Assembly (NCBI GenBank): GCA_050485365.1
Contig: JBJHBH010000003.1
Location: forward strand, 4,127 to 68,126
From: Desulfuromonadales bacterium
GTDB taxonomy: Bacteria > Desulfobacterota > Desulfuromonadia > Desulfuromonadales > JACZKF01
DNA length: 64,000 nt
Direction of reading: 5' to 3'
In this document: piece by piece, positions 1 through 64,000 of the stretch
Layout of the letters: the number at the start of each line of letters is the position of its first letter
Numbering within the stretch: the first letter of the stretch is position 1
Notes under the pieces: model-generated
What the model was told of the DNA's origin: nothing
What the model saw: the letters and a program-made list of their open reading frames with translations, nothing else
The model's database searches: none
Made by a program: the position numbers and the translations under genes

Positions 1-880
1 GCACCGAAAGGTCCCCTGTGACCTCCGCATCGATGCGCTCGGCGCTCGTCATCCCGTCGCTCCAACGCACGAAATGGTACCCTCGGCGGGGGACCGCCGT
101 GACGTTGCCCCCATTCTCGCCGTGAAAGATCCGCTGACGGGAATCCCCCTCGATCCACCCCTCCTCGTCGGCCGCATAATCGAGGGTGTATTCGTTAATG
201 CGAAAAAGCGCCGTCACGGCGACTTCGCCCCTCACGTCCCTCTCCCTTCGGGGATTCTCCGCCGAACCGTCGCTCCACCCAGCGAAATGATGGCCGACGG
301 CCGGAACCGCCCGAACGACGCTCCCACTGCCGCCGTAATCCACCCGCTGCCGGGTCGCCCCTTCGATGGAGCCGTTCTCTGCGGGCGCGTAGGTGACATC
401 GTACTGGTCGACGGCGAAAAGAGCGCTCACCGACAGATCGCCTGTCACATCTTGGTCGGTACGGGGGTTCGCCGTCGTTCCGTCGCTCCAGCGCACGAAA
501 TGGTGATGCTCGGCCGGCACGGCCTGCACCGCACTCCCCGCTCCCCCACGCGATACCTGCTGATGCGCCTCACCGACGATGGCCCCCCTCCCCTCGACGA
601 GATAGCTCAGGGTGTGTTGCCTTTGCGCAGCCTCCTCTACGGCTTCGACTGTTATCGCAGCGGATTCGTCCTCCGGAGCCTGCGCCGGCGTCTCCACCGA
701 TTCCGACCCCGCGCCCCCAGTCGCATCCAAAGAAGCGATCTCGGCAGTTTTTTCCACCAGCACAATCCCATCCGATGACGCAGAAGAGGGTGCGGCGGTC
801 TCGCCGCTGCACCCAACCGAAAGGGATCCCAGCAAAAAACATGCTGCCCATTTGACGATCAGGTATTTTGGGTTAGGCAC
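1..880 (-). CDS. Lipoprotein with three InlB B-repeat (Listeria-Bacteroides repeat)-like domains; the 3' end runs off the window
   Basis: Not in the ORF track, so I translated the minus strand by hand from the GTG at 880. It reads MPNPKYLIVKWAACFLLGSLSVGCSGETAAPSS, a signal peptide with lipobox LSVGC. Three repeats follow, each carrying an HF(V/A)(R/G)WSDG motif: AEHHHFVRWSDG, AVGHHFAGWSDG and RRGYHFVRWSDG. The plus ORF 74..778 is its antisense shadow. Confidence 0.6.
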   Translation of the reverse strand, partial: MPNPKYLIVKWAACFLLGSLSVGCSGETAAPSSASSDGIVLVEKTAEIASLDATGGAGSESVETPAQAPEDESAAITVEAVEEAAQRQHTLSYLVEGRGAIVGEAHQQVSRGGAGSAVQAVPAEHHHFVRWSDGTTANPRTDQDVTGDLSVSALFAVDQYDVTYAPAENGSIEGATRQRVDYGGSGSVVRAVPAVGHHFAGWSDGSAENPRRERDVRGEVAVTALFRINEYTLDYAADEEGWIEGDSRQRIFHGENGGNVTAVPRRGYHFVRWSDGMTSAERIDAEVTGDLSV

Positions 881-1024
881 GTCGACCTCGAGGTGAGAAA
901 TAGGTAAAATTTGTTTTTTTAAATTAGCAGATATCAAAAATGCAGACAATACCTATTCTCCCCCTCAAAGAATCACCGCGAATCGAGGGGCGGCATTTGG
1001 ATGAGATTCACTTGAAGAGAGACA

Positions 1025-2170
1025 TTACGGCACCCTCCGCTGCCCTTTGGCCGTGTGGCAGGCGAAACACCCCTTTCCTTCGGCATCGCCGGCGTCGCCG
1101 GACACCATTCTGCGGAAATCGAAACGCAGCATGCCATCATACGGGCCTGCATGGGCCAGATGGCATGAGAGACACATGACCAGATCCTGGCCCGGGAAGA
1201 CCTGATCGCTGGGCTCGTCATAGACCCAGGGTCTGGCCACCGGCGCGGTCACCTCGTAGAAGATGTATTCGGCGTATTCTCCCCGATCGGGAAGGACGAA
1301 ATCAGAGGGGTGCCTCAGGAAAGCCAATGTGACGGGGAGTCGTTGGGTATGAAAGTCACCGTGGCAGGTCATGCAGAAACCGCTCATGCTGTTCCGCGGA
1401 GTGTCTATATAAGAATAGGGAGTCGCATTGGTGGAACCGTAATGGCAGGTCGAACAGTGTTGATCGTCGGAAGGACGGTGAGGGGCTCCGAAATATTCGT
1501 TGTGAATCATGGGGGTGACATTCTGCCACCGGTCGGGATAGGGATAGGGGTTTTCGAGCCCACGCACCCCCATTAGAAAGCGGAAGCTGTTGGCGACCAT
1601 ATCGGCCACCTTCAAGGCTCCGTCTTCATTGGCGTGATGAGCGCCGATGATGGCACTCATCCCGACACGATGAACCAGTCTCCCCTCACTGTCCTCCATC
1701 AATTGGTTTCTTAGCCCGTGACAGCCGCTCGCGCCGGCACAGGTGAGCCTGTTCTTGAAATAGATGGGGTTTTCCCCATGCACGAAGCCGGGGGGGAAAA
1801 TGAGGACATCGTCTCCACCGGGGAATATGTCGATGACGTCGTGCCCTTTTCGGCTCCCCGGCACGCCGACGCCCAGCTTGGCACCGGAGATGTAAGCGAA
1901 ATTCCCGCCGGCCAGGTCCCCCCGGCTGTCGGTGTGATACACCTGAGGGACCTGAGTTCCCCCAGGCATGATCACAATTCGCTCGTCTATTCCCAACGCA
2001 TGACAGGTGACACAGTCGACCCCCCACAGATACCCGGAAGAATCTTCTATGGCGCTGTCGGTGTGGCAATCGATGCAGTTATCCCCGATCTGAGCCAGAG
2101 CAACGTGAGAAAGAAGAAAGAACCATGCCGCGGCGACAGCACACAAACTCCATTTCACCGTCTTTTGCAT
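1025..2170 (-). CDS. OmcS-family multiheme c-type cytochrome, divergent paralog
   Basis: Signal peptide, six CXXCH motifs (CIDCH, CVTCH, CSTCH, CMTCH, CLSCH, CFACH) and one CX5CH (CAGASGCH). It shares blocks with the other three paralogs and with OmcS as I remember it: SRKGHDVID, FLRHPSD, MCLSCHLAHAGPYDGMLRF and a C-terminal CFACHTAKG. SD GGAGGA lies 4 nt before the ATG. Confidence 0.8.
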   Translation of the reverse strand: MQKTVKWSLCAVAAAWFFLLSHVALAQIGDNCIDCHTDSAIEDSSGYLWGVDCVTCHALGIDERIVIMPGGTQVPQVYHTDSRGDLAGGNFAYISGAKLGVGVPGSRKGHDVIDIFPGGDDVLIFPPGFVHGENPIYFKNRLTCAGASGCHGLRNQLMEDSEGRLVHRVGMSAIIGAHHANEDGALKVADMVANSFRFLMGVRGLENPYPYPDRWQNVTPMIHNEYFGAPHRPSDDQHCSTCHYGSTNATPYSYIDTPRNSMSGFCMTCHGDFHTQRLPVTLAFLRHPSDFVLPDRGEYAEYIFYEVTAPVARPWVYDEPSDQVFPGQDLVMCLSCHLAHAGPYDGMLRFDFRRMVSGDAGDAEGKGCFACHTAKGQRRVP

Positions 2171-2173
2171 CAG

Positions 2174-2295
2174 ATCCTCCGGGGAAAATGTCCTTTTCTC
2201 CGGGAACCCGGCCGTCCGCCTACGCGCAAGCTTCGACGGACCCGTCGGCTTTGTGCCCCCACCTTACGATGGGTTTACCTTTTCGGAGGATGACT
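2174..2295 (-). promoter_or_regulatory. Candidate GEMM-I (c-di-GMP-I / cGAMP class) riboswitch in the 5' UTR of the OmcS-type gene
   Basis: Minus-strand RNA reads AUCCUCCGAAAAGGUAAACC-CAUC-GUAA-GGUG-GGGGCACAAAGCC...GGCGGACGGCCGGGUUCCCGGAG. This matches GEMM-I hallmarks: GGYAAACC, a P1 hairpin capped by a GNRA loop, ACAAAGCC and GCCGGGUUxCC. The 5' strand AUCCUCCG (2291..2284) is exactly complementary to the SD region CGGAGGAU (2181..2174). Confidence 0.55.
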
Positions 2296-2327
2296 GCGGC
2301 GGCCTCAATGTGCACGTCTTCATTTTC

Positions 2328-2355
2328 AGCCTATCTCGTTTTGAGTATCCGTCAA
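2328..2355 (-). promoter_or_regulatory. Possible sigma70 promoter for the riboswitch and OmcS-type transcript
   Basis: On the minus strand, TTGACG (2355..2350), a 16-nt spacer, then TAGGCT (2333..2328). It sits between the upstream terminator and the aptamer. Confidence 0.3.
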
Positions 2356-2375
2356 TCCAGAGTCGCCCCCGAGAA

Positions 2376-2408
2376 TGAAAAAACCGGCCCAAAGAGACAC
2401 GGCCGGTT
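2376..2408 (-). terminator. Rho-independent terminator after the sulfatase-GDPD gene
   Basis: Minus-strand RNA AACCGGCC-GUGUCUCUUUG-GGCCGGUU followed by UUUUUC, about 50 nt after the stop at 2458. Confidence 0.7.
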
Positions 2409-2457
2409 CAGGTAATTTTGTTCGGCCAGAAGGTGGTCCGACCTTAATCTTCGTTTT

Positions 2458-5247
2458 TTATTCCGGCACAAGGAAATCTGTATAAATGCCGTTCACTCCA
2501 AGTTCCTGCAATTCTGTGAACAAATGGGGGTCATTGACCGTGTGGGCGTATACAAAAATGTTCCACGGCTTGATCATCTTGGCCATGCCCATCTGGGCCA
2601 GCCTCCAGTGCATTGTGATGGCAAATGGCTTCTTCTTGGACGAAAAGGACACCAACTGATAGGGATCGAGCTCCATTCGGTAAAGTGTGAGAATGATGTC
2701 GTCATACCCCAACGCTTCAGCTTTCTCATATTCCGCATAGCTGTAGACCTGCGGGATCACATACCCTATGAACTCCCTCCTCTCGCGAATCAATTTTTCG
2801 AGAGCCTTGACGTTTTCGTCCTTGATATCCGTAATGATATACGCATCCCCTTTTTCTCTCGCCCAATCCAATACTTGCGAGATGGTGAGCTGCGTCAGGC
2901 CATTCCTAGGTGTGAGTTGCAAAAACTCATTCTTTGTCAGCACACCTTGATATTTCGGGAGATGGAAGCGCCTTTTGAGCGATTCTTCCCAGTCATGAAT
3001 GGCAACGAGCTCACCATCTTTTGTCCAGGAAAAATCAATCTCGAAGTACCTAAATCCAAGGTCGTAGTTCAGGTTGAGAGCTTCCACGCTGTTGGTATAG
3101 GTCTGATTTTCTATACCTCCGCCAGCATGCGCGACATAGGCTGGTGGAGAGATCCCTCGAGGGGCGGTTAATGATTGCAGGAAACTCTCCCTCTGCTCAA
3201 CAACTCTAAATTCCGTCTCAGCCTTTTTTATCGAAGCAATTGTATCTGCTGGAATAGAAAAACTATCATCGAGGACACCCCAGAGATTTCTGGTACTCCC
3301 GGGTTTGCCGAAAAAACCGCATAACTGTAGGGGATGAACCCGCTCAAAATCGCAAAATCCCGGCAGATTCATTGCGTGACTTATCGCAAAAACCAGATCA
3401 TCTGCATGCTGCAGCAATATACTGCTCAGAGTTGTATTGTCCATCCCTTGGTCAAAGGGGAAGGAATGGATGTCCTTGAGCTTGAGCGTTGTACTGTCGA
3501 AGAGGAAGATCGTCGACGCGATACTTCCAGGAAGCCCCTCAGAGCTTATGTCGAAGATTCTGTTGCCGATCGTTATGCTCAAATCTTCCATATCGACCTT
3601 GAAGTCCATGCCCTCGAGCGACACGTCATCATCCCAGAGCGCTGCAGCGACGGCGTTCAGGGCCGGTGCTTTCTCACGCCATCTCTTTTCTCCGAATTTT
3701 CTGATCAGATACCCCGGAGCCTTCACCAGGGATGACCCGAAACCGAGCTGCCCCTTGAGCTCATAGCCGAGCAGATCGAGGATGGTGGGAGCGACGTCAT
3801 AGTGAATTCCCGGATGGGAATTTTCACCAATGGGACCGTTCGGCACGTTGACGAAGAAAGTCAGTTTTGGGGGGGCCGTCGACTCCTCCAGGAGAGACGA
3901 AGCGGTATTGCGCATGGCCAGATGGTCGCTGAAGACTGCGACGATGGTGTTGTCCGAGAATGGCGAGGACCTGATCCGATGGATGAACCGGCTTACCAGT
4001 TTATCCGCGCAGTGAACTGAATCGAGCATCGGATTGTCTGTCGTCTTAATTTCGCTGCAGGTCGGAGAAAGATGCCCTCTCGGAGGGTGGGTATCCAACG
4101 TCAGCAGTGTCAGCATAAAGGGCTGTTGCTGTGAGCTCAGGGATATGAATTTTTCAAAAGCGAGATCCAGGAGGATATCATCGTAAATACCCCATGAATT
4201 CAACGGAATAGCATCGCCAAGGGTATCGAGAATTTCCTGCCTGTCGATTACTTCGGAATATCCGTGCGACCGGAGGAAATTACCCTTGCCTGCAAATCGC
4301 TCGTCCGCCCCTCCCATATACGCCAGATGGTATCCGTCTGTTGTGAGGAGATCTCCCAGGCAGACGGCCCCTGGCATGAAACTGTCGTAAATTCCGAAAC
4401 TATTCCCCTTTATATTGTGTCCCCCCGCAAGTGGGTATCCGCACTGGGAGGCCACAAAACCACCCATCGTCCACCCGGCACCGACCCCCTGGGCAACACG
4501 GCTGAAGACCAGGGACTCGTCCTTAATTCGTTTCAGTTCAGGGAGAAGTCCAGGGAAAACCGCTTCATCAAAATACCGCTGCTCAATACTCTCCAGATAA
4601 ATCAGAACGAGATTGTATCGATCGGCTCCCTTGAACGAAGCGTTTACACTACCTGTCAGTTCCGGAAATTCGTCATATGCCAGGGAAGATCCATTTAATC
4701 TAGCAGACTGCATATGTTCGAACAGGGAACCAGCGGGAGGCGAGATCAAAATCCCGGAGAGAAAAAGCGCCAAACAGCCGTACCCATACCTTCCGTTTCG
4801 GTTAAGGCTCCTGTGGATTTGAAAGCAGGAAGTGGATATGTAAAGCAGAAAAGCTATAACCAGGAGGACGATGGGAAGAGTAAATTCGCCCAACCCTGAA
4901 TGGAGCAGATCGGGGCGAAGATGGTAGAAAAAAGCCTCGTTGAACCCGGCGTTCTGCAGATAATAGCTGGCAAGAAAAGCACCTTCCATAACAAAAAGTG
5001 CTGTGCCGAGAAGAATGAAAAAGAGCAGATTCACACGTCTTCGGGGGAAGTTCGAGAACGCGTATATCAGGCCTGCTGTATACATGAGGACCGAGATCGG
5101 CCAGATTAGCGGGGCATCCGTTGATGCAATGCCGAAAAGGCTTAAATAAAATGGAAAGCCTGACCCAGCGAGAGTCCAAATCTCTTCTTGTGAATATCTG
5201 ATCCCTAATGCCGAGAGACGTAATTGTGTCAACTTTCTATCCTCCAC
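2458..5247 (-). CDS. Membrane-anchored sulfatase-family phosphotransferase (OpgB/MdoB/LtaS-like) fused to a C-terminal GDPD-like phosphodiesterase domain
   Basis: 929 aa. The N-terminal ~170 aa are hydrophobic multi-pass. The central domain has an LTLDTHPP nucleophile-type motif typical of LtaS/OpgB sulfatase-fold enzymes. The C-terminal ~250 aa (AHAGGGIENQTYTNSVEAL..FRYFEIDFSWTKDGELVAIHDWE) resemble glycerophosphodiester phosphodiesterase. GC content is low. Confidence 0.65.
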   Translation of the reverse strand: MEDRKLTQLRLSALGIRYSQEEIWTLAGSGFPFYLSLFGIASTDAPLIWPISVLMYTAGLIYAFSNFPRRRVNLLFFILLGTALFVMEGAFLASYYLQNAGFNEAFFYHLRPDLLHSGLGEFTLPIVLLVIAFLLYISTSCFQIHRSLNRNGRYGYGCLALFLSGILISPPAGSLFEHMQSARLNGSSLAYDEFPELTGSVNASFKGADRYNLVLIYLESIEQRYFDEAVFPGLLPELKRIKDESLVFSRVAQGVGAGWTMGGFVASQCGYPLAGGHNIKGNSFGIYDSFMPGAVCLGDLLTTDGYHLAYMGGADERFAGKGNFLRSHGYSEVIDRQEILDTLGDAIPLNSWGIYDDILLDLAFEKFISLSSQQQPFMLTLLTLDTHPPRGHLSPTCSEIKTTDNPMLDSVHCADKLVSRFIHRIRSSPFSDNTIVAVFSDHLAMRNTASSLLEESTAPPKLTFFVNVPNGPIGENSHPGIHYDVAPTILDLLGYELKGQLGFGSSLVKAPGYLIRKFGEKRWREKAPALNAVAAALWDDDVSLEGMDFKVDMEDLSITIGNRIFDISSEGLPGSIASTIFLFDSTTLKLKDIHSFPFDQGMDNTTLSSILLQHADDLVFAISHAMNLPGFCDFERVHPLQLCGFFGKPGSTRNLWGVLDDSFSIPADTIASIKKAETEFRVVEQRESFLQSLTAPRGISPPAYVAHAGGGIENQTYTNSVEALNLNYDLGFRYFEIDFSWTKDGELVAIHDWEESLKRRFHLPKYQGVLTKNEFLQLTPRNGLTQLTISQVLDWAREKGDAYIITDIKDENVKALEKLIRERREFIGYVIPQVYSYAEYEKAEALGYDDIILTLYRMELDPYQLVSFSSKKKPFAITMHWRLAQMGMAKMIKPWNIFVYAHTVNDPHLFTELQELGVNGIYTDFLVPE

Positions 5248-5259
5248 TACATTGAATTC

Positions 5260-7311
5260 TCAATTGCTAACTAGCTCTTCCGAGATATTTCTGACTCTCA
5301 GAACCCTCGCAACCGGCCAGGCATTATAAATCTCCTCAAAGTAGCGCCGATCGTAATTGCCTAGGATGTACTGCTGGTTGAAGTTGCTCCAGAAGAGGCG
5401 GTCTTCGACTATCTGGATCTGAATTATCTCATTGTTCGCAATGAGGATCTGCAAATAATATCGAGCATTAGGGTGAAAGTCCTCCCTGGTGGTCACCTGC
5501 CCATCCTTGATAATCAACACTGCGACGAGGGGAACGTCTATAGTACCGTCGCTGATAATCCCCCGGTTTAGATCTGCAATTCCTTCTTGGCATTTGAATT
5601 TATTTCCGACGAGGGAAAAGCAATTCCATTGCTCATACCACATCATTTGATCAACCCGCTCTTCGAAGTCCCAAGTTCCGAAAGTGGATATCGATCCGAA
5701 TTTTGAAATCATGTCTTCGGTATAGAGGACATGAACTTTCTCTACGGTGAGATGCCCGGGGTAAGAAAAGACCATTCTTTTCAGATTCTCCCCCGATAAA
5801 TTTTCATCCACAATGAGAGAGTACAGCGAATCAAAACCGTTCTCCTCGACGTAAGAAAGCATAGAGACCATCTCCTCCTGTCGAGGAGAGGTCATCGTCT
5901 TGGCGATCAGTGTAGTTCGCAGTCCTCCATGAAGTGCTCCATCGTGATAGGTGGCGAACTGCCCGATTTCCATCAAGGGGTACCCCATATCCCACCAAGT
6001 GAACATGGCCGAGTGTTTGGGAACGAGTTGCTTGATTTCCAGGATCGCGCGTGTCGTAGATGCCGGGACGATAGCCGAAGGTTGACGATCGAATCCGGTA
6101 TGTACCGCGGTAGAGAAAAAGAGCATGAGCATGAGAGAAACAGTAGCGAAAGTGCCGTACATTGGTTTCAGTCGGATTTTCGCTCCGACCCTATTCACCA
6201 GGAGTTCAATCAACACTCCAACACCGATTCCGATGAAGGGGGCCAGATACATAGCGAACCGTCTGGGGCCAAAAAGCGACCAGAGCCCAAGGAGGATCAG
6301 CGGAGTGATGGGAATCATCTGCCGGAAGCGAAATATGTAGAGACAACAAAGCCCTACAAAGCCGGCCAAAACAATGGGGAGAAATCCGTGAATGTTTTTG
6401 AGCGCCTCCAAGGGGTCATTAATCCTCTGAGCCTCCTCGATCAAGGCCATCACGTTCGGCCAGACGATCTGCCCGGATGGGGAAGGGAAGAAATAAGCCT
6501 GGATAAAGATAGATAGTGAATTGACGCTCTGCGCTGCATAACCTGGGCCCGAAGCCAGTGTGAATACCAGCAATATTCCTAAAATCTGCCGCCATGGCAT
6601 GCAAATCGACAACAGGTATGCAGCTATGAAAAAGAGATAGACCAGCATGAAGCCCGGCTGTTCATACCACCAATTGAACAGATACATCATCGCGCCGGCG
6701 CCGGCGGCCAAACCGAGGTTTGCGCGGACGGATCGAGCGCTACTCATTGGCAGAGTGAAACAAGCCACTGCTAGAGGGAAGAAAATATTCAGTAAGTCGG
6801 TATCTAGATAGCCCATCCAACTTCGTTGGTAATAGGCCACACTGAAAATGCCGATCAATCCGCCCAGAACCGCCGCAGCCCCAAAACCTAACCTGTGGAA
6901 ATAAAAAAAGAGGGGAAAGATGAAAAGTCCACCCAGAATTGAAACGAGCAGCAGTCCGGAACGGTAATAATCGCCCCCAGTGAAGTTCGCGCAAAAGCTG
7001 ACAAGCCAGGCCAGCAGGTTGGGGTCGAAATATTCGATCAGATCGGGATACCCCTTTGTGGGATTGAGTAAACCCTTTCCGAGGTTACCTGCATCGAGAT
7101 CCCGAGCCATCTTCAGCCAGTGGTAGGCATCCATGGACGACATGGCCGTCACATGGCCCACAAAGTATTCATCTCCCTGCACCATCCATTGCTGGTAGCT
7201 CTCTTCTTTCTTGTAGACAGAGAGTCCATAAACAACCAGAACAAACGCGAAGACTACCAGGGTTGTCCGGTTGTTCAGAATTAGAATTCGCAAATCACCC
7301 ATAGTCCTCAC
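5260..7311 (-). CDS. PglB/STT3-type oligosaccharyltransferase
   Basis: 683 aa and polytopic. The motifs occur in the PglB order: SSMDAYHWLKMARD (cf. NDGYAFAEGARD), YLDTDLL (DxD), ALIEEA (TIxE-like loop) and FTWWDMGYP (WWDxG). A soluble C-terminal domain follows. Low GC. A 12-nt gap to the next gene suggests an operon. Confidence 0.7.
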   Translation of the reverse strand: MRTMGDLRILILNNRTTLVVFAFVLVVYGLSVYKKEESYQQWMVQGDEYFVGHVTAMSSMDAYHWLKMARDLDAGNLGKGLLNPTKGYPDLIEYFDPNLLAWLVSFCANFTGGDYYRSGLLLVSILGGLFIFPLFFYFHRLGFGAAAVLGGLIGIFSVAYYQRSWMGYLDTDLLNIFFPLAVACFTLPMSSARSVRANLGLAAGAGAMMYLFNWWYEQPGFMLVYLFFIAAYLLSICMPWRQILGILLVFTLASGPGYAAQSVNSLSIFIQAYFFPSPSGQIVWPNVMALIEEAQRINDPLEALKNIHGFLPIVLAGFVGLCCLYIFRFRQMIPITPLILLGLWSLFGPRRFAMYLAPFIGIGVGVLIELLVNRVGAKIRLKPMYGTFATVSLMLMLFFSTAVHTGFDRQPSAIVPASTTRAILEIKQLVPKHSAMFTWWDMGYPLMEIGQFATYHDGALHGGLRTTLIAKTMTSPRQEEMVSMLSYVEENGFDSLYSLIVDENLSGENLKRMVFSYPGHLTVEKVHVLYTEDMISKFGSISTFGTWDFEERVDQMMWYEQWNCFSLVGNKFKCQEGIADLNRGIISDGTIDVPLVAVLIIKDGQVTTREDFHPNARYYLQILIANNEIIQIQIVEDRLFWSNFNQQYILGNYDRRYFEEIYNAWPVARVLRVRNISEELVSN

Positions 7312-7576
7312 CTCAGACGAATCACAAGACCCGCTCTACCTCCAGTGCAGCCGTCAGCAGACGGCCACAATCGACCTCATCCCCCCCGAGAAACTCCGCA
7401 GGAAAGAATGAGAAATTGACTTAATCGCCAGAAACAGGGGGTCCGCCATCATTGAGTTCACTTCGAAAATCGTTGACTCTATGAAGCGAACTGGGTTAAA
7501 AGTGACCAAAGATTAACATATGATAATTATTTTGGTCTAGTCTTTTTGCAACCCATTTGCATGCCGCAGGGAGCCC

Positions 7577-8968
7577 ATGAAAAAACTGAATGTCCTCTGG
7601 AGATTTTTCGCATCGGTTAAGCTGGCCCTGTTCACGATCTTTCTGCTCGCCGGCACCTCGATCATCGGGACGGTCGTCCAGCAGGGGCAGGCTCCAGCCC
7701 ATTACGTCGAGGAGTACGGTGAGACGCTGGCCCGCGTCTTTCAGCTCCTCGACATTCCGACCATGTACAGCTCCTGGTGGTTTATCACCCTGCTGACCCT
7801 TTTCGCCGTGAATCTCATCGTCTGCAGCATCGAGAGGCTCCCCGCCTCCTGGCGCATGGTGACGCATGAATCGCGCGCGCCCGACTATGAGCGCCTGGAA
7901 AAAATGAACTCGAAGCACCGGGCGGACACCGCCCTGCCGACAGGCATCGTGGCTACGAGAATGCAGGAGCTTCTATCGGCTGCCGGGTGGCGCAAGAGCA
8001 CGCGACTGGAGAGGGATGGCTCAACCGTCCTCTTCGCCCAGCAGGGCGCCTGGACCCGATTCGGCGCGCACATCGTCCATCTGAGCATTCTGGTGATCTT
8101 TGCCGGTGTTCTGATCGGAAACCTTTTCGGCTTCAAAGCGTACGTCTTCCTCCCGGAGATGAGGGCGACGACCAACATATTCCTGCAGAGCAATCGCGAG
8201 CCCGTCCCCCTCGATTTCGAGCTCTACTACGAACGGTTCGAAATGGCTCTCTACCCCGACGGATCGATCCGCGAGTACCGCTCCGAGCTGACGGTGTACG
8301 ATCCGCAGCGCGCGCAGCCGTACGAAAAGACCTCCATCGTCAACGACCCGCTCAGATACAACGGAATCGCCTTTTACATCGCCGACAACTATCCCCTCGA
8401 GGAGTATTTCATTACCATTCAAAACCGAACCACCGGCGAAAAGCAGTCCTTTCGCGTCCCGCCGGATTATCTGGTCACATGGCCGGAAACGGAGATTTCC
8501 TTCAGCATCGAAGAGCTCAGGCAAAACCAGGAAGGGGCGACGCAGCAGGCAAAAATCTCGTTCTCCGACGGTTCCGGCTCCGACCCGTCGGTCTTCTGGA
8601 TGAACAACAAAGGGACGGTGACGATAAAAGGGCCTGGGGACGAATTCACATTTTCATTCCACCAGCTCTACACCACCCTCTTCCTGGCCAACAAAGACCC
8701 CGGAGTCATGGTCGTTTATGCTGGATTTTTCCTGATGGTCATCGGCCTCTGCATCAGCTTTTTCCTCTCCCACCAGCGGATCTGGGTGTACATCGCCCCC
8801 AAGGAGCAGGGATCGCGGATCCTGGTCAGCGGACTCAGCAACAAGCACCAGCCCGCTTTCGAGCGCCGTTTTCAGGAACTCATCGCCCGAATCAAGCAGG
8901 ACGAGCCGATCGTCACAACGGTGCCGAAAGCGGCCAAGCCGCTAAAGAAGCGCCGTGCGGCTGCTTGA
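7577..8968 (+). CDS. resB: Cytochrome c biogenesis protein ResB/Ccs1 (System II)
   Basis: The N-terminus MKKLNVLWRFFASVKLALFTIFLLAGTSIIGTVVQQ is typical of ResB. It is followed by a large periplasmic domain and C-terminal TM helices. No resC/ccsA is adjacent. Confidence 0.85.
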   Translation: MKKLNVLWRFFASVKLALFTIFLLAGTSIIGTVVQQGQAPAHYVEEYGETLARVFQLLDIPTMYSSWWFITLLTLFAVNLIVCSIERLPASWRMVTHESRAPDYERLEKMNSKHRADTALPTGIVATRMQELLSAAGWRKSTRLERDGSTVLFAQQGAWTRFGAHIVHLSILVIFAGVLIGNLFGFKAYVFLPEMRATTNIFLQSNREPVPLDFELYYERFEMALYPDGSIREYRSELTVYDPQRAQPYEKTSIVNDPLRYNGIAFYIADNYPLEEYFITIQNRTTGEKQSFRVPPDYLVTWPETEISFSIEELRQNQEGATQQAKISFSDGSGSDPSVFWMNNKGTVTIKGPGDEFTFSFHQLYTTLFLANKDPGVMVVYAGFFLMVIGLCISFFLSHQRIWVYIAPKEQGSRILVSGLSNKHQPAFERRFQELIARIKQDEPIVTTVPKAAKPLKKRRAAA

Positions 8969-9052
8969 ATCTGGGGGTCTCAAATCAAAAGCGATGGTAC
9001 GCGGATAAATCAGGGCGGATGCAAATCCGCGTTCCATTTGCCCTTGAATGAA

Positions 9053-9092
9053 GACAACGGCCCTCATCCGTCAGCGGATCAGGGCCGTTGTC
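9053..9092. terminator. Bidirectional terminator-like hairpin between convergent genes
   Basis: GACAACGGCCCT, a 16-nt loop, then AGGGCCGTTGTC: a perfect 12-bp stem between the resB stop and the 7-heme cytochrome stop. Confidence 0.5.
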
Positions 9093-9143
9093 TCATTGTC
9101 TATCGACTTACCTATCACCCTACAGCCTATCCCCCTGCCTTTC

Positions 9144-10397
9144 CTAGAACCTCCCCCCATGATGATGGCAGTCCCGGCACGAGACGACCTCCCAGTCGTC
9201 GCCGGGGCCGAGATAACCGGGTTCGCCGTGAAGCTGGGTTATGTAGTCCCGGTTATGGCAACGGACGCAGAGCGGCAGCAGATTGTTCGGCGCCGTCGCG
9301 GTGATGGTCTCACCGAGATTTCCACCGTTGACACGGCGCCGCAGGAGCATGATGTTCTGCGATCCGTGCGGCTCATGGCAATCGAGGCATGACATAACGA
9401 AATTGTTCTTGGTCGAAGAAGCCGCAAGATAGGGCTCGGCCCACCGGGGAGTCTCGTAGCTGTACGGATGCCCCTCTCTCGGGCGGGCGCCGTGCTTGTC
9501 CTGATTCTCTCCGGTCGTCCCCCAGTTGATCCTGCGCAGATTGCGGTTCAGGGTCGTGCTCCAGATGGTATTTGCGGGGTTGTGGCATTCGGTGCAGAAG
9601 CCGACGTAATCCGGCGTCTTGGCCCCGTCCGCGTCGCCGACGCCGGCCGGCTCACGGCTGAGATCGAAGACGTAGGGCGCCTCGTAGGAGAGGTACGAAG
9701 CCATCAGCTCCGTTTCTCCCCAGAGCCGTGAGCGATCGCTCGGTTTTGAGATGGCGCTCAGCAGGGGGAAGCCCGGCTTTGAACTGTCCCCGTTGCGCCT
9801 CGCGAGATGGGGATTGTGGCAGGCACTGCAGGGGTTGCTGTGCTCATCGAACCACGGGTAGGCCGTGTTGGTTCGAGCGTAGTTCCAGATGTCGAAGAGG
9901 TTGTGGTATGACTCCTGATTGAACGCCTCCAAAATAGACTGCGGACCGCTTCCGGACGCAGCCCCCCCGAACGTCGCGCTGTAATCCTGATTTATCACCT
10001 GCTGACCCGAGTCGCCGCTGTGACAGAAGAAACAGAAGTTGTCCGTCTCCATATAGAGGTTCTGGGTGCGTGCCGAATTGAAATTGCGATAGAAGAGTAC
10101 GTAAGGTGCCCCCCCGCTTAAGGGTTGCGGCGCCGCGCCGTCGAAGCTGGCGTGCATCTGGTGGCAGTGGGCGCAGTTGCCTGTGGCATACTCAGCGAAT
10201 CTCGGCTCGATGGCAGAGCGGTTTACGCCGTGCATCCCGTCGCCGTGGGCCGAGTTGCGGTACGTCCCCCCCCAGAGCGGTGCGGCGACAACGAGTCCGA
10301 GCATTGCGGCGAAGAGCGTGATGACGATCGCGCGACCTGATCCGACCTTGTCGCGCAGAAATGGCCGCCCGATCTTCGAAGCGTTACGATGATCCAT
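9144..10397 (-). CDS. Multiheme c-type cytochrome, 7 CXXCH
   Basis: I place the start at MDHRNASKIGRPF (10397) with a TM/signal segment AIVITLFAAMLGLVVAAP. Motifs are CAHCH, CFFCH, CSACH, CTECH, CLDCH, CVRCH and CRDCH. The first motif is CHQMH. The start overlaps the upstream stop by 14 nt. The longer track ORF (to 10814) is read-through of the upstream gene. Confidence 0.8.
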   Translation of the reverse strand: MDHRNASKIGRPFLRDKVGSGRAIVITLFAAMLGLVVAAPLWGGTYRNSAHGDGMHGVNRSAIEPRFAEYATGNCAHCHQMHASFDGAAPQPLSGGAPYVLFYRNFNSARTQNLYMETDNFCFFCHSGDSGQQVINQDYSATFGGAASGSGPQSILEAFNQESYHNLFDIWNYARTNTAYPWFDEHSNPCSACHNPHLARRNGDSSKPGFPLLSAISKPSDRSRLWGETELMASYLSYEAPYVFDLSREPAGVGDADGAKTPDYVGFCTECHNPANTIWSTTLNRNLRRINWGTTGENQDKHGARPREGHPYSYETPRWAEPYLAASSTKNNFVMSCLDCHEPHGSQNIMLLRRRVNGGNLGETITATAPNNLLPLCVRCHNRDYITQLHGEPGYLGPGDDWEVVSCRDCHHHGGRF

Positions 10398-11766
10398 CGC
10401 TCTGCCCCTCTGCGTCATCGCCGAAATCGGCCGGTGGGAATTCTTCGACAATCTCCTCGACGATCTCTTCACCTTCAAAATCGTCGTCGCTCGTCGGAGC
10501 GTCCTCTTCAGGCATCGCTTCAACCGCCTCACTCTCCTCCCCTGATTGTTGCGCAGGGGGCGGCGGCGCTGAGAAGAGGGGGAATTCCGGAATGTAATCG
10601 ACGTCCAGGACCTGCACTCTGCGGTTGAAGAGGTCGGAGACGATGAGCTGCCCCTCCCGGTTGATGGCGAGATCCGAGGGGAAATTGAACCAACCCGGCG
10701 CCTCCCCCCGACCGCCGACTTCGAACTGGAATCTTCCCGACAGATTGTAGGCGAGAATGGTGTGGCGCATGAAATCGGCCACGTAAATAAGGCCGCGCTC
10801 CTCATCAATAACAAGGCCGCGGGGCTGACTCAGCCTGCGGGGGCCTCCCCCCTTTTCACCAAAGGAAAAAAGGAACGTCTCATCGGCGCTGTAGACATAG
10901 ACCTTGCTCGTTTCGGCGCTGACCAGATAGAGATTGCCGGCCCTGTCGATGACCACATTGCGCACCCTGACGGGGCCGAGGCCGGGGCCGGATCGAGCTT
11001 CTTCTTCCTGCTGACGGCTTCTGGGACGAAACTCTTCGGGGATATCGCCTCGGGATCTCTGCCTGGCTTCGATTTCGTCCTCCAGAGCCTTCTTATCCTG
11101 CTGCGCCGCAAGCCGTTCGGCCGCGGCGGCGACCGCCTCGCGATCGGCGATGACATCCATCGGCTCAAGCATGCGAAGAAAGGTTCCGTCGCCGTCGAGT
11201 ACGATGACCCCCCTGCTCGATTCGCCCGTCAGGTAGATCAGCCCGTCGCGGCTCACCGCCAGCTTGCCGGGAGAGAAATTTGCGAGATTGGGGATGTCGT
11301 CGAGCAAAATCTCCCGGTCGACAAAAAAAGCGGCATTCAGGATGGTGATGCGGGGGGTCGGGTTCGCCGCCGAGCGGCTCTGGGTGACGTAGACTCTGCC
11401 GTCCGGCGCTACATGCATTCCTCGGGGGGCGAAAACGCCGCGTCCGGCTCCGATCGATACGCGAGGGTAAAAGTCCGGCCCGTAGACCACCACCCGGGCG
11501 CTGCCGCCATTGACGAGATAGATTTCCTCCTCGATCGGATCGTAAAAGACGGACGAAGGATAGTTCAGTAACCGTCCATCGTCATCCGTGGTGATCTGCG
11601 CGATGGAGATGGCCGGATAGGACGCCAGGCCCGGCGCCGGAGCGAAAAAGGCGAGCAGGCACAGCACAAAAGCCCCCAAACCCAAGAGGCGCCGGCCGCG
11701 ATTCCGTGACTCAAAAGGGCTGTGACCCCTTCTCTCGGCTCTATCTGTGACATCGACTGCAGACAT
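10384..11766 (-). CDS. NHL-repeat beta-propeller protein with a charged insert and an acidic C-terminal tail
   Basis: Signal/TM segment LLGLGAFVLCLLAFFAPAPGLA. NHL-type blades include GRVYVTQ, GLIYLTGE, GNLYLVSAE, GLIYVADF and GQLIVSDLFNRRVQVLD. The tail reads EESEAVEAMPEEDAPTSDDDFEGEEIVEEIVEE. I prefer the start MSAVDV at 11766 (GGGGAGG upstream); the alternative is 11814. Confidence 0.75.
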   Translation of the reverse strand: MSAVDVTDRAERRGHSPFESRNRGRRLLGLGAFVLCLLAFFAPAPGLASYPAISIAQITTDDDGRLLNYPSSVFYDPIEEEIYLVNGGSARVVVYGPDFYPRVSIGAGRGVFAPRGMHVAPDGRVYVTQSRSAANPTPRITILNAAFFVDREILLDDIPNLANFSPGKLAVSRDGLIYLTGESSRGVIVLDGDGTFLRMLEPMDVIADREAVAAAAERLAAQQDKKALEDEIEARQRSRGDIPEEFRPRSRQQEEEARSGPGLGPVRVRNVVIDRAGNLYLVSAETSKVYVYSADETFLFSFGEKGGGPRRLSQPRGLVIDEERGLIYVADFMRHTILAYNLSGRFQFEVGGRGEAPGWFNFPSDLAINREGQLIVSDLFNRRVQVLDVDYIPEFPLFSAPPPPAQQSGEESEAVEAMPEEDAPTSDDDFEGEEIVEEIVEEFPPADFGDDAEGQSDGSS

Positions 11767-12904
11767 GGCCTCCCCTACCGTCGGCAAACAAAATGTATCT
11801 GTAGGATGACCCATGAGGATCGTGGCAGCTCACGCAGGTGAGCTTGCGTCCCGGTCGCCGCCTCTCCGACGGTCCCTCGACCGGGTGCCCCCCTACAGGG
11901 TGTCCCCGCCTGATGCCGACGTATCCCTGATGACAACTGACGCAGAGCTCGTTTATCGAATCGTGAAGTATCGCTTCGTGATCCGACGCATGCGGATCGT
12001 GACAGGACACGCACCCCTTCGGCCCGTGGAGAATGCCGTGAGTGAAGCGCGCCCCGTTTCTTTGTATCAGACTTTCCATATCGCTGTGGCAGGCGATACA
12101 GAGATCGGACGCCCCCCCTGCCCAGAGCTGATATCTGTTCTTGTCGCCATGGGGGTTGTGACAGAGAGTGCAGCCGCCGGCGACCATCGGGCCATGGATG
12201 CTTTTTCGAGAGCGCCAATCCTTTTTTCCGGTGTGGCAGGCGACGCAGGTCTCCTCGATCTTTCCCGTCGGAAACCCGACGCGAAACGGCTGCGCGAACT
12301 GCTGATGGCATGCGAGGCATTGCTTGTTGACCGACGTGCTGTGCTGCCATGGCGATTGTTCGAGAAGGTTGCGATGGCAGCTCGCGCACGATTCCTGCGC
12401 CCGAAGACCGACCGGCTCCACGGGGGTGGTTTTTTGCAGATCGTGGCATTGGGCGCAGATGTGGGGGAGTTGGCCGTTTCGGTGAAAGAGATAGACGTCG
12501 CTCCCCAGGGTATTCGGATTCAAGGCGGCGCGCACGGGACGGTAATTGATTACCAGCCGCTCCGCGCCGGGGTGAATGGTAAAGCTGTTCAGGTTTGGCT
12601 GAAGGGGGAGTCGGAAGTGGAGATAATTATCGTTCAGAATTTCCCTGACCACCGCCGGGTCGACCCTCCTTTCGTTCGCCTCCACCCAGACCTGGGAGCC
12701 TTCCCTGTGTGGCCGGCGCACCACGAGGTGAGCCTCCGCATGCCTGCCGACGATCGTTGCGCCGGAAGGTGGGGTCAGAATCTCGATACCGGAGGCGAAA
12801 GCCAAGTTTCTGGCCGAGATGCCCTCCAGCCCAAACTGGCACAGAAGGACCAGAAGAAAGCTGAAGACGGCCCGGGCCGGAGTTGAGCATCTATAACGGT
12901 CCAT
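11741..12904 (-). CDS. Multiheme c-type cytochrome, 10 CXXCH, with an N-terminal non-heme domain
   Basis: I take the start at MDRYRCSTPARAVFSFLLVLL (12904), which avoids overlap with the upstream gene. About 150 aa are heme-free. They are followed by CAQCH, CASCH, CLACH, CVACH, CTLCH, CIACH, CVSCH x3 and CSRCH. Confidence 0.8.
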   Translation of the reverse strand: MDRYRCSTPARAVFSFLLVLLCQFGLEGISARNLAFASGIEILTPPSGATIVGRHAEAHLVVRRPHREGSQVWVEANERRVDPAVVREILNDNYLHFRLPLQPNLNSFTIHPGAERLVINYRPVRAALNPNTLGSDVYLFHRNGQLPHICAQCHDLQKTTPVEPVGLRAQESCASCHRNLLEQSPWQHSTSVNKQCLACHQQFAQPFRVGFPTGKIEETCVACHTGKKDWRSRKSIHGPMVAGGCTLCHNPHGDKNRYQLWAGGASDLCIACHSDMESLIQRNGARFTHGILHGPKGCVSCHDPHASDHEAILHDSINELCVSCHQGYVGIRRGHPVGGHPVEGPSERRRPGRKLTCVSCHDPHGSSYRYILFADGRGGHVCSRCHR

Positions 12905-12945
12905 AAAGAATCCATTACTGAAGGCAAAGATTTCCCTTTTTCCTA

Positions 12946-14406
12946 TCACTCCAGTCCCGCTAGCCCCAACGGCCGCGCACCGAGGTGGACCCACCCGATA
13001 AGCTGGTTGACGTTGGAGTCGACCACGGCCAGGGCGCCCGCCTTTTCGTCACCGACGTAGAGTCTGCGATAGGCCCGATTGAAGGCCATCTCCAGCGGCC
13101 GTCCAAGTCCGTGAATCTCCCTGACGACTCCAAGCTGCCCCGGGAACAGGACGGAAACCGTCCCATTCTCGTAATTGCTTACGTAAATCTGGTCTCCATT
13201 GAAGAGAAAACGGCGTGGTCCGAAGCCGACATCGAGGCGTCGCTGAAGCTGATTGGCGGAAAAATCATAAATCGCCACGGAGTGATCACCTCTTTCGGCG
13301 ATATAGAGTTCCCTGCCAACCATGAGCAGCCCCTCCGGAGAGTTTCCGGTGCGAATCGCTCTAACCTCGCGCAGATCGGTCGGGCTGTGGAGGGTGACGG
13401 TCTGAGTGAGTTCCGCCGAGACGGCGAGAAGATTCGCATCATGCAGAAAAGTCGCATAGGTGGGGCGATACCCGAGTCGCTCGCGTCCGGCACTTCGGCC
13501 GCTGCCCAAATCGATCTGATTGAGATAGCTGTTGCGCTCCTCCAATACATACGCCCAGCGACCGTCCGGACTGATCGTCATAAAGGTCGGGATCTCTGTC
13601 AGAGGGATGTGAATGAAATCGACAACCCTTTGGGACAGTAGATCGACTGTTTTTATGGCCGACTCCCCGGATGCGAGCACGTAGAGGCGCCTGCGGGAAG
13701 GATCGGGGTCCATGGCCAGATAGGTCGGCTGCCCCTTGATCCCGAACGAGTCGGCCACCCAGTTCTTGTCGCTTCGGATCACGAAAACAGTGTCGATCTC
13801 CGGGCAGGCGACATAGACCAGATCGACGAGCAGTTGCCTGAGCTCGAAGGCGAGCGTCATCACCGGGTGCATGATCTCAGGCTGATTGAGTGTTTCACGC
13901 ACATCCCAGGTGATAAATAGACTGCGGCTATCGTTTTGTGACAGGGAAAGGACAGAGGGAAATGCGATCTCGACCCGCGTCGACAGAGCAGCGAAAGATT
14001 CATATCGACCGTCGCCTTTACGCACCGCGCTGCCCGTCACATCGAAGCGCAGACGGTGGTAATCCCCTGGTCGAAGCGAGCGCCCTCCGACAAAGACCTG
14101 AGCAGCGCCAATCTGCGCGGAATCGAGGTTCTGCGGCCCCGAGTCGATGGGGAGCCAGACCCCTGCGGTGAGAATTTCAATGGCGGCGATCTCCAATTGC
14201 ACATCCGGACCGTCCGCTTCCTTGAGGTTCAGGAAGAGGCTGATACGGGCGCCGTCGTCGCCGTCGCGAGAAATCTCCGCCATAGGCCACGTCGGCGTCG
14301 ACGTCTTAAACCCCGCCTGGCAGCCCACCAGAAGCAAGGCCGAAAAGAGCAGCACCAGGTGAGAAATGATCTGATTGGAGATTTTCTTCCCAGCTCCCAA
14401 TTCCAA
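12946..14406 (-). CDS. Lipoprotein: DUF4382-like N-terminal domain plus YVTN/YncE-type beta-propeller
   Basis: Lipobox LLLVGC. The N-terminal part has the pattern VFVGGRSLRPGDYHRLRFDV..VEIAFPSVLSL. Repeated blades follow: LYVLASGESAIKTVDL, AYVLEERNSYLNQIDL, LYIAERGDHSVAIYDF, IYVSNYENGTVSVL and LYVGDEKAGALAVVD. Confidence 0.7.
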   Translation of the reverse strand: MELGAGKKISNQIISHLVLLFSALLLVGCQAGFKTSTPTWPMAEISRDGDDGARISLFLNLKEADGPDVQLEIAAIEILTAGVWLPIDSGPQNLDSAQIGAAQVFVGGRSLRPGDYHRLRFDVTGSAVRKGDGRYESFAALSTRVEIAFPSVLSLSQNDSRSLFITWDVRETLNQPEIMHPVMTLAFELRQLLVDLVYVACPEIDTVFVIRSDKNWVADSFGIKGQPTYLAMDPDPSRRRLYVLASGESAIKTVDLLSQRVVDFIHIPLTEIPTFMTISPDGRWAYVLEERNSYLNQIDLGSGRSAGRERLGYRPTYATFLHDANLLAVSAELTQTVTLHSPTDLREVRAIRTGNSPEGLLMVGRELYIAERGDHSVAIYDFSANQLQRRLDVGFGPRRFLFNGDQIYVSNYENGTVSVLFPGQLGVVREIHGLGRPLEMAFNRAYRRLYVGDEKAGALAVVDSNVNQLIGWVHLGARPLGLAGLE

Positions 14407-14418
14407 ACTCCTTAAAAA

Positions 14419-15510
14419 TCAATCCTTCGTCGTATGACAAACCGCACAGCCGTTGAAGGCGGGCTGCCCCGTATGCGGATCGTTCCCCGGCCACGAGCGA
14501 TATCCCCATCGCATCATGGCCGGATAGGGCGAGCCGTGGGGCCGATGGCACGAAACACACGCGACCAGATCGGATCCTCGATTGATATTGGAAAAATTCG
14601 CGTCTTCTCCGGTCACATTCTGGCGCGCCACAGGGACCATGGGGTTGTAGGTGGAGAATTCGGTGAATTCCCCGGCATCCGGTATCGAGAAATCGACGGG
14701 GTGACGGATCCATGCGGCGTTGGCCGTCGTTTCGCTGTGAAACCGTCCATGGCAGCCGGCGCATTTTTGGTTGATGGAGCCGGTTTCGAGATAGCTCGAA
14801 AAAGATCCGGCCTTCCCCTGATAGACGTTATGCTTGTTGGGGTGGGGATTTTGTTCCCAATCCGGGTCCTCGATCCCACTTACCCCTTCCGGTGGCGGCA
14901 CAGGTCCTCCGTCCCGCTGCATCACCGATCCCAGGAACCGGTACCACCCCTCTTCTCTTCCCGCGACGGCGCTGTTGCCGTCGGCATGATGGTGCGGGAC
15001 GTGGCAGCCGTTACAGCCGCTCTGTGCCGTCGCCAACGTTCCGTGACAACTCGTGCAGTCCTCGGCGCGGGCGGCCCCTCCGGGTGCCCACGAAAACCTG
15101 GAATCATGGCTGGCGATGCCGTGAACATTGTGGCCGAACTGATCCCCCTGGAGGACCCAGTGAAAGTTCCCCCCCGCCAGAGCCGAAGTGCTCGATCCGT
15201 CGGGGGGGTATGTCGGTTCGGTCAGGTTGAAAACGATGGGGACCCGCGAATCCCCCAGCGGGACGATCGTCTCCGGACCTGCATGGCTGTGACATCCGAC
15301 GCAGTCGGTCTTGAGCAGTTTGCCAAAGGCCTCGTTCCGGGAGACCCTCTGCCCGGTGCTGTCGAGGGAGAAAGCGACCACCCTCCCCTGCTCGCTGTTG
15401 TGCATCGTATGGCAATCGGAGCACAGCCCCTGAACCGCCCCGTCGCAAAGGATGGGCGTGACCGCGGTCGCGGCGAGTAGGCCCATGGCTATCCAATTGC
15501 GAAGGTGCAT
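14419..15510 (-). CDS. OmcS-family multiheme cytochrome, 7 CXXCH
   Basis: Start MHLRNWIAMGLLAATAV (15510). Motifs are CSDCHTMHNSE, CVGCH, CTSCH, CNGCH, CAGCH, CVSCHRPHGSPYPAMMRW and a C-terminal CAVCHTTKD. Also IRHPVDF. Collinear with the other paralogs. Confidence 0.8.
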   Translation of the reverse strand: MHLRNWIAMGLLAATAVTPILCDGAVQGLCSDCHTMHNSEQGRVVAFSLDSTGQRVSRNEAFGKLLKTDCVGCHSHAGPETIVPLGDSRVPIVFNLTEPTYPPDGSSTSALAGGNFHWVLQGDQFGHNVHGIASHDSRFSWAPGGAARAEDCTSCHGTLATAQSGCNGCHVPHHHADGNSAVAGREEGWYRFLGSVMQRDGGPVPPPEGVSGIEDPDWEQNPHPNKHNVYQGKAGSFSSYLETGSINQKCAGCHGRFHSETTANAAWIRHPVDFSIPDAGEFTEFSTYNPMVPVARQNVTGEDANFSNINRGSDLVACVSCHRPHGSPYPAMMRWGYRSWPGNDPHTGQPAFNGCAVCHTTKD

Positions 15511-15611
15511 TCCGAGACCCTTAAAGCGAGGACGGAGGACAGAGGACGGAAGACAGCAAGACCTGCATCCACGAGTCCAAGTTCCACACAGCAAAACAAC
15601 GGACAACTTGC

Positions 15612-15667
15612 GGCCGCGAAGCGGCCTGACACCGCGAAGCGGTTGACGCCGCTTTAGCGGCCTGACA
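15612..15667 (-). repeat. Three tandem short GC hairpins with a repeated GCGGCCTGACA; probable terminator or processing site
   Basis: GGCCGC-GAA-GCGGCC, CCGC-GAA-GCGG and GCCGC-TTTA-GCGGC. GCGGCCTGACA occurs at 15621 and 15657. The element lies directly after the stop of the NHL gene. Confidence 0.35.
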
Positions 15668-16555
15668 TCAACGGCTGAAGACCTCTACCCGTCCGTTCCC
15701 CTCATCGACCACGCAGAGCCGCCCCCATGGATCGAAGCGGATCTGCCGGGGGAAGTGGAGCTGTCCCCTTGCATGACCGGGGCCGAGAAAGCGGTAGCGG
15801 AAGCCACCGTCCTGGCTGTAGGCCAGGATGCTGCTCTTGTGACGATCGAGGACATAGAGAAAACCGGGACCGACGGCGAGGGAAACAGGAAAGTCGACCT
15901 GCTCGCCCAAGCTGATGTTTCTCGCCACGGTGCCGTCCGAGCGGAAGCGGATGACCCTCTTCCCCCGGGTCTCCAGCGCCCAGACTTCCCCTTCGGCGAC
16001 GACGAAGTCGCTGAGCCCCGCCGGACTTCGGGGGTCGCCGAAGCGCTGCTCCACCGTCAGGTCGTCTGACAGGCGAAGAACCTGGCCGCTGGCGCGGTCG
16101 AGAACGAACAGCTTATTCCCGTCATGGGCGATGCGGTCTGGGAAGATCTGCCGTCTGCCATCGCGCAGCACGAAAGGCTTCACCTCGCGGGCGGCGAGGT
16201 CGATGCGGGTGATGCTGTTGCGCCCCTTCTCCACCACCCAGAGACGACCGTCATCGAGACGCACCATGTCGAAGGGAGCCTTCAGCCGGTCGTCTGCGGT
16301 AAAGGCCCGAAGCATCTCGCCGTCGCGCCCGAAGGAGACGAGACGGTTTCGGCCCGCGTCGACGGCATAGTAGCGCTCGGCATCCATGTCGAACGCCACC
16401 GCCGCCGGCATGTACATGGCGTTGCCGGGGGTGTCGATCTTCAGGCTCATCTGCCATTGCCAGGGCGACTGGGCCAGGGCAGCGACCGGCAGCAGAGAAA
16501 AGATCGCCGCCAGTAAAAACCACTTCAGAGGTCGTATTGATATGTCATTCCTCAT
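15668..16555 (-). CDS. Secreted NHL-repeat beta-propeller protein
   Basis: Signal peptide MRNDISIRPLKWFLLAAIFSLLPVAALA. Repeated blades include YYAVDAGRNRLVSF, LWVVEKGRNSITRIDL, LFVLDRASGQVLRL, VWALETRGKRVIRF, LYVLDRHKSSILAY and LCVVDEGNGRVEVF. Confidence 0.75.
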   Translation of the reverse strand: MRNDISIRPLKWFLLAAIFSLLPVAALAQSPWQWQMSLKIDTPGNAMYMPAAVAFDMDAERYYAVDAGRNRLVSFGRDGEMLRAFTADDRLKAPFDMVRLDDGRLWVVEKGRNSITRIDLAAREVKPFVLRDGRRQIFPDRIAHDGNKLFVLDRASGQVLRLSDDLTVEQRFGDPRSPAGLSDFVVAEGEVWALETRGKRVIRFRSDGTVARNISLGEQVDFPVSLAVGPGFLYVLDRHKSSILAYSQDGGFRYRFLGPGHARGQLHFPRQIRFDPWGRLCVVDEGNGRVEVFSR

Positions 16556-16581
16556 GCGCTATCCCCATATGTGTTTCGTAG

Positions 16582-16655
16582 GGGCGGACCCCTGTGTCCG
16601 CCCTTTGCGGGAATCTTCTTACGCCGGTGAACAGGGCAGGCACAGGGGCCTGCCC
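16582..16655. repeat. Pair of GC-rich hairpins (REP-like)
   Basis: GGGCGGAC-CCCTGT-GTCCGCCC (16582-16603) and GGGCAGGC-ACAGGG-GCCTGCCC (16634-16655), between the 16-heme gene stop and the NHL gene start. Confidence 0.5.
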
Positions 16656-16693
16656 CTACCAACTCCTAACTCCCAACTTCTGGCTCCTGCTTC

Positions 16694-17881
16694 TCACCGA
16701 TTCCTGTGGCACTGCACGCACAGGTCGCGGGTCCCTCTGAATCTGAGATGGTTCTCGTACTCGGTCCCCTTGCTCGTGTGACAGCTCGCGCAGGTCATCA
16801 TCTGGCCGGTTCGCGGGTCGTAGACCGTCTCTCCGATCGGATGGGTGAACTGCTCGTGAGTCACATGGCAGGTGACGCAGACGCTGTTGATGGGTCCTTT
16901 GGCCATTGCCGGGTGATTGGAGCCGTGCGGCGCATGGCAGTCGCTGCACGAGGTGTGCTCCTCGTGCTTGAAGCGCGCATCCTCCATCCGCCGGAAGGTC
17001 GCATCATGACAGGTGCCGCAGACGTGGCGCTCCTTGCCTTTGAGCAGACTCTTCTTGTCGCCTGCGTGGGGCGAATGGCACGCAATGCAGCCGTTGCTGC
17101 CGAAGCGCACCAGATGATTGTGGGACGATGCCATCTGATCGCCGACCTGTGGATGGCAGGCGAGGCAGGTGTCGACGGTGACCGGCTCGTTCCGTCCACT
17201 GTGACAATCCCTGCAGCCGCCGGCGAAGGGCTCGTGCAGTACGTTGCGTATGAGCCCGGGGCGGTTGCTGCCGTGGGGACTGTGGCACGAGCCGCAGTTG
17301 CCGAGATCGGCGGGAAAGTTCGGGTGTTTCTGCCGCACCGAGGCCGCAGAATGGCAGTTCAGGCAGAGCGACTCCTGATCCCTGACCAGCAGATAGGGGT
17401 TTGACGACTGGTGAACTTCATGGCAGGAGGTGCACTGCCCCCGCGCATATGGCGTATGGGTGTTGCGATACTTTCTCGGCAGATCGCTGTGGCAGTCGAA
17501 GCACGTCTCGGAGAGCCGCTTTCCGAGAAGCCCAGGATGATCCGACGCGTGGGGATCGTGGCAGGAGAGACACTCCCCCCGCCGCACCGGCTGATGGACG
17601 ATCCCCTTGCCGTGCTTCTGCGCCGCGCCGGTATGGCACGAGTAGCACAGGCTTTTCACTTCCTGCTGGAGCAGGCCGGGGTACTTGGCCACATGGGGGC
17701 TGTGGCAGGAGGCACAATCGCCGCGAGAGGCGGGCTGGTGCTTCACCCTCTTCTGAAAGGTGCTTCGCTCATGGCAGGAGAAGCAGTCCACGGCGAGGGC
17801 CGCCCCCTGCGCCGCCAGAAAGAGGACGAGGGTCGAGATCGAAACCAGAGCGAATCGCACGAATCGATGTAATGACATCAT
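16694..17881 (-). CDS. Multiheme c-type cytochrome, 16 CXXCH
   Basis: Signal peptide ..LVLFLAAQGAALA. I counted 16 CXXCH motifs, many as paired CxxCH..CxxCHxPH units. ATGA start/stop overlap with the upstream gene at 17878-17881. Confidence 0.85.
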   Translation of the reverse strand: MMSLHRFVRFALVSISTLVLFLAAQGAALAVDCFSCHERSTFQKRVKHQPASRGDCASCHSPHVAKYPGLLQQEVKSLCYSCHTGAAQKHGKGIVHQPVRRGECLSCHDPHASDHPGLLGKRLSETCFDCHSDLPRKYRNTHTPYARGQCTSCHEVHQSSNPYLLVRDQESLCLNCHSAASVRQKHPNFPADLGNCGSCHSPHGSNRPGLIRNVLHEPFAGGCRDCHSGRNEPVTVDTCLACHPQVGDQMASSHNHLVRFGSNGCIACHSPHAGDKKSLLKGKERHVCGTCHDATFRRMEDARFKHEEHTSCSDCHAPHGSNHPAMAKGPINSVCVTCHVTHEQFTHPIGETVYDPRTGQMMTCASCHTSKGTEYENHLRFRGTRDLCVQCHRNR

Positions 17882-19827
17882 CTCGCCCTCCCTTCATGAC
17901 ACGCGGCGCAGTTGCCGGGGGCAAAGGGCCCGTGGCTCACCGGATAGAGCAGATTCTTCTCCGGCCCGCCGTGGGGGTCGTGGCACGACACGCACATGTC
18001 GGGCGCCGGCTTCATCCCCTGGTGCGCCTTGTCGAAGCGCGACGAGCCCGTGTCGTGACACCCAGCGCAAAGCGAGCCGATGCTCTCCACGGTCAGCGAC
18101 GCGAAATTCGATCCGTGGGCGCCGTGACAGGTGGTGCAGTCTTCGGCCGCCGGGGGGTGCATCGCCCCGTCGCGCCAGTACTTCGCCGTGTCGGCGTGAC
18201 AGCCGAGGCACAGAGCGGGCTGCGCTCTGTTGAGATATCCCGCATGGGGGGAGCCGTGGCTGCTGTGGCAGGCGCTGCACTCCATCTTGGCCACCGGCTC
18301 ATGCTGGAACTTGTAACGACCGACCTCTTGCCGAGTGTCGGAATGACAGGAGAGGCAGAGCCCTCCGGGCTGCGACTTGACGAGTTTGCCGTAATCGGCG
18401 CCGTGAGGTGCGTGGCAGGTCAGGCAGTCGCCGTCGGCAAAGGGCTGATGGGCCGTCTTTTCCTTCATGGCGCTCCCCATCCCCGGGTGGCAGGTAAGGC
18501 AGAGCGCCCCTTTGGCAGCCTGCGTCTTCAGAAGACCGCGGCGATCTCCGCCGTGGGGGGTGTGGCATGAGGAACACTCCCCTCTGCCGAAAGGTCTGTG
18601 CAGACTGAACAAGCCCATTTCACCCTGCGTCTGACGGTGGCAAGAGAAGCAGAGCGTCGATTCCGCCTGCGTCAGCAGCTTGCCTCGGTTCGATTCGTGG
18701 GAGGCGTGGCAGTCGAAACAACGCCCCTCTTTGGCGGGGGGATGCGCCCGCCGCGTATCGGAGTAGGTCCTGCGATCGTGACAGGTGAAGCAAAGCGCAG
18801 GGGTATCGGCCTTGAGAAGGGCCTGGTTTTCGCTCCTGTGTCCGCTGTGGCAGGTCATGCAGTCGCCGTCGCGGACGGGCTGGTGCACGCTGCGCATCCG
18901 GCTCCCAGGCAGGCCGTAGCTGTGGCAGTCGAGGCAGACCCGGTTCGGTGAATCGACCAGCATGGCGGTGTGATCGCTGGCATGCACGGCGTGGCACGAC
19001 GCGCAGTCGCCCTCCATGACCGGCATATGCTGCGCCCGCTGCGGAACATCGAAATGGCAGGTGAGACAGATCCCCCCTTCGGCCTGCTGAACTTTGATGG
19101 CGGAGCCCTCAACCTGATGACAGTCGTTGCAGCTTCCGCTCGCCACGGGGTCGTGAACCACCGCCTTGAGGAGCCCCGCCTGGTTGGAGCTATGATGCGA
19201 GTGGCAGTCTGCGCAGTTGGTCGCAACCGGGTAGTTCTGGTGGGCAGCGCCGAATTGTGCCGAATCGGTCGCATGGCAGGAGGCGCACAGCTCGTCCTTT
19301 CCCATGCTCAACAAGCCCGGATGATCGGACATGTGCGCGTCGTGGCAGGTCGCGCACCCCTGGGCGACGGGCGCGTGAACATTGCGTCGCGCAAATGCCT
19401 CGCGCTCATGGCACGCGAAACAGGCATTGGGGCCATCGGCCGTGAGAAGGTTCTTGAACGGGGAATTGTGCGGTTCATGGCAGGTGCTGCATTTCCCCTT
19501 GTTCACCGGTTCGTGCACCGACTTCTTGCTTCCGGCCTGCCTGAAGTCCGTATGGCAAGGCAGGCAGAGGAAAGGTTGTTCCTGCCGCGTCAGGAGCCCG
19601 CCGACCAGGCCATGGGGGAGATGGCAGGCTTCGCAGTTCCTCTCCCGAACCGGGGCGTGCACAACGCCTTGCTGATAATTCGTCGCCGTATCGACATGAC
19701 ATTCTGCGCAGGTGCGGCGAACCTCCCGGGTCGGTCCCTGGGATGAGGGCGCGCAACTCGCAACCAGCGCCGCGATGCCCAGAACACTCAGGCATCCCAG
19801 CAAAAACCTCATCGATCTTCCTCTCAT
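17878..19827 (-). CDS. Giant multiheme c-type cytochrome, 26 CXXCH, probable lipoprotein
   Basis: I take the start at MRGRSMRFLLGCLSVLGIAALVASC (19827), with lipobox LVASC. I counted 26 CXXCH motifs in about 650 aa. TGATG overlap with the upstream stop at 19825-19829. Confidence 0.85.
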   Translation of the reverse strand: MRGRSMRFLLGCLSVLGIAALVASCAPSSQGPTREVRRTCAECHVDTATNYQQGVVHAPVRERNCEACHLPHGLVGGLLTRQEQPFLCLPCHTDFRQAGSKKSVHEPVNKGKCSTCHEPHNSPFKNLLTADGPNACFACHEREAFARRNVHAPVAQGCATCHDAHMSDHPGLLSMGKDELCASCHATDSAQFGAAHQNYPVATNCADCHSHHSSNQAGLLKAVVHDPVASGSCNDCHQVEGSAIKVQQAEGGICLTCHFDVPQRAQHMPVMEGDCASCHAVHASDHTAMLVDSPNRVCLDCHSYGLPGSRMRSVHQPVRDGDCMTCHSGHRSENQALLKADTPALCFTCHDRRTYSDTRRAHPPAKEGRCFDCHASHESNRGKLLTQAESTLCFSCHRQTQGEMGLFSLHRPFGRGECSSCHTPHGGDRRGLLKTQAAKGALCLTCHPGMGSAMKEKTAHQPFADGDCLTCHAPHGADYGKLVKSQPGGLCLSCHSDTRQEVGRYKFQHEPVAKMECSACHSSHGSPHAGYLNRAQPALCLGCHADTAKYWRDGAMHPPAAEDCTTCHGAHGSNFASLTVESIGSLCAGCHDTGSSRFDKAHQGMKPAPDMCVSCHDPHGGPEKNLLYPVSHGPFAPGNCAACHEGRAR

Positions 19828-21452
19828 CAGACTCCTCCAAGCTCCCTTTTCACAGACTGCCACCTACGATCATGCACCTCGATCTTCGAGCGAGACTTGA
19901 GCAGATCGAGATATTCCCTGCGCTTCTGTTCCGTCTTTTCCTGCACGAGTCGAGAACGGATGGTATTTGAAACACGTGCAAGGGGGAGGGGGGATTCGGG
20001 GGTGCGGGAAAGCAGATGCACGATGACCCGGCTCCCCTGCGCGGTGAAGGGCTGGCTCGTATCCCCCACGGCGAGCCTGTCGATAGCCGCCCGAACGTCG
20101 GGGTCGAGATGGCTGACCGGCACCTCCTCGGGGCGAATGTTCCTGCCGAAGTGTTCTCTGACCGCTGCGGGAAACTCCTTGCGCGTGGCGACATCGGCCC
20201 AGACCCTGTCGATGGGCCCTTGGGTGTCGTCGATGATGTAGAACCTGACCAGCGCCGGCTGAGTGAAGCGGGCGATGTTTTCCTCGTAGTGCCTTTGGAT
20301 CTCTTCTTCGGTGACGTCGATTTCAGCGGCGAAGAGGCGTCTTTCGACGGCACCGGTCAACCGATGACGCACGTTGAACTCGTACTCCCACTTGAAGGGC
20401 TCCTTCTCCTCGTAACGGCGATCGAGCGACTCCCAGTTCGTCAGACTCTGGGCGACGATTCCGTCGACCACCCGGGCCTTCGTTTCCCGGGCCTTCTCTT
20501 CATCGAAGGCCGCGTGGGCGGCGTCGGGGCGTTGCCCCATATCGCGCCGGGCGACCTCGACGAACTCCCGCTCCGTCACATTCTGCCGGTTGGTGGAGAT
20601 CACCACCGCGTCGGTCAAGGCCTCGTCGGGGGCCATCAGATCGATGGCGGCGATGCGCTCTTCGTCGACTTTCACCTCGTATTTGCGGCGAAGATCGGCC
20701 AGAAGCTGCAGCGTCAGGGCATTTTCCTGCTCTTTCCAGAGCTCTCTGCGAATCTGTTGCCGAGTCATGTGGAAGTCCGCCTGGTCCGCTCCCTCCATCG
20801 CCTTCAGATGGTAGAGGAGCAGCCCCCCCTTGTGTTCGCTCGGCTCGACGACATCGCCCACCTTGAGGTTTCGGAAGATCTCCACCCACCCCTCATCGAT
20901 GCCGACGGGGCGCACCCAGTTTTCGTTTCGGGTAACGGGGCCTCCCTCCTCGGGATCGCGGGCGATCAGCGTCTCGACATCCAACGCCCCCGTGCTGAGC
21001 TCCTGCCAGGCCGCCATAGCCTGATCCTCACTGCTGAAATGAAGTCGCTCGATCAGCCACCTGGGGGAATACGCCTTTTCATAGCGGGCCCACAGATCGG
21101 CATCGGTGATCTTGATACGGCCGTCGATGGCGTCCCCCTTGAGCAGCAGCAGGGCTCTCGAGGTCAGAAAGACCCTCGTCTGGCGCTGAAAGCCGGGATC
21201 GGTGTCGAGTTGCATCCGCTCACCTTCCCGGGCCAGAAGGAGCCATTCGATATAGGAATCGGGCCTTTTCGGCACCTCGAGCCCTTCATCGTTCCAGAAT
21301 TTCCACCATCGCTTGAAATCGTCGGTGGTGTATCTCGTCCCGTCGATGGTGACCAGGGTGTCGTCGCTGCTGAACAACCAAGCCGAAACCGGAGAAACCG
21401 AAACCAAGGAGGTGCAGGCCATTAGCATTAGAATCGAGAGGATACGTCGCAT
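19827..21452 (-). CDS. Periplasmic SurA/PpiD-like chaperone (PpiC-type PPIase-like)
   Basis: Signal peptide MRRILSILMLMACTSLVSVSPVSA. The N-terminal layout is SurA-like (VTIDGTRYTTDDFKRWW). Two parvulin-like segments follow: KVGDVVEPSEHKGGLLLYHLK and VGDTSQPFTAQGSRVIVHLL. The family call is by eye only. Confidence 0.5.
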   Translation of the reverse strand: MRRILSILMLMACTSLVSVSPVSAWLFSSDDTLVTIDGTRYTTDDFKRWWKFWNDEGLEVPKRPDSYIEWLLLAREGERMQLDTDPGFQRQTRVFLTSRALLLLKGDAIDGRIKITDADLWARYEKAYSPRWLIERLHFSSEDQAMAAWQELSTGALDVETLIARDPEEGGPVTRNENWVRPVGIDEGWVEIFRNLKVGDVVEPSEHKGGLLLYHLKAMEGADQADFHMTRQQIRRELWKEQENALTLQLLADLRRKYEVKVDEERIAAIDLMAPDEALTDAVVISTNRQNVTEREFVEVARRDMGQRPDAAHAAFDEEKARETKARVVDGIVAQSLTNWESLDRRYEEKEPFKWEYEFNVRHRLTGAVERRLFAAEIDVTEEEIQRHYEENIARFTQPALVRFYIIDDTQGPIDRVWADVATRKEFPAAVREHFGRNIRPEEVPVSHLDPDVRAAIDRLAVGDTSQPFTAQGSRVIVHLLSRTPESPLPLARVSNTIRSRLVQEKTEQKRREYLDLLKSRSKIEVHDRRWQSVKRELGGV

Positions 21453-22153
21453 TGTTTGAGTCCTTGTCTTAACCAGAGGTTGATGATTTCCCGGGCAACC
21501 TGTTGATTGAGGCCGGTAACGGTATGGATCGTGCCGAAGTGCATTGCTTTTCGATAATCGGTCCCTTGCCGCTGATGGTATGTGCTCCAGAGGACATCGC
21601 CGCTGCCGGCGTCGCGGATCTGAATGTTCAAGGCGAGAACCGGGTTGACGCTGCCATGCTCGCCGGGGTTCTCTCGCGTCTCGATGACATTGCCGGTGAT
21701 CAGCAGCTGGGCGCCGAGGCGCCCCCCCAGCAGCTTCAACTGCTCGGGGTTGAGGGACGTCCCCGGCAAAAGCCGCAGGTGCTGGTACACCTTCAGAACA
21801 TCTCCTTCCTGGGCCAGGTGATAGTTCCCCGCCCCGGCGAATTCGGTCAGAAAGACCTTGTAAGCGATACTGTCAGCGAGAGGAAAATCCGCTTCATTCA
21901 CAAACGGCAGCACTGCAACGCGGCATATGGAGCCTTCAGGCAAAGGAGCTATTTTCGTGTGATACGGGAAGGAGCCCTGCTTCGCCGCACAGCCCGAGAA
22001 AGCAAAAGCGAGAATCAGAAGGAGAAGAGAGTGGAGCAGTTTTGAATTGAAAGCGCTCACGCCCTGAACCTCGTGCCTTTGGCCTGGTGCCTCAAGCCTT
22101 TCTCCCGGCCCCTTGTTCCCGTCCCCTGGAGACTGCCAGTTGTCAAAACTCAT
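21428..22153 (-). CDS. Lipoprotein with an LpoB/DUF799 (GNA1162)/PelC-like fold signature
   Basis: Lipobox AFSGC. Motifs are RVAVLPFVNE, LGAQLLITGNV and ALNIQIRDAGSGDVLW. The start is uncertain: ATG 22153 overlaps the upstream gene by 11 nt, and GTG 22059 is an alternative. Confidence 0.5.
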   Translation of the reverse strand: MSFDNWQSPGDGNKGPGERLEAPGQRHEVQGVSAFNSKLLHSLLLLILAFAFSGCAAKQGSFPYHTKIAPLPEGSICRVAVLPFVNEADFPLADSIAYKVFLTEFAGAGNYHLAQEGDVLKVYQHLRLLPGTSLNPEQLKLLGGRLGAQLLITGNVIETRENPGEHGSVNPVLALNIQIRDAGSGDVLWSTYHQRQGTDYRKAMHFGTIHTVTGLNQQVAREIINLWLRQGLKQCDVSSRF

Positions 22154-23654
22154 CGACCCACATTTCCGATAGCGGTGCGGCTGGTTCTTCCTTTTTGATC
22201 TGGACTTCCCTTTTGCCGAACTGCCGGAAGAGATCGTCTACCTCTCTGCGCGTCCTGTTGCCGAGGACATCCTGCACCATGAGAAATCCCTGAATCTGGT
22301 CATTCTCCTCACCGGTCGGCACCTCGAAGCCGACCTGAGCGGGCAATTCGTTCCCCTCGGCCATCTTCAGAATGCGCCCCTCCCTCGTCCACATCTCCAT
22401 CCGCCAGTATTCGAGGGGAACCCTGCCGTCGTGGGCGAACTCGACGGTCATCTCCCTGTCGTTTTTCTCGACGGCGAGCTCCACCTGCGGCGCTCTGCGG
22501 TTCAGCTCCACCTTCCGGGTAGCCTTGGCCGAGTTTCCGGCTTCGTCCCAGATTTCGAGGACCACCTCGTATTCCCCGTTCACGACCGGGATGTCGGTAT
22601 TGCCGCGCCCCGACCAGATGAGGGCTTCGGGCAGATTGCCGCCCCCGGCGTCGATCCCCACGACCTCTCCGCGATCGTTCAGAAAAGAGAGACGCCAGCG
22701 CGCGATCGGCTTTCGAACGAGCAGACGGGGCTGGATGATCAGATCCCTTCGGAAAACCGGGACATCCCCTTCGATGCTCGCCCCCTTCAGATCGATTTCG
22801 AAGAGCGGAGGGGTCCCGTCGACGACGTAGGAGCCGAGGAGCGCCGTTTCATTGCGGCCGTACAGAGGCCATTCGAGAAAGAGAGAGACCGGGAACCGTC
22901 CGTCCTTCTCCCCCGCGATCCAGGAGGACTCGAAGGTCAGCCCGTCATCGCTCACCGATGCGGCGTGGATCTGGTCGTCCGATTTGAAGAAGACCCGGGG
23001 GGGGCGCCCTGAAGGCCAGCCGTTTCGAAGCCGGACGCGGGCCGTAAATTCCGCCCCGGGGCGAAGGTGGCTCGGGTGCAGCACGATGGAGTCGATACTT
23101 ATGGTCGCTGCGCGCTGCATCTCGTTGATGATCTCCCAAGGCCACTTCGAAACGAGGTCATCAAGAAGAAAGGGGTGCAGATCGGCCACCGAAGACGGCT
23201 CGCCGATGCCGAGAACCCTGCGACCGTCAGAGGCGCTGAAATGTCCGACATACGTCCAGACGGTGCGGGCATCGGTGGTGCGGACCAGTTGCAGGGTCAA
23301 ACCCATGGACGGCGTCGGCCGCTCCTTCATCTGACTTACGGTTCCCAGCAGCACGAACGGGGCTCCCAACTCTTCCCTGACACGGGATATGTGATACGTC
23401 TCCAGATGGCCGACGGTGCGGATGCGGTTGTGGACCATGAAGGCGATGACCGTCTCCTGACTCTCGATCTCGTTGCCGGCCGTTCTCAAACGTTCGGCAA
23501 GGATCCGGGTAAAGGGGAGATTCACCTCGTTTCTCCCCCTGGTGAGCTCCTGCAGCGGAAAGACGGCTATGGACGGAGGAGCCGCAGCAGCAGCGACGGC
23601 CGGAAATAGAACGCAAAGAATGACGAGTCCGATCTTGGTCATTTTATTGAGCAC
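22143..23654 (-). CDS. Secreted protein: LpoB/DUF799-like N-terminal domain plus Ig-like (FlgD-Ig type) C-terminal domains
   Basis: Signal peptide ..FPAVAAAAA. The N-terminal domain has IAVFPLQEL, LGAPFVLLGTV and GLTLQLVRTTDARTVW. The C-terminal part has ALIWSGRGNTDIPVVNGEYEVVLEIWDEAGNSAKAT, typical of FlgD-Ig-like folds. Confidence 0.45.
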   Translation of the reverse strand: MLNKMTKIGLVILCVLFPAVAAAAAPPSIAVFPLQELTRGRNEVNLPFTRILAERLRTAGNEIESQETVIAFMVHNRIRTVGHLETYHISRVREELGAPFVLLGTVSQMKERPTPSMGLTLQLVRTTDARTVWTYVGHFSASDGRRVLGIGEPSSVADLHPFLLDDLVSKWPWEIINEMQRAATISIDSIVLHPSHLRPGAEFTARVRLRNGWPSGRPPRVFFKSDDQIHAASVSDDGLTFESSWIAGEKDGRFPVSLFLEWPLYGRNETALLGSYVVDGTPPLFEIDLKGASIEGDVPVFRRDLIIQPRLLVRKPIARWRLSFLNDRGEVVGIDAGGGNLPEALIWSGRGNTDIPVVNGEYEVVLEIWDEAGNSAKATRKVELNRRAPQVELAVEKNDREMTVEFAHDGRVPLEYWRMEMWTREGRILKMAEGNELPAQVGFEVPTGEENDQIQGFLMVQDVLGNRTRREVDDLFRQFGKREVQIKKEEPAAPLSEMWVDEF

Positions 23655-23708
23655 GCGCTCTCAACCCCTTTAACCCCTCAGCCTCAGATCCACTGTAAGT
23701 TTTTCCGC

Positions 23709-23810
23709 AATGCATCCCCTCCCTTTGGAAAGAGGGGGAAGGGGGGGGATTTCTTGCGAGCAACCTCAGGCAAATCCCCCTAATCCCCCTTTGTTAAAGG
23801 GAGACTTGGC
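23709..23810. mobile_element. MITE-like GC-rich hairpin element flanked by a 9-bp direct repeat
   Basis: TTTTTCCGC occurs at 23700-23708 and 23811-23819 and brackets 102 nt. The enclosed sequence contains the hairpins CCCCTC..GAGGGG and CCCTTT-GTT-AAAGGG. The ends are partly inverted (CTCCCTTT / AAAGGGAG). Confidence 0.45.
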
Positions 23811-23825
23811 TTTTTCCGCGAAGCG

Positions 23826-24425
23826 TCATCTGATCGTCGCCAGCATTCTGCTCACGAGAGTCAGTGTGACCTCGAAGGAGTTCTTCGGCGTCGTCCCGAA
23901 GAGCCGGTCCATCAGCGAGTAGCCGCTCCCCCGCCCGCTCGACTGCCACAGGACCATCCCCGTCTCGGTGTCGACGAGACGCAACGTCAGGGAGATTTCG
24001 GGGTAGACGGCCCCCCCGGTGCGGGCGCCCGCCTCCTGCTCGACGGAGCCGAGGATGAAGGCCTGGGTTCCGAGGCGCTGCCCCAGACGGCGCATGGTCG
24101 GTCCGTCCATGGGCGCACCCGCCTCGATCGCTTCGGCCCGCAGCGTGCTGTCGACCCGCCCCTTGTCCACCACGTCGAACAGGCCCGATGCGAGGAGTTG
24201 GGTCATGGTGATCTCGCGGGTGCGCTGAGCGGCGCCGGCCCCGCCGCCGAGGTTCTCGAAGGGGAGAACGGCCACCGTCTGGATGTAGGAGAGATTGACT
24301 TCATCCCGCATGAAAGACTTAGTCTGATTGCGCCCGCTGCATGCGGAAAGAGAAATCGACAAGAAGACGAAAATCAGCAGGAGTGCGACAATTTTCTTCT
24401 GTTTCATCTCGTAGAAGTCCTTCAT
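23826..24425 (-). CDS. Lipoprotein with an LpoB/DUF799 (GNA1162)/PelC-like fold signature
   Basis: Lipobox LSLSAC. Motifs are TVAVLPFENLGG, LGTQAFILGSV and SLTLRLVDTETGMVLW. These are the same three blocks seen in 21428-22153 and in the N-terminus of 22143-23654. Confidence 0.55.
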   Translation of the reverse strand: MKDFYEMKQKKIVALLLIFVFLSISLSACSGRNQTKSFMRDEVNLSYIQTVAVLPFENLGGGAGAAQRTREITMTQLLASGLFDVVDKGRVDSTLRAEAIEAGAPMDGPTMRRLGQRLGTQAFILGSVEQEAGARTGGAVYPEISLTLRLVDTETGMVLWQSSGRGSGYSLMDRLFGTTPKNSFEVTLTLVSRMLATIR

Positions 24426-24514
24426 GAAATTGGCTGGAATAAATGTACAGAAACTAATTTTTTAATGCAAGAGAATTTTTTAAGAAAGTAACATTAATCT
24501 TCTAGCACCTTCCG

Positions 24515-24562
24515 CCTCGCCTCTCCCCGAGGGAGAGGGTGCCTAAAGGGCGAGTGAGGGGG
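24515..24562. repeat. Copy, in inverted orientation, of the CCTTCGG..CCCTCTCC-NNN-GGAGAGGG double-hairpin repeat
   Basis: CCTCGCCTCTCCCCGAGGGAGAGGGTGCCTAAAGGGCGAGTGAGGGGG is the near reverse complement of the 49727-49774 copy. Confidence 0.5.
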
Positions 24563-24577
24563 TATTGGCTTTTGCCC

Positions 24578-26683
24578 CTAAAGCCTCATCGCCAAAGAAA
24601 CCTGGAAGTTATAACTGTTCATCTCGGCGAGCGTGTAGTTGACCCGGCTCTGCATGGAGAAGGTCTGGCTGATGGACCAACTTCCATCGAGTCCGAAGCG
24701 GTTGGAGGTTTCTCGCCCCTGCGTGTGGCTGTATCGGAAATTCGCCCTCGTCTTGTGGGTGCGCAGCAATACCATGCTCATGTTGAAGGCGAGCGTATCC
24801 GGGGTGTCGGGCCCCGTCCAGCGGCGGGTGCCGGTCAGACGCATGGAGAGGAGATCCGACGGGCGATACCCGAAGCTCAGCGTCGAGTCTGAGCTCGAGT
24901 CCGTGGCGGTATCGGTCTCGGTCTGCCGGTAATTCGTCGCCAGATCCGCCGTCAGTTTGGGGTTGATGCGGGCGTTGAAGTTGATTCGGCTGCTGAAGGT
25001 GTCGATGTCGACGGCCTCACCGTCGTCGCGAAACCGGGTGCTCGTCACGTAGGACGCATTGAGCGAGGCGGTGAGGTCCGGATAGATGCGCGCCGTGGAG
25101 AAGAGGCTGTAGGTGTCGCTGGTGGCGGTTTTCTGCTCTCCGACGAAGCGCTCGGACTTTGTGGCGCCGACGGTGACGTTTAGGGTCGGCAGGGGAAAGG
25201 TCGCCACGATCAGAGAATACGAGCGGGCGAGCGTCTCCGGCGCGCCGGTCGAATTCAGGCGGGTTTCGCTGTACCCGAGCGAGGGCGAGACCGCTCGGTG
25301 GGGCGCCCATCGAAGGCCGCCGCTCAGAGAGCGGCGGGTCGATTCGGTGCTCAAATCGCCGGACGTGCTGTCCGACCTCTCGTACGTCACGCTGGAGGAG
25401 GCCGCCAGCGTTCGGGTGAGTTGAAGACGCATATTGGCCGTGGTGAGATGGCTCGTCCGGCGGCTCCCACCGTCGGCGTCGGTAAAAAAACTGATGACCT
25501 CCAGTTCGGTGACGTGCAGGGGGACACCGGAGTCGTTCGTCACCACGACCTTGACTTCCCGCGCGAAACGGCCCACGGGGACTTCGAACCGGCTTCGCTG
25601 CTCGTCGTACAGCGCAGGGAGATCCTCCGCCGCCAGTTCCCACGAATCGTCGAGAATACTGCGGGTGTAAAGGTTCCATCGGAGGGCTTCGACCTGAGCG
25701 GGGGCCAGAGGCGCGAAGGGGTCGTGATAGAGGAGGAATGCATCGATCTGTTCGCTCAAATCGAAGCGGATGCCGACATGCCCCCTTTCGAGAGGCTGAA
25801 TAGAGAGGGCCCTGCCGAACTCCCCTTCCCGATCGTTGTTCTGCAGAAGGGGATTGATCGTCAGCTGCACGAGCGCGGGGTCGGGCTCCTGCGTCGGATC
25901 GGAGGTCGCCGACGATGGCTCCCCCAAATCGAGCCGCCGCCGGAAGACGCCTTCTTCCGGAATCACGGCCGTGAAGTCCGATTCCGAATACTGAAACTGC
26001 TGCGAGAGTCGTACGCTGAGGCGGTTTCGCCAGAAGTTGCCGCCGGTTTCGGCCCGCACGAAGTGAGAATCCGACTCGCTTCGGCTCAGCTCGATTCTGT
26101 CTTCGCTTTCGTTGTGGCTGTAGGCGTAGAAGAATTGGGCCGCCAGCAGGTCCCAGTCGAAACCGAAGCCGTAGCGTGACGAGTGCGTGTCGAGGGTGTC
26201 GGAATCGCGGCTCGTCTCGACCGCTTCGCCGTAACTGAGCCAAAGGTTGGGCCAGAAGATGCGCTCCCAGTTGCTCCCCAAAGAAGCGTCCCACGAATAG
26301 GAAGTGAGACCCGGCCCCGACGAGCTGCGGGTCTCCGAGGCGGTGCCGAGAAGCCCCGCCCGGAAGATGTCGTTTGTCAGATTGAGATTGGCGGAAGGGA
26401 CGATCTGCTCGGACGATCTCCATCCGGTGCCGGATTCGCTTTGGGTCCGGGTGTAGCTGAGATTGAAGCCCGCCGAAATGGCATGGGTCGGCTGCCACGT
26501 TACCCCGGTGCCTGCGCCGAGACTGTAACGCTGCTGAAATGAGCGCCGCGTCTCGATGTTGTCCCCTCCCGACTCCCGATACTGCCAGAAGGCGCCGAAG
26601 TCGACGGCGAAGGCGGGAGCGGCGCCCCAGACAAAAAAAACCAGCAACAGGAGAGACAGTCTTTTGCCGACAAATAAAAGCAT
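24578..26683 (-). CDS. Outer-membrane beta-barrel protein (~700 aa) with a central non-barrel insert
   Basis: I take the start at MLLFVGKRLSLLLLVFFVWGAAPAFA (26683). Both ends show alternating hydrophobic/polar strands rich in Y/F/W, S/T and R/D, for example RYGFGFDWDLLAAQFFYAYSH and NFRYSHTQGRETSNRFGLDGSWSI. Residues ~270-400 (..HVTELEVISF) look like a jelly-roll/discoidin-type insert. Confidence 0.55.
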   Translation of the reverse strand: MLLFVGKRLSLLLLVFFVWGAAPAFAVDFGAFWQYRESGGDNIETRRSFQQRYSLGAGTGVTWQPTHAISAGFNLSYTRTQSESGTGWRSSEQIVPSANLNLTNDIFRAGLLGTASETRSSSGPGLTSYSWDASLGSNWERIFWPNLWLSYGEAVETSRDSDTLDTHSSRYGFGFDWDLLAAQFFYAYSHNESEDRIELSRSESDSHFVRAETGGNFWRNRLSVRLSQQFQYSESDFTAVIPEEGVFRRRLDLGEPSSATSDPTQEPDPALVQLTINPLLQNNDREGEFGRALSIQPLERGHVGIRFDLSEQIDAFLLYHDPFAPLAPAQVEALRWNLYTRSILDDSWELAAEDLPALYDEQRSRFEVPVGRFAREVKVVVTNDSGVPLHVTELEVISFFTDADGGSRRTSHLTTANMRLQLTRTLAASSSVTYERSDSTSGDLSTESTRRSLSGGLRWAPHRAVSPSLGYSETRLNSTGAPETLARSYSLIVATFPLPTLNVTVGATKSERFVGEQKTATSDTYSLFSTARIYPDLTASLNASYVTSTRFRDDGEAVDIDTFSSRINFNARINPKLTADLATNYRQTETDTATDSSSDSTLSFGYRPSDLLSMRLTGTRRWTGPDTPDTLAFNMSMVLLRTHKTRANFRYSHTQGRETSNRFGLDGSWSISQTFSMQSRVNYTLAEMNSYNFQVSLAMRL

Positions 26684-26810
26684 TGGCAACCGCTGATCTC
26701 CCGTAGCTGAAAACCGATCCAACCCCCAACCAAAGATTAATACAATTATATTAACTTATACTTAATTTCTCCGCAAGCCTTTTTGCACTTCCTTCCGAAG
26801 AAATGAAATT

Positions 26811-26839
26811 CGGCAGTCTACGCAGGTTGCAGACTGCCG
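26811..26839 (-). terminator. Terminator-like hairpin downstream of the second tandem OmcS-type gene
   Basis: CGGCAGTCT, an 11-nt loop, then AGACTGCCG. On the minus strand it is followed by AAUUUCAUUUCUU. Confidence 0.5.
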
Positions 26840-27008
26840 ATAAAAATCCAAAGCGACCCCCCCGACCCTGCGGCCCCCCCCTGTGAAACAGGAGGGGCAA
26901 AGCAAGGCAATGTCCCCCCTATGCAATAGGGGGGAAGGCCTACGCGGCCAGGGGGGTCAGATTTCGCCTTCAGCCTTTCGCCTTTTACCCATCGCCTCGC
27001 GCCTGCCC

Positions 27009-28343
27009 TTAAGGCATCGCCCCGCCCTTCGCCGCATGGCACGCAAGGCACCCTTCGCCGGCATGGGTCTGGTTGCCGGTGCCGGCGCGCATGCCGCTCG
27101 TCAGGGCGGCGTAGTCGAAGCGCAGCAGCCCGTCATAAGGGGCGGCGTGGGCCATGTGGCAGGAGAGACACATGACCATGTCGCGCCCGGGAACCACGTC
27201 GGCGCTCGCGGTCATTCCGGCGTTGAAGAAGTCGCTCGGACGGGCGACGGGGGCGGTGATGGAGTATTCGGTGTAGGCGGCGTACTCGCCGAGGTCCGGG
27301 ATGACGTAGTCCGAAGGGTGACGCAGAAAGGCGCCGCTCGTCCCGTTGGTGTCGCCCGAAGAGTGGAAGGTGCCGTGGCAGGTGATGCAGAAGCCGGTCA
27401 TCGTCGCGTTCGGCACATAGAGGCGCGACGTCTGCGACGACGTCCCCAGATGGCACCGGTTGCAGGTGTTGGTCGTGCCGTAGTCGGTGGCCTTGATCAG
27501 GTCGTTGATGTACCCGCCGTGATATTCGTTGTGGCTGCTGCTGTCGACATTTCGCCAGCGGTCCTGCTCGTTGCCGTAGCCTCTCAGCCCCCGGATGAAG
27601 CGGTAGCTGTGGGCGAGGGGGTTGTCGTAAAAATTCGGGTGCCCACCGGGGCCGCCGTCGGCCTTGAAGCCGTCGTAATTGTCGTGATGAGCGCCGCGAA
27701 AGTAGGTGACACTCGACGCGGTGGGGCCGTCGTATCCGCTGAAGGCGGAGAGGCCGGTGCGGTAGGTCGGCGGCGCGCCGGTAAAGGGGTCCCCTTCGTC
27801 GAGTTGCTGGCCGCGGATGCCGTGGCACCCCATGCTGCCGGCGCAGGTGAATTTGCCGACGTCGAAGGTGAAGCCACTCGCCTCGTGGGGCCTGAAGCCG
27901 GGGGGGTTGTTCAGGACATCGTCCCTCGGGACGAGATCGACGACGTTGTGCCCCTTGCGGCTACCCGGCTCCCCCTGCCCTTCCTTGGTGCCGGAGATGT
28001 AGGCGAAGTTGCCGCCCGCCAGGTCGTCGTCGAAGTTGTGATAGACCTGCGGCACCCTGCTTCCGCCAGCCATCTGCCAGACCGAGTCGTCGGCGAGGGG
28101 GCTCGCGTGGCAGGCGATGCAGTCGTAGCGCAGCAGGTTGCGGTTCGTCTCCCCCGTGACGGTAGTGCTGCGCCCCTGCAGCGCCACCGGCCTCCCTTCT
28201 TCGCTGTTGTGCATGGTATGGCAGTCGGCGCACTGGCCGACAAGACCGGCCCCGGCTGCCGTCGCGACGAGGCCGAAGAGCCACACACCCGTAAGGGCAC
28301 CGATGAGGGACATAATGCGGGACTTCTTCAATTCATGCTCCAT
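27009..28343 (-). CDS. OmcS-family multiheme cytochrome (downstream gene of the tandem pair)
   Basis: Motifs are GQCADCHTMHNSEEGRPVA, CIACH, VPQVYH, DLAGGNFAYISG, SRKGHNVVD, CAGSMGCH (CX5CH), CNRCH, CITCHGTFHSS, FLRHPSDYVIPD, MCLSCHMAHAAPYDGLLRF and CLACHAAKG. The start is uncertain: MEHELKK at 28343 or MSLIGAL at 28313. The track start 28409 has no RBS. Confidence 0.8.
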   Translation of the reverse strand: MEHELKKSRIMSLIGALTGVWLFGLVATAAGAGLVGQCADCHTMHNSEEGRPVALQGRSTTVTGETNRNLLRYDCIACHASPLADDSVWQMAGGSRVPQVYHNFDDDLAGGNFAYISGTKEGQGEPGSRKGHNVVDLVPRDDVLNNPPGFRPHEASGFTFDVGKFTCAGSMGCHGIRGQQLDEGDPFTGAPPTYRTGLSAFSGYDGPTASSVTYFRGAHHDNYDGFKADGGPGGHPNFYDNPLAHSYRFIRGLRGYGNEQDRWRNVDSSSHNEYHGGYINDLIKATDYGTTNTCNRCHLGTSSQTSRLYVPNATMTGFCITCHGTFHSSGDTNGTSGAFLRHPSDYVIPDLGEYAAYTEYSITAPVARPSDFFNAGMTASADVVPGRDMVMCLSCHMAHAAPYDGLLRFDYAALTSGMRAGTGNQTHAGEGCLACHAAKGGAMP

Positions 28344-28418
28344 ACCGTATGAGAAACGATCATTCACATTTGGATGTTCAACCTGTGAGAATGCCTGATG
28401 CGCTCCCATTTAAAGTAG

Positions 28419-28452
28419 GCCGGTACCCGAAGCGCACTTCGGGTACCGGCCG
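28419..28452 (-). terminator. Perfect 15-bp hairpin between the two tandem OmcS-type genes (attenuator, stabiliser or partial terminator)
   Basis: GGCCGGTACCCGAAG-CGCA-CTTCGGGTACCGGCC, 35 nt after the stop at 28487. On the minus strand it is followed only by a weak U-tract (UACUUUAAAU). Confidence 0.55.
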
Positions 28453-28486
28453 GATGTTCATGTCAATTCAAACCTGGCAGCCTCAT

Positions 28487-29773
28487 TTAATTCTTGGGCA
28501 CCCCTTTGGTGGTATGGCAGGCGAGGCAGCCGGAGACGCCTTCGGTGTTGCCGGCGACCATGTCGGCATAATTGAAGCGCAGCATGCCGTCATGGGGGGT
28601 TGCGTGGGCAGCGTGGCACGAAAGACACATGACCATGTCGGTGCCGGGACGAACGACGCTGGCCGCGGGGAGGTCGCTCAAGTCGGGACGGGCGACCGGC
28701 GCCGTGATGTCGTACACGGTGTACGCGGCATACTCGCTGGCGTCAGGAATGACGTAGTCGGAGGGGTGGCGCAGGAAGGCGCCGCTCACGCCGTTGTTCC
28801 CGCCGTCGCCCGAGGAGTGGAAGTTGCCGTGGCAGGTGGCGCAGAAGTTGCTCATCGACTGGTTGGCGATCTTCAGGGTCGAGTCGAGGGTCATGCGGGC
28901 GCTGATGCCACTGGTGTCACTGCCGGGCACATGGCAGCTGTTGCAGCTCGCAATCCGGAACTCCGAGTCGGCGCCGAAGTACTCGTTGTGGCTGGTGCTG
29001 TCGACGTTCTGCCAGCGGGCCTCGGTGTTGCCGATCCCCTTGAGGCCGGCGATGAAGCGATAGCTGTCAGCGATATACTGCCCGTCATGGACACCGGCGG
29101 TGATCTGCTCGGGATCCTTGAGGCCGTCGTAGTTTTGGTGGTGCGCGCCGCTGACGGCGGGGATGCCTCTGCGCTTGACAGTGATGTTTTGACCCTCATT
29201 ATCTGGGTCCGGAACAGAGCTCAGCAACTGCGAACGGGTGCCGTGACAGCCGGCGGCGCCGGCGCAGGTGAAGTTGGCGAACTGCAGGCCCATGTAGTTG
29301 GCATGGGTATTGCCCATGGCTGCACCCGTTTCGGGATCGACATAGCCCCCGCGGAAGTCGCCGGGGGGAACGGTGAGACCGCCGAAGTCGGGGTCGCCCG
29401 CGCCGAAGATGTCGACGACGTTGTGCCCCTTGCGGTTCCCTTCCAGAATGTGCATGAAGTTACCTGCGGCGAGGTCAGTCGTGCCGCTGTGATAGACCTG
29501 GGGGACCTTGCTGCCGCCCTCGAGGGTGACGATGTGCTCGCTTCCCCCCTGAGCGTGGCAGGAGATGCAGTCCATCCGCAGCAGGTTCTGGACGGGTGCT
29601 ACTGAGGTGTCGCTGGATGCCGTCTCCGAGTTCCAGACCTGTGCGACGGGGCGCCCTTCTTCGCTGTTGTGCATGGTGTGGCAGTCGGCGCATTGGCCGA
29701 TGAGGCCCTGAGCACTGGCCATTGCCGGCAAGGCGAAAAGGCCTAGGGCGGCGATTGCAATCATTTTCTTCAT
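28487..29773 (-). CDS. OmcS-family multiheme cytochrome (first gene of the tandem pair)
   Basis: Start MKKMIAIAALGLFALPAMASA, with GGAGG 8 nt upstream. Motifs are CADCHTMHNSEEGRPVA, CISCH, CAGAAGCH (CX5CH), CNSCH, CATCHGNFHSS, FLRHPSDYVIPD, MCLSCHAAHATPHDGMLRF and CLACHTTKG. Confidence 0.85.
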   Translation of the reverse strand: MKKMIAIAALGLFALPAMASAQGLIGQCADCHTMHNSEEGRPVAQVWNSETASSDTSVAPVQNLLRMDCISCHAQGGSEHIVTLEGGSKVPQVYHSGTTDLAAGNFMHILEGNRKGHNVVDIFGAGDPDFGGLTVPPGDFRGGYVDPETGAAMGNTHANYMGLQFANFTCAGAAGCHGTRSQLLSSVPDPDNEGQNITVKRRGIPAVSGAHHQNYDGLKDPEQITAGVHDGQYIADSYRFIAGLKGIGNTEARWQNVDSTSHNEYFGADSEFRIASCNSCHVPGSDTSGISARMTLDSTLKIANQSMSNFCATCHGNFHSSGDGGNNGVSGAFLRHPSDYVIPDASEYAAYTVYDITAPVARPDLSDLPAASVVRPGTDMVMCLSCHAAHATPHDGMLRFNYADMVAGNTEGVSGCLACHTTKGVPKN

Positions 29774-30017
29774 TTCGACTTCCTCCATTCATTTCCATTT
29801 GGTTGTGGCAGCTCAAAAACCCTCCTCCATTTTCCCACCTGATACATGGGCCGGCACTCCCGACGATCCGGGAGGGGAGAACCCGGTCAAGCCTCCTTCT
29901 TTTCTTTCGTCTCTACTCACCTCCTTTCCGGCGTTTTTTGCCTTAGCGATACCTGCCGACACATTGCAGCAATCCGTATCCCCCCAGAAATGAAGTGTGC
30001 ATTTGCGCAGCGTCCTA

Positions 30018-30046
30018 ATTATTAGCAATTCATTATTTATTGTCAA
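30018..30046 (-). promoter_or_regulatory. Candidate sigma70 promoter of the tandem OmcS-type operon
   Basis: On the minus strand, TTGACA (30046..30041), a 17-nt spacer, then AATAAT (30023..30018), inside a very AT-rich stretch. This implies a 5' UTR of about 235 nt. Confidence 0.45.
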
Positions 30047-30137
30047 TTATAAAAAACAAATTGTTGCTGAATTTTAAAAAATAATTGAAATCTCAACGGT
30101 TTAACACCAGAAAGAGCCTAGAGCACTTTCCCCTCAT

Positions 30138-30177
30138 CCGGCCTTCGGCCACCCTCTCCCTTATGGAGAGAGGAAGC
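30138..30177. repeat. Double-hairpin GC-rich repeat
   Basis: CCGGCCTTCGGCCACCCTCTCCCTTATGGAGAGAGGAAGC, nearly identical to 32544-32583. Confidence 0.6.
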
Positions 30178-30290
30178 TGTTGGGGCGAGATCGAGCACAT
30201 TCGAAGAGTGGAATGGGGTGGATATGGCGGTGGGTTGTTAAGAGCGGGGATATAACAGGCGAGCAGTGTACGGGGTCAGAGAAGCCATTG

Positions 30291-30328
30291 AGGGAAACGG
30301 AGGCGCGACCTCGCGCCTCCGTTTCCCT
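30291..30328 (-). terminator. Perfect 17-bp hairpin just after the stop of the cytochrome-Ig gene
   Basis: AGGGAAACGGAGGCGCG-ACCT-CGCGCCTCCGTTTCCCT, 9 nt from the stop at 30337. Confidence 0.6.
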
Positions 30329-30336
30329 CTGGGAAG

Positions 30337-31713
30337 TTAATAGCTTAGCCGCACGATCTGGCCGGGCGTAGTGACGTAGACGTTCGAGAACCAGCTTTCG
30401 TCATCGTATCCTTGATCGCTGTCCCACCAGTTGACGATTACGAAATATTCCGTGGAGCCGACCTGGACGTGGATGTCGTCGACGCCGCTCCAGTCGGGAC
30501 AGGCTCCAGAGCCTGAAGCAATCACACGACCCCACCATCCGCCGGTGCGCACGGTCCATGATGCCCACGCCTCGGGGTCGCCGGGGCACGGCGAGCCGCT
30601 TACGTCACTGTCGCCCCAGACAAGGCGGATCGTTCCGCTGCCACTGGTCACAGTGAAGTTCACGCTGTTCGGTTCTTCGACGTTGCCCGACCAGTCCTCG
30701 GACCAGAAGGTGAGCGTGTACTCGATGATCCCGTTCGCCGCAGGGACCTTAACCCTGGTGCCGGTCTGGACGGGGCCGTCATCGAGTCGATAGTAGGTCT
30801 CTTTCACCCCCAGGGTGCCGTTGTCGGTGGCGGTGAGGGTGATCCATCCTCCCTGATTGTAGCTTGCCCTGGCGTCGGAAGTCGTCACCGGCGGTTCGGT
30901 ATCTTCAACGACGGTGAAGGAGACGCTCTTCGGTATCGGCTCGAAGTTGCCGTCCTGGTCGACGGACCAGAACGCGACCTGATGGTGACCGAGCTCGCTG
31001 ACGAAGGCACGGGAGCCGGGAACATCGTCGGCGCCGTTCAGGCTGTAGAAGGTCGTCCCAACGGCGACCTTGCCGTTGCTCGCCATGGAGAAGTCGATTC
31101 TCGCCGGCCCGATGTACTCGGCCAATGCGTTCGCGGTCGTCACGGGGGGGACGAGATTCCCCTTCCCGTAGGTCGCGTGGCAGTTCAGGCACTCGTTCGA
31201 CGTGACCGCGAAGTCACTGTTTCTATGACAGAGATTGCAGGTCTCGTACGCGTAGGGATCGGCGAAGGGCTTATGGGCCTTGATGGAGTCTTCGTGATAG
31301 GTGGTATGGCACCCCCCCTGCTGGCACCCCCCCTGCCACGTTCCAAGAGAGCGGTACGGCTGAGGGTGGCAGGTCGAACATTGGTTGCCGTGGGCCGCGA
31401 TGAGATCTCGGGTGTGACAGGTGGCGCAACTGACCGTGACACCGAACTGGGGACTTGGAGAGCTCCACCCGGCGCTGTCGTGATCGAAGTCGGCGAAGAT
31501 CACCACCTCTCCGCCGGCGGGCTGAGCGTTGTGGTTCACGCTTCCGTGGACCTCGGCGAAGGTGCCGTGACAGTCGATGCAGTTTTCCGACAACTGTGCG
31601 AATGTGGGGGCTGCCCCGATGCCGACGATCAGCAGGACTGCCACTGTGAGGGATATGCAAAAACGCCCGGAAATTCCCATCGGCCTGAAGCGAGGAGTGT
31701 TGTTCGATCCCAT
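30337..31713 (-). CDS. Secreted cytochrome c (5 CXXCH plus 1 CX4CH) fused to two Ig-like (OmpL47/Big-type) domains and a C-terminal beta-rich domain
   Basis: Signal peptide ..IVGIGAAPTFA. Motifs are CIDCH, CATCH, CSTCH, CQQGGCH, CNLCH and CLNCH within the first ~190 aa. These are followed by TTANALAEYIGPARIDF..TTFYSLNGAD and TTSDARASYNQGGWITLTATDNGTLGVKETYYRLDDGPVQTG. SD AAGGAGA. Confidence 0.75.
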   Translation of the reverse strand: MGSNNTPRFRPMGISGRFCISLTVAVLLIVGIGAAPTFAQLSENCIDCHGTFAEVHGSVNHNAQPAGGEVVIFADFDHDSAGWSSPSPQFGVTVSCATCHTRDLIAAHGNQCSTCHPQPYRSLGTWQGGCQQGGCHTTYHEDSIKAHKPFADPYAYETCNLCHRNSDFAVTSNECLNCHATYGKGNLVPPVTTANALAEYIGPARIDFSMASNGKVAVGTTFYSLNGADDVPGSRAFVSELGHHQVAFWSVDQDGNFEPIPKSVSFTVVEDTEPPVTTSDARASYNQGGWITLTATDNGTLGVKETYYRLDDGPVQTGTRVKVPAANGIIEYTLTFWSEDWSGNVEEPNSVNFTVTSGSGTIRLVWGDSDVSGSPCPGDPEAWASWTVRTGGWWGRVIASGSGACPDWSGVDDIHVQVGSTEYFVIVNWWDSDQGYDDESWFSNVYVTTPGQIVRLSY

Positions 31714-31800
31714 TTTCTTTCTCCTTTCCCTGTTTGCTGTCGCCCGTTCTGTTGAAAGACAGTCCTCCTCGCATTACGCGGCACAAAAACCGTTCCGAAA

Positions 31801-31829
31801 ATTATAGTATTTTTATTATATAAATACAA
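31801..31829 (-). promoter_or_regulatory. Candidate sigma70 promoter of the cytochrome-Ig gene
   Basis: On the minus strand, TTGTAT (31829..31824), a 17-nt spacer, then TATAAT (31806..31801). Confidence 0.45.
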
Positions 31830-32026
31830 TTAGAACACGCGTCGCCAGCCTGTCAATATGGCGGATTGCCACCTGTTGAAAAGCACACTACTGCTGACCA
31901 AAAGGTGCCTGGCGCCCCGACGCAGGCAAAGGCGTTCGCGATCGACCTGAGCGATGTTGCTGGAAATGGTTGAATTTTTAAGATATCTTGAGGGTGTTGC
32001 GCCTATGATTCATTGGAGGAGAGTCA

Positions 32027-32194
32027 ATGGACAGATTTCTCGACTGGCTCAGGCAAGCGGAGAACGATCTGGCGTGGGCCAGGCACTCTCTTGCCGGCGG
32101 CTTCTACGCCCAGACATGCTTCGCCTCGCAGCAGGCCGCCGAAAAGGTCTTCACCATCCTCAAGAAGAGGCTTGAACATGCCGAGAATTCTTGA
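32027..32194 (+). pseudogene. Truncated HEPN-domain ORF (55 codons)
   Basis: Hand translation gives MDRFLDWLRQAENDLAWARHSLAGGFYAQTCFASQQAAEKVFTILKKRLEHAENS*. This is the N-terminal half of a HEPN domain and lacks the Rx4-6H motif. GGAGGA lies 6 nt upstream. It overlaps the MNT start by 17 nt and is below the ORF-track length cut-off. Confidence 0.45.
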
Positions 32195-32528
32195 GCGCAG
32201 CCGCCCGGCGAGCAGCATCCTCGATTTCGACCCCGCCGTGATTCGGGAACGCATCAGGAGCATTCTCTTCACCAAAGGCATCCGGGAGGCCTATCTTTTC
32301 GGCTCTTTCGCCGAGGGGAAGTGCGGCCCCTGGTCTGACCTCGACCTCGTCATCGTCCACGAAACCGATCGCCCCTTCATCGAACGCCCCCTCGATTTCA
32401 CGGAATTGCAGGATCTCGGCTTTCCCGTCGACATCCTCGTCTACACCCCCGAGGAGCTCGTCCGGATGACGACGTCTGACTCGCCGTTCTGGCGCAAATT
32501 TGAAAAGCAGAAGGCCAGACTGCTCTGA
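32178..32528 (+). CDS. Minimal nucleotidyltransferase (MNT) domain protein
   Basis: MPRILERS..AYLFGSFAEGKCGPWSDLDLVIV carries the GSx..DxD nucleotidyltransferase motif. 116 aa. The longer track ORF from 32013 has an implausible N-terminus. Confidence 0.7.
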   Translation: MPRILERSRPASSILDFDPAVIRERIRSILFTKGIREAYLFGSFAEGKCGPWSDLDLVIVHETDRPFIERPLDFTELQDLGFPVDILVYTPEELVRMTTSDSPFWRKFEKQKARLL

Positions 32529-32543
32529 GGCTGCCCTCCCCCC

Positions 32544-32583
32544 CCGGCCTTCGGCCACCCTCTCCCTCATGGAGAGGGGAAGC
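32544..32583. repeat. Double-hairpin GC-rich repeat
   Basis: CCGGCCTTCGGCCACCCTCTCCCTCATGGAGAGGGGAAGC, differing at 2 positions from the 30138-30177 copy. Confidence 0.6.
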
Positions 32584-32690
32584 CCTTTAAATTCATTTCC
32601 CCTCATCTGTTGGCCGCCTTTTCACCGCTTCTTGACTCCCCCTCCCCCCTTGGTACATTCGAGAAAAACTCCACCTTTGGGAGGCCTCTC

Positions 32691-33497
32691 ATGTCCTCAG
32701 AGAACAAGCTCGCCGGCCAGGTCGCTCTCGTCACGGGCGCCACATCGGGGATCGGCCGGGAGATCGCCCTGGCGCTGGCCGATGCCGGCGCGGCGGTCGT
32801 CGTCAACTATCATGCGAAACGGGAGAACGGCGAAGAGGTGGTTCGCGAGATCGAGGGGCGCGGCGGTCGGGCGGTGACGATCGGCGCCGACGTGAGCCGC
32901 GAGGAGGAGGTTCAGGCGATGTTCCGGCAGGCGGTGGAGGCGTTCGGTACCGTCGACATCGTCGTCAACAACGCCGGCATCCAGGAGGATGTCCCCTTTA
33001 TCGAGATGTCGCTGGAGGACTGGCGCAAGGTGCTGGAGGTGAATCTCACCGGGGCGTTTTTGTGCGCCCGGGAGGGGGCCCGCGAGTTCTGCCGCCGGGG
33101 TGTCGATCCGAAGCGCTCGCGGGCGGCGGGGAAGATCCTCTTCGTCAGCTCGGTGCACGAGGTCATCCCCTGGGCCGGTCGGGTCAACTACGCCGCCTCA
33201 AAGGGGGGGATGGGGCAGCTCATGCGCAGCCTGGCGCGCGAGCTTGCCGCCGAGAAAATCCGTGTCAACAGCATCGCCCCCGGCGCCATCAAGACCGACA
33301 TCAACCGGCAGGACTGGGAAGACCCCGATGCGGCCGCCGAGCTGTGCAAGAAGATCCCCTACGGGCGCATCGGCGAAACCGAGGACGTCGCGAGAGCGGC
33401 GGTCTGGCTCCTCAGCGACGAGGCGGATTACATCACCGGCACGACCCTGTTTGTCGACGGAGGGATGTTGCTCTATCCGGGGTTCGGCGAGGGATAG
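32691..33497 (+). CDS. Short-chain dehydrogenase/reductase (glucose 1-dehydrogenase / FabG-like)
   Basis: Start MSSENKLAGQVALVTGATSGIGREIA (TGxxxGIG). Also NNAG, the catalytic YAASKGG, and PGAIKTDI. GGGAGG SD. Confidence 0.85.
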   Translation: MSSENKLAGQVALVTGATSGIGREIALALADAGAAVVVNYHAKRENGEEVVREIEGRGGRAVTIGADVSREEEVQAMFRQAVEAFGTVDIVVNNAGIQEDVPFIEMSLEDWRKVLEVNLTGAFLCAREGAREFCRRGVDPKRSRAAGKILFVSSVHEVIPWAGRVNYAASKGGMGQLMRSLARELAAEKIRVNSIAPGAIKTDINRQDWEDPDAAAELCKKIPYGRIGETEDVARAAVWLLSDEADYITGTTLFVDGGMLLYPGFGEG

Positions 33498-33528
33498 GAT
33501 GTGCAGGAGCCAGGAAGACGATGAGATT

Positions 33529-33933
33529 CTAGAGATTTGCTTCGATATGACGGAGAAATTCGTCGATCTCCACCAATTTGTCCAGAATCGCCCCGCAGAT
33601 CAGCTCCCCTTGGACTTTTTCGTAGTCGTGGGCGAGAAAGTTGCGGAAGCCGGCAATCCCGGCGAATCCGTGCGCGAACTCAGAAGGGAGAAAATCGTTT
33701 TCGGCCAGGATGTCGAATGCCTCGGCATACGACTGAGGGGGGCGCAAATTTTTCTCTTTGATCACCAGTTCGGCCAGCACGATGCAACCGTCTGAGAGGA
33801 GATAGAGATAATGCATCAGGGCGCCGCGATAGATGGGATCGGCAGCAAAGCGCTTCCGGCAATCGCCCTGTATCGATCGGACAAGTGCAAGGTGCTCCCT
33901 GATGCGGGCGATTTTTCGGCGAATGCGTTCCAT
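33529..33933 (-). CDS. hepT: HepT-like HEPN toxin (DUF86)
   Basis: Start MERIRRKIARIREHL (33933). Rx4H motif RNFLAH. It starts 1 nt after the mntA stop. Confidence 0.75.
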   Translation of the reverse strand: MERIRRKIARIREHLALVRSIQGDCRKRFAADPIYRGALMHYLYLLSDGCIVLAELVIKEKNLRPPQSYAEAFDILAENDFLPSEFAHGFAGIAGFRNFLAHDYEKVQGELICGAILDKLVEIDEFLRHIEANL

Positions 33934-33934
33934 T

Positions 33935-34336
33935 TCACTCCCCCATGACACGACGCCTCTGCCCCTTGAAGTCGAGAATCCGGTGCTGCATCCGCACTTC
34001 GAAATCGCGACGCAGATCGGGGCGGGAATCGTAAAGAAGAACCCCGCGGCGCAGGATCTCGTCGAGAACAAAGAGGTTGTCGAGGGTGTTGAGCACCGTC
34101 AGATCGATGTCGTTGGTTTGCAGGGCTCGGCTGAAATCGGCATAGAGAGCGAAGCGTAAATCGGTGGGGAGTGGACGCGTCCGGGAGTCGAGCAGAACGG
34201 CGAGATCGAGATCGCTCAAGGGAGTCGCATTGCCTTCGGCGCGGGACCCGAAGAGGTAGACGGCGAGCAGGCTCTCTGCGTAACGATCGGCCACAGCGCC
34301 GATGCGCTGTTTGATTTCGTCTGTGTCCAGGCGCAT
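33935..34336 (-). CDS. mntA: MntA-like nucleotidyltransferase antitoxin
   Basis: VYLFGSRAEGNATPLSDLDLAVLL carries the GSx..DxD motif. 133 aa, directly upstream of hepT. Confidence 0.75.
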   Translation of the reverse strand: MRLDTDEIKQRIGAVADRYAESLLAVYLFGSRAEGNATPLSDLDLAVLLDSRTRPLPTDLRFALYADFSRALQTNDIDLTVLNTLDNLFVLDEILRRGVLLYDSRPDLRRDFEVRMQHRILDFKGQRRRVMGE

Positions 34337-34406
34337 GCCGGAATTATCTCAAAGAGACCCCGCAAAGGCAATGTTGAAACCGCTCTTACGTTGAGCGGGA
34401 AAATCC

Positions 34407-36395
34407 TCAGCGCACCGCGTGCAGAAAGTGCATGTGCTTCTCGTACTGGTCGAGGACGTCTCCGATCACATCCCCTTTGCTCCACCCCATGATGTCGTAG
34501 TCCTGCCCCCCTTCGCGCAGGTGAACCTCGGCGCGGTAGTATTTAAGGGTTTCGGCCCGGTCGCTGCGGGTGTCGCGCATGATGAACGAGGGGGGCTCGT
34601 AGGGGCGCGGGCGCACGGAATAGAAGAAGTCGATCTCCTCGCCGTGGCCGACCTCGACCCAGACCCGGCCGTCCTCCCTTTCGCCCACCCGCGCCTTGAG
34701 CCCCTGTTTTTTCAGCTCTTCGGCGACCTCCTCCAGGGCGGGTTTAACCGTCCCCTGGATGAAGGCCATCGTCTCGCCGCGCCGGGGCTGGTGAACGATG
34801 GTGCGCAGCCTCTCCTGCCACTTCATGGCGGCGTGCGGCCCGCGCGGCGTCACCCGCGCCTCGCGCAGGCTCAGGCGCTTGGCCCCCTCGATGCGCAGCG
34901 CCCGCACCATCCCCCAGCACATCAGGATCATGATGACGGTGAACGGCAGAGCGCTGGTGATCGTCGCCGTCTGCAGGGCGCCGAGCCCTCCGGCCAGCAA
35001 AAGCGCCGCGGCGACGACCCCCTCAACGACGGCCCAGAAGATGCGCTGCCAGGTCGGCGACTGCTCCATGCCGCCGGAGGTGAGCATGTCGACCACCAGC
35101 GACCCCGAGTCCGACGACGTCACGAAGAAGGTCACCACCAGCACCGTGGCCAGCAGCGACATGAGCCCCGACAGGGGGAGGTGCTCGAAGAACTGGAACA
35201 GGGCCACCGAGGTGTCGGCGGCCACCGCGTCGGCGAGCTCCGTTATTCCCTGGAGCATGATCATGTGGATGGCGGTGTCGCCGAAGAAGGTCATCCACAT
35301 GAAAGTGAAGCCGATGGGGACGAGCAGAACGCCGATGACGAATTCGCGGATGGTGCGCCCCCGCGAGACGCGGGCGATGAACATCCCTACGAAGGGGGAC
35401 CAGGCGATCCACCACCCCCAGTAAAACAGAGTCCACCCCCCGATCCAGCCCGTCGGCTCGTAGGCGTAGAGATTGAAGGTCATCTCGAAGAGGCGCGACA
35501 GGTACATCCCGGTGTTCTGCACCATCGTCTGAAGCAAAAAGACGGTCGGCCCCGCCACCAGAACGAAGACGAGAAGGGTCACCGCCAACACCATGTTGAG
35601 CTCGGAGATGCGCCGGATGCCGGTATCGAGCCCCAGGGCCACCGACAGCGTCGCCACGGCGGTGATGGCGGCGATGAGGATGATCTGCACGGTGATGCTG
35701 CTGGGGATGCCGAAGAGGTAGTTGAGCCCGGAGTTCACCTGGATGACGCCGAAGCCCAGCGAGGTCGCCACGCCGAAGATCGTCCCCAGCACGGCGAAGA
35801 TGTCGACGGCGTGCCCGATGGGGCCGTAGATGCGATCGCCGATGAGGGGATAGAGGGACGAGCGGATGGTGAGCGGCAAGTCGTGGCGAAAGGCGAAATA
35901 GGCCAGCGAGAGGGCGACGACGGCGTAGATCGCCCAGGCGTGGACCCCCCAATGGAAGAAGGTGATGCGCATCGCCTGGCGGGCGGCGGCGGCGGTTTCG
36001 GGCTCGCCCACCGGCGGCGCCACATAGTGCATCACCGGCTCGGCCACGCCGAAGAACATCAGCCCGATCCCCATCCCCGCGGAAAAAAGCATGGCGAACC
36101 ACGAACCGTAGCTGTAGTCGGGCTCGCTGTGGTCGCGGCCGAGCTTGATGCGGCCGTAGTCCGAGGCGGCCAGAACCACCACGAAGACGAGAAAGCCGGC
36201 CACGGCCAGCACGTAGAACCACCCCGCCGTGTGCGTCACCCACTGCTGGATGTCGTCGAAGAGGGCGCCGGTCGTTTCGGGGGCGATGACGGCGATGAAG
36301 ACAAAGACGAGCGCGAGGGCTCCGGAGGTGAAAAAGACGGGGGGATTGATCTGGATGCGCGGCCTCCCCGAATCGGCGTCGGCCTTCCGGCTCAT
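34407..36395 (-). CDS. BCCT-family (betaine/carnitine/choline) transporter
   Basis: Polytopic. It carries the BCCT signature region GWTLFYWGWWIAWSPFVGMFIARVSRGRTIREF and a C-terminal cytoplasmic extension. Confidence 0.85.
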   Translation of the reverse strand: MSRKADADSGRPRIQINPPVFFTSGALALVFVFIAVIAPETTGALFDDIQQWVTHTAGWFYVLAVAGFLVFVVVLAASDYGRIKLGRDHSEPDYSYGSWFAMLFSAGMGIGLMFFGVAEPVMHYVAPPVGEPETAAAARQAMRITFFHWGVHAWAIYAVVALSLAYFAFRHDLPLTIRSSLYPLIGDRIYGPIGHAVDIFAVLGTIFGVATSLGFGVIQVNSGLNYLFGIPSSITVQIILIAAITAVATLSVALGLDTGIRRISELNMVLAVTLLVFVLVAGPTVFLLQTMVQNTGMYLSRLFEMTFNLYAYEPTGWIGGWTLFYWGWWIAWSPFVGMFIARVSRGRTIREFVIGVLLVPIGFTFMWMTFFGDTAIHMIMLQGITELADAVAADTSVALFQFFEHLPLSGLMSLLATVLVVTFFVTSSDSGSLVVDMLTSGGMEQSPTWQRIFWAVVEGVVAAALLLAGGLGALQTATITSALPFTVIMILMCWGMVRALRIEGAKRLSLREARVTPRGPHAAMKWQERLRTIVHQPRRGETMAFIQGTVKPALEEVAEELKKQGLKARVGEREDGRVWVEVGHGEEIDFFYSVRPRPYEPPSFIMRDTRSDRAETLKYYRAEVHLREGGQDYDIMGWSKGDVIGDVLDQYEKHMHFLHAVR

Positions 36396-36540
36396 GTGCT
36401 TCTCCTCAAGCTTTATTCTGATCCCTATACGCAGAGCTTAAACGCCAGGCGGAGGGTTGTCCACCCTTTCATGTGTGATACGCTGAAGCCTGCCGCTTCC
36501 ATCTTTTTTTCGACTGCTATAGACCAAGGAGGATGTCCCG

Positions 36541-37767
36541 ATGTACCCAAGAAGAGCGCTCCTCGTATCCGCCTGCCTCGCCCTCGCTCTGGCGATCTTC
36601 CCCCTGTCGTCGTCGGCCGACGACGAACTGGAGAGCATGAGGGAGCGGCTGAGCTCTCTCGAAGAGCGTCTATCGGACGAGGGGAGAATCAGAATCGGAG
36701 GCGCCCTGCGAACCACCTACAGCTATCTCGACTGGGACGAAGGGAACAAGGAGCGCGGCGGCGACTTTGCCTTCGATACCTTTCGCCTCAACCTGTCGGG
36801 GGAGCTGAGAGGGCTTCTCTTTTCCGCCGAGTACCGCTTCTATCCCCAGCTCGATTTTCACACCCCCCATCACGGCTGGATCGGCTACCAATTCACAGAG
36901 CAATGGCAGGGGCGGATCGGCATTCATCAGGTCCCCTTCGGCCTTCTCCCCTATGCCTCTCACAATTTCTGGTTCAGCGGCGCCTACTACGTCGGGTTGG
37001 AGGACGATTACGATCTCGGCGTGAAAGCCCTGTACGAAAGCGGCCCATGGAACCTGGCTCTGGCCTTCTACAAGAATGAAGAGCTCGGCGATGCCGGCAA
37101 CGCCTCGCGCTACTCGGTCGACGTGATCAGCAACGCCGACGGAGGGTTCGCCGGCGCGCAGCCTGCGGGGAATCGGGAGACCAACCAGCTCAATGCGCGC
37201 CTCGCCTACACCTTCGAGCACGGCGCCCCGGGATCGACCGAGCTCGGCGCAAGCGGCCAGTTCGGCGGTCTCTACAATGAGAACACCGGCAGCACCGGCG
37301 ACCACTGGGCCGCAGCCCTGCATCTCAACGGCAACTACGGCCGCTGGAACGTGCAGCTTCAGTGGGCCCGCTATGAATACAACCCGAAAAATCCGGCCGA
37401 GGTGGAAGGCGTCCCGATGGATGACGACATCATCACCATGGGCGCCTACGCCTCTTCGTGGGGCGTTCCCGCCAAGGCCGACATCGGCATCGCCAACGTG
37501 GCCTACACCCTTCCGGTGGATCGCGGTCCCGTCGACACCCTCACCTTCTATCTCGACAACACCGTCATCGCCCCCGAGGAAGGGCGGTTCCGAACCATCT
37601 GGCAGAATGTCGCCGGCGTCCTCGTCGCCGCCGGGCCGCTCTTCACCTACATCGACGTCATCTCCGGAAAAAACATGATCTTCATGGGCGGAGACATGGT
37701 CGGGGACGAGCACGCCAGCTTCGGCCGCAACACCCGGTTGAACATCAACTTCGGATACTATTTCTGA
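36541..37767 (+). CDS. Outer-membrane porin (porin O/P-like)
   Basis: Signal peptide ..LAIFPLSSSA, then the coiled segment DDELESMRERLSSLEERLS. Beta-strand patterning follows, ending ..NINFGYYF. Confidence 0.55.
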   Translation: MYPRRALLVSACLALALAIFPLSSSADDELESMRERLSSLEERLSDEGRIRIGGALRTTYSYLDWDEGNKERGGDFAFDTFRLNLSGELRGLLFSAEYRFYPQLDFHTPHHGWIGYQFTEQWQGRIGIHQVPFGLLPYASHNFWFSGAYYVGLEDDYDLGVKALYESGPWNLALAFYKNEELGDAGNASRYSVDVISNADGGFAGAQPAGNRETNQLNARLAYTFEHGAPGSTELGASGQFGGLYNENTGSTGDHWAAALHLNGNYGRWNVQLQWARYEYNPKNPAEVEGVPMDDDIITMGAYASSWGVPAKADIGIANVAYTLPVDRGPVDTLTFYLDNTVIAPEEGRFRTIWQNVAGVLVAAGPLFTYIDVISGKNMIFMGGDMVGDEHASFGRNTRLNINFGYYF

Positions 37768-38702
37768 TCGGCGACCGTCGAAGCCCCATCGATCCGCTCC
37801 GGCCCTGAAAGGAGCCGCAGATCGATGGGGGGGCTCACCTCCCCGAAGTACAGGGTGCGGTGCGGGAAGGGGATCTCGATCCCTTTTTCGTCGAAGGCGA
37901 TCTTGAGCCGGCGCAGAAATTCACGCCCCGTGGCCCACTGACGGATCGGCTTGGTCTTGATCCTCCCCTTGATCACCACCGCCGAGTCGTCGAACTTGTC
38001 GACGCCGAAGATCTCCAGCGGCTCGAGAATCGACGGACCGAAACCGGGGTCGGCCTGCAGGTCGGCGCCCACCTCCCTGATCACCTCGACGACCCTGTCG
38101 GTATTCTCCTTGTAGGCGACCCCGATGTCGAAGACGTAGGCCGACCACAGGTTGGTCATGTTGCTCAGGGTGTTGATCGAGCCGTTGGGAAAGACGTGCA
38201 CCGTACCCGAGTTGTCGCGAAGCACCAGGGTGCGGAAGTTGATCTCCTGCACGAGGCCGCCGGTGCCGTTGACGAGGGCGACGTCGCCGACCCGCACCTG
38301 ATTCTCCAGGATGATGAAGAACCCCGCGATGATGTCGCGCACCAGGGTCTGGGCGCCGAAGCCAACGGCCAGGCCAATGATCCCCGCGCCGGCGAGGATC
38401 GGACCGATCTGCACCCCCAGCTCGCTCAGGATCACCAGCACCACGACGAACATCAGCGCGATCCGCGACCCCTGGCGCAGCAGGCGCGTCAGGGTATCGA
38501 CCCGCTTGCCCGATTCGGACGGGGGCTCGCCTTCGTGTTCGCTTCGCCTCAATATCGCATCCTTGACGCGCAGCAGGAGTCTGTCGATCAAAAACATCGC
38601 CACCCGGGCCACGACGAGGATGAGGAAAATGCTCCAGACCGCCGCGATCAAACCGTGGATATCGAACCACTCCATCATCAAGCCTCCTTCCCATTGCAAC
38701 AA
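37758..38702 (-). CDS. Small-conductance mechanosensitive channel (MscS family)
   Basis: TM helices, then the conserved GFGAQTLVRDIIAGFFIILENQVRVGDVA..GGLVQEINFRTLVLRDNSGTVHVFPNG. The start may be 38675. Confidence 0.8.
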   Translation of the reverse strand: MLQWEGGLMMEWFDIHGLIAAVWSIFLILVVARVAMFLIDRLLLRVKDAILRRSEHEGEPPSESGKRVDTLTRLLRQGSRIALMFVVVLVILSELGVQIGPILAGAGIIGLAVGFGAQTLVRDIIAGFFIILENQVRVGDVALVNGTGGLVQEINFRTLVLRDNSGTVHVFPNGSINTLSNMTNLWSAYVFDIGVAYKENTDRVVEVIREVGADLQADPGFGPSILEPLEIFGVDKFDDSAVVIKGRIKTKPIRQWATGREFLRRLKIAFDEKGIEIPFPHRTLYFGEVSPPIDLRLLSGPERIDGASTVADQK

Positions 38703-38760
38703 TTCCGCTGTGGCGTCCCGAGATCTTTAGGTGAACAGTCATTGTATCTATTCACCTTGT

Positions 38761-38878
38761 GGGGTCGCGGCTCACATGACAAGGGTGTCTGGCGCCATGG
38801 ACGGCGCCAGTCAAGCGGCCATGGACGGCGGAAAGCGTCCCTTGGCATGGGAGTTGGGACTCCATGCTGAACAGTTAC
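38761..38878. repeat. Structured ~120-nt intergenic repeat, copy A (subfamily 1)
   Basis: Near-identical to 52418-52536. It contains the hairpin CTGGCGCC-ATGGAC-GGCGCCAG, a duplicated CCATGGACGGCG, and a long closing stem (GGGGTCGCGGCTCACATGACAAGGG / CCCTTGGCATGGGAGTTGGGACTCC). Confidence 0.7.
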
Positions 38879-39073
38879 CAGTTATTTTTCATTTTGGTAT
38901 TCTATCAAAAGTATCTGTTGATGCAGCCGGTGGTCGGACACAGGGGTGCCGAGGACGCCCGGGGCTGGGAGCGCCCGGAAGCGGCAAGGAAAACAACCCC
39001 TTTTCAGTTCGCTGTGGCATGATAATCTTTGGCATGACAATGATTCTGATTCTAATGAGCGATCGAGGTTGAG

Positions 39074-41794
<2,721 letters not shown>

Positions 41795-41813
41795 ATCCTC
41801 ACCTCTGCCCCCA

Positions 41814-41855
41814 AAAGCGAAGGCGAGCCGGATGCGTGCGGCTCGCCTTCGCTTT
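41814..41855 (+). terminator. Terminator hairpin after the P-type ATPase gene
   Basis: AAAGCGAAGGCGAGCCG-GATGCGTG-CGGCTCGCCTTCGCTTT: a perfect 17-bp stem ending in TTT. Confidence 0.65.
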
Positions 41856-41953
41856 GGGCACCGACTCCCCTCCGAAAAACCCCGCTTTCGACTCCCAACG
41901 ACACCACCGACAAGCGTCGTCCGGTGCCATAGAAAATACCTTTGCCCCCCACA

Positions 41954-41994
41954 GTAAAACAGTATTTTACATCATTGCGAACCTCCCCTAGAGT
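41954..41994 (+). promoter_or_regulatory. Palindrome GTAAAACAGTATTTTAC overlapping a promoter-like TTTACA-17-TAGAGT
   Basis: The palindrome is at 41954-41970. The -35-like TTTACA is at 41966-41971 and the -10-like TAGAGT at 41989-41994. It lies about 140 nt upstream of the TPP-enzyme gene. Confidence 0.4.
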
Positions 41995-42109
41995 GTTCAA
42001 AAGGTTACTCAGGCGGTATTGTTTAATAGAGCCGACGACCCGTCCGCGCGGAACGGTCGAAACCCTTTGAAGTGATTCAAAACTCAAGCAGCTCGAAAGG
42101 GGAGAGAAT

Positions 42110-43825
42110 ATGAACGGAGCACACGTTATCGTCAGGATGCTCAAGGAGCAGGGGGTGGAGGTCGTCTTCGGCGTCCCTGGAGACACGAGCATCGCTCTGT
42201 ACGAGGCGCTGCACGACGCCGCACCCGAGATCAGGCACATCCTGGCCCGCGACGAGCGCTCGGCCGCCTTCATGGCCGATGCGTACGCGCGCCTCTCCCA
42301 CAAGCCCGGCGTGTGCGAGTGCCCGAGCGGCGCCGGCGCCCTCTATTCGGTCCCCGGCGTGGCCGAGGCCAACGCCTCCTCGATCCCCGTCATCCTCATC
42401 ACCTCGGACAACGCCCTGGCCGGCGAGGGGAAGAAGACGATCACCGAGCTCGACACCGAGGCGCTCTTCAAGACGATCACCAAGCTCTCCACCCTCTTGA
42501 AGATGGGACACAAGCTCCCCGAGACGATCCGCCGTGCCTTCCGCATCGCCACGAGCGGCCGCCCCGGAGCGGTGCAGCTCGCCATCCCGGCGGAGGTCTC
42601 CGGCGGCGAGTTCACCGGCGGCGAAGAGGCGCTTTTCGGCGCGGCCGACTGCCGCACCTACCCCTCTTACCGCACCCGCGGCAGCCGTGAGGCGCTGGAG
42701 GAGCTGGTGGGGCACCTGATGCAGGCGAGCCGCCCCGTCATCGTCGCCGGCGGCGGCACCAATCACTCCCAGGCGGGCAATGAGATCAGGGCCGCGGCCG
42801 AGTGGCTCGCCGCCCCGGTGGTGACGACGATCTCGGGGCAGGGGATCATGCCCGACGAGCACCCGCTGGCCCTCGGCGTCATCGGCGACAACGGCTTTCA
42901 CCCCCACGCCATCCGCGCCGTCGAGGAAGCCGACGTCATCCTCTACGTCGGCTGCAAGATGGGGTCGGTCTCGACCCTCAAGTGGACGCTCCCTTCGCCG
43001 AAACCCGAGCGCAAGATCCTCCAGATCGATCTCGATCCGGAGCTCCTCTCCAACAATTTCCACAACACCCTGAGCGTCGCCGGAGACGCCCGGCTCGTTC
43101 TGGCCGACCTCGTCGTCCTGCTCAAGGGGAGAGGGGCGGCCCGAAAGCCCTCGGCATGGCTCGATGCGCTCAACGAGGCACGGGCGCAGTTCTGGCGCGA
43201 CGCCGAGGCCGAGCTTCAGGCCGACGACGTCCCCCTGAAGCCCCAGCGGGTCATCTCGGCGCTGAACAAGCGCCTCACCGGCCCCTCCATCGTCATCTCC
43301 GACGCGGGGACGCCGACCCCCTACATCACCCGTTTTTTGAAGCTCTCAGGGAACGGCTCGCGCTTCATCATCCCCCGCGCTTACGGCGGACTCGGCTACG
43401 CCATTCCGGCGCTGGTCGGCGCCCATCAGGCCCGCCCCGACGCGCGCCTCGTCGGCCTCTTCGGCGACGGCAGCCTGGGGATGTCGGCCGGTGAGCTCGA
43501 GACGCTGGCGCGCCTGAAGATCCCGGCGGTGCTGATCCACTTCAACAACTCGTGCTTCGGGTGGATCAAGGCGCTGCAGTCGCTGCACGCCAAGAGCAAA
43601 TACTTCTCCGTCGACTTCACCGCGGGGAGCCCCTCGATGGTCGCCGAAGGGTTCGGCCTGAAGGCCCGCCAGGTCGCCACCCCCGAAGAGCTCGAAGCGG
43701 GGCTCGACGAGGCCTTCGCCTGCGACGGCCCCTTCTTCCTCGACGTGATCTCCGAGTCCGAAGAGCTGGCGATCCCCCCCGTCGCGTCGTGGCTCAAAGC
43801 TGCGGAGAAGCTGAAGAAGGGTTGA
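42110..43825 (+). CDS. Thiamine-pyrophosphate enzyme (acetolactate synthase large-subunit-like)
   Basis: The N-terminus reads GAHVIVRMLKEQGVEVVFGVPGDTSIALYEAL. The C-terminal TPP-binding region reads GDGSLGMSAGELETLARLKIPAVLIHFNN. Confidence 0.8.
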   Translation: MNGAHVIVRMLKEQGVEVVFGVPGDTSIALYEALHDAAPEIRHILARDERSAAFMADAYARLSHKPGVCECPSGAGALYSVPGVAEANASSIPVILITSDNALAGEGKKTITELDTEALFKTITKLSTLLKMGHKLPETIRRAFRIATSGRPGAVQLAIPAEVSGGEFTGGEEALFGAADCRTYPSYRTRGSREALEELVGHLMQASRPVIVAGGGTNHSQAGNEIRAAAEWLAAPVVTTISGQGIMPDEHPLALGVIGDNGFHPHAIRAVEEADVILYVGCKMGSVSTLKWTLPSPKPERKILQIDLDPELLSNNFHNTLSVAGDARLVLADLVVLLKGRGAARKPSAWLDALNEARAQFWRDAEAELQADDVPLKPQRVISALNKRLTGPSIVISDAGTPTPYITRFLKLSGNGSRFIIPRAYGGLGYAIPALVGAHQARPDARLVGLFGDGSLGMSAGELETLARLKIPAVLIHFNNSCFGWIKALQSLHAKSKYFSVDFTAGSPSMVAEGFGLKARQVATPEELEAGLDEAFACDGPFFLDVISESEELAIPPVASWLKAAEKLKKG

Positions 43826-43828
43826 AAT

Positions 43829-43918
43829 TCATAACCCCTCCCGACCTCCCCTTGAGTCAAGGGGAGGAGAAAGGGGATTCCCCCTCTTAAGTTAAGAGGG
43901 GGTCAGGGGGAGTTATGA
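43829..43918. mobile_element. MITE-like palindromic element with 18-nt terminal inverted repeats
   Basis: TCATAACCCCTCCCGACC (43829-43846) matches the reverse complement of 43901-43918 at 15 of 18 positions. Internal hairpins are CCTCCCCTTG-AGT-CAAGGGGAGG and CCCCCTCTTA-AGT-TAAGAGGGGG. Confidence 0.45.
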
Positions 43919-43961
43919 CAGATTCCGGAGACAGCATGTTTGCACCCCAAGGAGCAAAAAA

Positions 43962-45455
43962 ATGACTCACACCAACATCCTGAAGCCTTTCGATCTGCAC
44001 AACGCCAAGGGCGGCACCCTCGCCGTCCGCTCCCCCATCGACGGGGCGCTCCTCGCCGAGGTCGCCGAGAACACCCCCGAAGAGATGGCCGCCATGATCG
44101 CCAAGGCGAGCGCCGCCTTCGACAGCTGGCGTGCGGTGCCGGCGCCGAGGCGCGGCGAGCTGGTGCGCCTCCTCGGCGAGGAGCTGCGCGCGTCGAAGGA
44201 AGATCTCGGCCGCCTCGTCTCGCTGGAGGTCGGCAAGATCTACCAGGAGGGGCTCGGCGAGGTGCAGGAGATGATCGACATCTGCGACTTCGCCGTCGGC
44301 CTGTCGCGCCAGCTCTACGGTCTCACCATCGCCTCGGAGCGCCCGGGGCACCGCATGATGGAGTCGTGGCATCCCATCGGGACGTGCGGGGTCATCTCGG
44401 CCTTCAACTTCCCCGTCGCGGTGTGGGCGTGGAACACGGCCCTGGCGCTGGTGTGCGGCAACCCCGTGATCTGGAAGCCCTCGGAGAAGACGCCGCTGGG
44501 CGCCCTGGCCTCGATGAAGATCTTCGAGCGGGCTCTGGCGCGCTTCGGCGACGCCCCCGAAGGGCTTGCGCAGCTCGCCATCGGCGGGCGCGAGCTCGGC
44601 GAGGCCCTCGTCGCCAGCCCCGACGTCCCGGTCATCTCGGCGACGGGCTCCACGGCCATGGGGCGCGCCGTCGGGATCAAGGTGGCCGAGCGCTTCGGCC
44701 GCTCCATCCTGGAGCTCGGCGGCAACAACGCCATGATCGTCGCCCCCTCGGCCGATCTGGAGATGGCGGTGCGCGCCATCGTCTTCTCGGCGGTCGGCAC
44801 CTGCGGGCAGCGCTGCACCTCCCTTCGCCGCCTCATCGTCCACAGCGATATCGCCTCGACGCTCCTGCCGCGCATCCGTCAGGCGTACGCGTCGGTCCCC
44901 ATCGGCGACCCCCTCGAAAACGGCAGCCTCATCGGCCCCCTCATCGACGCCCAGGCCTACGAGGCGATGCAGGACGCCCTCGATCAGGCCCGCGCCGACG
45001 GCGGCAAGGTCTACGGCGGCGAGCGCATCCTTCAGGACCGCTACCCCGACGCCTACTACGTCAGGCCCGCCATCGTGGAGATGCCCGCCCAGACCGAGGT
45101 CGTCAAGCACGAGACCTTCGCCCCCATCCTCTACGTGCTGACCTACGACACCCTCAAGGAGGCGATCGCGCTGCAGAACGGCGTCCCCCAGGGGCTCTCC
45201 TCGTGCATCTTCTCCAACGACGTGCGCGAGACCGAGGCGTTTTTCAGCGCCACCGGCTCCGACTGCGGCATCGCGAACGTCAACATCGGCCCCTCGGGGG
45301 CCGAGATCGGCGGCGCTTTCGGCGGAGAGAAGGAGACCGGCGGGGGACGCGAGTCGGGCTCCGATTCGTGGAAGGCCTACATGCGCCGACAGACCAACAC
45401 CATCAACTACTCCAGCGATCTCCCCCTCGCGCAGGGGATCAAGTTCACGATCTGA
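43962..45455 (+). CDS. ALDH7-type aldehyde dehydrogenase (piperideine-6-carboxylate / aminoadipate-semialdehyde dehydrogenase-like)
   Basis: LELGGNNAMIV and FSAVGTCGQRCTSLRRL match the ALDH7 catalytic-region pattern (ELGGNNA..GTAGQRCT). 497 aa. Confidence 0.8.
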   Translation: MTHTNILKPFDLHNAKGGTLAVRSPIDGALLAEVAENTPEEMAAMIAKASAAFDSWRAVPAPRRGELVRLLGEELRASKEDLGRLVSLEVGKIYQEGLGEVQEMIDICDFAVGLSRQLYGLTIASERPGHRMMESWHPIGTCGVISAFNFPVAVWAWNTALALVCGNPVIWKPSEKTPLGALASMKIFERALARFGDAPEGLAQLAIGGRELGEALVASPDVPVISATGSTAMGRAVGIKVAERFGRSILELGGNNAMIVAPSADLEMAVRAIVFSAVGTCGQRCTSLRRLIVHSDIASTLLPRIRQAYASVPIGDPLENGSLIGPLIDAQAYEAMQDALDQARADGGKVYGGERILQDRYPDAYYVRPAIVEMPAQTEVVKHETFAPILYVLTYDTLKEAIALQNGVPQGLSSCIFSNDVRETEAFFSATGSDCGIANVNIGPSGAEIGGAFGGEKETGGGRESGSDSWKAYMRRQTNTINYSSDLPLAQGIKFTI

Positions 45456-45530
45456 TCCGTCTCCTCTCCTCCATTCCCCTCTTCCCCTCCGAATGCCGGG
45501 GCGGGGAAGAGGGGCTGACCGAAAAAGAGC

Positions 45531-45651
45531 GTACTGTTCGCCGAAGGAGTCTCGGGGCGCCGCGCAGAGGGTGTCCGGCGCCCGGATGGCGCCGGCCAAG
45601 CCCCAGGGATGGGTTCATGCGTCCCTCGGAGCGGGGGGCGCGAGACCCTTC
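45531..45651. repeat. Structured intergenic repeat, copy C (subfamily 2)
   Basis: It shares the core AGGGTGTCYGGCGCC..GGCGCC..CAAGC with copies A and B. It aligns along its whole length with 58376-58499. Its outer stem is GTCTCGGGGCGCC / GGCGCGAGAC. Confidence 0.6.
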
Positions 45652-45735
45652 GCACGGCGGGTGGATCGCTAACAGCAAGGGCTCGTTCCCTGAACGGGAC
45701 TCGTCCGTCTGAGCGCCCCGCGCCTCATCACAGGT

Positions 45736-48700
45736 ATGCAAACCGAGGAAAGTCCGATGAACGAGACAGCGAAAAAAACCTTGTCCGCCGAGGTGTTGCG
45801 AGAGATCGACGCCTGCTGCGGCCAGGCGGGGGAGAACCTGCGGTGGCTGATGGAGAAGATGAACGCCTACTTCGCCATCACCATGCAGGACGAGCCCCAG
45901 GCGATCACCGCCCTCGCCCTGCGCCTTCAGCACCTGCGTCTGGAAGATCATCTCGTTCTGGCCGAGCGCGAAAACCGCCTGATGCTCGCCAAACCCAACC
46001 GGCTCGGCTCCCTCTACGCCACCCTTCGCTCGTTGCGGGGGCGCGAAATTTCGTACGCGCAGTTCACCCAGTCCTACGGGGCGATCCCCGGGCTCGACGA
46101 GGAGCTCGAAGTCCAGCGCTTCGACTTCGACCGCAAATCCCACGAAGAGATCGCCTCGGCCGGTGAGGTGACGATCCCCCAGGGGATCCGCCGCGCCGTC
46201 AGGGCGTCGCTCGCGAGCACTACGGGCAGATCGACGCGCGGCCGTTCGATCACCTTCTGCGCCTGCTGTGGCTCAACAACGAAAACTACGTGCGCATCTC
46301 TCCCCCCAAGCGGGTCGCCCAGGTCCTCTGGATGTATCACCAGAGCAACCTGCACGGGGGGATCTTCTTCGATACCGAGAAATCGGCGGACGCCGAGTAC
46401 GAGTACGGCCGGGAGTGCCGCATCATGTTCGCGGCGGGCAATCCTCCCGAATACGACTTTCTCACCCAGATCATGGAGGTCTTCAACCGCCTGCAGATCG
46501 GCGTCAGGCGCGCCTACTGTCTCACCATCAGCAACGGCGTCCACCCCTATTTCTTCGGCACCTTCTACATCCGCCTGCGATACGACGAGCTCGTCGACAA
46601 AAACTCCGACCTTTACAAGAGTCTGCGCGCCGAGCTCTACAACACCCAGATCCTCTCCACCGCCAAGCGCAGCTACCGCGCCTTCGTCACCGGAGGGGTG
46701 ATGACGGGGGAGGCCGTCTCGCTGGTCAACGCCATGATGGCCTTCTGCCACACGAATCTGGCCCACAATCAGCCCGACCGCTTCGGCTTCGAAGACGTCG
46801 AGAGGGCCTTTCTGTGCCACCCGCAGATGACGCACGCCCTGGTGCGCCTCTTCGAGGCGCGCTTCGACCCGGAGATCGCCGAGCGCGCCCCCCTCTACGA
46901 AAAGAGCCTCGAGGAGGTCGCCGCCGACATCGACAACTACAACACCGGCTACCGCTCCCTCGACCGGATACGCCGCACCATCTATCGCTGCGCGCTCCTC
47001 TTCATCACCCACACCCTCAAGACGAACTTCTTCGTCCCCGAGAAGCAGGCCCTCGCCTTCCGCCTCGATCCGGCCTACCTCGAAGCCCTCGGCAGCGAGT
47101 TCACCGCCGACCTGCCACCGGAGCGCCCCTTCCGAGTGACCTTCTTTTTCGGCCGCCACGGCGCCGGCTACCACATCGGCTTTTCGGACATCGCCCGCGG
47201 CGGATGGCGCACGGTGCTGGCCCACGGCTGGGACGATTTCGTCAGCAACGCCGGCACCATCTTCCGCGAGAACTACGTCCTTGCGCACACACAACACCTC
47301 AAGAACAAGGACGTCTACGAGGGGGGCTCGAAGATGGTCGTCCTCCTCAACGCCGTCGACTTGAAGAACAAAGAGCTCGTCACCCGGCGCCTCTACAAGC
47401 TGCAGTTCGGCTTCATCAACGCCTTCTTCGACATCTTCGTCACGGAGAACGGCCGCGCCAAAGATCCCCGCGTCGTCGACTACTACGGCGAAGACGAGGC
47501 GATCGAGCTCGGCCCGGACGAGAACATGCACGACAGCATGGTCGAGCTGATCGCCCGCCAGTCGGTGAGGCGCGGCTATCTGCTGGGCATCGGCGTCATC
47601 TCCAGCAAGAAGGCGGGGATCAATCACAAGGAGTTCGGCGTCACCTCGACGGGGGTCGTCAAGTTCGCCGAAATCGCCATGGAGGAGCTCGGGATCGACG
47701 TCCGCCGCGACCCCTTCAGCGTCAAGTTCACCGGCGGCCCCGGCGGCGACGTGGCGGGGAATGCCATGCGTCTTCTGTTAGAGCGCTCTCCCGACGTGAG
47801 GATCAAGCTGATCCTCGACGGCACGGGGGCTCTGCACGACCCGGACGGCGCCGACCGCGCGGCGCTGGAGCGCATCGTGCTGCAAAGCGACATCGAGGCC
47901 TTCGACGCGCAGGCGCTGCACCCGGGGGGCTTCATCCTCTACCGCAACGTGCGCCGCACCGACGGGCTCAGGGAGCTCTATAAGAAGGTGCGCCGCACCG
48001 ACGAGGGGCTGCTCGAAGAGTGGATCACCGGCGACGAGTTTAACCGCACCTTCAACAATCTCATCTTCACCGTCGACGCCGACCTCTTCATCCCCGCCGG
48101 CGGACGCCCCGAGACGGTGGACGAGAGCAACTGGCAAAAATTCTTCGACGCCGGGGGGAAGGCGTCGATGCGGGCGGTGGTCGAGGGGGCCAACTCCTTC
48201 ATCACCCCGCCGGCCCGGGCCGAGCTGCAAAAGAAGGGGGTCATCGTCCTTCGCGATTCTTCGGCCAACAAGTGCGGCGTCATTTCGAGCTCGTACGAGA
48301 TCATCGCCAACCTGCTGATGAGCGAGAAGGAGCTCTTCGCCAACAAGGAGCGCTACGTCGCCGACGTGCTGAAAATCCTCGAACAGCGCGCCGAAGACGA
48401 GGCACGGCTGATCTTCAGGCGCCGAAGCGACAGCGGCGGCGCGCTCCTCTACACCGAGATCTCGGCCCGGATCAGCGCCGAAATCAACGCCCACTATGCC
48501 AAGCTCTTCAGCTATTTCCAGAAGCACCCCGAGTCGGCGGACGATCCGCAGATGCGTAAGGCCATCCTCGCGCATCTGCCCGAGATGATTCGCGAAGTGC
48601 CGAAGTTTCGCAACCGGATCAAGACGCTCCCCGCCAAATACATCGCCGCGATTCTGGCGGGGGAGATCGCCTCGTCGATGGTCTACAGGGGCGATCAGGA

Positions 48701-48758
48701 GGCCAACTTCGTCGACATGTTCAAGGGGCACCTGCGCCGCTGCAGCCGCGAGCCATGA
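45736..48758 (+). pseudogene. Large NAD-glutamate-dehydrogenase-like gene interrupted by a 1-nt frameshift near 46202
   Basis: The frame of ORF 45736.. is protein-like up to ..IPQGIRRAV. The frame of ORF 46290.. is open and protein-like from 46167 (..VAREHYGQIDARPFDHLLRLLWLNNENYVRISPP). One extra G in the GGG run at 46202-46204 would fuse them into about 1007 aa. Downstream motifs are ARGGWR, GGSK and GGPGGDVAGN. Confidence 0.6.
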
Positions 48759-48871
48759 GCAATGCCCAGCGCGTTCCGCCAATCTTGACGCGCATCATTT
48801 TTCTGCGGCCGCGCCGATGGTAAAAAGCGTCGGACAATGACAGAGCTCTTGCTCAAAATAAGAGGTCCATC

Positions 48872-49711
48872 ATGCTCGAAGCAGTTCTCAGTCTCGGCGG
48901 GATCGGCCTGAGCGCCGCCCTCATCCTCGGAATCCTCGCCAAGAAATTCGCCGTGGAGGTCGACCCGCGCGAGGCGGCGATCACCGACATCCTCCCCTCC
49001 GCCAACTGCGGCGCCTGCGGTTATCCCGGCTGCGGCGCCTACGCCAAGGCGGTGTCGGGCGGGGCCGCGGCGATCAATCTGTGCACTCCCGGCGGGCAGC
49101 AGGCGATCTCGGAGATGGCCCGCATCCTCGGGGTGACGGCCATCGGCATGGAGGCGCAGGTGGCGGTCGTCTTGTGCCAGGGGGACAACGAGAAGGCCAC
49201 GTCCAAATACCGCTATCTCGGCATCGAGGACTGCAACGCCGCCCAGCGGTTGGCGGGGGGACCCAAGGAGTGCCCCGGAGGGTGCCTCGGGCTCGGCACC
49301 TGCGCCCGCGTCTGCCCCTTTGACGCCATCGAGATGACCTCCAAGGGGCTGGCGGTGATCAGTCGCGACAAATGCACCGGCTGCAAGAAGTGCGTCGCGG
49401 CCTGCCCCCGAGACGTCATCCGCATGACCCCGGCCTCGAACACCGTCCACGTCCTGTGCAACAGCCGCGACAAGGGGGCGAAGGTGCGCAAATATTCCAA
49501 GACGGGGTGCATCGCCTGCAACATCTGCGTCAAGGTCGCCCCGGGAGCCTATGTGGTGGAGGAGAATCTGGCGCGGGTGATCTACGAAGAGGGGGCCGAG
49601 GCCAAAGCTGCCATGGAGAAATGCCCGACCAAGTGCATCCGCGATTTCAGCGAAGCCTACCCCGACGGAAGCACGTTCAAGCCGCAAAGGCAGAAAAAGG
49701 AATCGACGTGA
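48872..49711 (+). CDS. rnfB: RnfB-type iron-sulfur protein
   Basis: An N-terminal TM helix, then ANCGACGYPGCGAYAKAV..NLCTPGG and several CxxCxxCxxxCP ferredoxin motifs. Confidence 0.8.
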   Translation: MLEAVLSLGGIGLSAALILGILAKKFAVEVDPREAAITDILPSANCGACGYPGCGAYAKAVSGGAAAINLCTPGGQQAISEMARILGVTAIGMEAQVAVVLCQGDNEKATSKYRYLGIEDCNAAQRLAGGPKECPGGCLGLGTCARVCPFDAIEMTSKGLAVISRDKCTGCKKCVAACPRDVIRMTPASNTVHVLCNSRDKGAKVRKYSKTGCIACNICVKVAPGAYVVEENLARVIYEEGAEAKAAMEKCPTKCIRDFSEAYPDGSTFKPQRQKKEST

Positions 49712-49726
49712 CAGGGACCGGTACAC

Positions 49727-49774
49727 CCCCCTCACCCGCCCTTCGGGCACCTTCTCCCTGAGGGAGAGGGGAGG
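49727..49774. repeat. Double-hairpin GC-rich repeat
   Basis: CCCCTCACCCGCCCTTCGGGCACCTTCTCCCTGAGGGAGAGGGGAGG, in the rnfB-rnfC spacer. Confidence 0.5.
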
Positions 49775-49788
49775 CGCAAGTACAGCTT

Positions 49789-51099
49789 ATGAAACTCAAG
49801 ACGTTTCCCGGCGGGCTGCATCCACCGGACAACAAGGAGTGGTCGGCCCACAAGGCGATCGAGGAATGCCCCCTCCCCGAGGAGCTCGTCATCCCTTTGT
49901 CGCAGCATATCGGCGCACCCGCGGAAGTCTGCGTCGGCAAAGGGGACCGGGTCAGACGGGGGGAGGTGATCGGGCGGGCCAAAGGGTTCGTCTCGGCGCC
50001 GATGCACGCCTCGACTTCCGGGGAGGTGGTCGCCGTCGAGCCGCGACCGCACCCCACCGGCTTCTCGGTCCCGTCGGTGGTGATCCGTCCCGACGGCGAG
50101 GATCTTTGGGTCGACGGGATCGGCGAGGCCGATCCGGAGAGATTGACTGCGGCCGAGATCCTAGAGCGCATCCGGGCCGCCGGCGTCGTCGGCAAGGGGG
50201 GCGCGACCTTCCCCACCCACGTCAAGCTGAGCCCTCCGCCCGAGAAGAAGATCGATACCCTCATCATCAACGGCGTGGAGTGCGAGCCGTATCTCACCGC
50301 CGACCACCGCCTCATGGTGGAGGAGGCCGAGCGCGTCTTCGACGGGATCGACGCCTTTCGCAAAGCGCTCGGAGTGAGGCGGACGCTGATCGGCATCGAG
50401 TCGAACAAGCCCGACGCCATCGAGCTGATGACCCGCAAGGGGGCGCCCCTCGGGATGGAGATCTTCCCCCTGAAGATCCGCTACCCGCAGGGGGGAGAGA
50501 AGCAGCTCATCTTCGCGCTCACCGGGCGCGAGGTCCCCAACGGCTCCCTGCCGATGGATGTCGGGGTGATCGTGCAGAACGTCGCCACCGCCGCCGCCGT
50601 GAGCGATGCGGTACGTTTCGGCGCGCCGCTCATCGAGCGCATCGTCACCGTCACCGGCCCCGCCGTGGCCGAGCCGAAGAACCTGCGGGTGCGCATCGGC
50701 ACCCCCTACACTCATCTGATCGCGCAGTGCGGCGGCCTTTCGGGCGATCCGGCCAAGATCATCATGGGGGGGCCCATGATGGGGACCGCGCAGCTCTCGC
50801 TGGAGGTGCCGGTGACGCGCGGCGCATCGGGGGTCGTCCTCTTCACCGAAGGGGACATCCCCCTCGTCAAGGAGGGGCCGTGCATCCGCTGCGGGCGCTG
50901 CGTTCGGGTGTGCCCGGCGCGCATCGTGCCGACCGCCGTTGCCGCCTACGCGCGCCTCGACATGCACGAGGCGGGCGAGAAGCTCCACGCCACCGCCTGC
51001 ATCGAGTGCGGCTGCTGCACCTACATCTGCCCCTCGGCCATCCCCCTGGTCCAGGCGATCCGACAGACCAAGGCGGTCATCGCCGCCAGGCGCAGATGA
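49789..51099 (+). CDS. rnfC: RnfC-type NADH-binding/iron-sulfur subunit
   Basis: MKLKTFPGGLHPPDNKE.., GKGGATFPTHVKL, INGVECEPYLTADHRLM, and two 4Fe-4S motifs CIRCGRCVRVCP and CIECGCCTYICP. Confidence 0.8.
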   Translation: MKLKTFPGGLHPPDNKEWSAHKAIEECPLPEELVIPLSQHIGAPAEVCVGKGDRVRRGEVIGRAKGFVSAPMHASTSGEVVAVEPRPHPTGFSVPSVVIRPDGEDLWVDGIGEADPERLTAAEILERIRAAGVVGKGGATFPTHVKLSPPPEKKIDTLIINGVECEPYLTADHRLMVEEAERVFDGIDAFRKALGVRRTLIGIESNKPDAIELMTRKGAPLGMEIFPLKIRYPQGGEKQLIFALTGREVPNGSLPMDVGVIVQNVATAAAVSDAVRFGAPLIERIVTVTGPAVAEPKNLRVRIGTPYTHLIAQCGGLSGDPAKIIMGGPMMGTAQLSLEVPVTRGASGVVLFTEGDIPLVKEGPCIRCGRCVRVCPARIVPTAVAAYARLDMHEAGEKLHATACIECGCCTYICPSAIPLVQAIRQTKAVIAARRR

Positions 51100-51132
51100 A
51101 CCACCTCGAAGCCCGGCCTGATCCTTCCATTT

Positions 51133-52389
51133 TCAGGCCGCACCCCCATCTCTAGTGCTCGCCTCCCCTCCCCTCTCGCGGCGCCCCGCCCACACGAACC
51201 AGACGACGGCCGCCGCCTGCAGCAGCAAAACGGCTCCGAACCCCGCCCGATATCCGGAAGGATGGTAGCCCCCCGCGGCCGTCTCGGGCCACAGGCCGAT
51301 GATCGCCCCAATGGCCCATTGGGCCAGGAAGGCGCCGAGAAAGCACGGCATGTTCAGAGCGGTGTTGGCGCGCCCCGCCAGATGTTTAGGGAATGTCTGG
51401 GAGAGGATGGCGTAGGGGAGGATGCAGGCGGTCCCGCCGAATCCGAAGAGAAACCAAAGCAGCGCCGGCGGCAGGAAGGCGTTCCAGATCACAAGGGCCT
51501 GCACGACCATGAAGGCTCCCATGGCCCAGATCACCACCGTCATCGGAGGGATCCCCCGCAGCGCGAGGCGTTCGGTCAGTAGGCCGTAGAAGAAGTAGCC
51601 GATCACCATCGCCACCGACAGGACCAGAAGGGTGAAGGCGACGTCGGCGCGCTCCAACCCCGCCATGTCGCGCAGCCAGGGGCCGGCCCACAGCCCGGGG
51701 ATCGCCAGAAAGGCGGACTGGGCGAGGATCGCCAGCGGCGCGATGCGCCAGAACGCCCGGCTGGTGTAGACGGTGCGCACCCCCGTCAGTTGCTCGGCCA
51801 GAGACTCCCCCGTCGGTTTTTCATGGGCGCGCGGGACGACGAAGTAGATGACGGCGGCGGAGAGGAGCGTGAGGGCGCTCAGCCCCAAAAAGACGCCGCG
51901 CCAGTCGATGACGTGCAGGGCGGCCTCCACCGGCGCGGTGGCGAAGAGCGCCCCCATCCCCCCCGAAACCATCTGGATGCCGTTGGCCAGCGGGAGCCGC
52001 TCCGGCGGAAGCCACTGGGTGAAGGCCTTGAAGGCCGCCATCAGACAGGCCGAAACCCCGAGGCCGATGAGCGCCCTGCCGACGATGAGGGCGGCGAGAC
52101 TCTCGGCCTGCGAAAAGATGAAGGCCCCCGCGGCGGCGAACAGGAGAAGGGCGGCTTCGACCCGTCGGGGGCCGTAGCGATCGAGAAGGACCCCCAGGGG
52201 GAGCTGGAAGGCGGCGAAGGCGAGAAAGTAGGCCGAGGTCAAAAGCCCCAGCGCGGCCGGGTCGAGCCCCAGGTCCGCCACCAGATTGGGGGCGAGGACC
52301 GCGTTGACCATGCGGTAGACGTAGGAGAAGAAATAGCCCAGCGCAAAGGGGACAAAGACGCGCAGCAGTGTCGGGATCGTCAGGGGCAT
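51133..52389 (-). CDS. MFS transporter
   Basis: 12-TM pattern. The N-terminus FALGYFFSYVYRMVNAVLAPNL..LPLGVLLDRYGPRRV carries the MFS loop 2-3 motif. Confidence 0.8.
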   Translation of the reverse strand: MPLTIPTLLRVFVPFALGYFFSYVYRMVNAVLAPNLVADLGLDPAALGLLTSAYFLAFAAFQLPLGVLLDRYGPRRVEAALLLFAAAGAFIFSQAESLAALIVGRALIGLGVSACLMAAFKAFTQWLPPERLPLANGIQMVSGGMGALFATAPVEAALHVIDWRGVFLGLSALTLLSAAVIYFVVPRAHEKPTGESLAEQLTGVRTVYTSRAFWRIAPLAILAQSAFLAIPGLWAGPWLRDMAGLERADVAFTLLVLSVAMVIGYFFYGLLTERLALRGIPPMTVVIWAMGAFMVVQALVIWNAFLPPALLWFLFGFGGTACILPYAILSQTFPKHLAGRANTALNMPCFLGAFLAQWAIGAIIGLWPETAAGGYHPSGYRAGFGAVLLLQAAAVVWFVWAGRRERGGEASTRDGGAA

Positions 52390-52417
52390 GGGATCAATTC
52401 CAAAGCAAACAGCGGAG

Positions 52418-52536
52418 AGGGGTCACGGCTCACATGACAAGGGTGTCTGGCGCCATGGACGGCGCCAGTCAAGCGGCCATGGACGGCGAAAAGCGTCCCT
52501 TGACATGGGAGTTGTGACCCCATGCTGAACAGTTAC
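52418..52536. mobile_element. Structured ~120-nt repeat, copy B, flanked by a 10-bp direct duplication
   Basis: AACAGCGGAG occurs at 52408-52417 and again at 52537-52546. The enclosed 119 nt are near-identical to copy A. Its closing stem GGGGTCAC/GTGACCCC is perfect. Confidence 0.65.
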
Positions 52537-52715
52537 AACAGCGGAGCGGATGGCCGTACTGCAAAAAGGGGCAGAATCGCTTCTGCCCCTTTGATTACAT
52601 ATTCAGGTCGTTATTGCAACGATCAAGGCGCCGGGCCCTGCCCCCCTGTTCCACAGGGGGGTGGCCCAAAGGGCCGGGGGGGTCAGGTTCCCGGGGAGCC
52701 CAAGCCCCTCCCATC

Positions 52716-54107
52716 TCACATCAGGAAGATGGCGAGTATCGTCGCGACCAGCAACCCCGCCATAACCGCGATGAAGTTCCTTCGCACCAGATCGATGGGT
52801 CTGACCCCTGCAATCCCCGCATCGGCGACCACCCCGAAGGCCCAGGCGGTGAGGGTTCCGCCGCCGGCCCAGATGGCCGCGACCTGCCCGAGGGCGGCAA
52901 GGGTGGCGACGTCGACGCCGGTCGGCCCGCCCAGAGAGGCGGCGAGCGATCCGACCAGCGGCAGCCCCGAGAAGCCCGAGCCGTCGAGGCCGGTCAGCAG
53001 CCCGACGAGGACGATGCCGAAGGCCAGGGGGACGGCGCTCAAGGGGATGTTTGCGGCGAGAGCCGTTCCGAGGTCGAACATGTAGCCGGGGGTCCCTTCA
53101 CCGAGGATCGCCGCCGCGTGCCGGGGGGCGCCGAGAAAGAAGAAGCCGGCGATGGGGATGACGGGGGCGAAGACCTTGATGGCGAAGAGGAAGCCGTCGC
53201 GCAAAAACTCGACGATCTTCTCCAGCCCCTGCCCCCGGTGGTGGGTCACCGTTGAGAGCATCATCATGACGGCGGCGGCGCCGCCGAGAAGGGCCGTGGC
53301 GCTGCCCCCCCGGATCCCCGGGATGTCGGGGTCGAGATTGGATCGGACCATGATGAAGACGATGGTGAAGAAGACGAGGGGGACCAGAGCCGCGAAGATC
53401 TTGGCGTACTTGGGGTACTCTTTGGGCGCTTCGGTCTGGAGGAGCTCGGTCGATTGGGGCTTGCCGGCGAAGATCTCCTTGCGCAGCATGAAGAAGGCGA
53501 CGAGCAGCGCGACCAGACCGACGGTCCAGCCGAGCATCGCCCCCTTGGTCACGACGAGCCCGACATCGACGCCTGCGGCGCGGGCGGTGATGGCGGGCGC
53601 CCCCTGCAGGACGACGTCACCCGAGAGGGCGGCGCCGTGGCCGGCCAGGTTGAGGGCCTGCGCCGCGGCCATCGGCGAGAGGCCCGCAGCGATGGCGACG
53701 GGGATCAGGATCGTTCCGACCAGCGCGACGGCCGGCGTCGGCCAGAAAAAGGTCGATGCCAGGAACATCACCCCGGCGAGCGCCCAGAACGCGACGGACG
53801 GCTTGCGCATGAGCCGTTTGGCCGGCGCGACCATGAGGTAGTCCGCCCCCATGCTCTGCAGCGCCTTGAGCATCGCCACCATCAGCGCGATGACGAGCAT
53901 GATGTCGAAGAGCTCGGTCCCCGCCCTCTCGAGCGCCTTGAAGACCGTCTGTCCCCCGCCGACGAGGGATTCCTGGGAGATGACGCCGATCAGAAAGATC
54001 CCGGCGAGGCAGGGCAGCACCACATCTCTGCGGAAAATCATCAGCACGATTACCGTCAGAACGACCGCCAGGTAGAACCAGTGTAAAAACGTCAGCGTTG
54101 TTTCCAT
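52716..54107 (-). CDS. Polytopic membrane transporter (ion-transporter superfamily; family not resolved by eye)
   Basis: 463 aa, hydrophobic throughout, with 10 or more predicted helices. It forms an operon with the FAD oxidoreductase upstream (58-nt gap). Confidence 0.55.
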   Translation of the reverse strand: METTLTFLHWFYLAVVLTVIVLMIFRRDVVLPCLAGIFLIGVISQESLVGGGQTVFKALERAGTELFDIMLVIALMVAMLKALQSMGADYLMVAPAKRLMRKPSVAFWALAGVMFLASTFFWPTPAVALVGTILIPVAIAAGLSPMAAAQALNLAGHGAALSGDVVLQGAPAITARAAGVDVGLVVTKGAMLGWTVGLVALLVAFFMLRKEIFAGKPQSTELLQTEAPKEYPKYAKIFAALVPLVFFTIVFIMVRSNLDPDIPGIRGGSATALLGGAAAVMMMLSTVTHHRGQGLEKIVEFLRDGFLFAIKVFAPVIPIAGFFFLGAPRHAAAILGEGTPGYMFDLGTALAANIPLSAVPLAFGIVLVGLLTGLDGSGFSGLPLVGSLAASLGGPTGVDVATLAALGQVAAIWAGGGTLTAWAFGVVADAGIAGVRPIDLVRRNFIAVMAGLLVATILAIFLM

Positions 54108-54165
54108 TCTTCGTTCTCCGCAAGTCCAGGATTATCGATGTGAGACTGCCCCATATCGTGCCGTT

Positions 54166-55443
54166 TTAATTGCCCGAGAAAACCCCAGTCAGACCCGCGG
54201 CATCGACCCTGCCTTCGATCTCCCGCACGTCGGTGGTGTACAGGCCGAGCTGGTTCATCCGGTCGAAAAAGACCGATCCCGAGAAGGTGTACTTGAGCCC
54301 CATCCCCCCTTCGGTCCCCATCTGCTCCCGCACGTAGCGTATCGCCTCTCCCACGGCGAGGGTGGAGGGGAGAACGACAGGGGCCTCGTTTTTCAGATAC
54401 TTCACGGCGTTGTGCCCCGCGAGGGTTCCGGTGCAGATCGCCTCGGTGTGCCCCACCAGAAGCCCCGCCTTCTCCCCGGCGCAAAAGAGGTTCTCGGCCC
54501 CTTCGACCTTCAGGGCGTCGTTGCGCGGCGACATGTTGAAGTAGCGCACCGAATTGCCGATGCCGCCGGTGTAGGGGTCTTCGAAGCGGGCGTTTTCAAA
54601 TCCGGGGACCTCCCGCAGCGTATCGACGGGGTAGAAGGGGCTCATCAGCTTGGCGTGGCCGGTGTTCAGAAGGATGATGTTCTCCTCGAAGGCCGCCCCG
54701 GCGTACTGCTGGCACGCCTTGATGGCGTTTTTCCCGCTCACCCTCTGGGCCTCGGGGATGGGAATGACGGCCACCCCCGTCTCGTGCAGCTGCGCGTTGA
54801 TCTCGGGGGAGAGGGATTCGAGAAGGAGTTTGCACGAGCCGCTCATGGCCCCGACCTGCTCCCCCTTCCTGCCGGTCATCTCCTGCACCCCCGCTTTTTC
54901 GGCCAGACTCACCCGCCCGCCGAAGGAGGGACAGCGCAGAACGCACATGGCACAACCGTTGCCGTGCTTGATGCAGTTGGGCATCGGACCGGCGGTTCCG
55001 GTGGTGTCGATGAAGACGTCCCCGGCGAGGCGGATCGTCTCCTTGCGCCTCTTTCCGAAAGCGGCCCTGATCGTCCTGCCCTCCATCTCCACATCTTCGA
55101 TCCGGGTCGAGGTGAGGATGCGGACCCCCGCCTTCTCGAGAAGCCTTCGGACGGCGGGCTCGATGGTCGCCACACTGTACAAAGAGGCGTGGCGATGTCC
55201 CGGGAACTCGATGTCGCGGTAGGGGCTGTTCTCGTCCGAGACCTGGAAGAGCTCACCGCCCCCCATGGCGATCATCTCCTCGGTGGCGGTGAAGCGGCCG
55301 TTGTTGCGCATGATGCCGCCGACGAGCCCTGTCCCCAGAAGCATGTCCGTACGCTCTACCAGCGTGACCTCTCCGCCATGCTTGCGCGCGGAAAGAGCCG
55401 CCGCGCATCCGGCCCAGCCTCCTCCGACGATAATGGTCTTCAT
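54166..55443 (-). CDS. FAD-dependent oxidoreductase
   Basis: The N-terminal dinucleotide fold reads MKTIIVGGGWAGCAAALSARKHGGEVTLVE. 425 aa. Confidence 0.7.
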   Translation of the reverse strand: MKTIIVGGGWAGCAAALSARKHGGEVTLVERTDMLLGTGLVGGIMRNNGRFTATEEMIAMGGGELFQVSDENSPYRDIEFPGHRHASLYSVATIEPAVRRLLEKAGVRILTSTRIEDVEMEGRTIRAAFGKRRKETIRLAGDVFIDTTGTAGPMPNCIKHGNGCAMCVLRCPSFGGRVSLAEKAGVQEMTGRKGEQVGAMSGSCKLLLESLSPEINAQLHETGVAVIPIPEAQRVSGKNAIKACQQYAGAAFEENIILLNTGHAKLMSPFYPVDTLREVPGFENARFEDPYTGGIGNSVRYFNMSPRNDALKVEGAENLFCAGEKAGLLVGHTEAICTGTLAGHNAVKYLKNEAPVVLPSTLAVGEAIRYVREQMGTEGGMGLKYTFSGSVFFDRMNQLGLYTTDVREIEGRVDAAGLTGVFSGN

Positions 55444-55652
55444 GGTGATCTCCTTTACTGATGAATGGAAAAGGCTCTGTGATTGGAAATTCGCTCCTCG
55501 CCTCTGCCCCTGAAAAGGCGGGCCAACGGAGCGATGATCGGGTTGAAAAATTGTTCTAGAAAACCCCTATGTCCCGCCAGGCTTTTTTCCGGGCGGATAG
55601 AGATGCATGCCATTGTTGCTTGAGAAGTATAAAAACATGAATGCCGAATTCT

Positions 55653-55669
55653 GTAAAATAGTGTTTTAT
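55653..55669. promoter_or_regulatory. Palindrome GTAAAATAGTGTTTTAT upstream of the FAD-oxidoreductase/transporter operon
   Basis: It is the same GTAAAA-N5-TTTTAY motif as at 41954 and 57121. On the minus strand it overlaps TTTACA-17-TTTTAT. Confidence 0.4.
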
Positions 55670-55895
55670 TGCAGGGGGTAAAGGCGGGACCTATAACACC
55701 TATAGAGTCAAAAAAAGACAAGTGATTCGAGACAGTTGCCGGGAGGGGCCGCCCTGAAAGGATGACCTCATTGGTCGGGATTAAATCGGCACAGCTCGCC
55801 TTCGCGCACGCCGGGTAGCCGGGAGCGCGAAGGCCCGCCATTATAACCAAGTTGCACGCTCAAGACCATCGGCCCAAAGGTCGAATCGCTCTTCG

Positions 55896-55937
55896 AAAAA
55901 AAAACGGCATCGTCGGGGGCGAAGTCCCGACGATGCC
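55896..55937 (-). terminator. Rho-independent terminator downstream of the USP gene
   Basis: GGCATCGTCGGG / CCCGACGATGCC form a perfect 12-bp stem. On the minus strand nine U follow. Confidence 0.75.
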
Positions 55938-56037
55938 AAGTGGAAAGGAGAGAGGGGTGGAACTGGTGGTGCGGTGGTGCTCGAAAAAACGCAGCGATGG
56001 CGAATCGCCCCGCTCGACTGCCGATGGCGTCGGGGTG

Positions 56038-57000
56038 TCAGGGTTGCGAGATCCCCCCCTTGGGCCAGTTCGGGGGGAGACGCTCTTCAGGCTTGAACGT
56101 CTTCTTCAGCGCGGCCTGAGCCGAGGGGATGAGCAGCACCGGGACCTCGGCGCGCCGCACGACGTCGTTGGCGACGCTGCCTAGGAGGGCCTCCCGAAAA
56201 AAACCCCTTCCGTGGTTCCCCATGACGATGAGGGATGAAGGTGTCTTGGCGGCGCAGGCGAGGATCTCCTTGGCCGCCGTCCCGCTCTTCCAAACGACCT
56301 CGACCGTGCTGCCGAGCGCCTCGAGGCGCTCCTTCATCTGTTCGAGGCGTCCCTTTTTCTCTTCCATGCGGCGGCGGTCGATGTCCTTTTGCTTCTTGAT
56401 CCCGGCCTCGCCGAGTGGGACCTCCGCAGAGCTGCGGCGAAAGACGTGAATCAAGGTGATCTTCGAGCGGAGCTCGCGGGCGATCTCCTCGACGTACCCG
56501 AAGGCGCGCTCGGCGGCGTCGGAGAAGTCGGTGGCGAAGAGGACGTCGCTGAAGACATCCCGGCAGACCGAGACGTTGCAGCTCTGCCCCTCCTTCAACA
56601 CCTTGATCCGGGAGAGAAAGACCGGCCGACGGGCGGTCTGCAGGAGGCGGAAGGAGACCCCGCCCAGGGTCGACTTCACCAGGCTGTGGCCGTGCGATCC
56701 GATGAGGATGGCCGAGACGTCGTGCTGCTCGGCGAGGGCGTTGAGATCGCGCCCAGGGATGCCGAATTCAAACGCCGTTTCCACGTCGAGCCCCTGTGCC
56801 TTGAGTCGCGTCTCCTGCGCCTTCAGGTGAGCCGGCGCCTGCGCCTTGAGCATCTCTTCGAGGCCCCGGGTGTTGGCGACGTAGACGACGTGTGCCAGCA
56901 CCGCCTTCTTCACCCCGAAGGACTTCAGTTCGGAGACGCACTCGATGAGGCAGTCCGAGGCGGGGGAGAAGTCGGTGGCGATCAGGATTTTTTCAAACAT
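56038..57000 (-). CDS. Tandem universal stress protein (two UspA domains)
   Basis: Start MFEKILIATDFSPAS, with GGGAGG 5 nt upstream. The second domain reads DVLFATDFSDAAERA..LIVMGNHGRGFFREALLGSVANDVVRRAEVPVLLIP. The 638-aa track ORF is an artefactual upstream extension. Confidence 0.8.
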   Translation of the reverse strand: MFEKILIATDFSPASDCLIECVSELKSFGVKKAVLAHVVYVANTRGLEEMLKAQAPAHLKAQETRLKAQGLDVETAFEFGIPGRDLNALAEQHDVSAILIGSHGHSLVKSTLGGVSFRLLQTARRPVFLSRIKVLKEGQSCNVSVCRDVFSDVLFATDFSDAAERAFGYVEEIARELRSKITLIHVFRRSSAEVPLGEAGIKKQKDIDRRRMEEKKGRLEQMKERLEALGSTVEVVWKSGTAAKEILACAAKTPSSLIVMGNHGRGFFREALLGSVANDVVRRAEVPVLLIPSAQAALKKTFKPEERLPPNWPKGGISQP

Positions 57001-57120
57001 GGCGCCTCCCTGGCGTAAGATCCGGACGGCCGATCCGGAAATCTGAAGAGCTTGACGTTCAAGTTTAGCACATGTCGATCGTTGCCGTGAGTGACATGAA
57101 ACCACGCGGAGAGCCCATCT

Positions 57121-57137
57121 GTAAAATAGTGTTTTAC
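57121..57137. promoter_or_regulatory. Palindrome GTAAAATAGTGTTTTAC upstream of the USP gene
   Basis: A perfect GTAAAA-TAGTG-TTTTAC. About 45 nt around it also match the 55651-55700 region. Confidence 0.4.
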
Positions 57138-57224
57138 TTGGTGGGGTGAAGGCGGATCCTATGGCAGGGGCGCTCGTCGGCGCGATGGGGGCCCCCTGCC
57201 CCAAGAAGGAGGAGGACGGGTGCG

Positions 57225-58304
57225 CTAACAGGATCGGCGATCGCGGAAGAGGGCGCCGGTAGGGGTGCCGAAGAAGAGGGAGAGGGGGATCTCCTCCTGC
57301 TTGACGAATCCGCTTGCGGCGAGCTCCCGCCTCGCGACAAGCTCGAGGACGGCGCAGACCGCCCCGGCGGTCGTCCACGAGATGGCGCGCCACCTCTGCC
57401 CCGCGATCATCTGCGGATAGTACCCGCGCACGAACTCCTCCCGGCGCAGGCTGCCGTCCCTTTGCCCCTCGACGGCGGCGTGCACGTAGACCACATCGTC
57501 GTTCACGGGGGGCTTGGCGTTGACGAGAATCTCGCCGGCGCGCTCCCGCTCGTTCTTCATCAGCAGCTCTTCGAAGAAAAAGCGCATGAGCTTGCAGTGA
57601 CCCGGATAGCGGATCGTCTTGTAGTTGAGGGTGTCGACCTTCCCCTCGTAGGTGTCGCACATGGTGCCGAGGCCGCCCGAGGTGGTGAAGGCCTCCAACT
57701 GGTGCCCGTAGATGACGATCGTCTCCAGCCCCTCCATCGGGGGGACCCGCGCCCGTTTGCCGTCGGCGATCACCTCGCACGGATTCAAGTATTCGTTGAC
57801 GACCCCTTCGGGGGACCAGTTGAAGGCGTAGCCGAGAAGACCGCGAGGGTGCTGGGGGAGGGCCCCGACGCGCAGCTCGATGCTGCGGATCGTGTCGAAG
57901 CGGGAGACGAGATCGGCGCCGACGATGGAGATGAACCCCGGCGCCAGGCCGCATTGGGGCGCCATCACCGCCGTGGCGCTGGGGGCGAGGGCCTTGATGG
58001 CGCGGGCGGTGGCGACGTCTTCGGTGAGATCGAAATAGTGGCGCCCCACCTGGTGGGCCGCGCGGGCGACGAGGAGATTGAGGTGATGGGGGAGGCAGCT
58101 CACCACCGCGTCGTGCGCGGCGACGGCGTCGAAGACCGTCTCCTCATCGGCGACGGACCCCTCGCGCACGGCGAAGGGGGTTTGCGCAGGGGGGTGCGCG
58201 TCGAGACCGGTCACTTCGTACCCCCCTTGGTGCAGGAGAGTCGCCACCAGCGAGCCGACCTTCCCCAGACCGATCACCAGAACCGAATCGATGATCCTCG
58301 TCAT
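57225..58304 (-). CDS. Saccharopine-dehydrogenase-family enzyme (lysine dehydrogenase-like)
   Basis: Start MTRIIDSVLVIGLGKVGSLVATLL (GxGxxG), with GGAGGAGG upstream. It also has the characteristic WSPEGVVNEY and FTTSGGLG blocks. The upstream part of the track ORF lies in repeat D. Confidence 0.7.
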   Translation of the reverse strand: MTRIIDSVLVIGLGKVGSLVATLLHQGGYEVTGLDAHPPAQTPFAVREGSVADEETVFDAVAAHDAVVSCLPHHLNLLVARAAHQVGRHYFDLTEDVATARAIKALAPSATAVMAPQCGLAPGFISIVGADLVSRFDTIRSIELRVGALPQHPRGLLGYAFNWSPEGVVNEYLNPCEVIADGKRARVPPMEGLETIVIYGHQLEAFTTSGGLGTMCDTYEGKVDTLNYKTIRYPGHCKLMRFFFEELLMKNERERAGEILVNAKPPVNDDVVYVHAAVEGQRDGSLRREEFVRGYYPQMIAGQRWRAISWTTAGAVCAVLELVARRELAASGFVKQEEIPLSLFFGTPTGALFRDRRSC

Positions 58305-58375
58305 GGGCACCTCCTCCCCCACGGGCAAAGCCCCCTCAAGGGGGCCGTTTTTCGAAAGAGACATGAAAGGAAGCG

Positions 58376-58499
58376 GTAACTGTTCGCCAAAGGGTCTCGG
58401 GGCGCCCACGCAGAGGGTGTCTGGCGCCCGGACGGCGCCAGTCAAGCCCCCAGGGATGGGTTCATGGCGTCCCTCGGAGTGGGCGGCCCGAGACCCTTC
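58376..58499. repeat. Structured intergenic repeat, copy D (subfamily 2)
   Basis: GTAACTGTTCGCCAAAGGGTCTCGGGGCGCC..AGGGTGTCTGGCGCCCGGACGGCGCCAGTCAAGC..GGCGGCCCGAGACCCTTC. It is collinear with copy C. Its left end GTAACTGTTC is the reverse complement of the right end GAACAGTTAC of copies A and B. Confidence 0.6.
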
Positions 58500-58552
58500 T
58501 CCACCTCTGGTGAATAACTACTGGAAACGAACCATTCGGATCTGAAGGGGCT

Positions 58553-59752
58553 TCAGATCCGCTCCAGCGCGAGGGAGATCCCTTGACCGACCCCGATGCA
58601 CATGCTGCATAGCGCCCGCTTGCCGCCGGTGCGCTGGAGCTGATGGACGGCGGTGCTCACGAGGCGCGCGCCGCTCATCCCCAGCGGATGCCCGAGCGCG
58701 ATGGCGCCCCCTTGGGGGTTGATGCGCGCATCGTCGTCGGCCAGGCCGAGCTCCCGCGTGCAGGCGAGGGCCTGGGCTGCGAAGGCTTCATTGAACTCAA
58801 GTATATCAAAATCCTTGAGCCCAAGACCGAGTCGGGAGAGGAGTTTGACCGTCGCCGGCACGGGGCCGATCCCCATGATGCGCGGCGGGACCCCCGCCGT
58901 CGCCATCCCGAGGATGCGCGCCTTGGGAACGAGGCCGTAGCGCTTCACCCCCTCTTCTCCGGCGAGGAGTAGGGCCGCCGCGCCGTCGTTGACGCCGGAG
59001 GCGTTGCCGGCGGTGATCGTTCCGTCGGCGAACATCGCCTTGAGCTTGGCGAGCTGCGCCGCGGATGTGGCGCGGGGGTGCTCGTCCTTCTCGACGACGA
59101 GGGGCTCCCCTTTTCTCTGCGGGATCCGGACGGGGACGATCTCCTGCGCCAGTCGCCCGTCCGCCTGGGCGGCCGCCGCCTTCTCCTGACTCCACAGGGC
59201 GAAGCGGTCCTGGTCTTCGCGGCTGATGCCGAGCTCGCGGGCGAGGTTTTCGGCCGTCTCCGGCATCGAATCGGTGCCGCAGAGGGCGTGAAGCTTCGGG
59301 TTGACGAAGCGCCAGCCGATGGTCGTGTCGAAGATTTCGGCCGTGCGGGAGAAGGCGCTCTCGGCCTTCCCCATGACGAAGGGGGCGCGCGACATGCTCT
59401 CGACCCCGCCGGCGATCAGCAGATCGGCTTCGCCCGCCTTGATCGCCTGGGCGCCGCTGCCGACGGCGTTGAGCCCGGAGCCGCACAGCCGGTTGACGGT
59501 GTTGCCGGGGACCTTCTCGGAGAGCCCGGCCAGCAGCAGCGCCATGCGGGCGACGTTGCGGTTGTCTTCCCCGGCCTGGTTGGCGCAGCCGAGAATCACC
59601 TCGTCCAGCGCCTGCCAGTCGACGCCGGGGTTGCGCTCCATCAAGGCCTTCAGGGGGATGGCCGCCAGATCGTCGGCGCGCACCGACGACAGGGTGCCGC
59701 CGTAGCGGCCGATGGGCGTGCGGATCGCGTCGCAGACAAATACATCCTTCAT
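58553..59752 (-). CDS. Acetyl-CoA C-acyltransferase (thiolase)
   Basis: Start M(T)MKDVFVCDAIRTPIGRYGG. Motifs are NRLCGSGLNAV (active-site Cys), GHPLGMSGARL and CIGVGQG. Confidence 0.85.
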   Translation of the reverse strand: MKDVFVCDAIRTPIGRYGGTLSSVRADDLAAIPLKALMERNPGVDWQALDEVILGCANQAGEDNRNVARMALLLAGLSEKVPGNTVNRLCGSGLNAVGSGAQAIKAGEADLLIAGGVESMSRAPFVMGKAESAFSRTAEIFDTTIGWRFVNPKLHALCGTDSMPETAENLARELGISREDQDRFALWSQEKAAAAQADGRLAQEIVPVRIPQRKGEPLVVEKDEHPRATSAAQLAKLKAMFADGTITAGNASGVNDGAAALLLAGEEGVKRYGLVPKARILGMATAGVPPRIMGIGPVPATVKLLSRLGLGLKDFDILEFNEAFAAQALACTRELGLADDDARINPQGGAIALGHPLGMSGARLVSTAVHQLQRTGGKRALCSMCIGVGQGISLALERI

Positions 59753-59766
59753 CGTCATTCCTCCCT

Positions 59767-61125
59767 TCAGTACGCCTGGGTCTTGGCGCTCTGCTTGATT
59801 TTGCGGAATCCGCCCAGCATCGCCTCGGCGAGAGCGTCGATCTCCTTTTCGGTCATCGGTGTCGAGAGGGTCCCCGAGCAGGTGTTGATCATCATGATGC
59901 CGTTGTCGAAGAGGTGATCGAGGAGCATCTTGATCCACGCCGCCTCCTCCTTCGTCTCGAAGGCTTCGCGGTAGTTTCTCGGCGCTTCGGGCTTCATGTG
60001 GACGCGGAACATGGAGCCGACCCCCGTCACGCACGCCGGAATGTCGGCGACCTGGATCGCCTCGGCGATGCCGCTTCGCACCCGGTCGCCGAGACGGTTG
60101 ATGCGCTGCACCGCCTCTTGGTCGAAGAGCTCCATGGAGACGCGCCCCGCCGTCATGGTGATGGGGTTGGCCGAGAAGGTCCCCGAAAGGGGGAAAAGGA
60201 GCTTCTCGGAGCGCGGGTTCATCACCTCCATCACCTCGGCCCGCCCGGCGATGGCGCCGACGGGGAACCCCCCGCCGATCATCTTCCCCATGGCGGTCAG
60301 ATCCGGTCGCACGTCGTACGCCTGCTGGGCGCCGCCGTAGTTGAAGCGGAAGGTGATGACCTCGTCACACACCAGAAGGGCGCCCTTCTCCCGGGTCCAC
60401 GTGTGGATCGCCCGGACGAAGTCGGCCGAGGCCGGCACGAGACCGACGCGGTGGGGGACGAGATCGAGGAGGACGCAGGCCAGCTCGTCGGCGTGCCGGT
60501 CGAGGATCTCGATGGCCCGCACCGGATCGTTGAAGGGGATGACGACGACATCGCCCAGGGCCGAGGAGGGGGTGCCGTGGGAGACCGGCACGCTCGACGG
60601 GCTCGCGGCTTCGCCCCACGTCGCGGGGGAGGCGGTCTGGCTCACCTCGGCGTAGTCGTAGAGGCCGTGGTACGCCCCTTCGACCTTGGCGATCTTCGGC
60701 CGACCGGTGTAGGCGCGGGCGGCCTTCAGGCAGCTCATCACCGCTTCGGTGCCGGAGTTGACGAAGCGCACCTTGTCGAACCCTTCGCTTCGGCTGCAGA
60801 TGTGCTCTGCATAGTATACTTCGGCCTCGGTCGCCAGGGTGAAGGCCGTCCCCTTGTGGAGCTGCTCGGTGACCGCCGCCACGACGGCGGGATGGGCGTG
60901 GCCGTGGATCAGCGCCGCCATGTTGTTGGCGAAGTCGATGCGCTTCACGCCGTCGATGTCGGTGACGTAGCACCCCTCGCCCCGCTCGGCGTAGAGGGGA
61001 TGGGGGGAGCGAAGGACGGTGTTGCGGCTCACCCCGCCGGGGAGGACCTTGCACGCCCGCTCGTAGAGCTCGGCGCTTCTAGACGTTTCCGCTTGTTTTA
61101 TCGCTTGCTCAGTCATGGTGACCAC
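59767..61125 (-). CDS. Class-III (PLP) aminotransferase, GSA-aminomutase-like
   Basis: VLPGGVSRN..GCYVTDIDGVKRIDF, DEVITFRFNYGGAQ, and MGKMIGGGFPVGA (PLP Lys). Confidence 0.8.
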   Translation of the reverse strand: MVTMTEQAIKQAETSRSAELYERACKVLPGGVSRNTVLRSPHPLYAERGEGCYVTDIDGVKRIDFANNMAALIHGHAHPAVVAAVTEQLHKGTAFTLATEAEVYYAEHICSRSEGFDKVRFVNSGTEAVMSCLKAARAYTGRPKIAKVEGAYHGLYDYAEVSQTASPATWGEAASPSSVPVSHGTPSSALGDVVVIPFNDPVRAIEILDRHADELACVLLDLVPHRVGLVPASADFVRAIHTWTREKGALLVCDEVITFRFNYGGAQQAYDVRPDLTAMGKMIGGGFPVGAIAGRAEVMEVMNPRSEKLLFPLSGTFSANPITMTAGRVSMELFDQEAVQRINRLGDRVRSGIAEAIQVADIPACVTGVGSMFRVHMKPEAPRNYREAFETKEEAAWIKMLLDHLFDNGIMMINTCSGTLSTPMTEKEIDALAEAMLGGFRKIKQSAKTQAY

Positions 61126-61220
61126 CTTTGGGAGATGTTAAGCCTGTCAGGCTCTAGGCTTTTAGGAAATTCAAAACCTTGGCATCCGTCGTCCGTCCTC
61201 TGCTTTCAGCCTAAGAGCCT

Positions 61221-61898
61221 TCAGCCTAAACCCCTGCCCCTCTGCAGCTTGCAACCGGTCCTCTCCTGGACATAGTCGAAATCGACCCCCGGGGCGAGCT
61301 CGGCGACCTCGAACCCGTGGGGGGTCAGGTCGATGACGGCCAGATCGGTGTAGATGCGGCTGACGACCCCTTTGCCGGTGAGCGGATAGGTGCACGCCTC
61401 CACCAGCTTCGCCTCGCCGTCGCTGGTGCAGTGCTGAGTGATGACGTAGATGGTGCGCACCCCGGCGACCAGATCCATCGCCCCCCCCACGGCGGGGATG
61501 GCGTCGGGGGCGCCGGTCGACCAGTTGGCCAGGTCCCCCTTCTCGGAGACCTGCATCGCCCCGAGGACGCACACGTCGATGTGCCGCCCCCGGATCATGG
61601 CGAAGCTGTCGGCGTGGTGGAAGAAGGAAGCTCCGGGGATCGCCGTGACCATCTTCTTTCCGGCGTTGATCAGCTCGGGATCCTCGCACCCCGGTTCGGG
61701 GGGCGGCCCCATCCCGAGGAGGCCGTTTTCGGTGTGGTAGATCACTTCGCGCCCCTCGGGGACGTAGCGCGCCACCATCTCGGGGATGCCGATCCCCAGG
61801 TTGACGTAGGAGCCGTCGGGGATGTCGAGGGCGGCCCGCGCCGCCATCTCTTCGCGGCTCCAGCCGAGGGCGCCTTCGTTTTTCGCTGCCACTGTCAT
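61221..61898 (-). CDS. 3-oxoacid/acetate CoA-transferase subunit B
   Basis: Start MTVAAKNEGALGWSREEMAARAAL. Also YVNLGIGIP, ENGLLGMGP and GGAMDLV. ATGA overlap with subunit A. Confidence 0.85.
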   Translation of the reverse strand: MTVAAKNEGALGWSREEMAARAALDIPDGSYVNLGIGIPEMVARYVPEGREVIYHTENGLLGMGPPPEPGCEDPELINAGKKMVTAIPGASFFHHADSFAMIRGRHIDVCVLGAMQVSEKGDLANWSTGAPDAIPAVGGAMDLVAGVRTIYVITQHCTSDGEAKLVEACTYPLTGKGVVSRIYTDLAVIDLTPHGFEVAELAPGVDFDYVQERTGCKLQRGRGLG

Positions 61899-62605
61899 GG
61901 GTACCTTCTCCCTTCGGCGACGAGTTTCGACTCCTGGGCGGGGTTGGGGACGAGGACGACGCGCTTCACGAAGATCCCCGGGGTGACGACCACCTCGGGA
62001 TCGATCCCCCCCGGCTCGACGAGGGTGCTCGTCTGCACGATGGTCGTCTTGGCGGCCATCGCCATGATGGGGGCGAAGTTGCGCGCCGTCTTGTTGTAGG
62101 TCAGGTTGCCGTGGCGGTCGGCGCACTCGGCCTTGATCAGCGCGAAGTCGGCCCGCAGGCCGTATTCCATGACGTAGTCGCGCCCGTCGAAGGTGCGCTG
62201 CTCCTTCCCTTCGGCCAGCGGAGTCCCGACGGAGGTGGCCGTGTAGAAGGCGGGGATTCCGGCTCCGCCGGCGCGGATCCGCTCGGCGAGCGTCCCCTGG
62301 GGGACGAGCTCGAGCTCGATCTTTCCGCTGCGGTAGAGCTCGGGGAAGACCTTGGAGTTGGTGGAGCGCGGGTAGGAGCAGATCATCTTGCCGACCCGGC
62401 CGTTCTCGATCAGGGCCGCAAGCCCCACGTGGCCGCTCCCGGTGTTGTTGTTCACCACGGTGAGATTCTTCGCCCCCTGGTCGATGAGGGCGTGAATCAG
62501 CTCGATGGGGCTGCCGGCCTCTCCGAACCCGCCGATCAGCACGGTGGCGCCGTCGAAGATGTCGGCGACCGCCTCCGCCGGTGAGGCGACACTTTTATTG
62601 ATCAT
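61895..62605 (-). CDS. 3-oxoacid/acetate CoA-transferase subunit A
   Basis: Start MINKSVASPAEAVADIFDGATVLIGGFG. Also ELVPQGTLAERIRAGGAGIPAFYT. Confidence 0.85.
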   Translation of the reverse strand: MINKSVASPAEAVADIFDGATVLIGGFGEAGSPIELIHALIDQGAKNLTVVNNNTGSGHVGLAALIENGRVGKMICSYPRSTNSKVFPELYRSGKIELELVPQGTLAERIRAGGAGIPAFYTATSVGTPLAEGKEQRTFDGRDYVMEYGLRADFALIKAECADRHGNLTYNKTARNFAPIMAMAAKTTIVQTSTLVEPGGIDPEVVVTPGIFVKRVVLVPNPAQESKLVAEGRRYP

Positions 62606-62761
62606 GGTCGTTACCTCTTCAAGTCCAAAATCGTTCTCCCGCTCGTTCGCTCCGCTCACTAGAGGCGCAGAGGTCACAGAGAAAATCAAGATCAGATCTC
62701 CCTGCGTTCTCTGCGTCTCTAGCGACGCAGGAGCGGGCGAGAGATGCCTTTAGTGTATTTC

Positions 62762-64000
62762 CTAGCCCAGGCGCTTGCGCAGCGCCGCCTCGAGCTGCTC
62801 CTCGATCTGCTTGAGCTCGTCCTCGAAGAAGAACTTCTCGGTGTCGAAAGGCTTGAGGAGGTCGATCTTGTTCTGCTTCTCGTCGTACTTGGCGTGGAAA
62901 ACCCGGTCCATCCACTCCATGTTGCGCGACTCGGTGAACTTCAGGGCGAAGCACGTCTCGCCGTTGATCACCGACGTCCCCATGATGGCCAGCTTGCCGG
63001 CCGAGATCGTCATCGAGATGTGGCGCGACGGGCGGTTGATCGACGACAACGAGCGATAGATTCGGCTGAAGATCTTCTCCACGTCGGCGAGCGACGCGGT
63101 GAAGTAGTGGTGCTCGCCGGTGGGGCGGGCGCAGTACATGGAGTGGAAGCCGACCCCCATCATCGCCAGGATGTGCGCCAGGTCGATCCAGTTCTGGGCC
63201 GACTTCTCCACGTCGACCTTGCCGCTCTCGTCGGTGAAGAGGCTGATGTGGTTCATCATCGGGCTCTGGCTGCGCACGTAGACGCCGTGGGCCTTCAGGC
63301 GACGGATCGCGGCGATCGTCCTGGGGTTGAGGATCTCGCGCGGGGTGGAGAAATGGGCCATCCACGCCATCTGGATTCCGTTGTCGTAGAGGCGATCGAA
63401 GAGCTCGAGCATCTTGTCGTACTTGGGGCTCAGGATCATCTCCGGATGGAAGGTGAGTGAGCGCGACCCGAGGCGGATGACCTTGATGTGGCTGAGATCG
63501 GGGTCCTCGATGATCGGGGTGATGTACTGCTCGAAGCGGTGCGCCGGCATGAAGCCGCCGTCGCCGCCGGTGATCAGCAGGTCGGTGACCTCGGGGTGGC
63601 GCTTGAGGTAGTTGTGGATCTGCTCGACCTCCTTCTGCACGAACATGTCCTCGTCGCCGCGAACCTGGGCATGGCGGAAGCAATAGGTGCAGAAGGAGAA
63701 GCAGTACTGGGTCGTTGTGTCGAAGACGAGCTGGCACTGGGGGTACTTGTGCTGGCTCCCTTCGAGGAACTCGACGTTCCCCTCGTCGTTGACGAACCAC
63801 GGTTTGTTGAGCTGCTGCTTGCCGTCGTGGGGGTTCGTCTTCTGGGTGTACTCCTTGACGATGCGGGCGCGCTCCTCGTCGTTCGCCGCCTCGACGTAGG
63901 CCTTGGAGGTCTGCGCGTCGATCATTCCCGGCTGGGGGATGACGAGCTGGTAGAGAGAGTCGTTCTCGTAGGCGTCCCAGTTGATGGTGTTGAGAGAGTG
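62762..64000 (-). CDS. KamA-family (lysine 2,3-aminomutase-like) radical SAM protein; the 5' end lies outside the window
   Basis: CFSFCTYCFR is the CX3CX2C cluster and LLITGGDG follows, in the KamA-like order. The reading frame stays open upstream of the track Met at 63925 to the window edge (..HSLNTINWDAYENDSLYQLVIPQPGMID). Confidence 0.7.
   Translation of the reverse strand, partial: HSLNTINWDAYENDSLYQLVIPQPGMIDAQTSKAYVEAANDEERARIVKEYTQKTNPHDGKQQLNKPWFVNDEGNVEFLEGSQHKYPQCQLVFDTTTQYCFSFCTYCFRHAQVRGDEDMFVQKEVEQIHNYLKRHPEVTDLLITGGDGGFMPAHRFEQYITPIIEDPDLSHIKVIRLGSRSLTFHPEMILSPKYDKMLELFDRLYDNGIQMAWMAHFSTPREILNPRTIAAIRRLKAHGVYVRSQSPMMNHISLFTDESGKVDVEKSAQNWIDLAHILAMMGVGFHSMYCARPTGEHHYFTASLADVEKIFSRIYRSLSSINRPSRHISMTISAGKLAIMGTSVINGETCFALKFTESRNMEWMDRVFHAKYDEKQNKIDLLKPFDTEKFFFEDELKQIEEQLEAALRKRLG

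Follow-up and report, generated by a model that had tools for sequence, protein, structure and literature searches.

Gene content of the locus

The DNA analyzed here, hereafter the window, is a 64,000-nucleotide stretch of contig JBJHBH010000003.1 from a Desulfuromonadales bacterium. Four minus-strand open reading frames between 21428 and 26683 encode a large outer-membrane (OM) beta-barrel, two small lipoproteins (lipoA and lipoB) and a 503-aa periplasmic protein (Table 1). The block is flanked upstream by two tandem hexahaem cytochrome genes and downstream by a parvulin-type PPIase gene. An earlier note on this DNA had given the same coordinates and neighbours.

Table 1. Features of the locus, with positions counted from the first nucleotide of the window
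Feature	Position	Strand	Remarks
YVTN/lactonase-type beta-propeller lipoprotein, 486 aa, OscD-like	12946..14406	-	lipobox LVGC
OmcS-like multihaem cytochrome, GSU2501/OscC-like position	14419..15606	-	7 CXXCH in ORF as called
NHL-repeat beta-propeller protein, 295 aa, OscK-like	15668..16555	-	Pfam NHL 9e-11
16-haem cytochrome, 395 aa, OscJ-like	16694..17881	-	16 CXXCH motifs
26-haem cytochrome, 661 aa, OscI-like	17878..19863	-	26 CXXCH motifs; Paired_CXXCH_1 5.8e-140
Parvulin-type PPIase/chaperone, 541 aa, OscH-like	19827..21452	-	Pfam Rotamase_2 1.1e-21
lipoB, second small lipoprotein, ~210 aa	21428..22060	-	lipobox FSGC, PelC-like, conserved Cys pair; ORF to 22153
503-aa periplasmic protein	22143..23654	-	type I signal peptide, PelC/LpoB-like N-domain, three Ig/FN3-like domains
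C-terminal W...F of 503-aa protein (WVDEF)	22146-22160	-	after disordered tail
Three Ig/FN3-like beta-sandwiches of 503-aa protein	22236-23096	-	residues 187-473
N-terminal PelC/LpoB-like alpha/beta domain of 503-aa protein	23115-23573	-	residues 28-180
lipoA, 199-aa small lipoprotein, OscF-like	23826..24425	-	lipobox LSAC; PelC/LpoB/GNA1162-like
OM beta-barrel, 701 aa, OscE-like	24578..26683	-	signal peptide cleavage AFA/VD; ~28 strands modelled
Inserted beta-rich domain in barrel, ~160 residues	25484..25966	-	residues ~240-400, DSSP of model
Terminator-like hairpin, gap between last OmcS-type gene and barrel gene	26810..26840	-	12-bp stem and T-rich tail
Two tandem hexahaem OmcS-type genes	28487-29788, 27009-28409	-	6 CXXCH each; presumed cargo/filament subunits

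The 241-aa frame of lipoB is probably over-called at its 5′ end, since homologues measure 190-213 aa and translation from a GTG codon at 22060, preceded by GAGG at 8 nt, would begin with a normal lipoprotein signal peptide; the end of lipoB is overlapped by the start of the PPIase gene over 25 nt. The OmcS-like frame at 14419-15606 is probably over-called at its 5′ end as well, and the barrel start at 26683 is consistent with a 701-aa database copy.

The 503-aa protein has more than 100 homologues (29-66% identity), and residues W499 and F503 of its C-terminus are invariant in 96 sequences. Its domain layout is taken from the DSSP assignment of an AF2 model (pLDDT 86.5), for which tandem Ig/FN3 proteins were the only Foldseek matches. 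In databases, its homologues carry the names 'TolB-like' (JGI) and 'FlgO domain-containing' (UniRef).

Judged by their sequences, the tandem hexahaem cytochromes are distant relatives of OmcS only: the product of 28487-29788 matches the solved OmcS (6EF8) with an E-value of 9e-7, and that of 27009-28409 has no PDB match at 1e-3. At the far end of the cluster, the propeller lipoprotein is recognized by an NCBIfam beta-propeller repeat model (2.4e-11) and by PQQ_ABC_repeats (1.7e-24). A ResB gene is also present in the window.

Three paralogous PelC/LpoB-like domains

The earlier note had described one signature shared by lipoA, lipoB and the N-terminal domain of the 503-aa protein, and profile-profile comparison bears this out. 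With family alignments from syntenic loci as input, hhalign pairs lipoA with lipoB at a probability of 99.6% (E 3.2e-24) and the N-domain of the 503-aa protein with lipoA and lipoB at 96.9% each (E 2e-10 and 1.5e-10, respectively), whereas controls with unrelated families of the same cluster or with reversed alignments gave probabilities of at most 15% and P values of at least 0.002. The profiles indicate a similarity far beyond chance among the three domains. In the alignment, the first two sequence blocks of the proposed signature are present in all three proteins (VAVLPF, VAVLPF and IAVFPL for block 1; LGAQLLITGNV, LGTQAFILGSV and LGAPFVLLGTV for block 2), while the third is complete in both small proteins (LNIQIRDAGSGDVLW and LTLRLVDTETGMVLW) but only loosely kept in the 503-aa protein (LTLQLVRTTDARTVW), with neither the D nor the G.

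The label of an LpoB/DUF799 (GNA1162)/PelC/CsgG-like fold likewise holds, on the strength of Pfam and of profile matches to solved PelC and GNA1162. lipoA, whose lipobox is kept in 11 homologues, exceeds the Pfam cut-offs of LpoB (29.1 bits vs 22.3, E 1.1e-6) and CsgG (24.9 bits vs 20.8, E 1.4e-5), and its family profile matches PelC (9H80, 3.6e-6; 5T11, 4e-6) and GNA1162 (4HRV, 7e-6). The lipoB profile matches PelC 9H80 over nearly its full length (5.7e-6). Two of the three paralogues are lipoproteins, each with a conserved lipobox, the 503-aa protein having a type I signal peptide instead. Direct PDB matches of its N-domain reach 0.066 for PelC and 0.13 for LpoB, and its assignment to the fold is made via its paralogues lipoA and lipoB only.

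Among Pfam families, LpoB fits the lipoproteins best, and LpoB structures are among the weak PDB matches of the 503-aa N-domain (E 0.13-0.5). One could accordingly regard these proteins as LpoB-type regulators of peptidoglycan synthases encoded next to an unrelated porin and serving envelope maintenance, with no specific link to cytochromes. This is extremely improbable, as the lipoproteins, at 30.1 and 17.5 bits, fall far short of the cut-off of the NCBIfam LpoB equivalog (110.55), PelC and GNA1162 score above LpoB in PDB searches, no PBP gene lies nearby, and ~11 loci show strict synteny with OmcS-like genes.

The outer-membrane barrel

The AF2 model of the 701-aa protein (mean pLDDT 80.9) predicts an OM barrel of ~28 transmembrane strands. 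DSSP assigns 11 long strands (residues 27-238), the inserted domain and then 17 long strands (404-700). The insert, situated between strands 11 and 12, carries a conserved motif (RFE.P...R..KVV...TELE) and has no Pfam match, even at E 10. The barrel sequence has no match in Pfam, NCBIfam or the PDB, and Foldseek returns only generic large barrels, with no close structural relative: the best TM-score is that of MtrB (6R2Q_B, 0.41/0.44), and TonB-dependent transporters and the PapC usher (E 1.3e-7, TM 0.28/0.38) come next. The C-terminus (...SLAMRL) lacks the usual aromatic last residue, which counts against the osc-type reading set out below.

The position of MtrB at the top of the TM ranking could point to a different function, in which the barrel would not export subunits but would sheathe a multihaem protein as a porin-cytochrome conduit or anchor, in the style of MtrB-MtrA or OmbB-OmaB/OmcB. 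Inside the sheath would sit the 26-haem cytochrome, the 16-haem cytochrome or the filament base, conducting electrons through the OM in a complex that the PelC-like proteins would stabilize. With ~28 strands, the barrel falls in the same size range as MtrB (26 strands); the two large cytochromes always lie within the block, and VASC may be a lipobox of the 26-haem protein. However, at 7% identity a TM-score of 0.41 says little beyond barrel size, TonB-dependent transporters and PapC rank above MtrB by E-value, and the barrel has no match to Pfam MtrB_PioB. Its gene adjoins the OmcS-type genes and is four genes away from those of the 26- and 16-haem cytochromes. Mtr/Pcc clusters, which also encode a very large barrel among multihaem cytochromes, are without PelC-like lipoproteins or PPIase. 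We consider such a conduit unlikely; export and conduit roles of the barrel are not mutually exclusive.

Conservation of the block and relation to the osc cluster

The order barrel, lipoA, 503-aa protein, lipoB, PPIase, 26-haem cytochrome, 16-haem cytochrome, NHL protein, OmcS-like cytochrome and propeller is kept, with 24-31% identity at the lowest, in all related loci whose length allows it to be seen (~11: L002, L003, L006, L008-L013, L015 and L020). OmcS-like genes adjoin the barrel gene wherever upstream DNA is present, and each of the long loci has a further one after its NHL gene. Co-occurrence with OmcS-like hexahaem genes, a check that the earlier note had proposed, holds in every related locus of sufficient length. 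A GSU2501-like hexahaem cytochrome has been described as always accompanying the block (PMC12977616).

This arrangement resembles the osc cluster of G. sulfurreducens, in which OscE, OscF and OscG (GSU2499-2497) are encoded with OscH, OscI, OscJ, OscK, OscC and OscD. Both comprise, beside OmcS-family genes, a ~700-aa barrel, a small alpha/beta lipoprotein, a ~545-aa parvulin PPIase, 26- and 16-haem cytochromes, an NHL protein, an OmcS-like hexahaem cytochrome and a beta-propeller lipoprotein. Lengths and haem counts match closely, the published Osc model giving 701 residues and ~50 long strands for OscE, 169 residues for OscF, 548 for OscH, 627 (~70 kDa, 26 haems) for OscI (GSU2495), 372 with 16 haems for OscJ in strain LT, 260 (all-beta) for OscK and 473 for OscD.

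Geobacter itself is matched by order, lengths and domain types, and homology at the HMM level connects the window to L017, a metagenomic contig with frameshifts and a Geobacter-like order (OmcS, propeller, barrel, 189-aa lipoprotein, ~365-aa two-domain protein, PPIase, multihaem cytochrome). The OmcS homologue of L017 matches the solved OmcS (6EF8) far better than those of the window do (E 1.2e-29). The two barrels align over 663 columns (hhalign probability 95.8%, E 7e-9), the insert included, and the lipoA, PPIase and propeller HMMs match the 189-aa lipoprotein (6e-31), the PPIase (8e-27) and the propeller (5e-14) of L017. The position of OscG is occupied there by the single ~365-aa protein with two PelC-like domains, the second of which is matched by the lipoB HMM (2e-17); the N-domain HMM of the 503-aa protein also matches a region of this protein (4e-9).

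Judged by gene order, protein lengths, numbers of haems, domain types and this one bridging contig, the block at 21428-26683 is probably the secretion and assembly core of an osc-type (omcS-companion) cluster, equivalent to OscE/OscF/OscG, with OscG split in two: the 503-aa protein, which combines one PelC-like domain with three Ig-like ones, and a PelC-like lipoprotein encoded by its own gene. Four genes, compared with three in Geobacter, lie between the cytochromes and the PPIase; OscG has 367 residues in G. sulfurreducens, and the three Ig-like domains and conserved WVDEF C-terminus of the 503-aa protein set it apart. The block order is rotated, with the C and D equivalents after K, no equivalents of OscA and OscB were identified in the block, and the OmcS-type proteins are more remote from OmcS.

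The osc set of the window is a divergent and differently packaged copy of a system already published for the folding and export of Geobacter OmcS nanowires. The earlier note was therefore right to propose that the block exports or assembles OmcS-type cytochromes at the OM, a role now on record for the homologous cluster of G. sulfurreducens, but the novelty that it implied is lost, the question having been addressed in that work. The literature describes the OmcS secretion pathway as porin-like and assigns OscE/F/G to it. PMC13194489 credits Shen et al. (2025, Cell Chem Biol 32:239) with the roles of OscH in folding, of OscE/F/G in secretion and of OscD in morphology, and lists OscI and OscJ as periplasmic; these assignments argue against the conduit reading. 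A 2025 review terms the OmcS secretion mechanism 'still speculative' (PMC12307469).

A model for subunit export and comparison with other systems

In the osc-type model, hexahaem OmcS-type subunits (27009-29788, possibly 14419-15606) would be exported by Sec and loaded with haem in the periplasm, where the OscH-like parvulin chaperone may fold or hold them, as the published role of OscH suggests. The ~28-strand barrel, a predicted fold, would provide the passage across the OM. The two OM-anchored lipoproteins and the 503-aa N-domain would form a ring or collar at its periplasmic mouth, as PelC does under PelB; the profile comparisons show the three to be paralogues of the PelC/GNA1162/LpoB fold, and we infer the ring, its stoichiometry and actual export by the block. 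The three Ig-like domains could conceivably extend into the periplasm and pass subunits on, and polymerization at or beyond the barrel would, following the literature, yield the surface filament.

As in PelB-PelC, small OM lipoproteins of the PelC fold (profile E to PelC 4e-6 to 6e-6) are encoded beside an OM barrel. PelC is a dodecameric ring, which the 12 identical chains in each of its PDB entries (5T11, 5T10, 5T0Z, 9H80) fit. Unlike the Pel system, which exports a polysaccharide, the block would have a folded haem protein as its cargo; three paralogous subunits replace one, the barrel has ~28 strands and no TPR domain, the PelB porin being a smaller barrel, and pel biosynthesis genes are absent from the locus. 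The curli system (CsgG/CsgE/CsgF) likewise combines a lipoprotein of related fold with the export of subunits that polymerize outside without ATP at the OM. In curli, however, CsgG forms the channel, whereas a separate 701-aa barrel is encoded here, the lipoproteins cover only positions 36-151 of the 210 of the CsgG profile, and the locus has no CsgE/F/A/B genes.

These parallels could also point to a Pel- or curli-like exporter of a non-cytochrome polymer (exopolysaccharide or amyloid) that merely co-occurs with the cytochrome genes, for instance in building a conductive matrix. PelC, from Pel polysaccharide export, and GNA1162 are the nearest solved relatives of the small lipoproteins, lipoA is above the Pfam CsgG cut-off, and an STT3/PglB-like oligosaccharyltransferase and a sulfatase/GDPD protein are encoded ~15 kb downstream. 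Such an exporter is nevertheless very unlikely: the conserved block holds no glycosyltransferase, PelB-type TPR-porin, CsgA/B/E/F or polymerase gene, its conserved neighbours are all cytochrome, PPIase or beta-propeller genes, and NCBIfam/Pfam scores are far under family-level LpoB membership (30 vs 110 bits).

The Vibrio H-ring proteins FlgT, FlgO and FlgP, which form rings under the OM, belong to a related fold class. The lipoB profile matches the FlgT middle domain at 1e-3 and four family members match Pfam FlgT_M, but the FlgT/FlgO matches are weak and the context is not flagellar. An analogy with chaperone-usher pili (PapC/FimD, PapD) has been raised (bioRxiv 10.1101/2025.10.22.684050). 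No usher or PapD Pfam matches were found, and contacts between haem and His, in place of donor-strand exchange, would link the globular haem subunits. Shared with these pili are a large barrel with an inserted beta-domain, a periplasmic partner with Ig domains and a terminator-like hairpin after the subunit gene (dG -21.7 kcal/mol, z -4.7), with hairpins at the equivalent position in L008 and L009.

The gene block and its surroundings

Between 12.9 and 31.7 kb of the window, all real genes lie on the minus strand, and several neighbours overlap by 4-37 nt, as an operon would predict. The gene for the large barrel protein directly follows two hexahaem cytochrome genes, the presumed cargo or filament subunits, and a third hexahaem gene lies downstream of the block. 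The upstream member of the tandem pair matches solved OmcS (PDB 6EF8, E 9e-7); its hexahaem neighbour has no PDB match at 1e-3.

Features of the window, with model lengths and haem counts of the Geobacter sulfurreducens Osc proteins taken from the PMC13194489 supplement
Feature	Position	Strand	Length (aa)	Osc protein compared (residues)
5-haem cytochrome with OmpL47-type beta domains	30337-31713	-	458	
Promoter-like site	30018-30046			
Hexahaem cytochrome, upstream	28487-29788	-		
Hexahaem cytochrome, downstream	27009-28409	-		
Terminator-like hairpin	26810-26840	-		
Barrel protein, no family match	24578-26683 (ORF reaching 26722)	-	701	OscE, 701 (~50 long strands)
Beta-rich insert of the barrel	25484-25966	-	~160	
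lipoA, lipoprotein	23826-24425	-	199 (with signal peptide)	OscF, 169
503-aa protein	22143-23654	-	503	
C-terminal WVDEF of the 503-aa protein	22146-22160	-	5	
lipoB, second small protein	21428-22153 as called	-	241 as called	
Parvulin-type PPIase	19827-21452	-	541	OscH, 548
26-CXXCH cytochrome	17878-19863	-	661	OscI, 627, 26 haems
16-CXXCH cytochrome	16694-17881	-	395	OscJ, 372, 16 haems
NHL-repeat protein	15668-16555	-	295	OscK, 260
OmcS-like cytochrome	14419-15606	-	395	OscC, 414
YVTN-type beta-propeller lipoprotein	12946-14406	-	486	OscD, 473
10-CXXCH cytochrome	11741-12994	-		
7-CXXCH cytochrome	9144-10814	-		
ResB-like cytochrome c biogenesis protein	7577-8968	+		
STT3/PglB-like oligosaccharyltransferase	5260-7311	-	683	
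Sulfatase + GDPD fusion protein	2458-5247	-	929	
c-di-GMP-I (GEMM-I) riboswitch aptamer	2199-2289	-		
Hexahaem, OmcS-sized cytochrome	1025-2170			

Three paralogous PelC-like proteins

The earlier note had recognised one LpoB/DUF799/PelC-like signature of three sequence blocks in lipoA, lipoB and the N-terminal domain of the 503-aa protein. All three blocks are indeed present, the third being kept only loosely in the 503-aa protein. When family alignments made from the syntenic loci are compared profile against profile, lipoA matches lipoB with a probability of 99.6% (E 3.2e-24), and the N-domain of the 503-aa protein matches both lipoA (96.9%, E 2e-10) and lipoB (96.9%, E 1.5e-10). Controls consisting of unrelated families of the same cluster and of reversed alignments reach a probability of at most 15%, with P 0.002 or worse. 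Given such strong mutual matches and clean controls, the three are true paralogues.

Conserved lipoboxes are found in lipoA and lipoB, and a type I signal peptide in the 503-aa protein. The 241-aa ORF called for lipoB is probably over-called, since its homologues measure 190-213 aa and initiation at GTG 22060, which follows a GAGG, yields a normal lipoprotein signal. The lipoB family also has two near-invariant cysteines, one being the C of CRVAVLPF and the other lying near the C-terminus (...QC.V...); their conservation suggests a disulfide that is not in lipoA.

lipoA scores above the Pfam cut-offs for LpoB and CsgG and slightly under those for TolB_N and GNA1162-like; within its family, LpoB is matched by 11 of 11 members and GNA1162-like by 6. 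The lipoA profile matches solved PelC (9H80, 3.6e-6; 5T11, 4e-6; 5T10, 6e-6) and solved GNA1162 (4HRV, 7.4e-6), and the lipoB profile matches PelC 9H80 over nearly its whole length (5.7e-6) as well as Vibrio FlgT (1e-3). The N-domain of the 503-aa protein gives weak matches by itself (PelC 0.066, LpoB 0.13) and shares the fold by way of its paralogues only.

The broad Pfam LpoB domain model is passed by lipoA only, and the LpoB equivalog of NCBIfam (TIGR02722) returns 30.1 and 17.5 bits, far under its cut-off of 110.55. With the PelC and GNA1162 profile matches on one side and this equivalog unreached on the other, the proteins are members of the PelC/GNA1162/LpoB superfamily and not LpoB itself. 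The fold label proposed at the outset holds: conserved lipoboxes and PelC matches of 3.6e-6 to 5.7e-6 mark outer-membrane lipoproteins of PelC fold.

CsgG proper is likewise rejected: only profile positions 36-151 of 210 are matched, the barrel is encoded by a gene of its own, and csg genes are absent. Neither the block nor its conserved neighbours contain a PelB TPR-porin or Pel synthesis genes, as Pel-like polysaccharide export would involve. These mismatches, together with the conserved neighbours, make it unlikely that the block is a Pel- or curli-type exporter of another polymer, and equally unlikely that it serves in LpoB-type regulation of peptidoglycan. The solved relatives PelC, FlgT and CsgG assemble into rings, either in the outer membrane or beneath it; the PelC PDB entries, with 12 identical chains each, agree with this.

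The 503-aa protein

The AF2 model of the 503-aa protein, built from 96 sequences (pLDDT 86.5), predicts an alpha/beta N-domain (28-180), three beta-sandwiches (187-278, 285-384 and 391-473) and a disordered tail, some 20 residues long, followed by the C-terminal motif WVDEF. W499 and F503 are invariant in the 96 homologues, and the motif looks like a docking peptide for a partner protein. Foldseek searches with the whole model return tandem Ig/FN3 proteins alone, since the Ig/FN3 repeats dominate the comparison and leave the N-domain uninformed.

More than 100 homologues are found at 29-66% identity. In an exhaustive search, the best 150 of 8863 matches comprise at least ~80 full-length clusters at 50% identity; the total of 8863 is inflated by Ig-repeat proteins, and only full-length matches of ~480-540 aa are meaningful. 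The family comes from Desulfuromonadales, Desulfuromusa, Pelovirga terrestris, Desulfurivibrio alkaliphilus, Desulfobulbaceae and other Thermodesulfobacteriota. No Geobacter appears among the names of 20 homologues, and the search for related loci with an 11-sequence alignment returned no Geobacter genome. The gene is a possible marker of producers of OmcS-type nanowires in metagenomes.

The barrel and its insert

The barrel protein has no match in Pfam (E up to 0.1), in NCBIfam or among PDB sequences, and the search of its family profile against PDB sequences is also empty. Its AF2 model, from 10 sequences (pLDDT 80.9, pTM 0.58), shows, behind a signal peptide, two runs of long strands, 11 (27-238) and 17 (404-700), separated by a beta-rich insert (240-400); this would amount to ~28 membrane strands with the insert placed after an odd-numbered one. 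Assuming 28 strands, a shear number of ~30 and standard barrel geometry (a=3.3 A, b=4.4 A), we estimate a backbone diameter of ~50 A and, for a barrel without a plug, a free lumen of ~40 A, which would be close to the width of an OmcS protomer or filament.

The insert, a conserved beta-rich domain of ~160 residues (~240-400) between strands 11 and 12, returns nothing from Pfam by itself, even at E 10. It might serve as either plug or cap.

In Foldseek the barrel finds nothing more specific than other large barrels (TonB-dependent transporters, MtrB and the PapC usher), at TM 0.26-0.41. PapC reaches 0.28/0.38, with no usher Pfam match in the protein, and the top score is that of MtrB (6R2Q_B, 0.41/0.44). 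This weak resemblance is what speaks for a second reading, in which the barrel may be a porin-cytochrome conduit or anchor, perhaps alongside a function in export; sequence and gene order point against it. Membership of the MtrB/PioB family itself is rejected, as Pfam MtrB_PioB is unmatched and the structural TM is just 0.41.

Conservation across related loci

Gene order could be judged in 11 sufficiently long loci (L002, L003, L006, L008 of P. terrestris, L009, L010, L011, L012, L013, L015/L016 and L020). All 11 have the same succession of barrel, lipoA, 503-aa protein, lipoB, PPIase, 26-haem cytochrome, 16-haem cytochrome, NHL protein, OmcS-like cytochrome and propeller, and this order is kept even at 24-31% identity. 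The earlier note had proposed co-occurrence with OmcS-family genes as a check on its export module, and the association is borne out: OmcS-like genes adjoin the barrel gene in every locus that includes upstream DNA (L008-L013, L015 and L020), in divergent orientation in L015.

A strong terminator-like hairpin with a 12-bp stem (dG -21.7 kcal/mol, z -4.7) separates the last OmcS-type gene from the barrel gene, and comparable hairpins occupy the equivalent position in L008 (7009-7035) and L009 (6055-6092). The hairpin is reminiscent of the attenuators that follow the gene of the major subunit in pilus operons, and it may itself act as one, setting the ratio of subunit to machinery.

Two further cytochrome genes recur in related loci. 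The 10-CXXCH cytochrome gene, which follows the beta-propeller gene, keeps this position in L002, L003, L008 and L010, and the 7-CXXCH cytochrome gene further on has a counterpart within the block in L015. From this recurrence, the conserved unit may exceed the eight-gene block that has been published.

Comparison with the Geobacter osc cluster

A comparable block, the osc (omcS-companion) operon, accompanies omcS in G. sulfurreducens. PMC12977616 describes the eight-gene block GSU2500-2493 as always accompanying a GSU2501-like hexahaem cytochrome. In PMC13194489, which cites Shen et al. 2025, OscH is assigned to folding, OscE, OscF and OscG (GSU2499, GSU2498 and GSU2497) to secretion and OscD to morphology. 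The earlier note had implied that its export module was novel; it is instead, in all probability, a member of this published osc machinery. The assignment of OscE/F/G to OmcS secretion, taken from the literature, supports the export or assembly role that the note proposed. Our own analysis shows that the three small domains are paralogous and of one fold class, that two of the proteins carry lipid anchors, that the large protein is a predicted barrel and that the block is strictly linked to OmcS-family genes. As the literature already covers both the system and the role proposed for it, no new question is opened.

In domain type, haem count and length, the window's proteins pair off individually with the Osc proteins listed in the table. 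OscG, a single protein of 367 residues in G. sulfurreducens, is the exception, as two genes of the window would correspond to it. In the window and in all close relatives there are four genes, the OscG-equivalent domains residing in the 503-aa protein and in a separate lipoprotein of ~210 aa.

A metagenomic contig with the Geobacter-type gene order (L017; ENA ERZ25039527 contig_36652) bridges the two layouts. It was reached via protein P0154, found with a 112-aa OmcS fragment from a PDB alignment; the homologue search with this fragment returned short proteins only and no full-length OmcS. The N-terminus of the contig's OmcS protein matches solved OmcS (E 1.2e-29), and the genes run in the order NHL, OmcS, propeller, barrel, 189-aa lipoprotein, ~365-aa protein, PPIase and multihaem cytochrome. 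Two compensating frameshifts interrupt the barrel gene (12963-15179) and one the OscG-like gene (15751-16885), so that gene callers fragment both; they are most likely errors of long-read assembly, and were corrected by eye before comparison.

Window-family HMMs recover the 189-aa lipoprotein (lipoA, 6e-31), the propeller (5e-14) and the PPIase (8e-27). The ~365-aa protein is matched in its first half by the 503-aa family (4e-9) and in its second half by lipoB (2e-17); this second half lacks a separate signal peptide, in support of a single two-domain protein. The barrel was missed by the barrel HMM in hmmsearch and found only by hhalign on the frameshift-corrected reconstruction, where the two align end to end, insert included (95.8%, E 7e-9).

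From these sequence comparisons we infer for OscG two PelC-like domains in tandem; the 503-aa protein and lipoB would be its split counterpart, enlarged by three Ig-like domains. The four-gene and three-gene layouts would accordingly be a packaging difference without lost parts, and the conserved feature would be three PelC-like domains per system. The two-domain protein of the contig lacks WVDEF. With its gene order strictly kept, the osc machinery would reach as far as distant relatives in the Desulfuromonadales, Desulfobulbaceae, Desulfurivibrio and other Thermodesulfobacteriota.

What is new here is the explicit relationship to PelC/GNA1162 together with the three-fold paralogy, the four-gene packaging with its Ig-domain-bearing subunit in several Thermodesulfobacteriota lineages and, as far as the model predicts it, the size class of the barrel (~28 strands) with its insert. 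It offers a structural handle on the system, in that, apart from the barrel, the secretion components share a single ring-lipoprotein fold, that of PelC/GNA1162, as three paralogues whose packaging differs by lineage.

Supplementary figure S3 of PMC13194489 gives OscE 75.7% helix and 1% sheet, yet ~50 strands averaging ~10 residues; its helix and sheet labels appear to be swapped or unreliable, and the comparison above draws on its lengths and haem counts only.

A model for outer-membrane passage

The passage of haem-loaded cytochromes through the outer membrane and their polymerisation into nanowires are still described as speculative, and a 2025 review uses this term of the secretion mechanism (PMC12307469). 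By analogy with PelC under PelB, the three PelC-like modules could surround the barrel's periplasmic mouth as a collar. The Ig-like domains and the WVDEF tail would engage subunits or the PPIase-type chaperone, and hexahaem subunits, already folded and loaded with haem, would pass or mount through the barrel and polymerise outside.

A further speculation, which we consider rather doubtful, would place the Osc-type machine in a class of its own among outer-membrane assembly systems, handling filament subunits that are already folded and carry their cofactor, with a ~28-strand barrel with an internal beta-domain and a hetero-oligomeric periplasmic collar of three paralogues. The collar would consist of three separate chains here, but of one single-domain and one double-domain chain in Geobacter. 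The Ig/WVDEF subunit would perhaps be a built-in delivery arm, like the chaperone of chaperone-usher pili.

Other features of the region

Upstream of the tandem OmcS-type genes, the 5-haem cytochrome gene encodes a protein in which five CXXCH motifs precede OmpL47-type beta-barrel/Ig-like domains (NCBIfam NF047446, 2e-19). A promoter-like site, TTGACA-17-AATAAT, with 11 of 12 matches, is located in the gap that separates this gene from the first OmcS-type gene.

Just past the cytochrome block lie the genes for the STT3/PglB-like oligosaccharyltransferase (STT3, 4e-6; PglB core, 6.5e-4) and for the sulfatase + GDPD fusion, with a possible role in the glycosylation or other modification of surface cytochromes. 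The ResB-like gene of cytochrome c biogenesis system II (Pfam, 4e-89) is within the cytochrome-rich region on the opposite strand.

GEMM-I variants that sense cGAMP occur upstream of Geobacter cytochrome genes. In the window, another hexahaem cytochrome gene of OmcS size is directly preceded by a GEMM-I aptamer (54.5 bits, gathering score 35, E 7e-8).

What the first reader, a model, noticed from the sequence alone, without database searches (positions are those of the whole stretch)
27009..29773. Tandem OmcS paralogs keep the CHTMH motif and are split by a perfect 15-bp hairpin
Both genes open their mature sequence with GQCADCHTMHNSEEGRPVA. As I recall the OmcS filament structure, mature OmcS begins FHSGGVAECEGCHTMH. 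The second His of that CHTMH, His16 in mature numbering, ligates a heme of the neighbouring protomer. Conservation here, and in 14419-15510 (CSDCHTMHNSE), is what a polymerising cytochrome would need.

The two genes are separated by 143 nt containing GGCCGGTACCCGAAG-CGCA-CTTCGGGTACCGGCC, which has no good U-tract. That fits a stoichiometry-setting attenuator or a 3' stabiliser of the first cistron.
Basis: partly seen in the sequence, partly recalled or inferred. Interest (0 to 1): 0.7.

Follow-up and report, generated by a model that had tools for sequence, protein, structure and literature searches.

The report
OmcS-like cytochrome gene pair with hairpin
Two neighbouring genes encode seven-haem relatives of the Geobacter "nanowire" cytochrome OmcS that keep the histidine OmcS uses to link subunits, and a strong RNA hairpin between them probably makes the first far more abundant than the second; this is a new example of a gene cluster already described in Geobacter and Desulfurivibrio.

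Summary
Two minus-strand genes, A (28487-29773) and B (27009-28343), are 46% identical. Both contain GQCADCHTMHNSEEGRPVA.

Sequence, profile-profile and fold searches hit only OmcS in the PDB. They place the second His of CHTMH on OmcS His16 and CLSCHxAH on the OmcS haem-5 motif.

The proteins are not OmcS orthologues. They carry seven haem motifs, one of them CX5CH. They are orthologues of Desulfurivibrio alkaliphilus DA_402 (A) and DA_403 (B), the published "OmcS-like" sister clade, and they head a syntenic osc-like biogenesis cluster.

The A→hairpin→B layout recurs in four relatives. It mirrors Geobacter omcS-omcT, where the downstream gene is only co-transcribed. In D. alkaliphilus, A-type mRNA exceeds B-type about 34-fold.

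The motif is superfamily-wide, so it is necessary for polymerisation but not diagnostic of it. A fourth paralog (1025-2170) has lost only this His.

Verdict: new member of a known kind. Polymerisation and attenuation are plausible but untested.

The parts
30018..30046 (-). Sigma-70-like promoter candidate (TTGACA-17-AATAAT, 11 of 12 matches), about 245 nt upstream of gene A
   Evidence: This is a consensus match only. No Rfam element lies in the leader.
28487..29773 (-). Gene A: 428-aa secreted heptahaem OmcS-like cytochrome, A-type, orthologue of D. alkaliphilus DA_402
   Evidence: 57% identical to DA_402. AF2 model pLDDT 83.9. Foldseek finds only OmcS 6ef8_A (E 4.5e-6).
29669..29683 (-). Codons for C31-H32-T33-M34-H35 of gene A. 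H35 aligns with OmcS His16, the inter-subunit ligand donor.
   Evidence: Sequence; alignments. H35 is invariant in A1 and A6.
28604..28627 (-). Codons for C383-L-S-C-H387-A-A-H390 of gene A, aligned with the OmcS haem-5 motif CLSCH(332)RAH
   Evidence: Filman 2019 (PMC6584659) states that haem 505 receives one ligand from the neighbouring molecule.
28418..28451 (-). Perfect 15-bp stem with 4-nt loop, 35 nt after the gene A stop and 74 nt before the gene B start. Tail UACUUUAAAU. Proposed leaky terminator and/or 3' decay barrier.
   Evidence: Position-conserved hairpins in L002, L082, L083, L085 and L086. No Rfam family matches it.
27009..28343 (-). Gene B: 444-aa secreted heptahaem OmcS-like cytochrome, B-type, orthologue of D. 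alkaliphilus DA_403. Alternative start at 28313.
   Evidence: (56% identical to P0097 = DA_403). P0272 is the 444-aa product on record.
28209..28223 (-). Codons for CHTMH of gene B
   Evidence: Sequence; alignment.
27147..27170 (-). Codons for CLSCHMAH of gene B (haem-5-type motif)
   Evidence: Sequence; alignment.
26810..26840 (-). Terminator-like hairpin with a U-rich tail (AUUUCAUUUC) downstream of gene B. Probable end of the A-B transcription unit.
   Evidence: It was the only site in 26500-30400 that passed the terminator criteria.
24578..26722 (-). 714-aa protein with no Pfam hit; homologue of the Geobacter OscE-position protein and of the D. alkaliphilus 706-aa protein
   Evidence: 42% identical to DA_706; phmmer E 2.4e-8 to the Geobacter 718-aa protein.
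23826..24425 (-). 199-aa LpoB/CsgG/GNA1162-like lipoprotein (OscF-like)
   Evidence: E 2e-11 to the Geobacter protein; 62% identical to DA_188.
19827..21452 (-). 541-aa PpiC-type prolyl isomerase (OscH-like chaperone position)
   Evidence: 58% identical to the D. alkaliphilus protein.
14419..15510 (-). Third paralog (type C): 363 aa, seven CXXCH motifs, CSDCHTMHNSE, 28% identical to gene A. It sits next to an OscD-like beta-propeller gene (12946-14406).
   Evidence: OscD-like E 3e-14.
1025..2170 (-). Fourth paralog (type D): 381 aa. It keeps all seven haem motifs and CLSCHLAH, but its first motif reads CIDCHTDSA, so the His16 equivalent is lost and the arm is shortened.
2199..2289 (-). GEMM-I (c-di-GMP-I class) riboswitch aptamer directly upstream of the type D gene
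   Evidence: 54.5 bits against a gathering score of 35.

Best explanation
Genes A and B are an old, conserved pair of secreted heptahaem cytochromes of the OmcS superfamily. They belong to the DA_402/DA_403-type 'OmcS-like' sister clade and sit at the head of an osc-like folding and secretion gene cluster.

Both proteins keep the two halves of the OmcS inter-subunit bond: an N-terminal CxxCH-T-M-His donor and the CLSCHxAH haem-5 acceptor. The most likely mechanism is therefore head-to-tail polymerisation into an extracellular haem wire, as in OmcS (inferred).

Transcription probably starts at one promoter upstream of A. The 15-bp GC-rich hairpin with a poor U-tract, 35 nt after the A stop codon, probably acts as a leaky intrinsic terminator and 3'-exonuclease barrier. 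Most transcripts would then end or be stabilised as monocistronic A mRNA. A minority would read through into B, which has no promoter-like site of its own in the 74 nt before its start. The unit ends at the U-tract terminator at 26810-26840.

The net result would be A (major subunit) greatly exceeding B (minor or alternative subunit). The homology, synteny and hairpin are shown. Polymerisation, read-through and the A:B ratio in this organism are inferred.
For: Homology to OmcS:
- phmmer against the PDB hits OmcS as the only multihaem cytochrome and the only significant match (gene A E 6.8e-7, gene B E 2e-3).
- The family profile gives E 1e-12.
- hhalign against a 40-sequence OmcS-clade profile gives probability 99.8%, E 5e-28, over 300 columns. 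It puts H35 on OmcS His16 and CLSCHxAH on haem 5.
- The AF2 model (pLDDT 83.9, pTM 0.86) finds only 6ef8_A by Foldseek (E 4.5e-6, probability 1.00, TM 0.37-0.39).
- The donor His and the acceptor motif are invariant across 50 family members and across 143 superfamily members.

Orthology and context:
- A is 57-59% identical to DA_402 and B is 56% identical to DA_403. DA_402 was identified through its published qPCR primers.
- The next five genes are syntenic with D. alkaliphilus at 42-62% identity.
- The window has homologues of the Geobacter proteins at the OscD, OscE and OscF positions and a PPIase.
- DA_402 is the most induced cytochrome on Fe(III) oxide and was modelled as a filament (PMC12545173).

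Hairpin:
- None of this size is expected by chance.
- The A->hairpin->B arrangement recurs in L002, L082, L083 and L086, and the same hairpin follows the A-type gene in L085.
- In the hand-set alignment, 93% of cells pair and 7 of 15 pairs show changes on both sides.
- 18 of 24 tandem pairs in the superfamily have, after the upstream gene, a hairpin stronger than all 25 shuffles.
- The Geobacter omcS-omcT spacer has a GC hairpin without a U-tract, whereas omcT is followed by a hairpin plus U6. omcS is known to be transcribed alone or with omcT, and omcT only with omcS (PMC1974784 and PMC6520446).
- In D. alkaliphilus the A-type to B-type RPKM values are 51459 against 1526.
- No minus-strand promoter-like site lies between the hairpin and gene B.
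Against: - No filament of this clade has been solved or seen. Only OmcS is known to polymerise among its own paralogs (PMC12977616).
- The motif is present in at least 543 loci, so it cannot discriminate polymerising from non-polymerising members.
- The Foldseek TM-score is below 0.5.
- The identity of His16 as the donor rests on my knowledge of Wang et al. 2019. The papers I could read give only 'one ligand of haem 5 from a neighbouring molecule'.
- The hairpins in relatives were picked because they were the best hairpins, so the covariation count is partly built in.
- Terminators after genes are common in general.
- The promoter scan covers only sigma-70-type sites, so a promoter for gene B cannot be excluded.
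- In D. alkaliphilus the gene order is reversed and A has its own sigma-54-like promoter and riboswitch. The 34:1 ratio there is therefore achieved by a different route.
Confidence: 0.6

Rival explanations
1. A and B are ordinary non-polymerising outer-surface or periplasmic multihaem cytochromes. CHTMHNS is simply a structural signature of the superfamily, and the second His ligates a haem within the same chain or is needed for folding.
For: - The motif occurs in at least 543 loci across Desulfuromonadales, Desulfobulbales, Nitrospirota and other groups.
- DA_403 was predicted to be periplasmic by the authors' localisation tools.
- Seven haems need 14 axial ligands, and there are 16 invariant or near-invariant His residues. 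The His count therefore does not force an inter-subunit bond.
Against: - A clade of 11 type D sequences lost exactly this His and its arm while keeping all seven haem motifs and the other 15 invariant His residues. The His is therefore dispensable for the monomer fold.
- Both partners of the OmcS inter-subunit bond are among the best-conserved blocks between the two clades.
- The genes sit on an osc-like cluster, which has been linked to OmcS nanowire biogenesis.
Confidence: 0.3
2. The hairpin is an efficient terminator that ends an A-only transcript. Gene B is expressed from its own (non-sigma-70) promoter or is nearly silent, so the hairpin insulates the two genes rather than tuning a ratio.
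For: - In D. alkaliphilus a 20-bp U-poor hairpin follows the upstream paralog, and the downstream gene has its own sigma-54-like promoter and riboswitch. U-poor hairpins may therefore terminate well in these taxa.
- A similar 18-bp U-poor hairpin follows the upstream cytochrome gene at 30290-30329, ahead of the gene A promoter-like site.
Against: - Only 74 nt separate the hairpin from the gene B start. They contain no sigma-70-like site and no good TGGCAC-N5-TTGC match.
- In the Geobacter precedent the downstream gene is expressed only by read-through.
Confidence: 0.2
3. The hairpin does not terminate transcription. It acts only after transcription, as an mRNA decay barrier or processing signal that protects the A segment of a full-length A-B transcript. 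The Rhodobacter pufBA intercistronic stem-loop and REP stabilisers work this way (my own knowledge).
For: - The stem is long, perfect and GC-rich, and the U-tract is poor (4 U in the first 8 nt).
- The stem is conserved with changing sequence.
Against: - Tails in relatives are pyrimidine- and U-rich (7 of 10 U in L085 and L086), so some termination is plausible.
- Sequence alone cannot separate this reading from leaky termination, and both give A > B.
Confidence: 0.25
4. The palindrome is a chance feature, a repeated or mobile element, or a DNA operator for a dimeric regulator.
For: It is a perfect 34-nt palindrome and reads the same on both strands.
Against: - No hairpin of this size appeared in 60 shuffles.
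- The arm is not repeated in the window.
- Relatives keep the pairing while the sequence changes. This is the signature of a structure, not of a sequence-specific protein site.
Confidence: 0.03

Closest known systems
D. alkaliphilus DA_402/DA_403 'OmcS-like' cytochromes and their downstream cluster (Nature 2025, PMC12545173)
   Same: - They are orthologues: A is 57-59% identical to DA_402 and B is 56% identical to DA_403.
- Both have seven motifs of type CX2-5CH.
- The same five downstream genes follow: a roughly 710-aa protein, an LpoB-like lipoprotein, a roughly 510-aa protein, a roughly 220-aa protein and a PPIase.
- The A-type greatly exceeds the B-type in expression there.
   Different: - The gene order is swapped. 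The window has A then B; D. alkaliphilus has B then A.
- D. alkaliphilus has a 470-nt spacer with a sigma-54-like promoter and a GEMM-I riboswitch in front of A.
- The window has a 143-nt spacer with only the hairpin, and no riboswitch before A.
G. sulfurreducens omcS-omcT (GSU2504-GSU2503) with the osc cluster GSU2502-2493
   Same: - Tandem paralogs with a U-poor GC hairpin in the spacer and a U-tract terminator after the second gene.
- The upstream gene is transcribed alone or together with the downstream gene, and the downstream gene only by co-transcription.
- The CHTMH donor His and the CLSCHRAH haem-5 motif are shared.
- Homologues of the proteins at the OscD, OscE and OscF positions, a PPIase and NHL proteins lie nearby.
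   Different: - OmcS and OmcT are hexahaem, 62% identical and a recent duplication. A and B are heptahaem (an extra CNxCH, and haem 3 as CX5CH), 46% identical and an old duplication.
- They are only about 25% identical to OmcS.
- The cluster gene order differs.
- Geobacter omcS is preceded by a GEMM-I riboswitch; gene A is not.
Intercistronic stem-loops that set subunit ratios: the Rhodobacter capsulatus pufBA-pufLMX decay terminator, the E. coli papA/fimA major-pilin 3' hairpins, and REP stabilisers (my own knowledge)
   Same: A stable hairpin directly after the gene for the abundant structural subunit. The upstream segment accumulates and the downstream genes are expressed at a lower level.
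   Different: There are no RNA data for this locus, and the sequences are unrelated. Those systems are pigment-protein complexes or pili, not cytochromes.
Canonical Rho-independent terminator
   Same: A GC-rich perfect stem with a short loop, located just after a stop codon.
   Different: The U-tract is poor (UACUUUAA, 4 U in 8) and the site fails the scan criteria.

Membership tests
OmcS superfamily (homology) | Significant sequence or profile similarity to OmcS over most of its length | tested here: met
   phmmer E 6.8e-7. Profile against the PDB E 1e-12, OmcS the only hit below E 0.1. hhalign probability 99.8%, E 5e-28, 300 columns.
OmcS superfamily (homology) | OmcS-like fold | tested here: met
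   AF2 model pLDDT 83.9. Foldseek against the PDB gives 6ef8_A as the only significant hit (E 4.5e-6, probability 1.00), but the TM-score is only 0.37-0.39. A first, shallower model (pLDDT 66.7) found nothing.
OmcS-type polymerising cytochrome | N-terminal CxxCH-x-x-His, whose last His (OmcS His16) ligates haem 5 of the neighbouring subunit | tested here: met
   H35 of A and the equivalent His of B align with His16 by all methods. The residue is invariant. Only its position was tested, not the ligation.
OmcS-type polymerising cytochrome | Haem-5 motif CLSCH followed by xAH, which accepts the neighbour's His | tested here: met
   CLSCHAAH (A) and CLSCHMAH (B) align with OmcS C328-H332-H335.
OmcS-type polymerising cytochrome | Forms extracellular filaments | not testable with these tools
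   This needs cryo-EM or mass spectrometry. No multimer prediction was available. The published AF2 oligomer model exists only for DA_402.
OmcS proper (hexahaem OmcS/OmcT orthologue) | Six CXXCH motifs and close identity to GSU2504 | tested here: not met
   There are seven motifs, namely six CXXCH plus one CX5CH. Identity to OmcS is about 25%. No curated NCBIfam OmcS model is hit.
DA_402-type 'OmcS-like' sister clade | Orthology to DA_402/DA_403 and seven CX2-5CH motifs | tested here: met
   DA_402 equals P0011 by primer mapping and by its coordinates in the supplement.
osc-type (omcS-companion) biogenesis cluster | Beta-propeller (OscD), channel-like proteins OscE/F/G, PPIase OscH and large multihaem/NHL proteins next to the omcS-like genes | tested here: met
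   OscD-like E 3e-14; OscE-like phmmer E 2.4e-8; OscF-like E 2e-11. PPIase, roughly 26-haem cytochrome and NHL proteins by Pfam. The Osc gene names were assigned by position in the Geobacter locus L089, using and my own knowledge. OscG and OscH homology to Geobacter was not tested, because L089 ends before them.
Canonical intrinsic terminator | GC-rich stem-loop followed by a U-tract (at least 5 U in 8) | tested here: not met
   The stem is met (15 bp). The tail UACUUUAA has 4 U, and the site is not called by the scan.
GEMM-I (c-di-GMP/cGAMP) riboswitch-controlled omcS-like gene | GEMM-I aptamer in the 5' leader | tested here: not met
   None lies in 26700-30400, even at E up to 10. The aptamer is present before the window's type D gene, DA_402, Geobacter omcS, and the L083, L085 and L086 A-type genes.

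The most novel reading that the evidence does not exclude
The window encodes a three-part cytochrome filament system built like a pilus.
- A-type would be the major polymerising subunit.
- B-type would be a conserved minor subunit (initiator, adaptor or alternative wire), kept at a few per cent of A by the intercistronic hairpin.
- Type D, which is riboswitch-controlled and keeps the haem-5 acceptor but has lost the donor His and its arm, would be a chain-ending cap or base that can receive a neighbour's His but cannot pass one on.

If so, filament length and polarity would be set genetically by the A:B:D ratio and by a cyclic-dinucleotide signal.
Probability: 0.12. Interest if true: 0.75.

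Novelty: new member of a known kind. Interest (0 to 1): 0.38.

Why it matters
Which OmcS relatives actually form conductive wires is an open problem. A recent comparative study states that only OmcS is known to polymerise and that homology cannot tell wires from non-wires (PMC12977616).

This locus adds a well-defined case for the widespread heptahaem 'OmcS-like' clade, which has been implicated in iron-oxide respiration coupled to sulfide oxidation.
- An old A/B gene pair keeps both halves of the OmcS inter-subunit bond.
- The A->hairpin->B operon design is conserved.
- The same window holds a natural paralog lineage that has lost only the donor histidine. That contrast gives a direct, cheap experimental handle: compare A, B and D for polymerisation, and mutate H35.

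The hairpin itself is ordinary operon engineering. It explains how a major structural subunit could be over-produced relative to its partner.

Tried and rejected
- First AF2 model. It was built from a 50-sequence alignment and was poor (pLDDT 66.7). Foldseek against the PDB returned only noise. A 143-sequence alignment that included the OmcS clade fixed this.
- Pfam and NCBIfam. They give only generic multihaem hits (Paired_CXXCH_1, MtrC/F II-IV, cytochrome c7). No OmcS model is hit.
- The repeat finder. It did not list the 28418-28451 hairpin. I confirmed it by pattern search and by my own scan.
- Global alignment of the window and L002 spacers. It misaligned the hairpins, so I aligned the hairpin segments alone.
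- Sigma-54 promoter search. Nothing convincing lies near gene A or gene B, and there were fewer hits overall than in shuffles.
- Rfam at a permissive threshold over 26700-30400. It returned only chance miRNA-like hits on the hairpins.
- Literature. I could not retrieve Wang et al. 2019 (PMC6720112), Mehta et al. 2005 (PMC1317342) or Shen et al. 2025 (PMC11845295). Searches for 'His16' with OmcS found nothing usable. The residue number therefore rests on my own knowledge plus the PDB chain numbering.
- Exact look-up of P0001. 
- Ideas considered and rejected. A REP or mobile element is unlikely because the arm is not repeated. A protein operator is unlikely because the pairing, not the sequence, is conserved. 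A recent tandem duplication is ruled out by the A/B orthology across genomes.

Full report
**What is there**

On the minus strand of the window lie two multihaem cytochrome genes.
- Gene A runs 29773->28487 (428 aa). GGAGG sits 8 nt before its ATG.
- Gene B runs 28343->27009 (444 aa). This start supplies the positively charged signal-peptide n-region seen in every homologue and is the start of the 444-aa product on record, P0272. An alternative ATG lies at 28313.
- The two proteins are 46% identical.
Mature OmcS likewise starts 8 residues before its first Cys.
- The CHTMH codons are 29669-29683 (A) and 28209-28223 (B).
- The 143-nt spacer contains a perfect 15-bp stem with a 4-nt loop at 28418-28451.

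**Is the hairpin more than chance?**

Yes. The 64-kb window contains only three perfect hairpins with a stem of at least 15 bp and a 3-8 nt loop. Sixty dinucleotide-preserving shuffles contained none. The arm is not a repeated element. As RNA on the coding strand it folds at about -33 kcal/mol. The tail is UACUUUAAAU, so the site fails the U-tract rule of the terminator scan. No Rfam family matches it.

**Relationship to OmcS**

- Against all PDB sequences, OmcS (6ef8/6nef) is the only significant hit. Single sequences give E 6.8e-7 and 2e-3. A 50-sequence family profile gives E 1e-12.
- I rebuilt the OmcS chain from these printed alignments, collected its clade and aligned 40 members.
- Profile-profile comparison with the A/B family gives probability 99.8%, E 5e-28, over 300 columns.
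- In every alignment the second His of CHTMH falls on OmcS His16, counting along the PDB chain printed. CLSCHxAH falls on OmcS C328-H332-H335, the fifth haem motif.
- RKGHN, FH after the fourth motif, and LRHP also align.
- Filman et al. state that 11 of the 12 His ligands come from the same subunit and one, on haem 505, from a neighbouring molecule (PMC6584659). Wang et al. 2022 say the same in general terms (PMC9473688). That the donor is His16 is my recollection of Wang et al. 2019, which I could not open.
- A first AF2 model was too poor to use. A second, from a 143-sequence alignment, reached pLDDT 83.9 and pTM 0.86. Its only significant match in the PDB is OmcS (E 4.5e-6, probability 1.00, TM 0.37-0.39).

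**What they are not**

They are not OmcS orthologues.
- Identity to OmcS is about 25%.
- They carry seven haem motifs: CADCH, CI[SA]CH, CAGxxGCH (a CX5CH, invariant in the family), CN[SR]CH (no OmcS counterpart), C[AI]TCH, CLSCH and CLACH.

This is exactly the published description of D. alkaliphilus DA_402, an 'OmcS-like' cytochrome. Six of its seven CX2-5CH motifs align with OmcS. It is induced more than 100-fold on iron oxide, was modelled by AlphaFold as a filament, and belongs to a sister clade of OmcS (PMC12545173).

- The published DA_402 qPCR primers map inside P0011, and the supplement's coordinates agree.
- A is 57-59% identical to DA_402. B is 56% identical to its neighbour DA_403 (P0097). 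The cross-comparisons are lower, at 47-51%.
- A and B are thus two old orthologous lineages, not a recent duplication.

**Context**

- The next genes downstream are orthologous and syntenic with the D. alkaliphilus cluster at 42-62% identity. They encode a 714-aa protein, a 199-aa LpoB/CsgG-like lipoprotein, a 503-aa protein, a 241-aa protein and a 541-aa PpiC-type isomerase.
- After these come a 661-aa cytochrome with 13 Paired_CXXCH_1 matches in Pfam, more cytochromes, NHL and beta-propeller proteins, and the third paralog; their orthology to D. alkaliphilus was not tested.
- In a Geobacter omcS locus (L089), the proteins at the OscD, OscE and OscF positions have homologues in the window (E 3e-14, phmmer 2.4e-8 and 2e-11).
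- The osc genes have been linked to OmcS folding, secretion and morphology (as summarised in PMC13194489 and PMC12977616).
- This context supports a nanowire-type role more than the motif alone does.

**How diagnostic is CHTMH?**

Not very.
- A genome scan with CHTMHNS[EQ] found at least 543 confirmed relatives in Desulfuromonadales, Desulfobulbales, Nitrospirota and other groups.
- Met34 and His35 are invariant across a 143-sequence superfamily sample and His16 is invariant across the OmcS clade.
- Yet only OmcS is known to polymerise.

A useful internal contrast turned up. A fourth paralog in the window, 1025-2170 (-), 46% identical to DA_403, keeps all seven haem motifs, CLSCHLAH and the other conserved His residues. 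It reads CIDCHTDSA and lacks about 22 residues of the arm between haems 1 and 2.
- It belongs to a lineage of 15 cluster representatives.
- Eleven of them have lost the His and the arm. The three most distant from the query that kept it (P0255-P0257) retain CHTMHNSEQG.
- The His is therefore dispensable for the monomer. That fits an inter-subunit role where it is kept, and it suggests type D is an acceptor-only (capping) or monomeric form. This last point is inference.

**The hairpin in comparison**

- In L002, L082, L083 and L086 the order is the same as here: A-type gene, a 13-17-bp GC-rich hairpin with a short loop and a weak to moderate U/pyrimidine tail, then the B-type gene.
- In L085 the same hairpin follows a lone A-type gene, ahead of the 699-aa gene. 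The hairpin therefore belongs to the A gene rather than to the paralog junction.
- Several stems begin GGCCGG. The interiors differ, with changes on both sides at 7 of 15 pairs and 93% of cells paired, against 26-55% for slid controls. These hairpins were chosen as hairpins, so this shows retention of a structure at a position. It is not independent covariation evidence.
- Across the superfamily, 18 of 24 same-strand tandem pairs have, within 150 nt of the upstream stop, a hairpin more stable than all 25 shuffles.
- In Geobacter, the 110-nt omcS-omcT spacer has a GC hairpin with no U-tract, and omcT is followed by a hairpin plus U6. The window shows the same two-tier pattern: a U-poor hairpin after A and a U-tract terminator at 26810-26840 after B.
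- In D. alkaliphilus the two paralogs are co-regulated, but A-type mRNA exceeds B-type 34-fold (51459 against 1526 RPKM). There the order is B then A, and A has its own sigma-54-like promoter and GEMM-I riboswitch.

**Mechanism proposed**

- Shown: the homology, the conserved donor and acceptor motifs, the synteny with an osc-like cluster, the non-random and position-conserved hairpin, and the absence of a sigma-70-like or sigma-54-like site between the hairpin and gene B.
- Inferred: one promoter (candidate at 30018-30046) drives A. Most transcripts end or are trimmed back to the hairpin, giving stable monocistronic A mRNA. A minority read through into B and stop at 26810-26840. A is then the major subunit of an OmcS-type wire and B a minor or alternative subunit.

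I put about 0.6 on this package. Identity is about 0.95. Polymerisation and the hairpin role are about 0.6 each.

The rivals are:
- non-polymerising cytochromes (0.3);
- a full terminator with gene B separately expressed (0.2);
- a pure decay barrier (0.25, which is a variant of the main idea);
- chance, a mobile element or an operator (0.03).

**Novelty and score**

The pieces are already known. The OmcS-like heptahaem clade and its predicted filament are in Nature 2025. The osc cluster and the omcS/omcT transcription pattern are published. Intercistronic hairpins that set ratios are textbook.

What seems additional is the ancient A/B pairing with a conserved A->hairpin->B design (reversed in Desulfurivibrio), and the donor-His-less type D lineage under riboswitch control.

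I rate the finding as a new member of a known kind, with interest 0.38.

Noticed in passing
window 1025-2170 (-): A fourth OmcS-like paralog (type D, 381 aa) keeps all seven haem motifs and CLSCHLAH but reads CIDCHTDSA, so the His16 equivalent and about 22 residues of the arm are lost. It belongs to a lineage of 15 cluster representatives. Eleven lack the His and three (P0255-P0257) keep CHTMHNSEQG. It may be a filament cap or a monomeric form.
   Followed up: partly
window 2199-2289 (-); also L088 9671-9750, L089 9896-9976, L083 3681-3755, L085 2394-2471, L086 225-304, L090 2044-2121, L091 5920-5997: GEMM-I class (c-di-GMP-I / c-di-GMP-I-GGC) riboswitch aptamers sit directly upstream of OmcS-like genes: type D here and in two relatives, DA_402, three A-type genes, and Geobacter omcS. 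The window's A-B operon has none.
   Followed up: partly
window 30290-30329: An 18-19-bp perfect GC-rich hairpin with no U-tract lies right after the stop of the upstream 458-aa cytochrome/OmpL47-domain gene (30337-31713, -). It has the same style as the A-B hairpin, so U-poor long hairpins may be the usual 3' ends of cytochrome genes here.
   Followed up: partly
window 28487-29773 and 27009-28343, residues C170-C176-H177 of gene A: The third haem motif is CX5CH (FTCAGxxGCHG), invariant in the A/B/D family. OmcS and the window's type C paralog have a plain CXXCH there. In the profile alignment its His lines up with OmcS His147 (CSSCHDPH).
   Followed up: partly
L088 (D. alkaliphilus CP001940.1, 462-479 kb) compared with the window: The order of the A-type and B-type genes is reversed between Desulfurivibrio (B then A) and the window's lineage (A then B), while the downstream cluster is unchanged. 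An exact TGGCAC-N5-TTGC sigma-54-type site (L088, about 9596-9610) precedes DA_402, and a sigma-54 activator and histidine kinase lie upstream.
   Followed up: partly
L084 (groundwater metagenome contig, 35 kb): An A-type OmcS-like gene (55% identical to gene A) sits among genes that look phage-like or mobile (DnaB-type helicase, RNA ligase, Lar-like protein, a tRNA) and is followed by a canonical U-tract terminator. This may be a mobile-element-borne copy.
   Followed up: no
window 2458-7311 (-) and 7577-8968 (+): Between the type D gene and a ResB-like cytochrome c biogenesis gene lie an STT3/PglB-like oligosaccharyltransferase (5260-7311) and a sulfatase/GDPD fusion (2458-5247). Glycosyltransferase genes also flank the Geobacter omcS locus (L089) and the type D loci (L090). 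This hints at glycosylation of surface cytochromes.
   Followed up: no
window 41814-41855: The third long perfect hairpin of the window (17 bp, 8-nt loop) lies just after the P-type ATPase gene (39074-41794, +). It is probably a terminator.
   Followed up: no
window 32013-32528 (+) and L001 39-540: A nucleotidyltransferase/HEPN pair (toxin-antitoxin-like) lies immediately beyond the upstream end of the cytochrome cluster.
   Followed up: no
window 54948-54962 (+): This is the only exact TGGCAC-N5-TTGC (sigma-54-type) match in the window. It is unrelated to the cytochrome genes.
   Followed up: no
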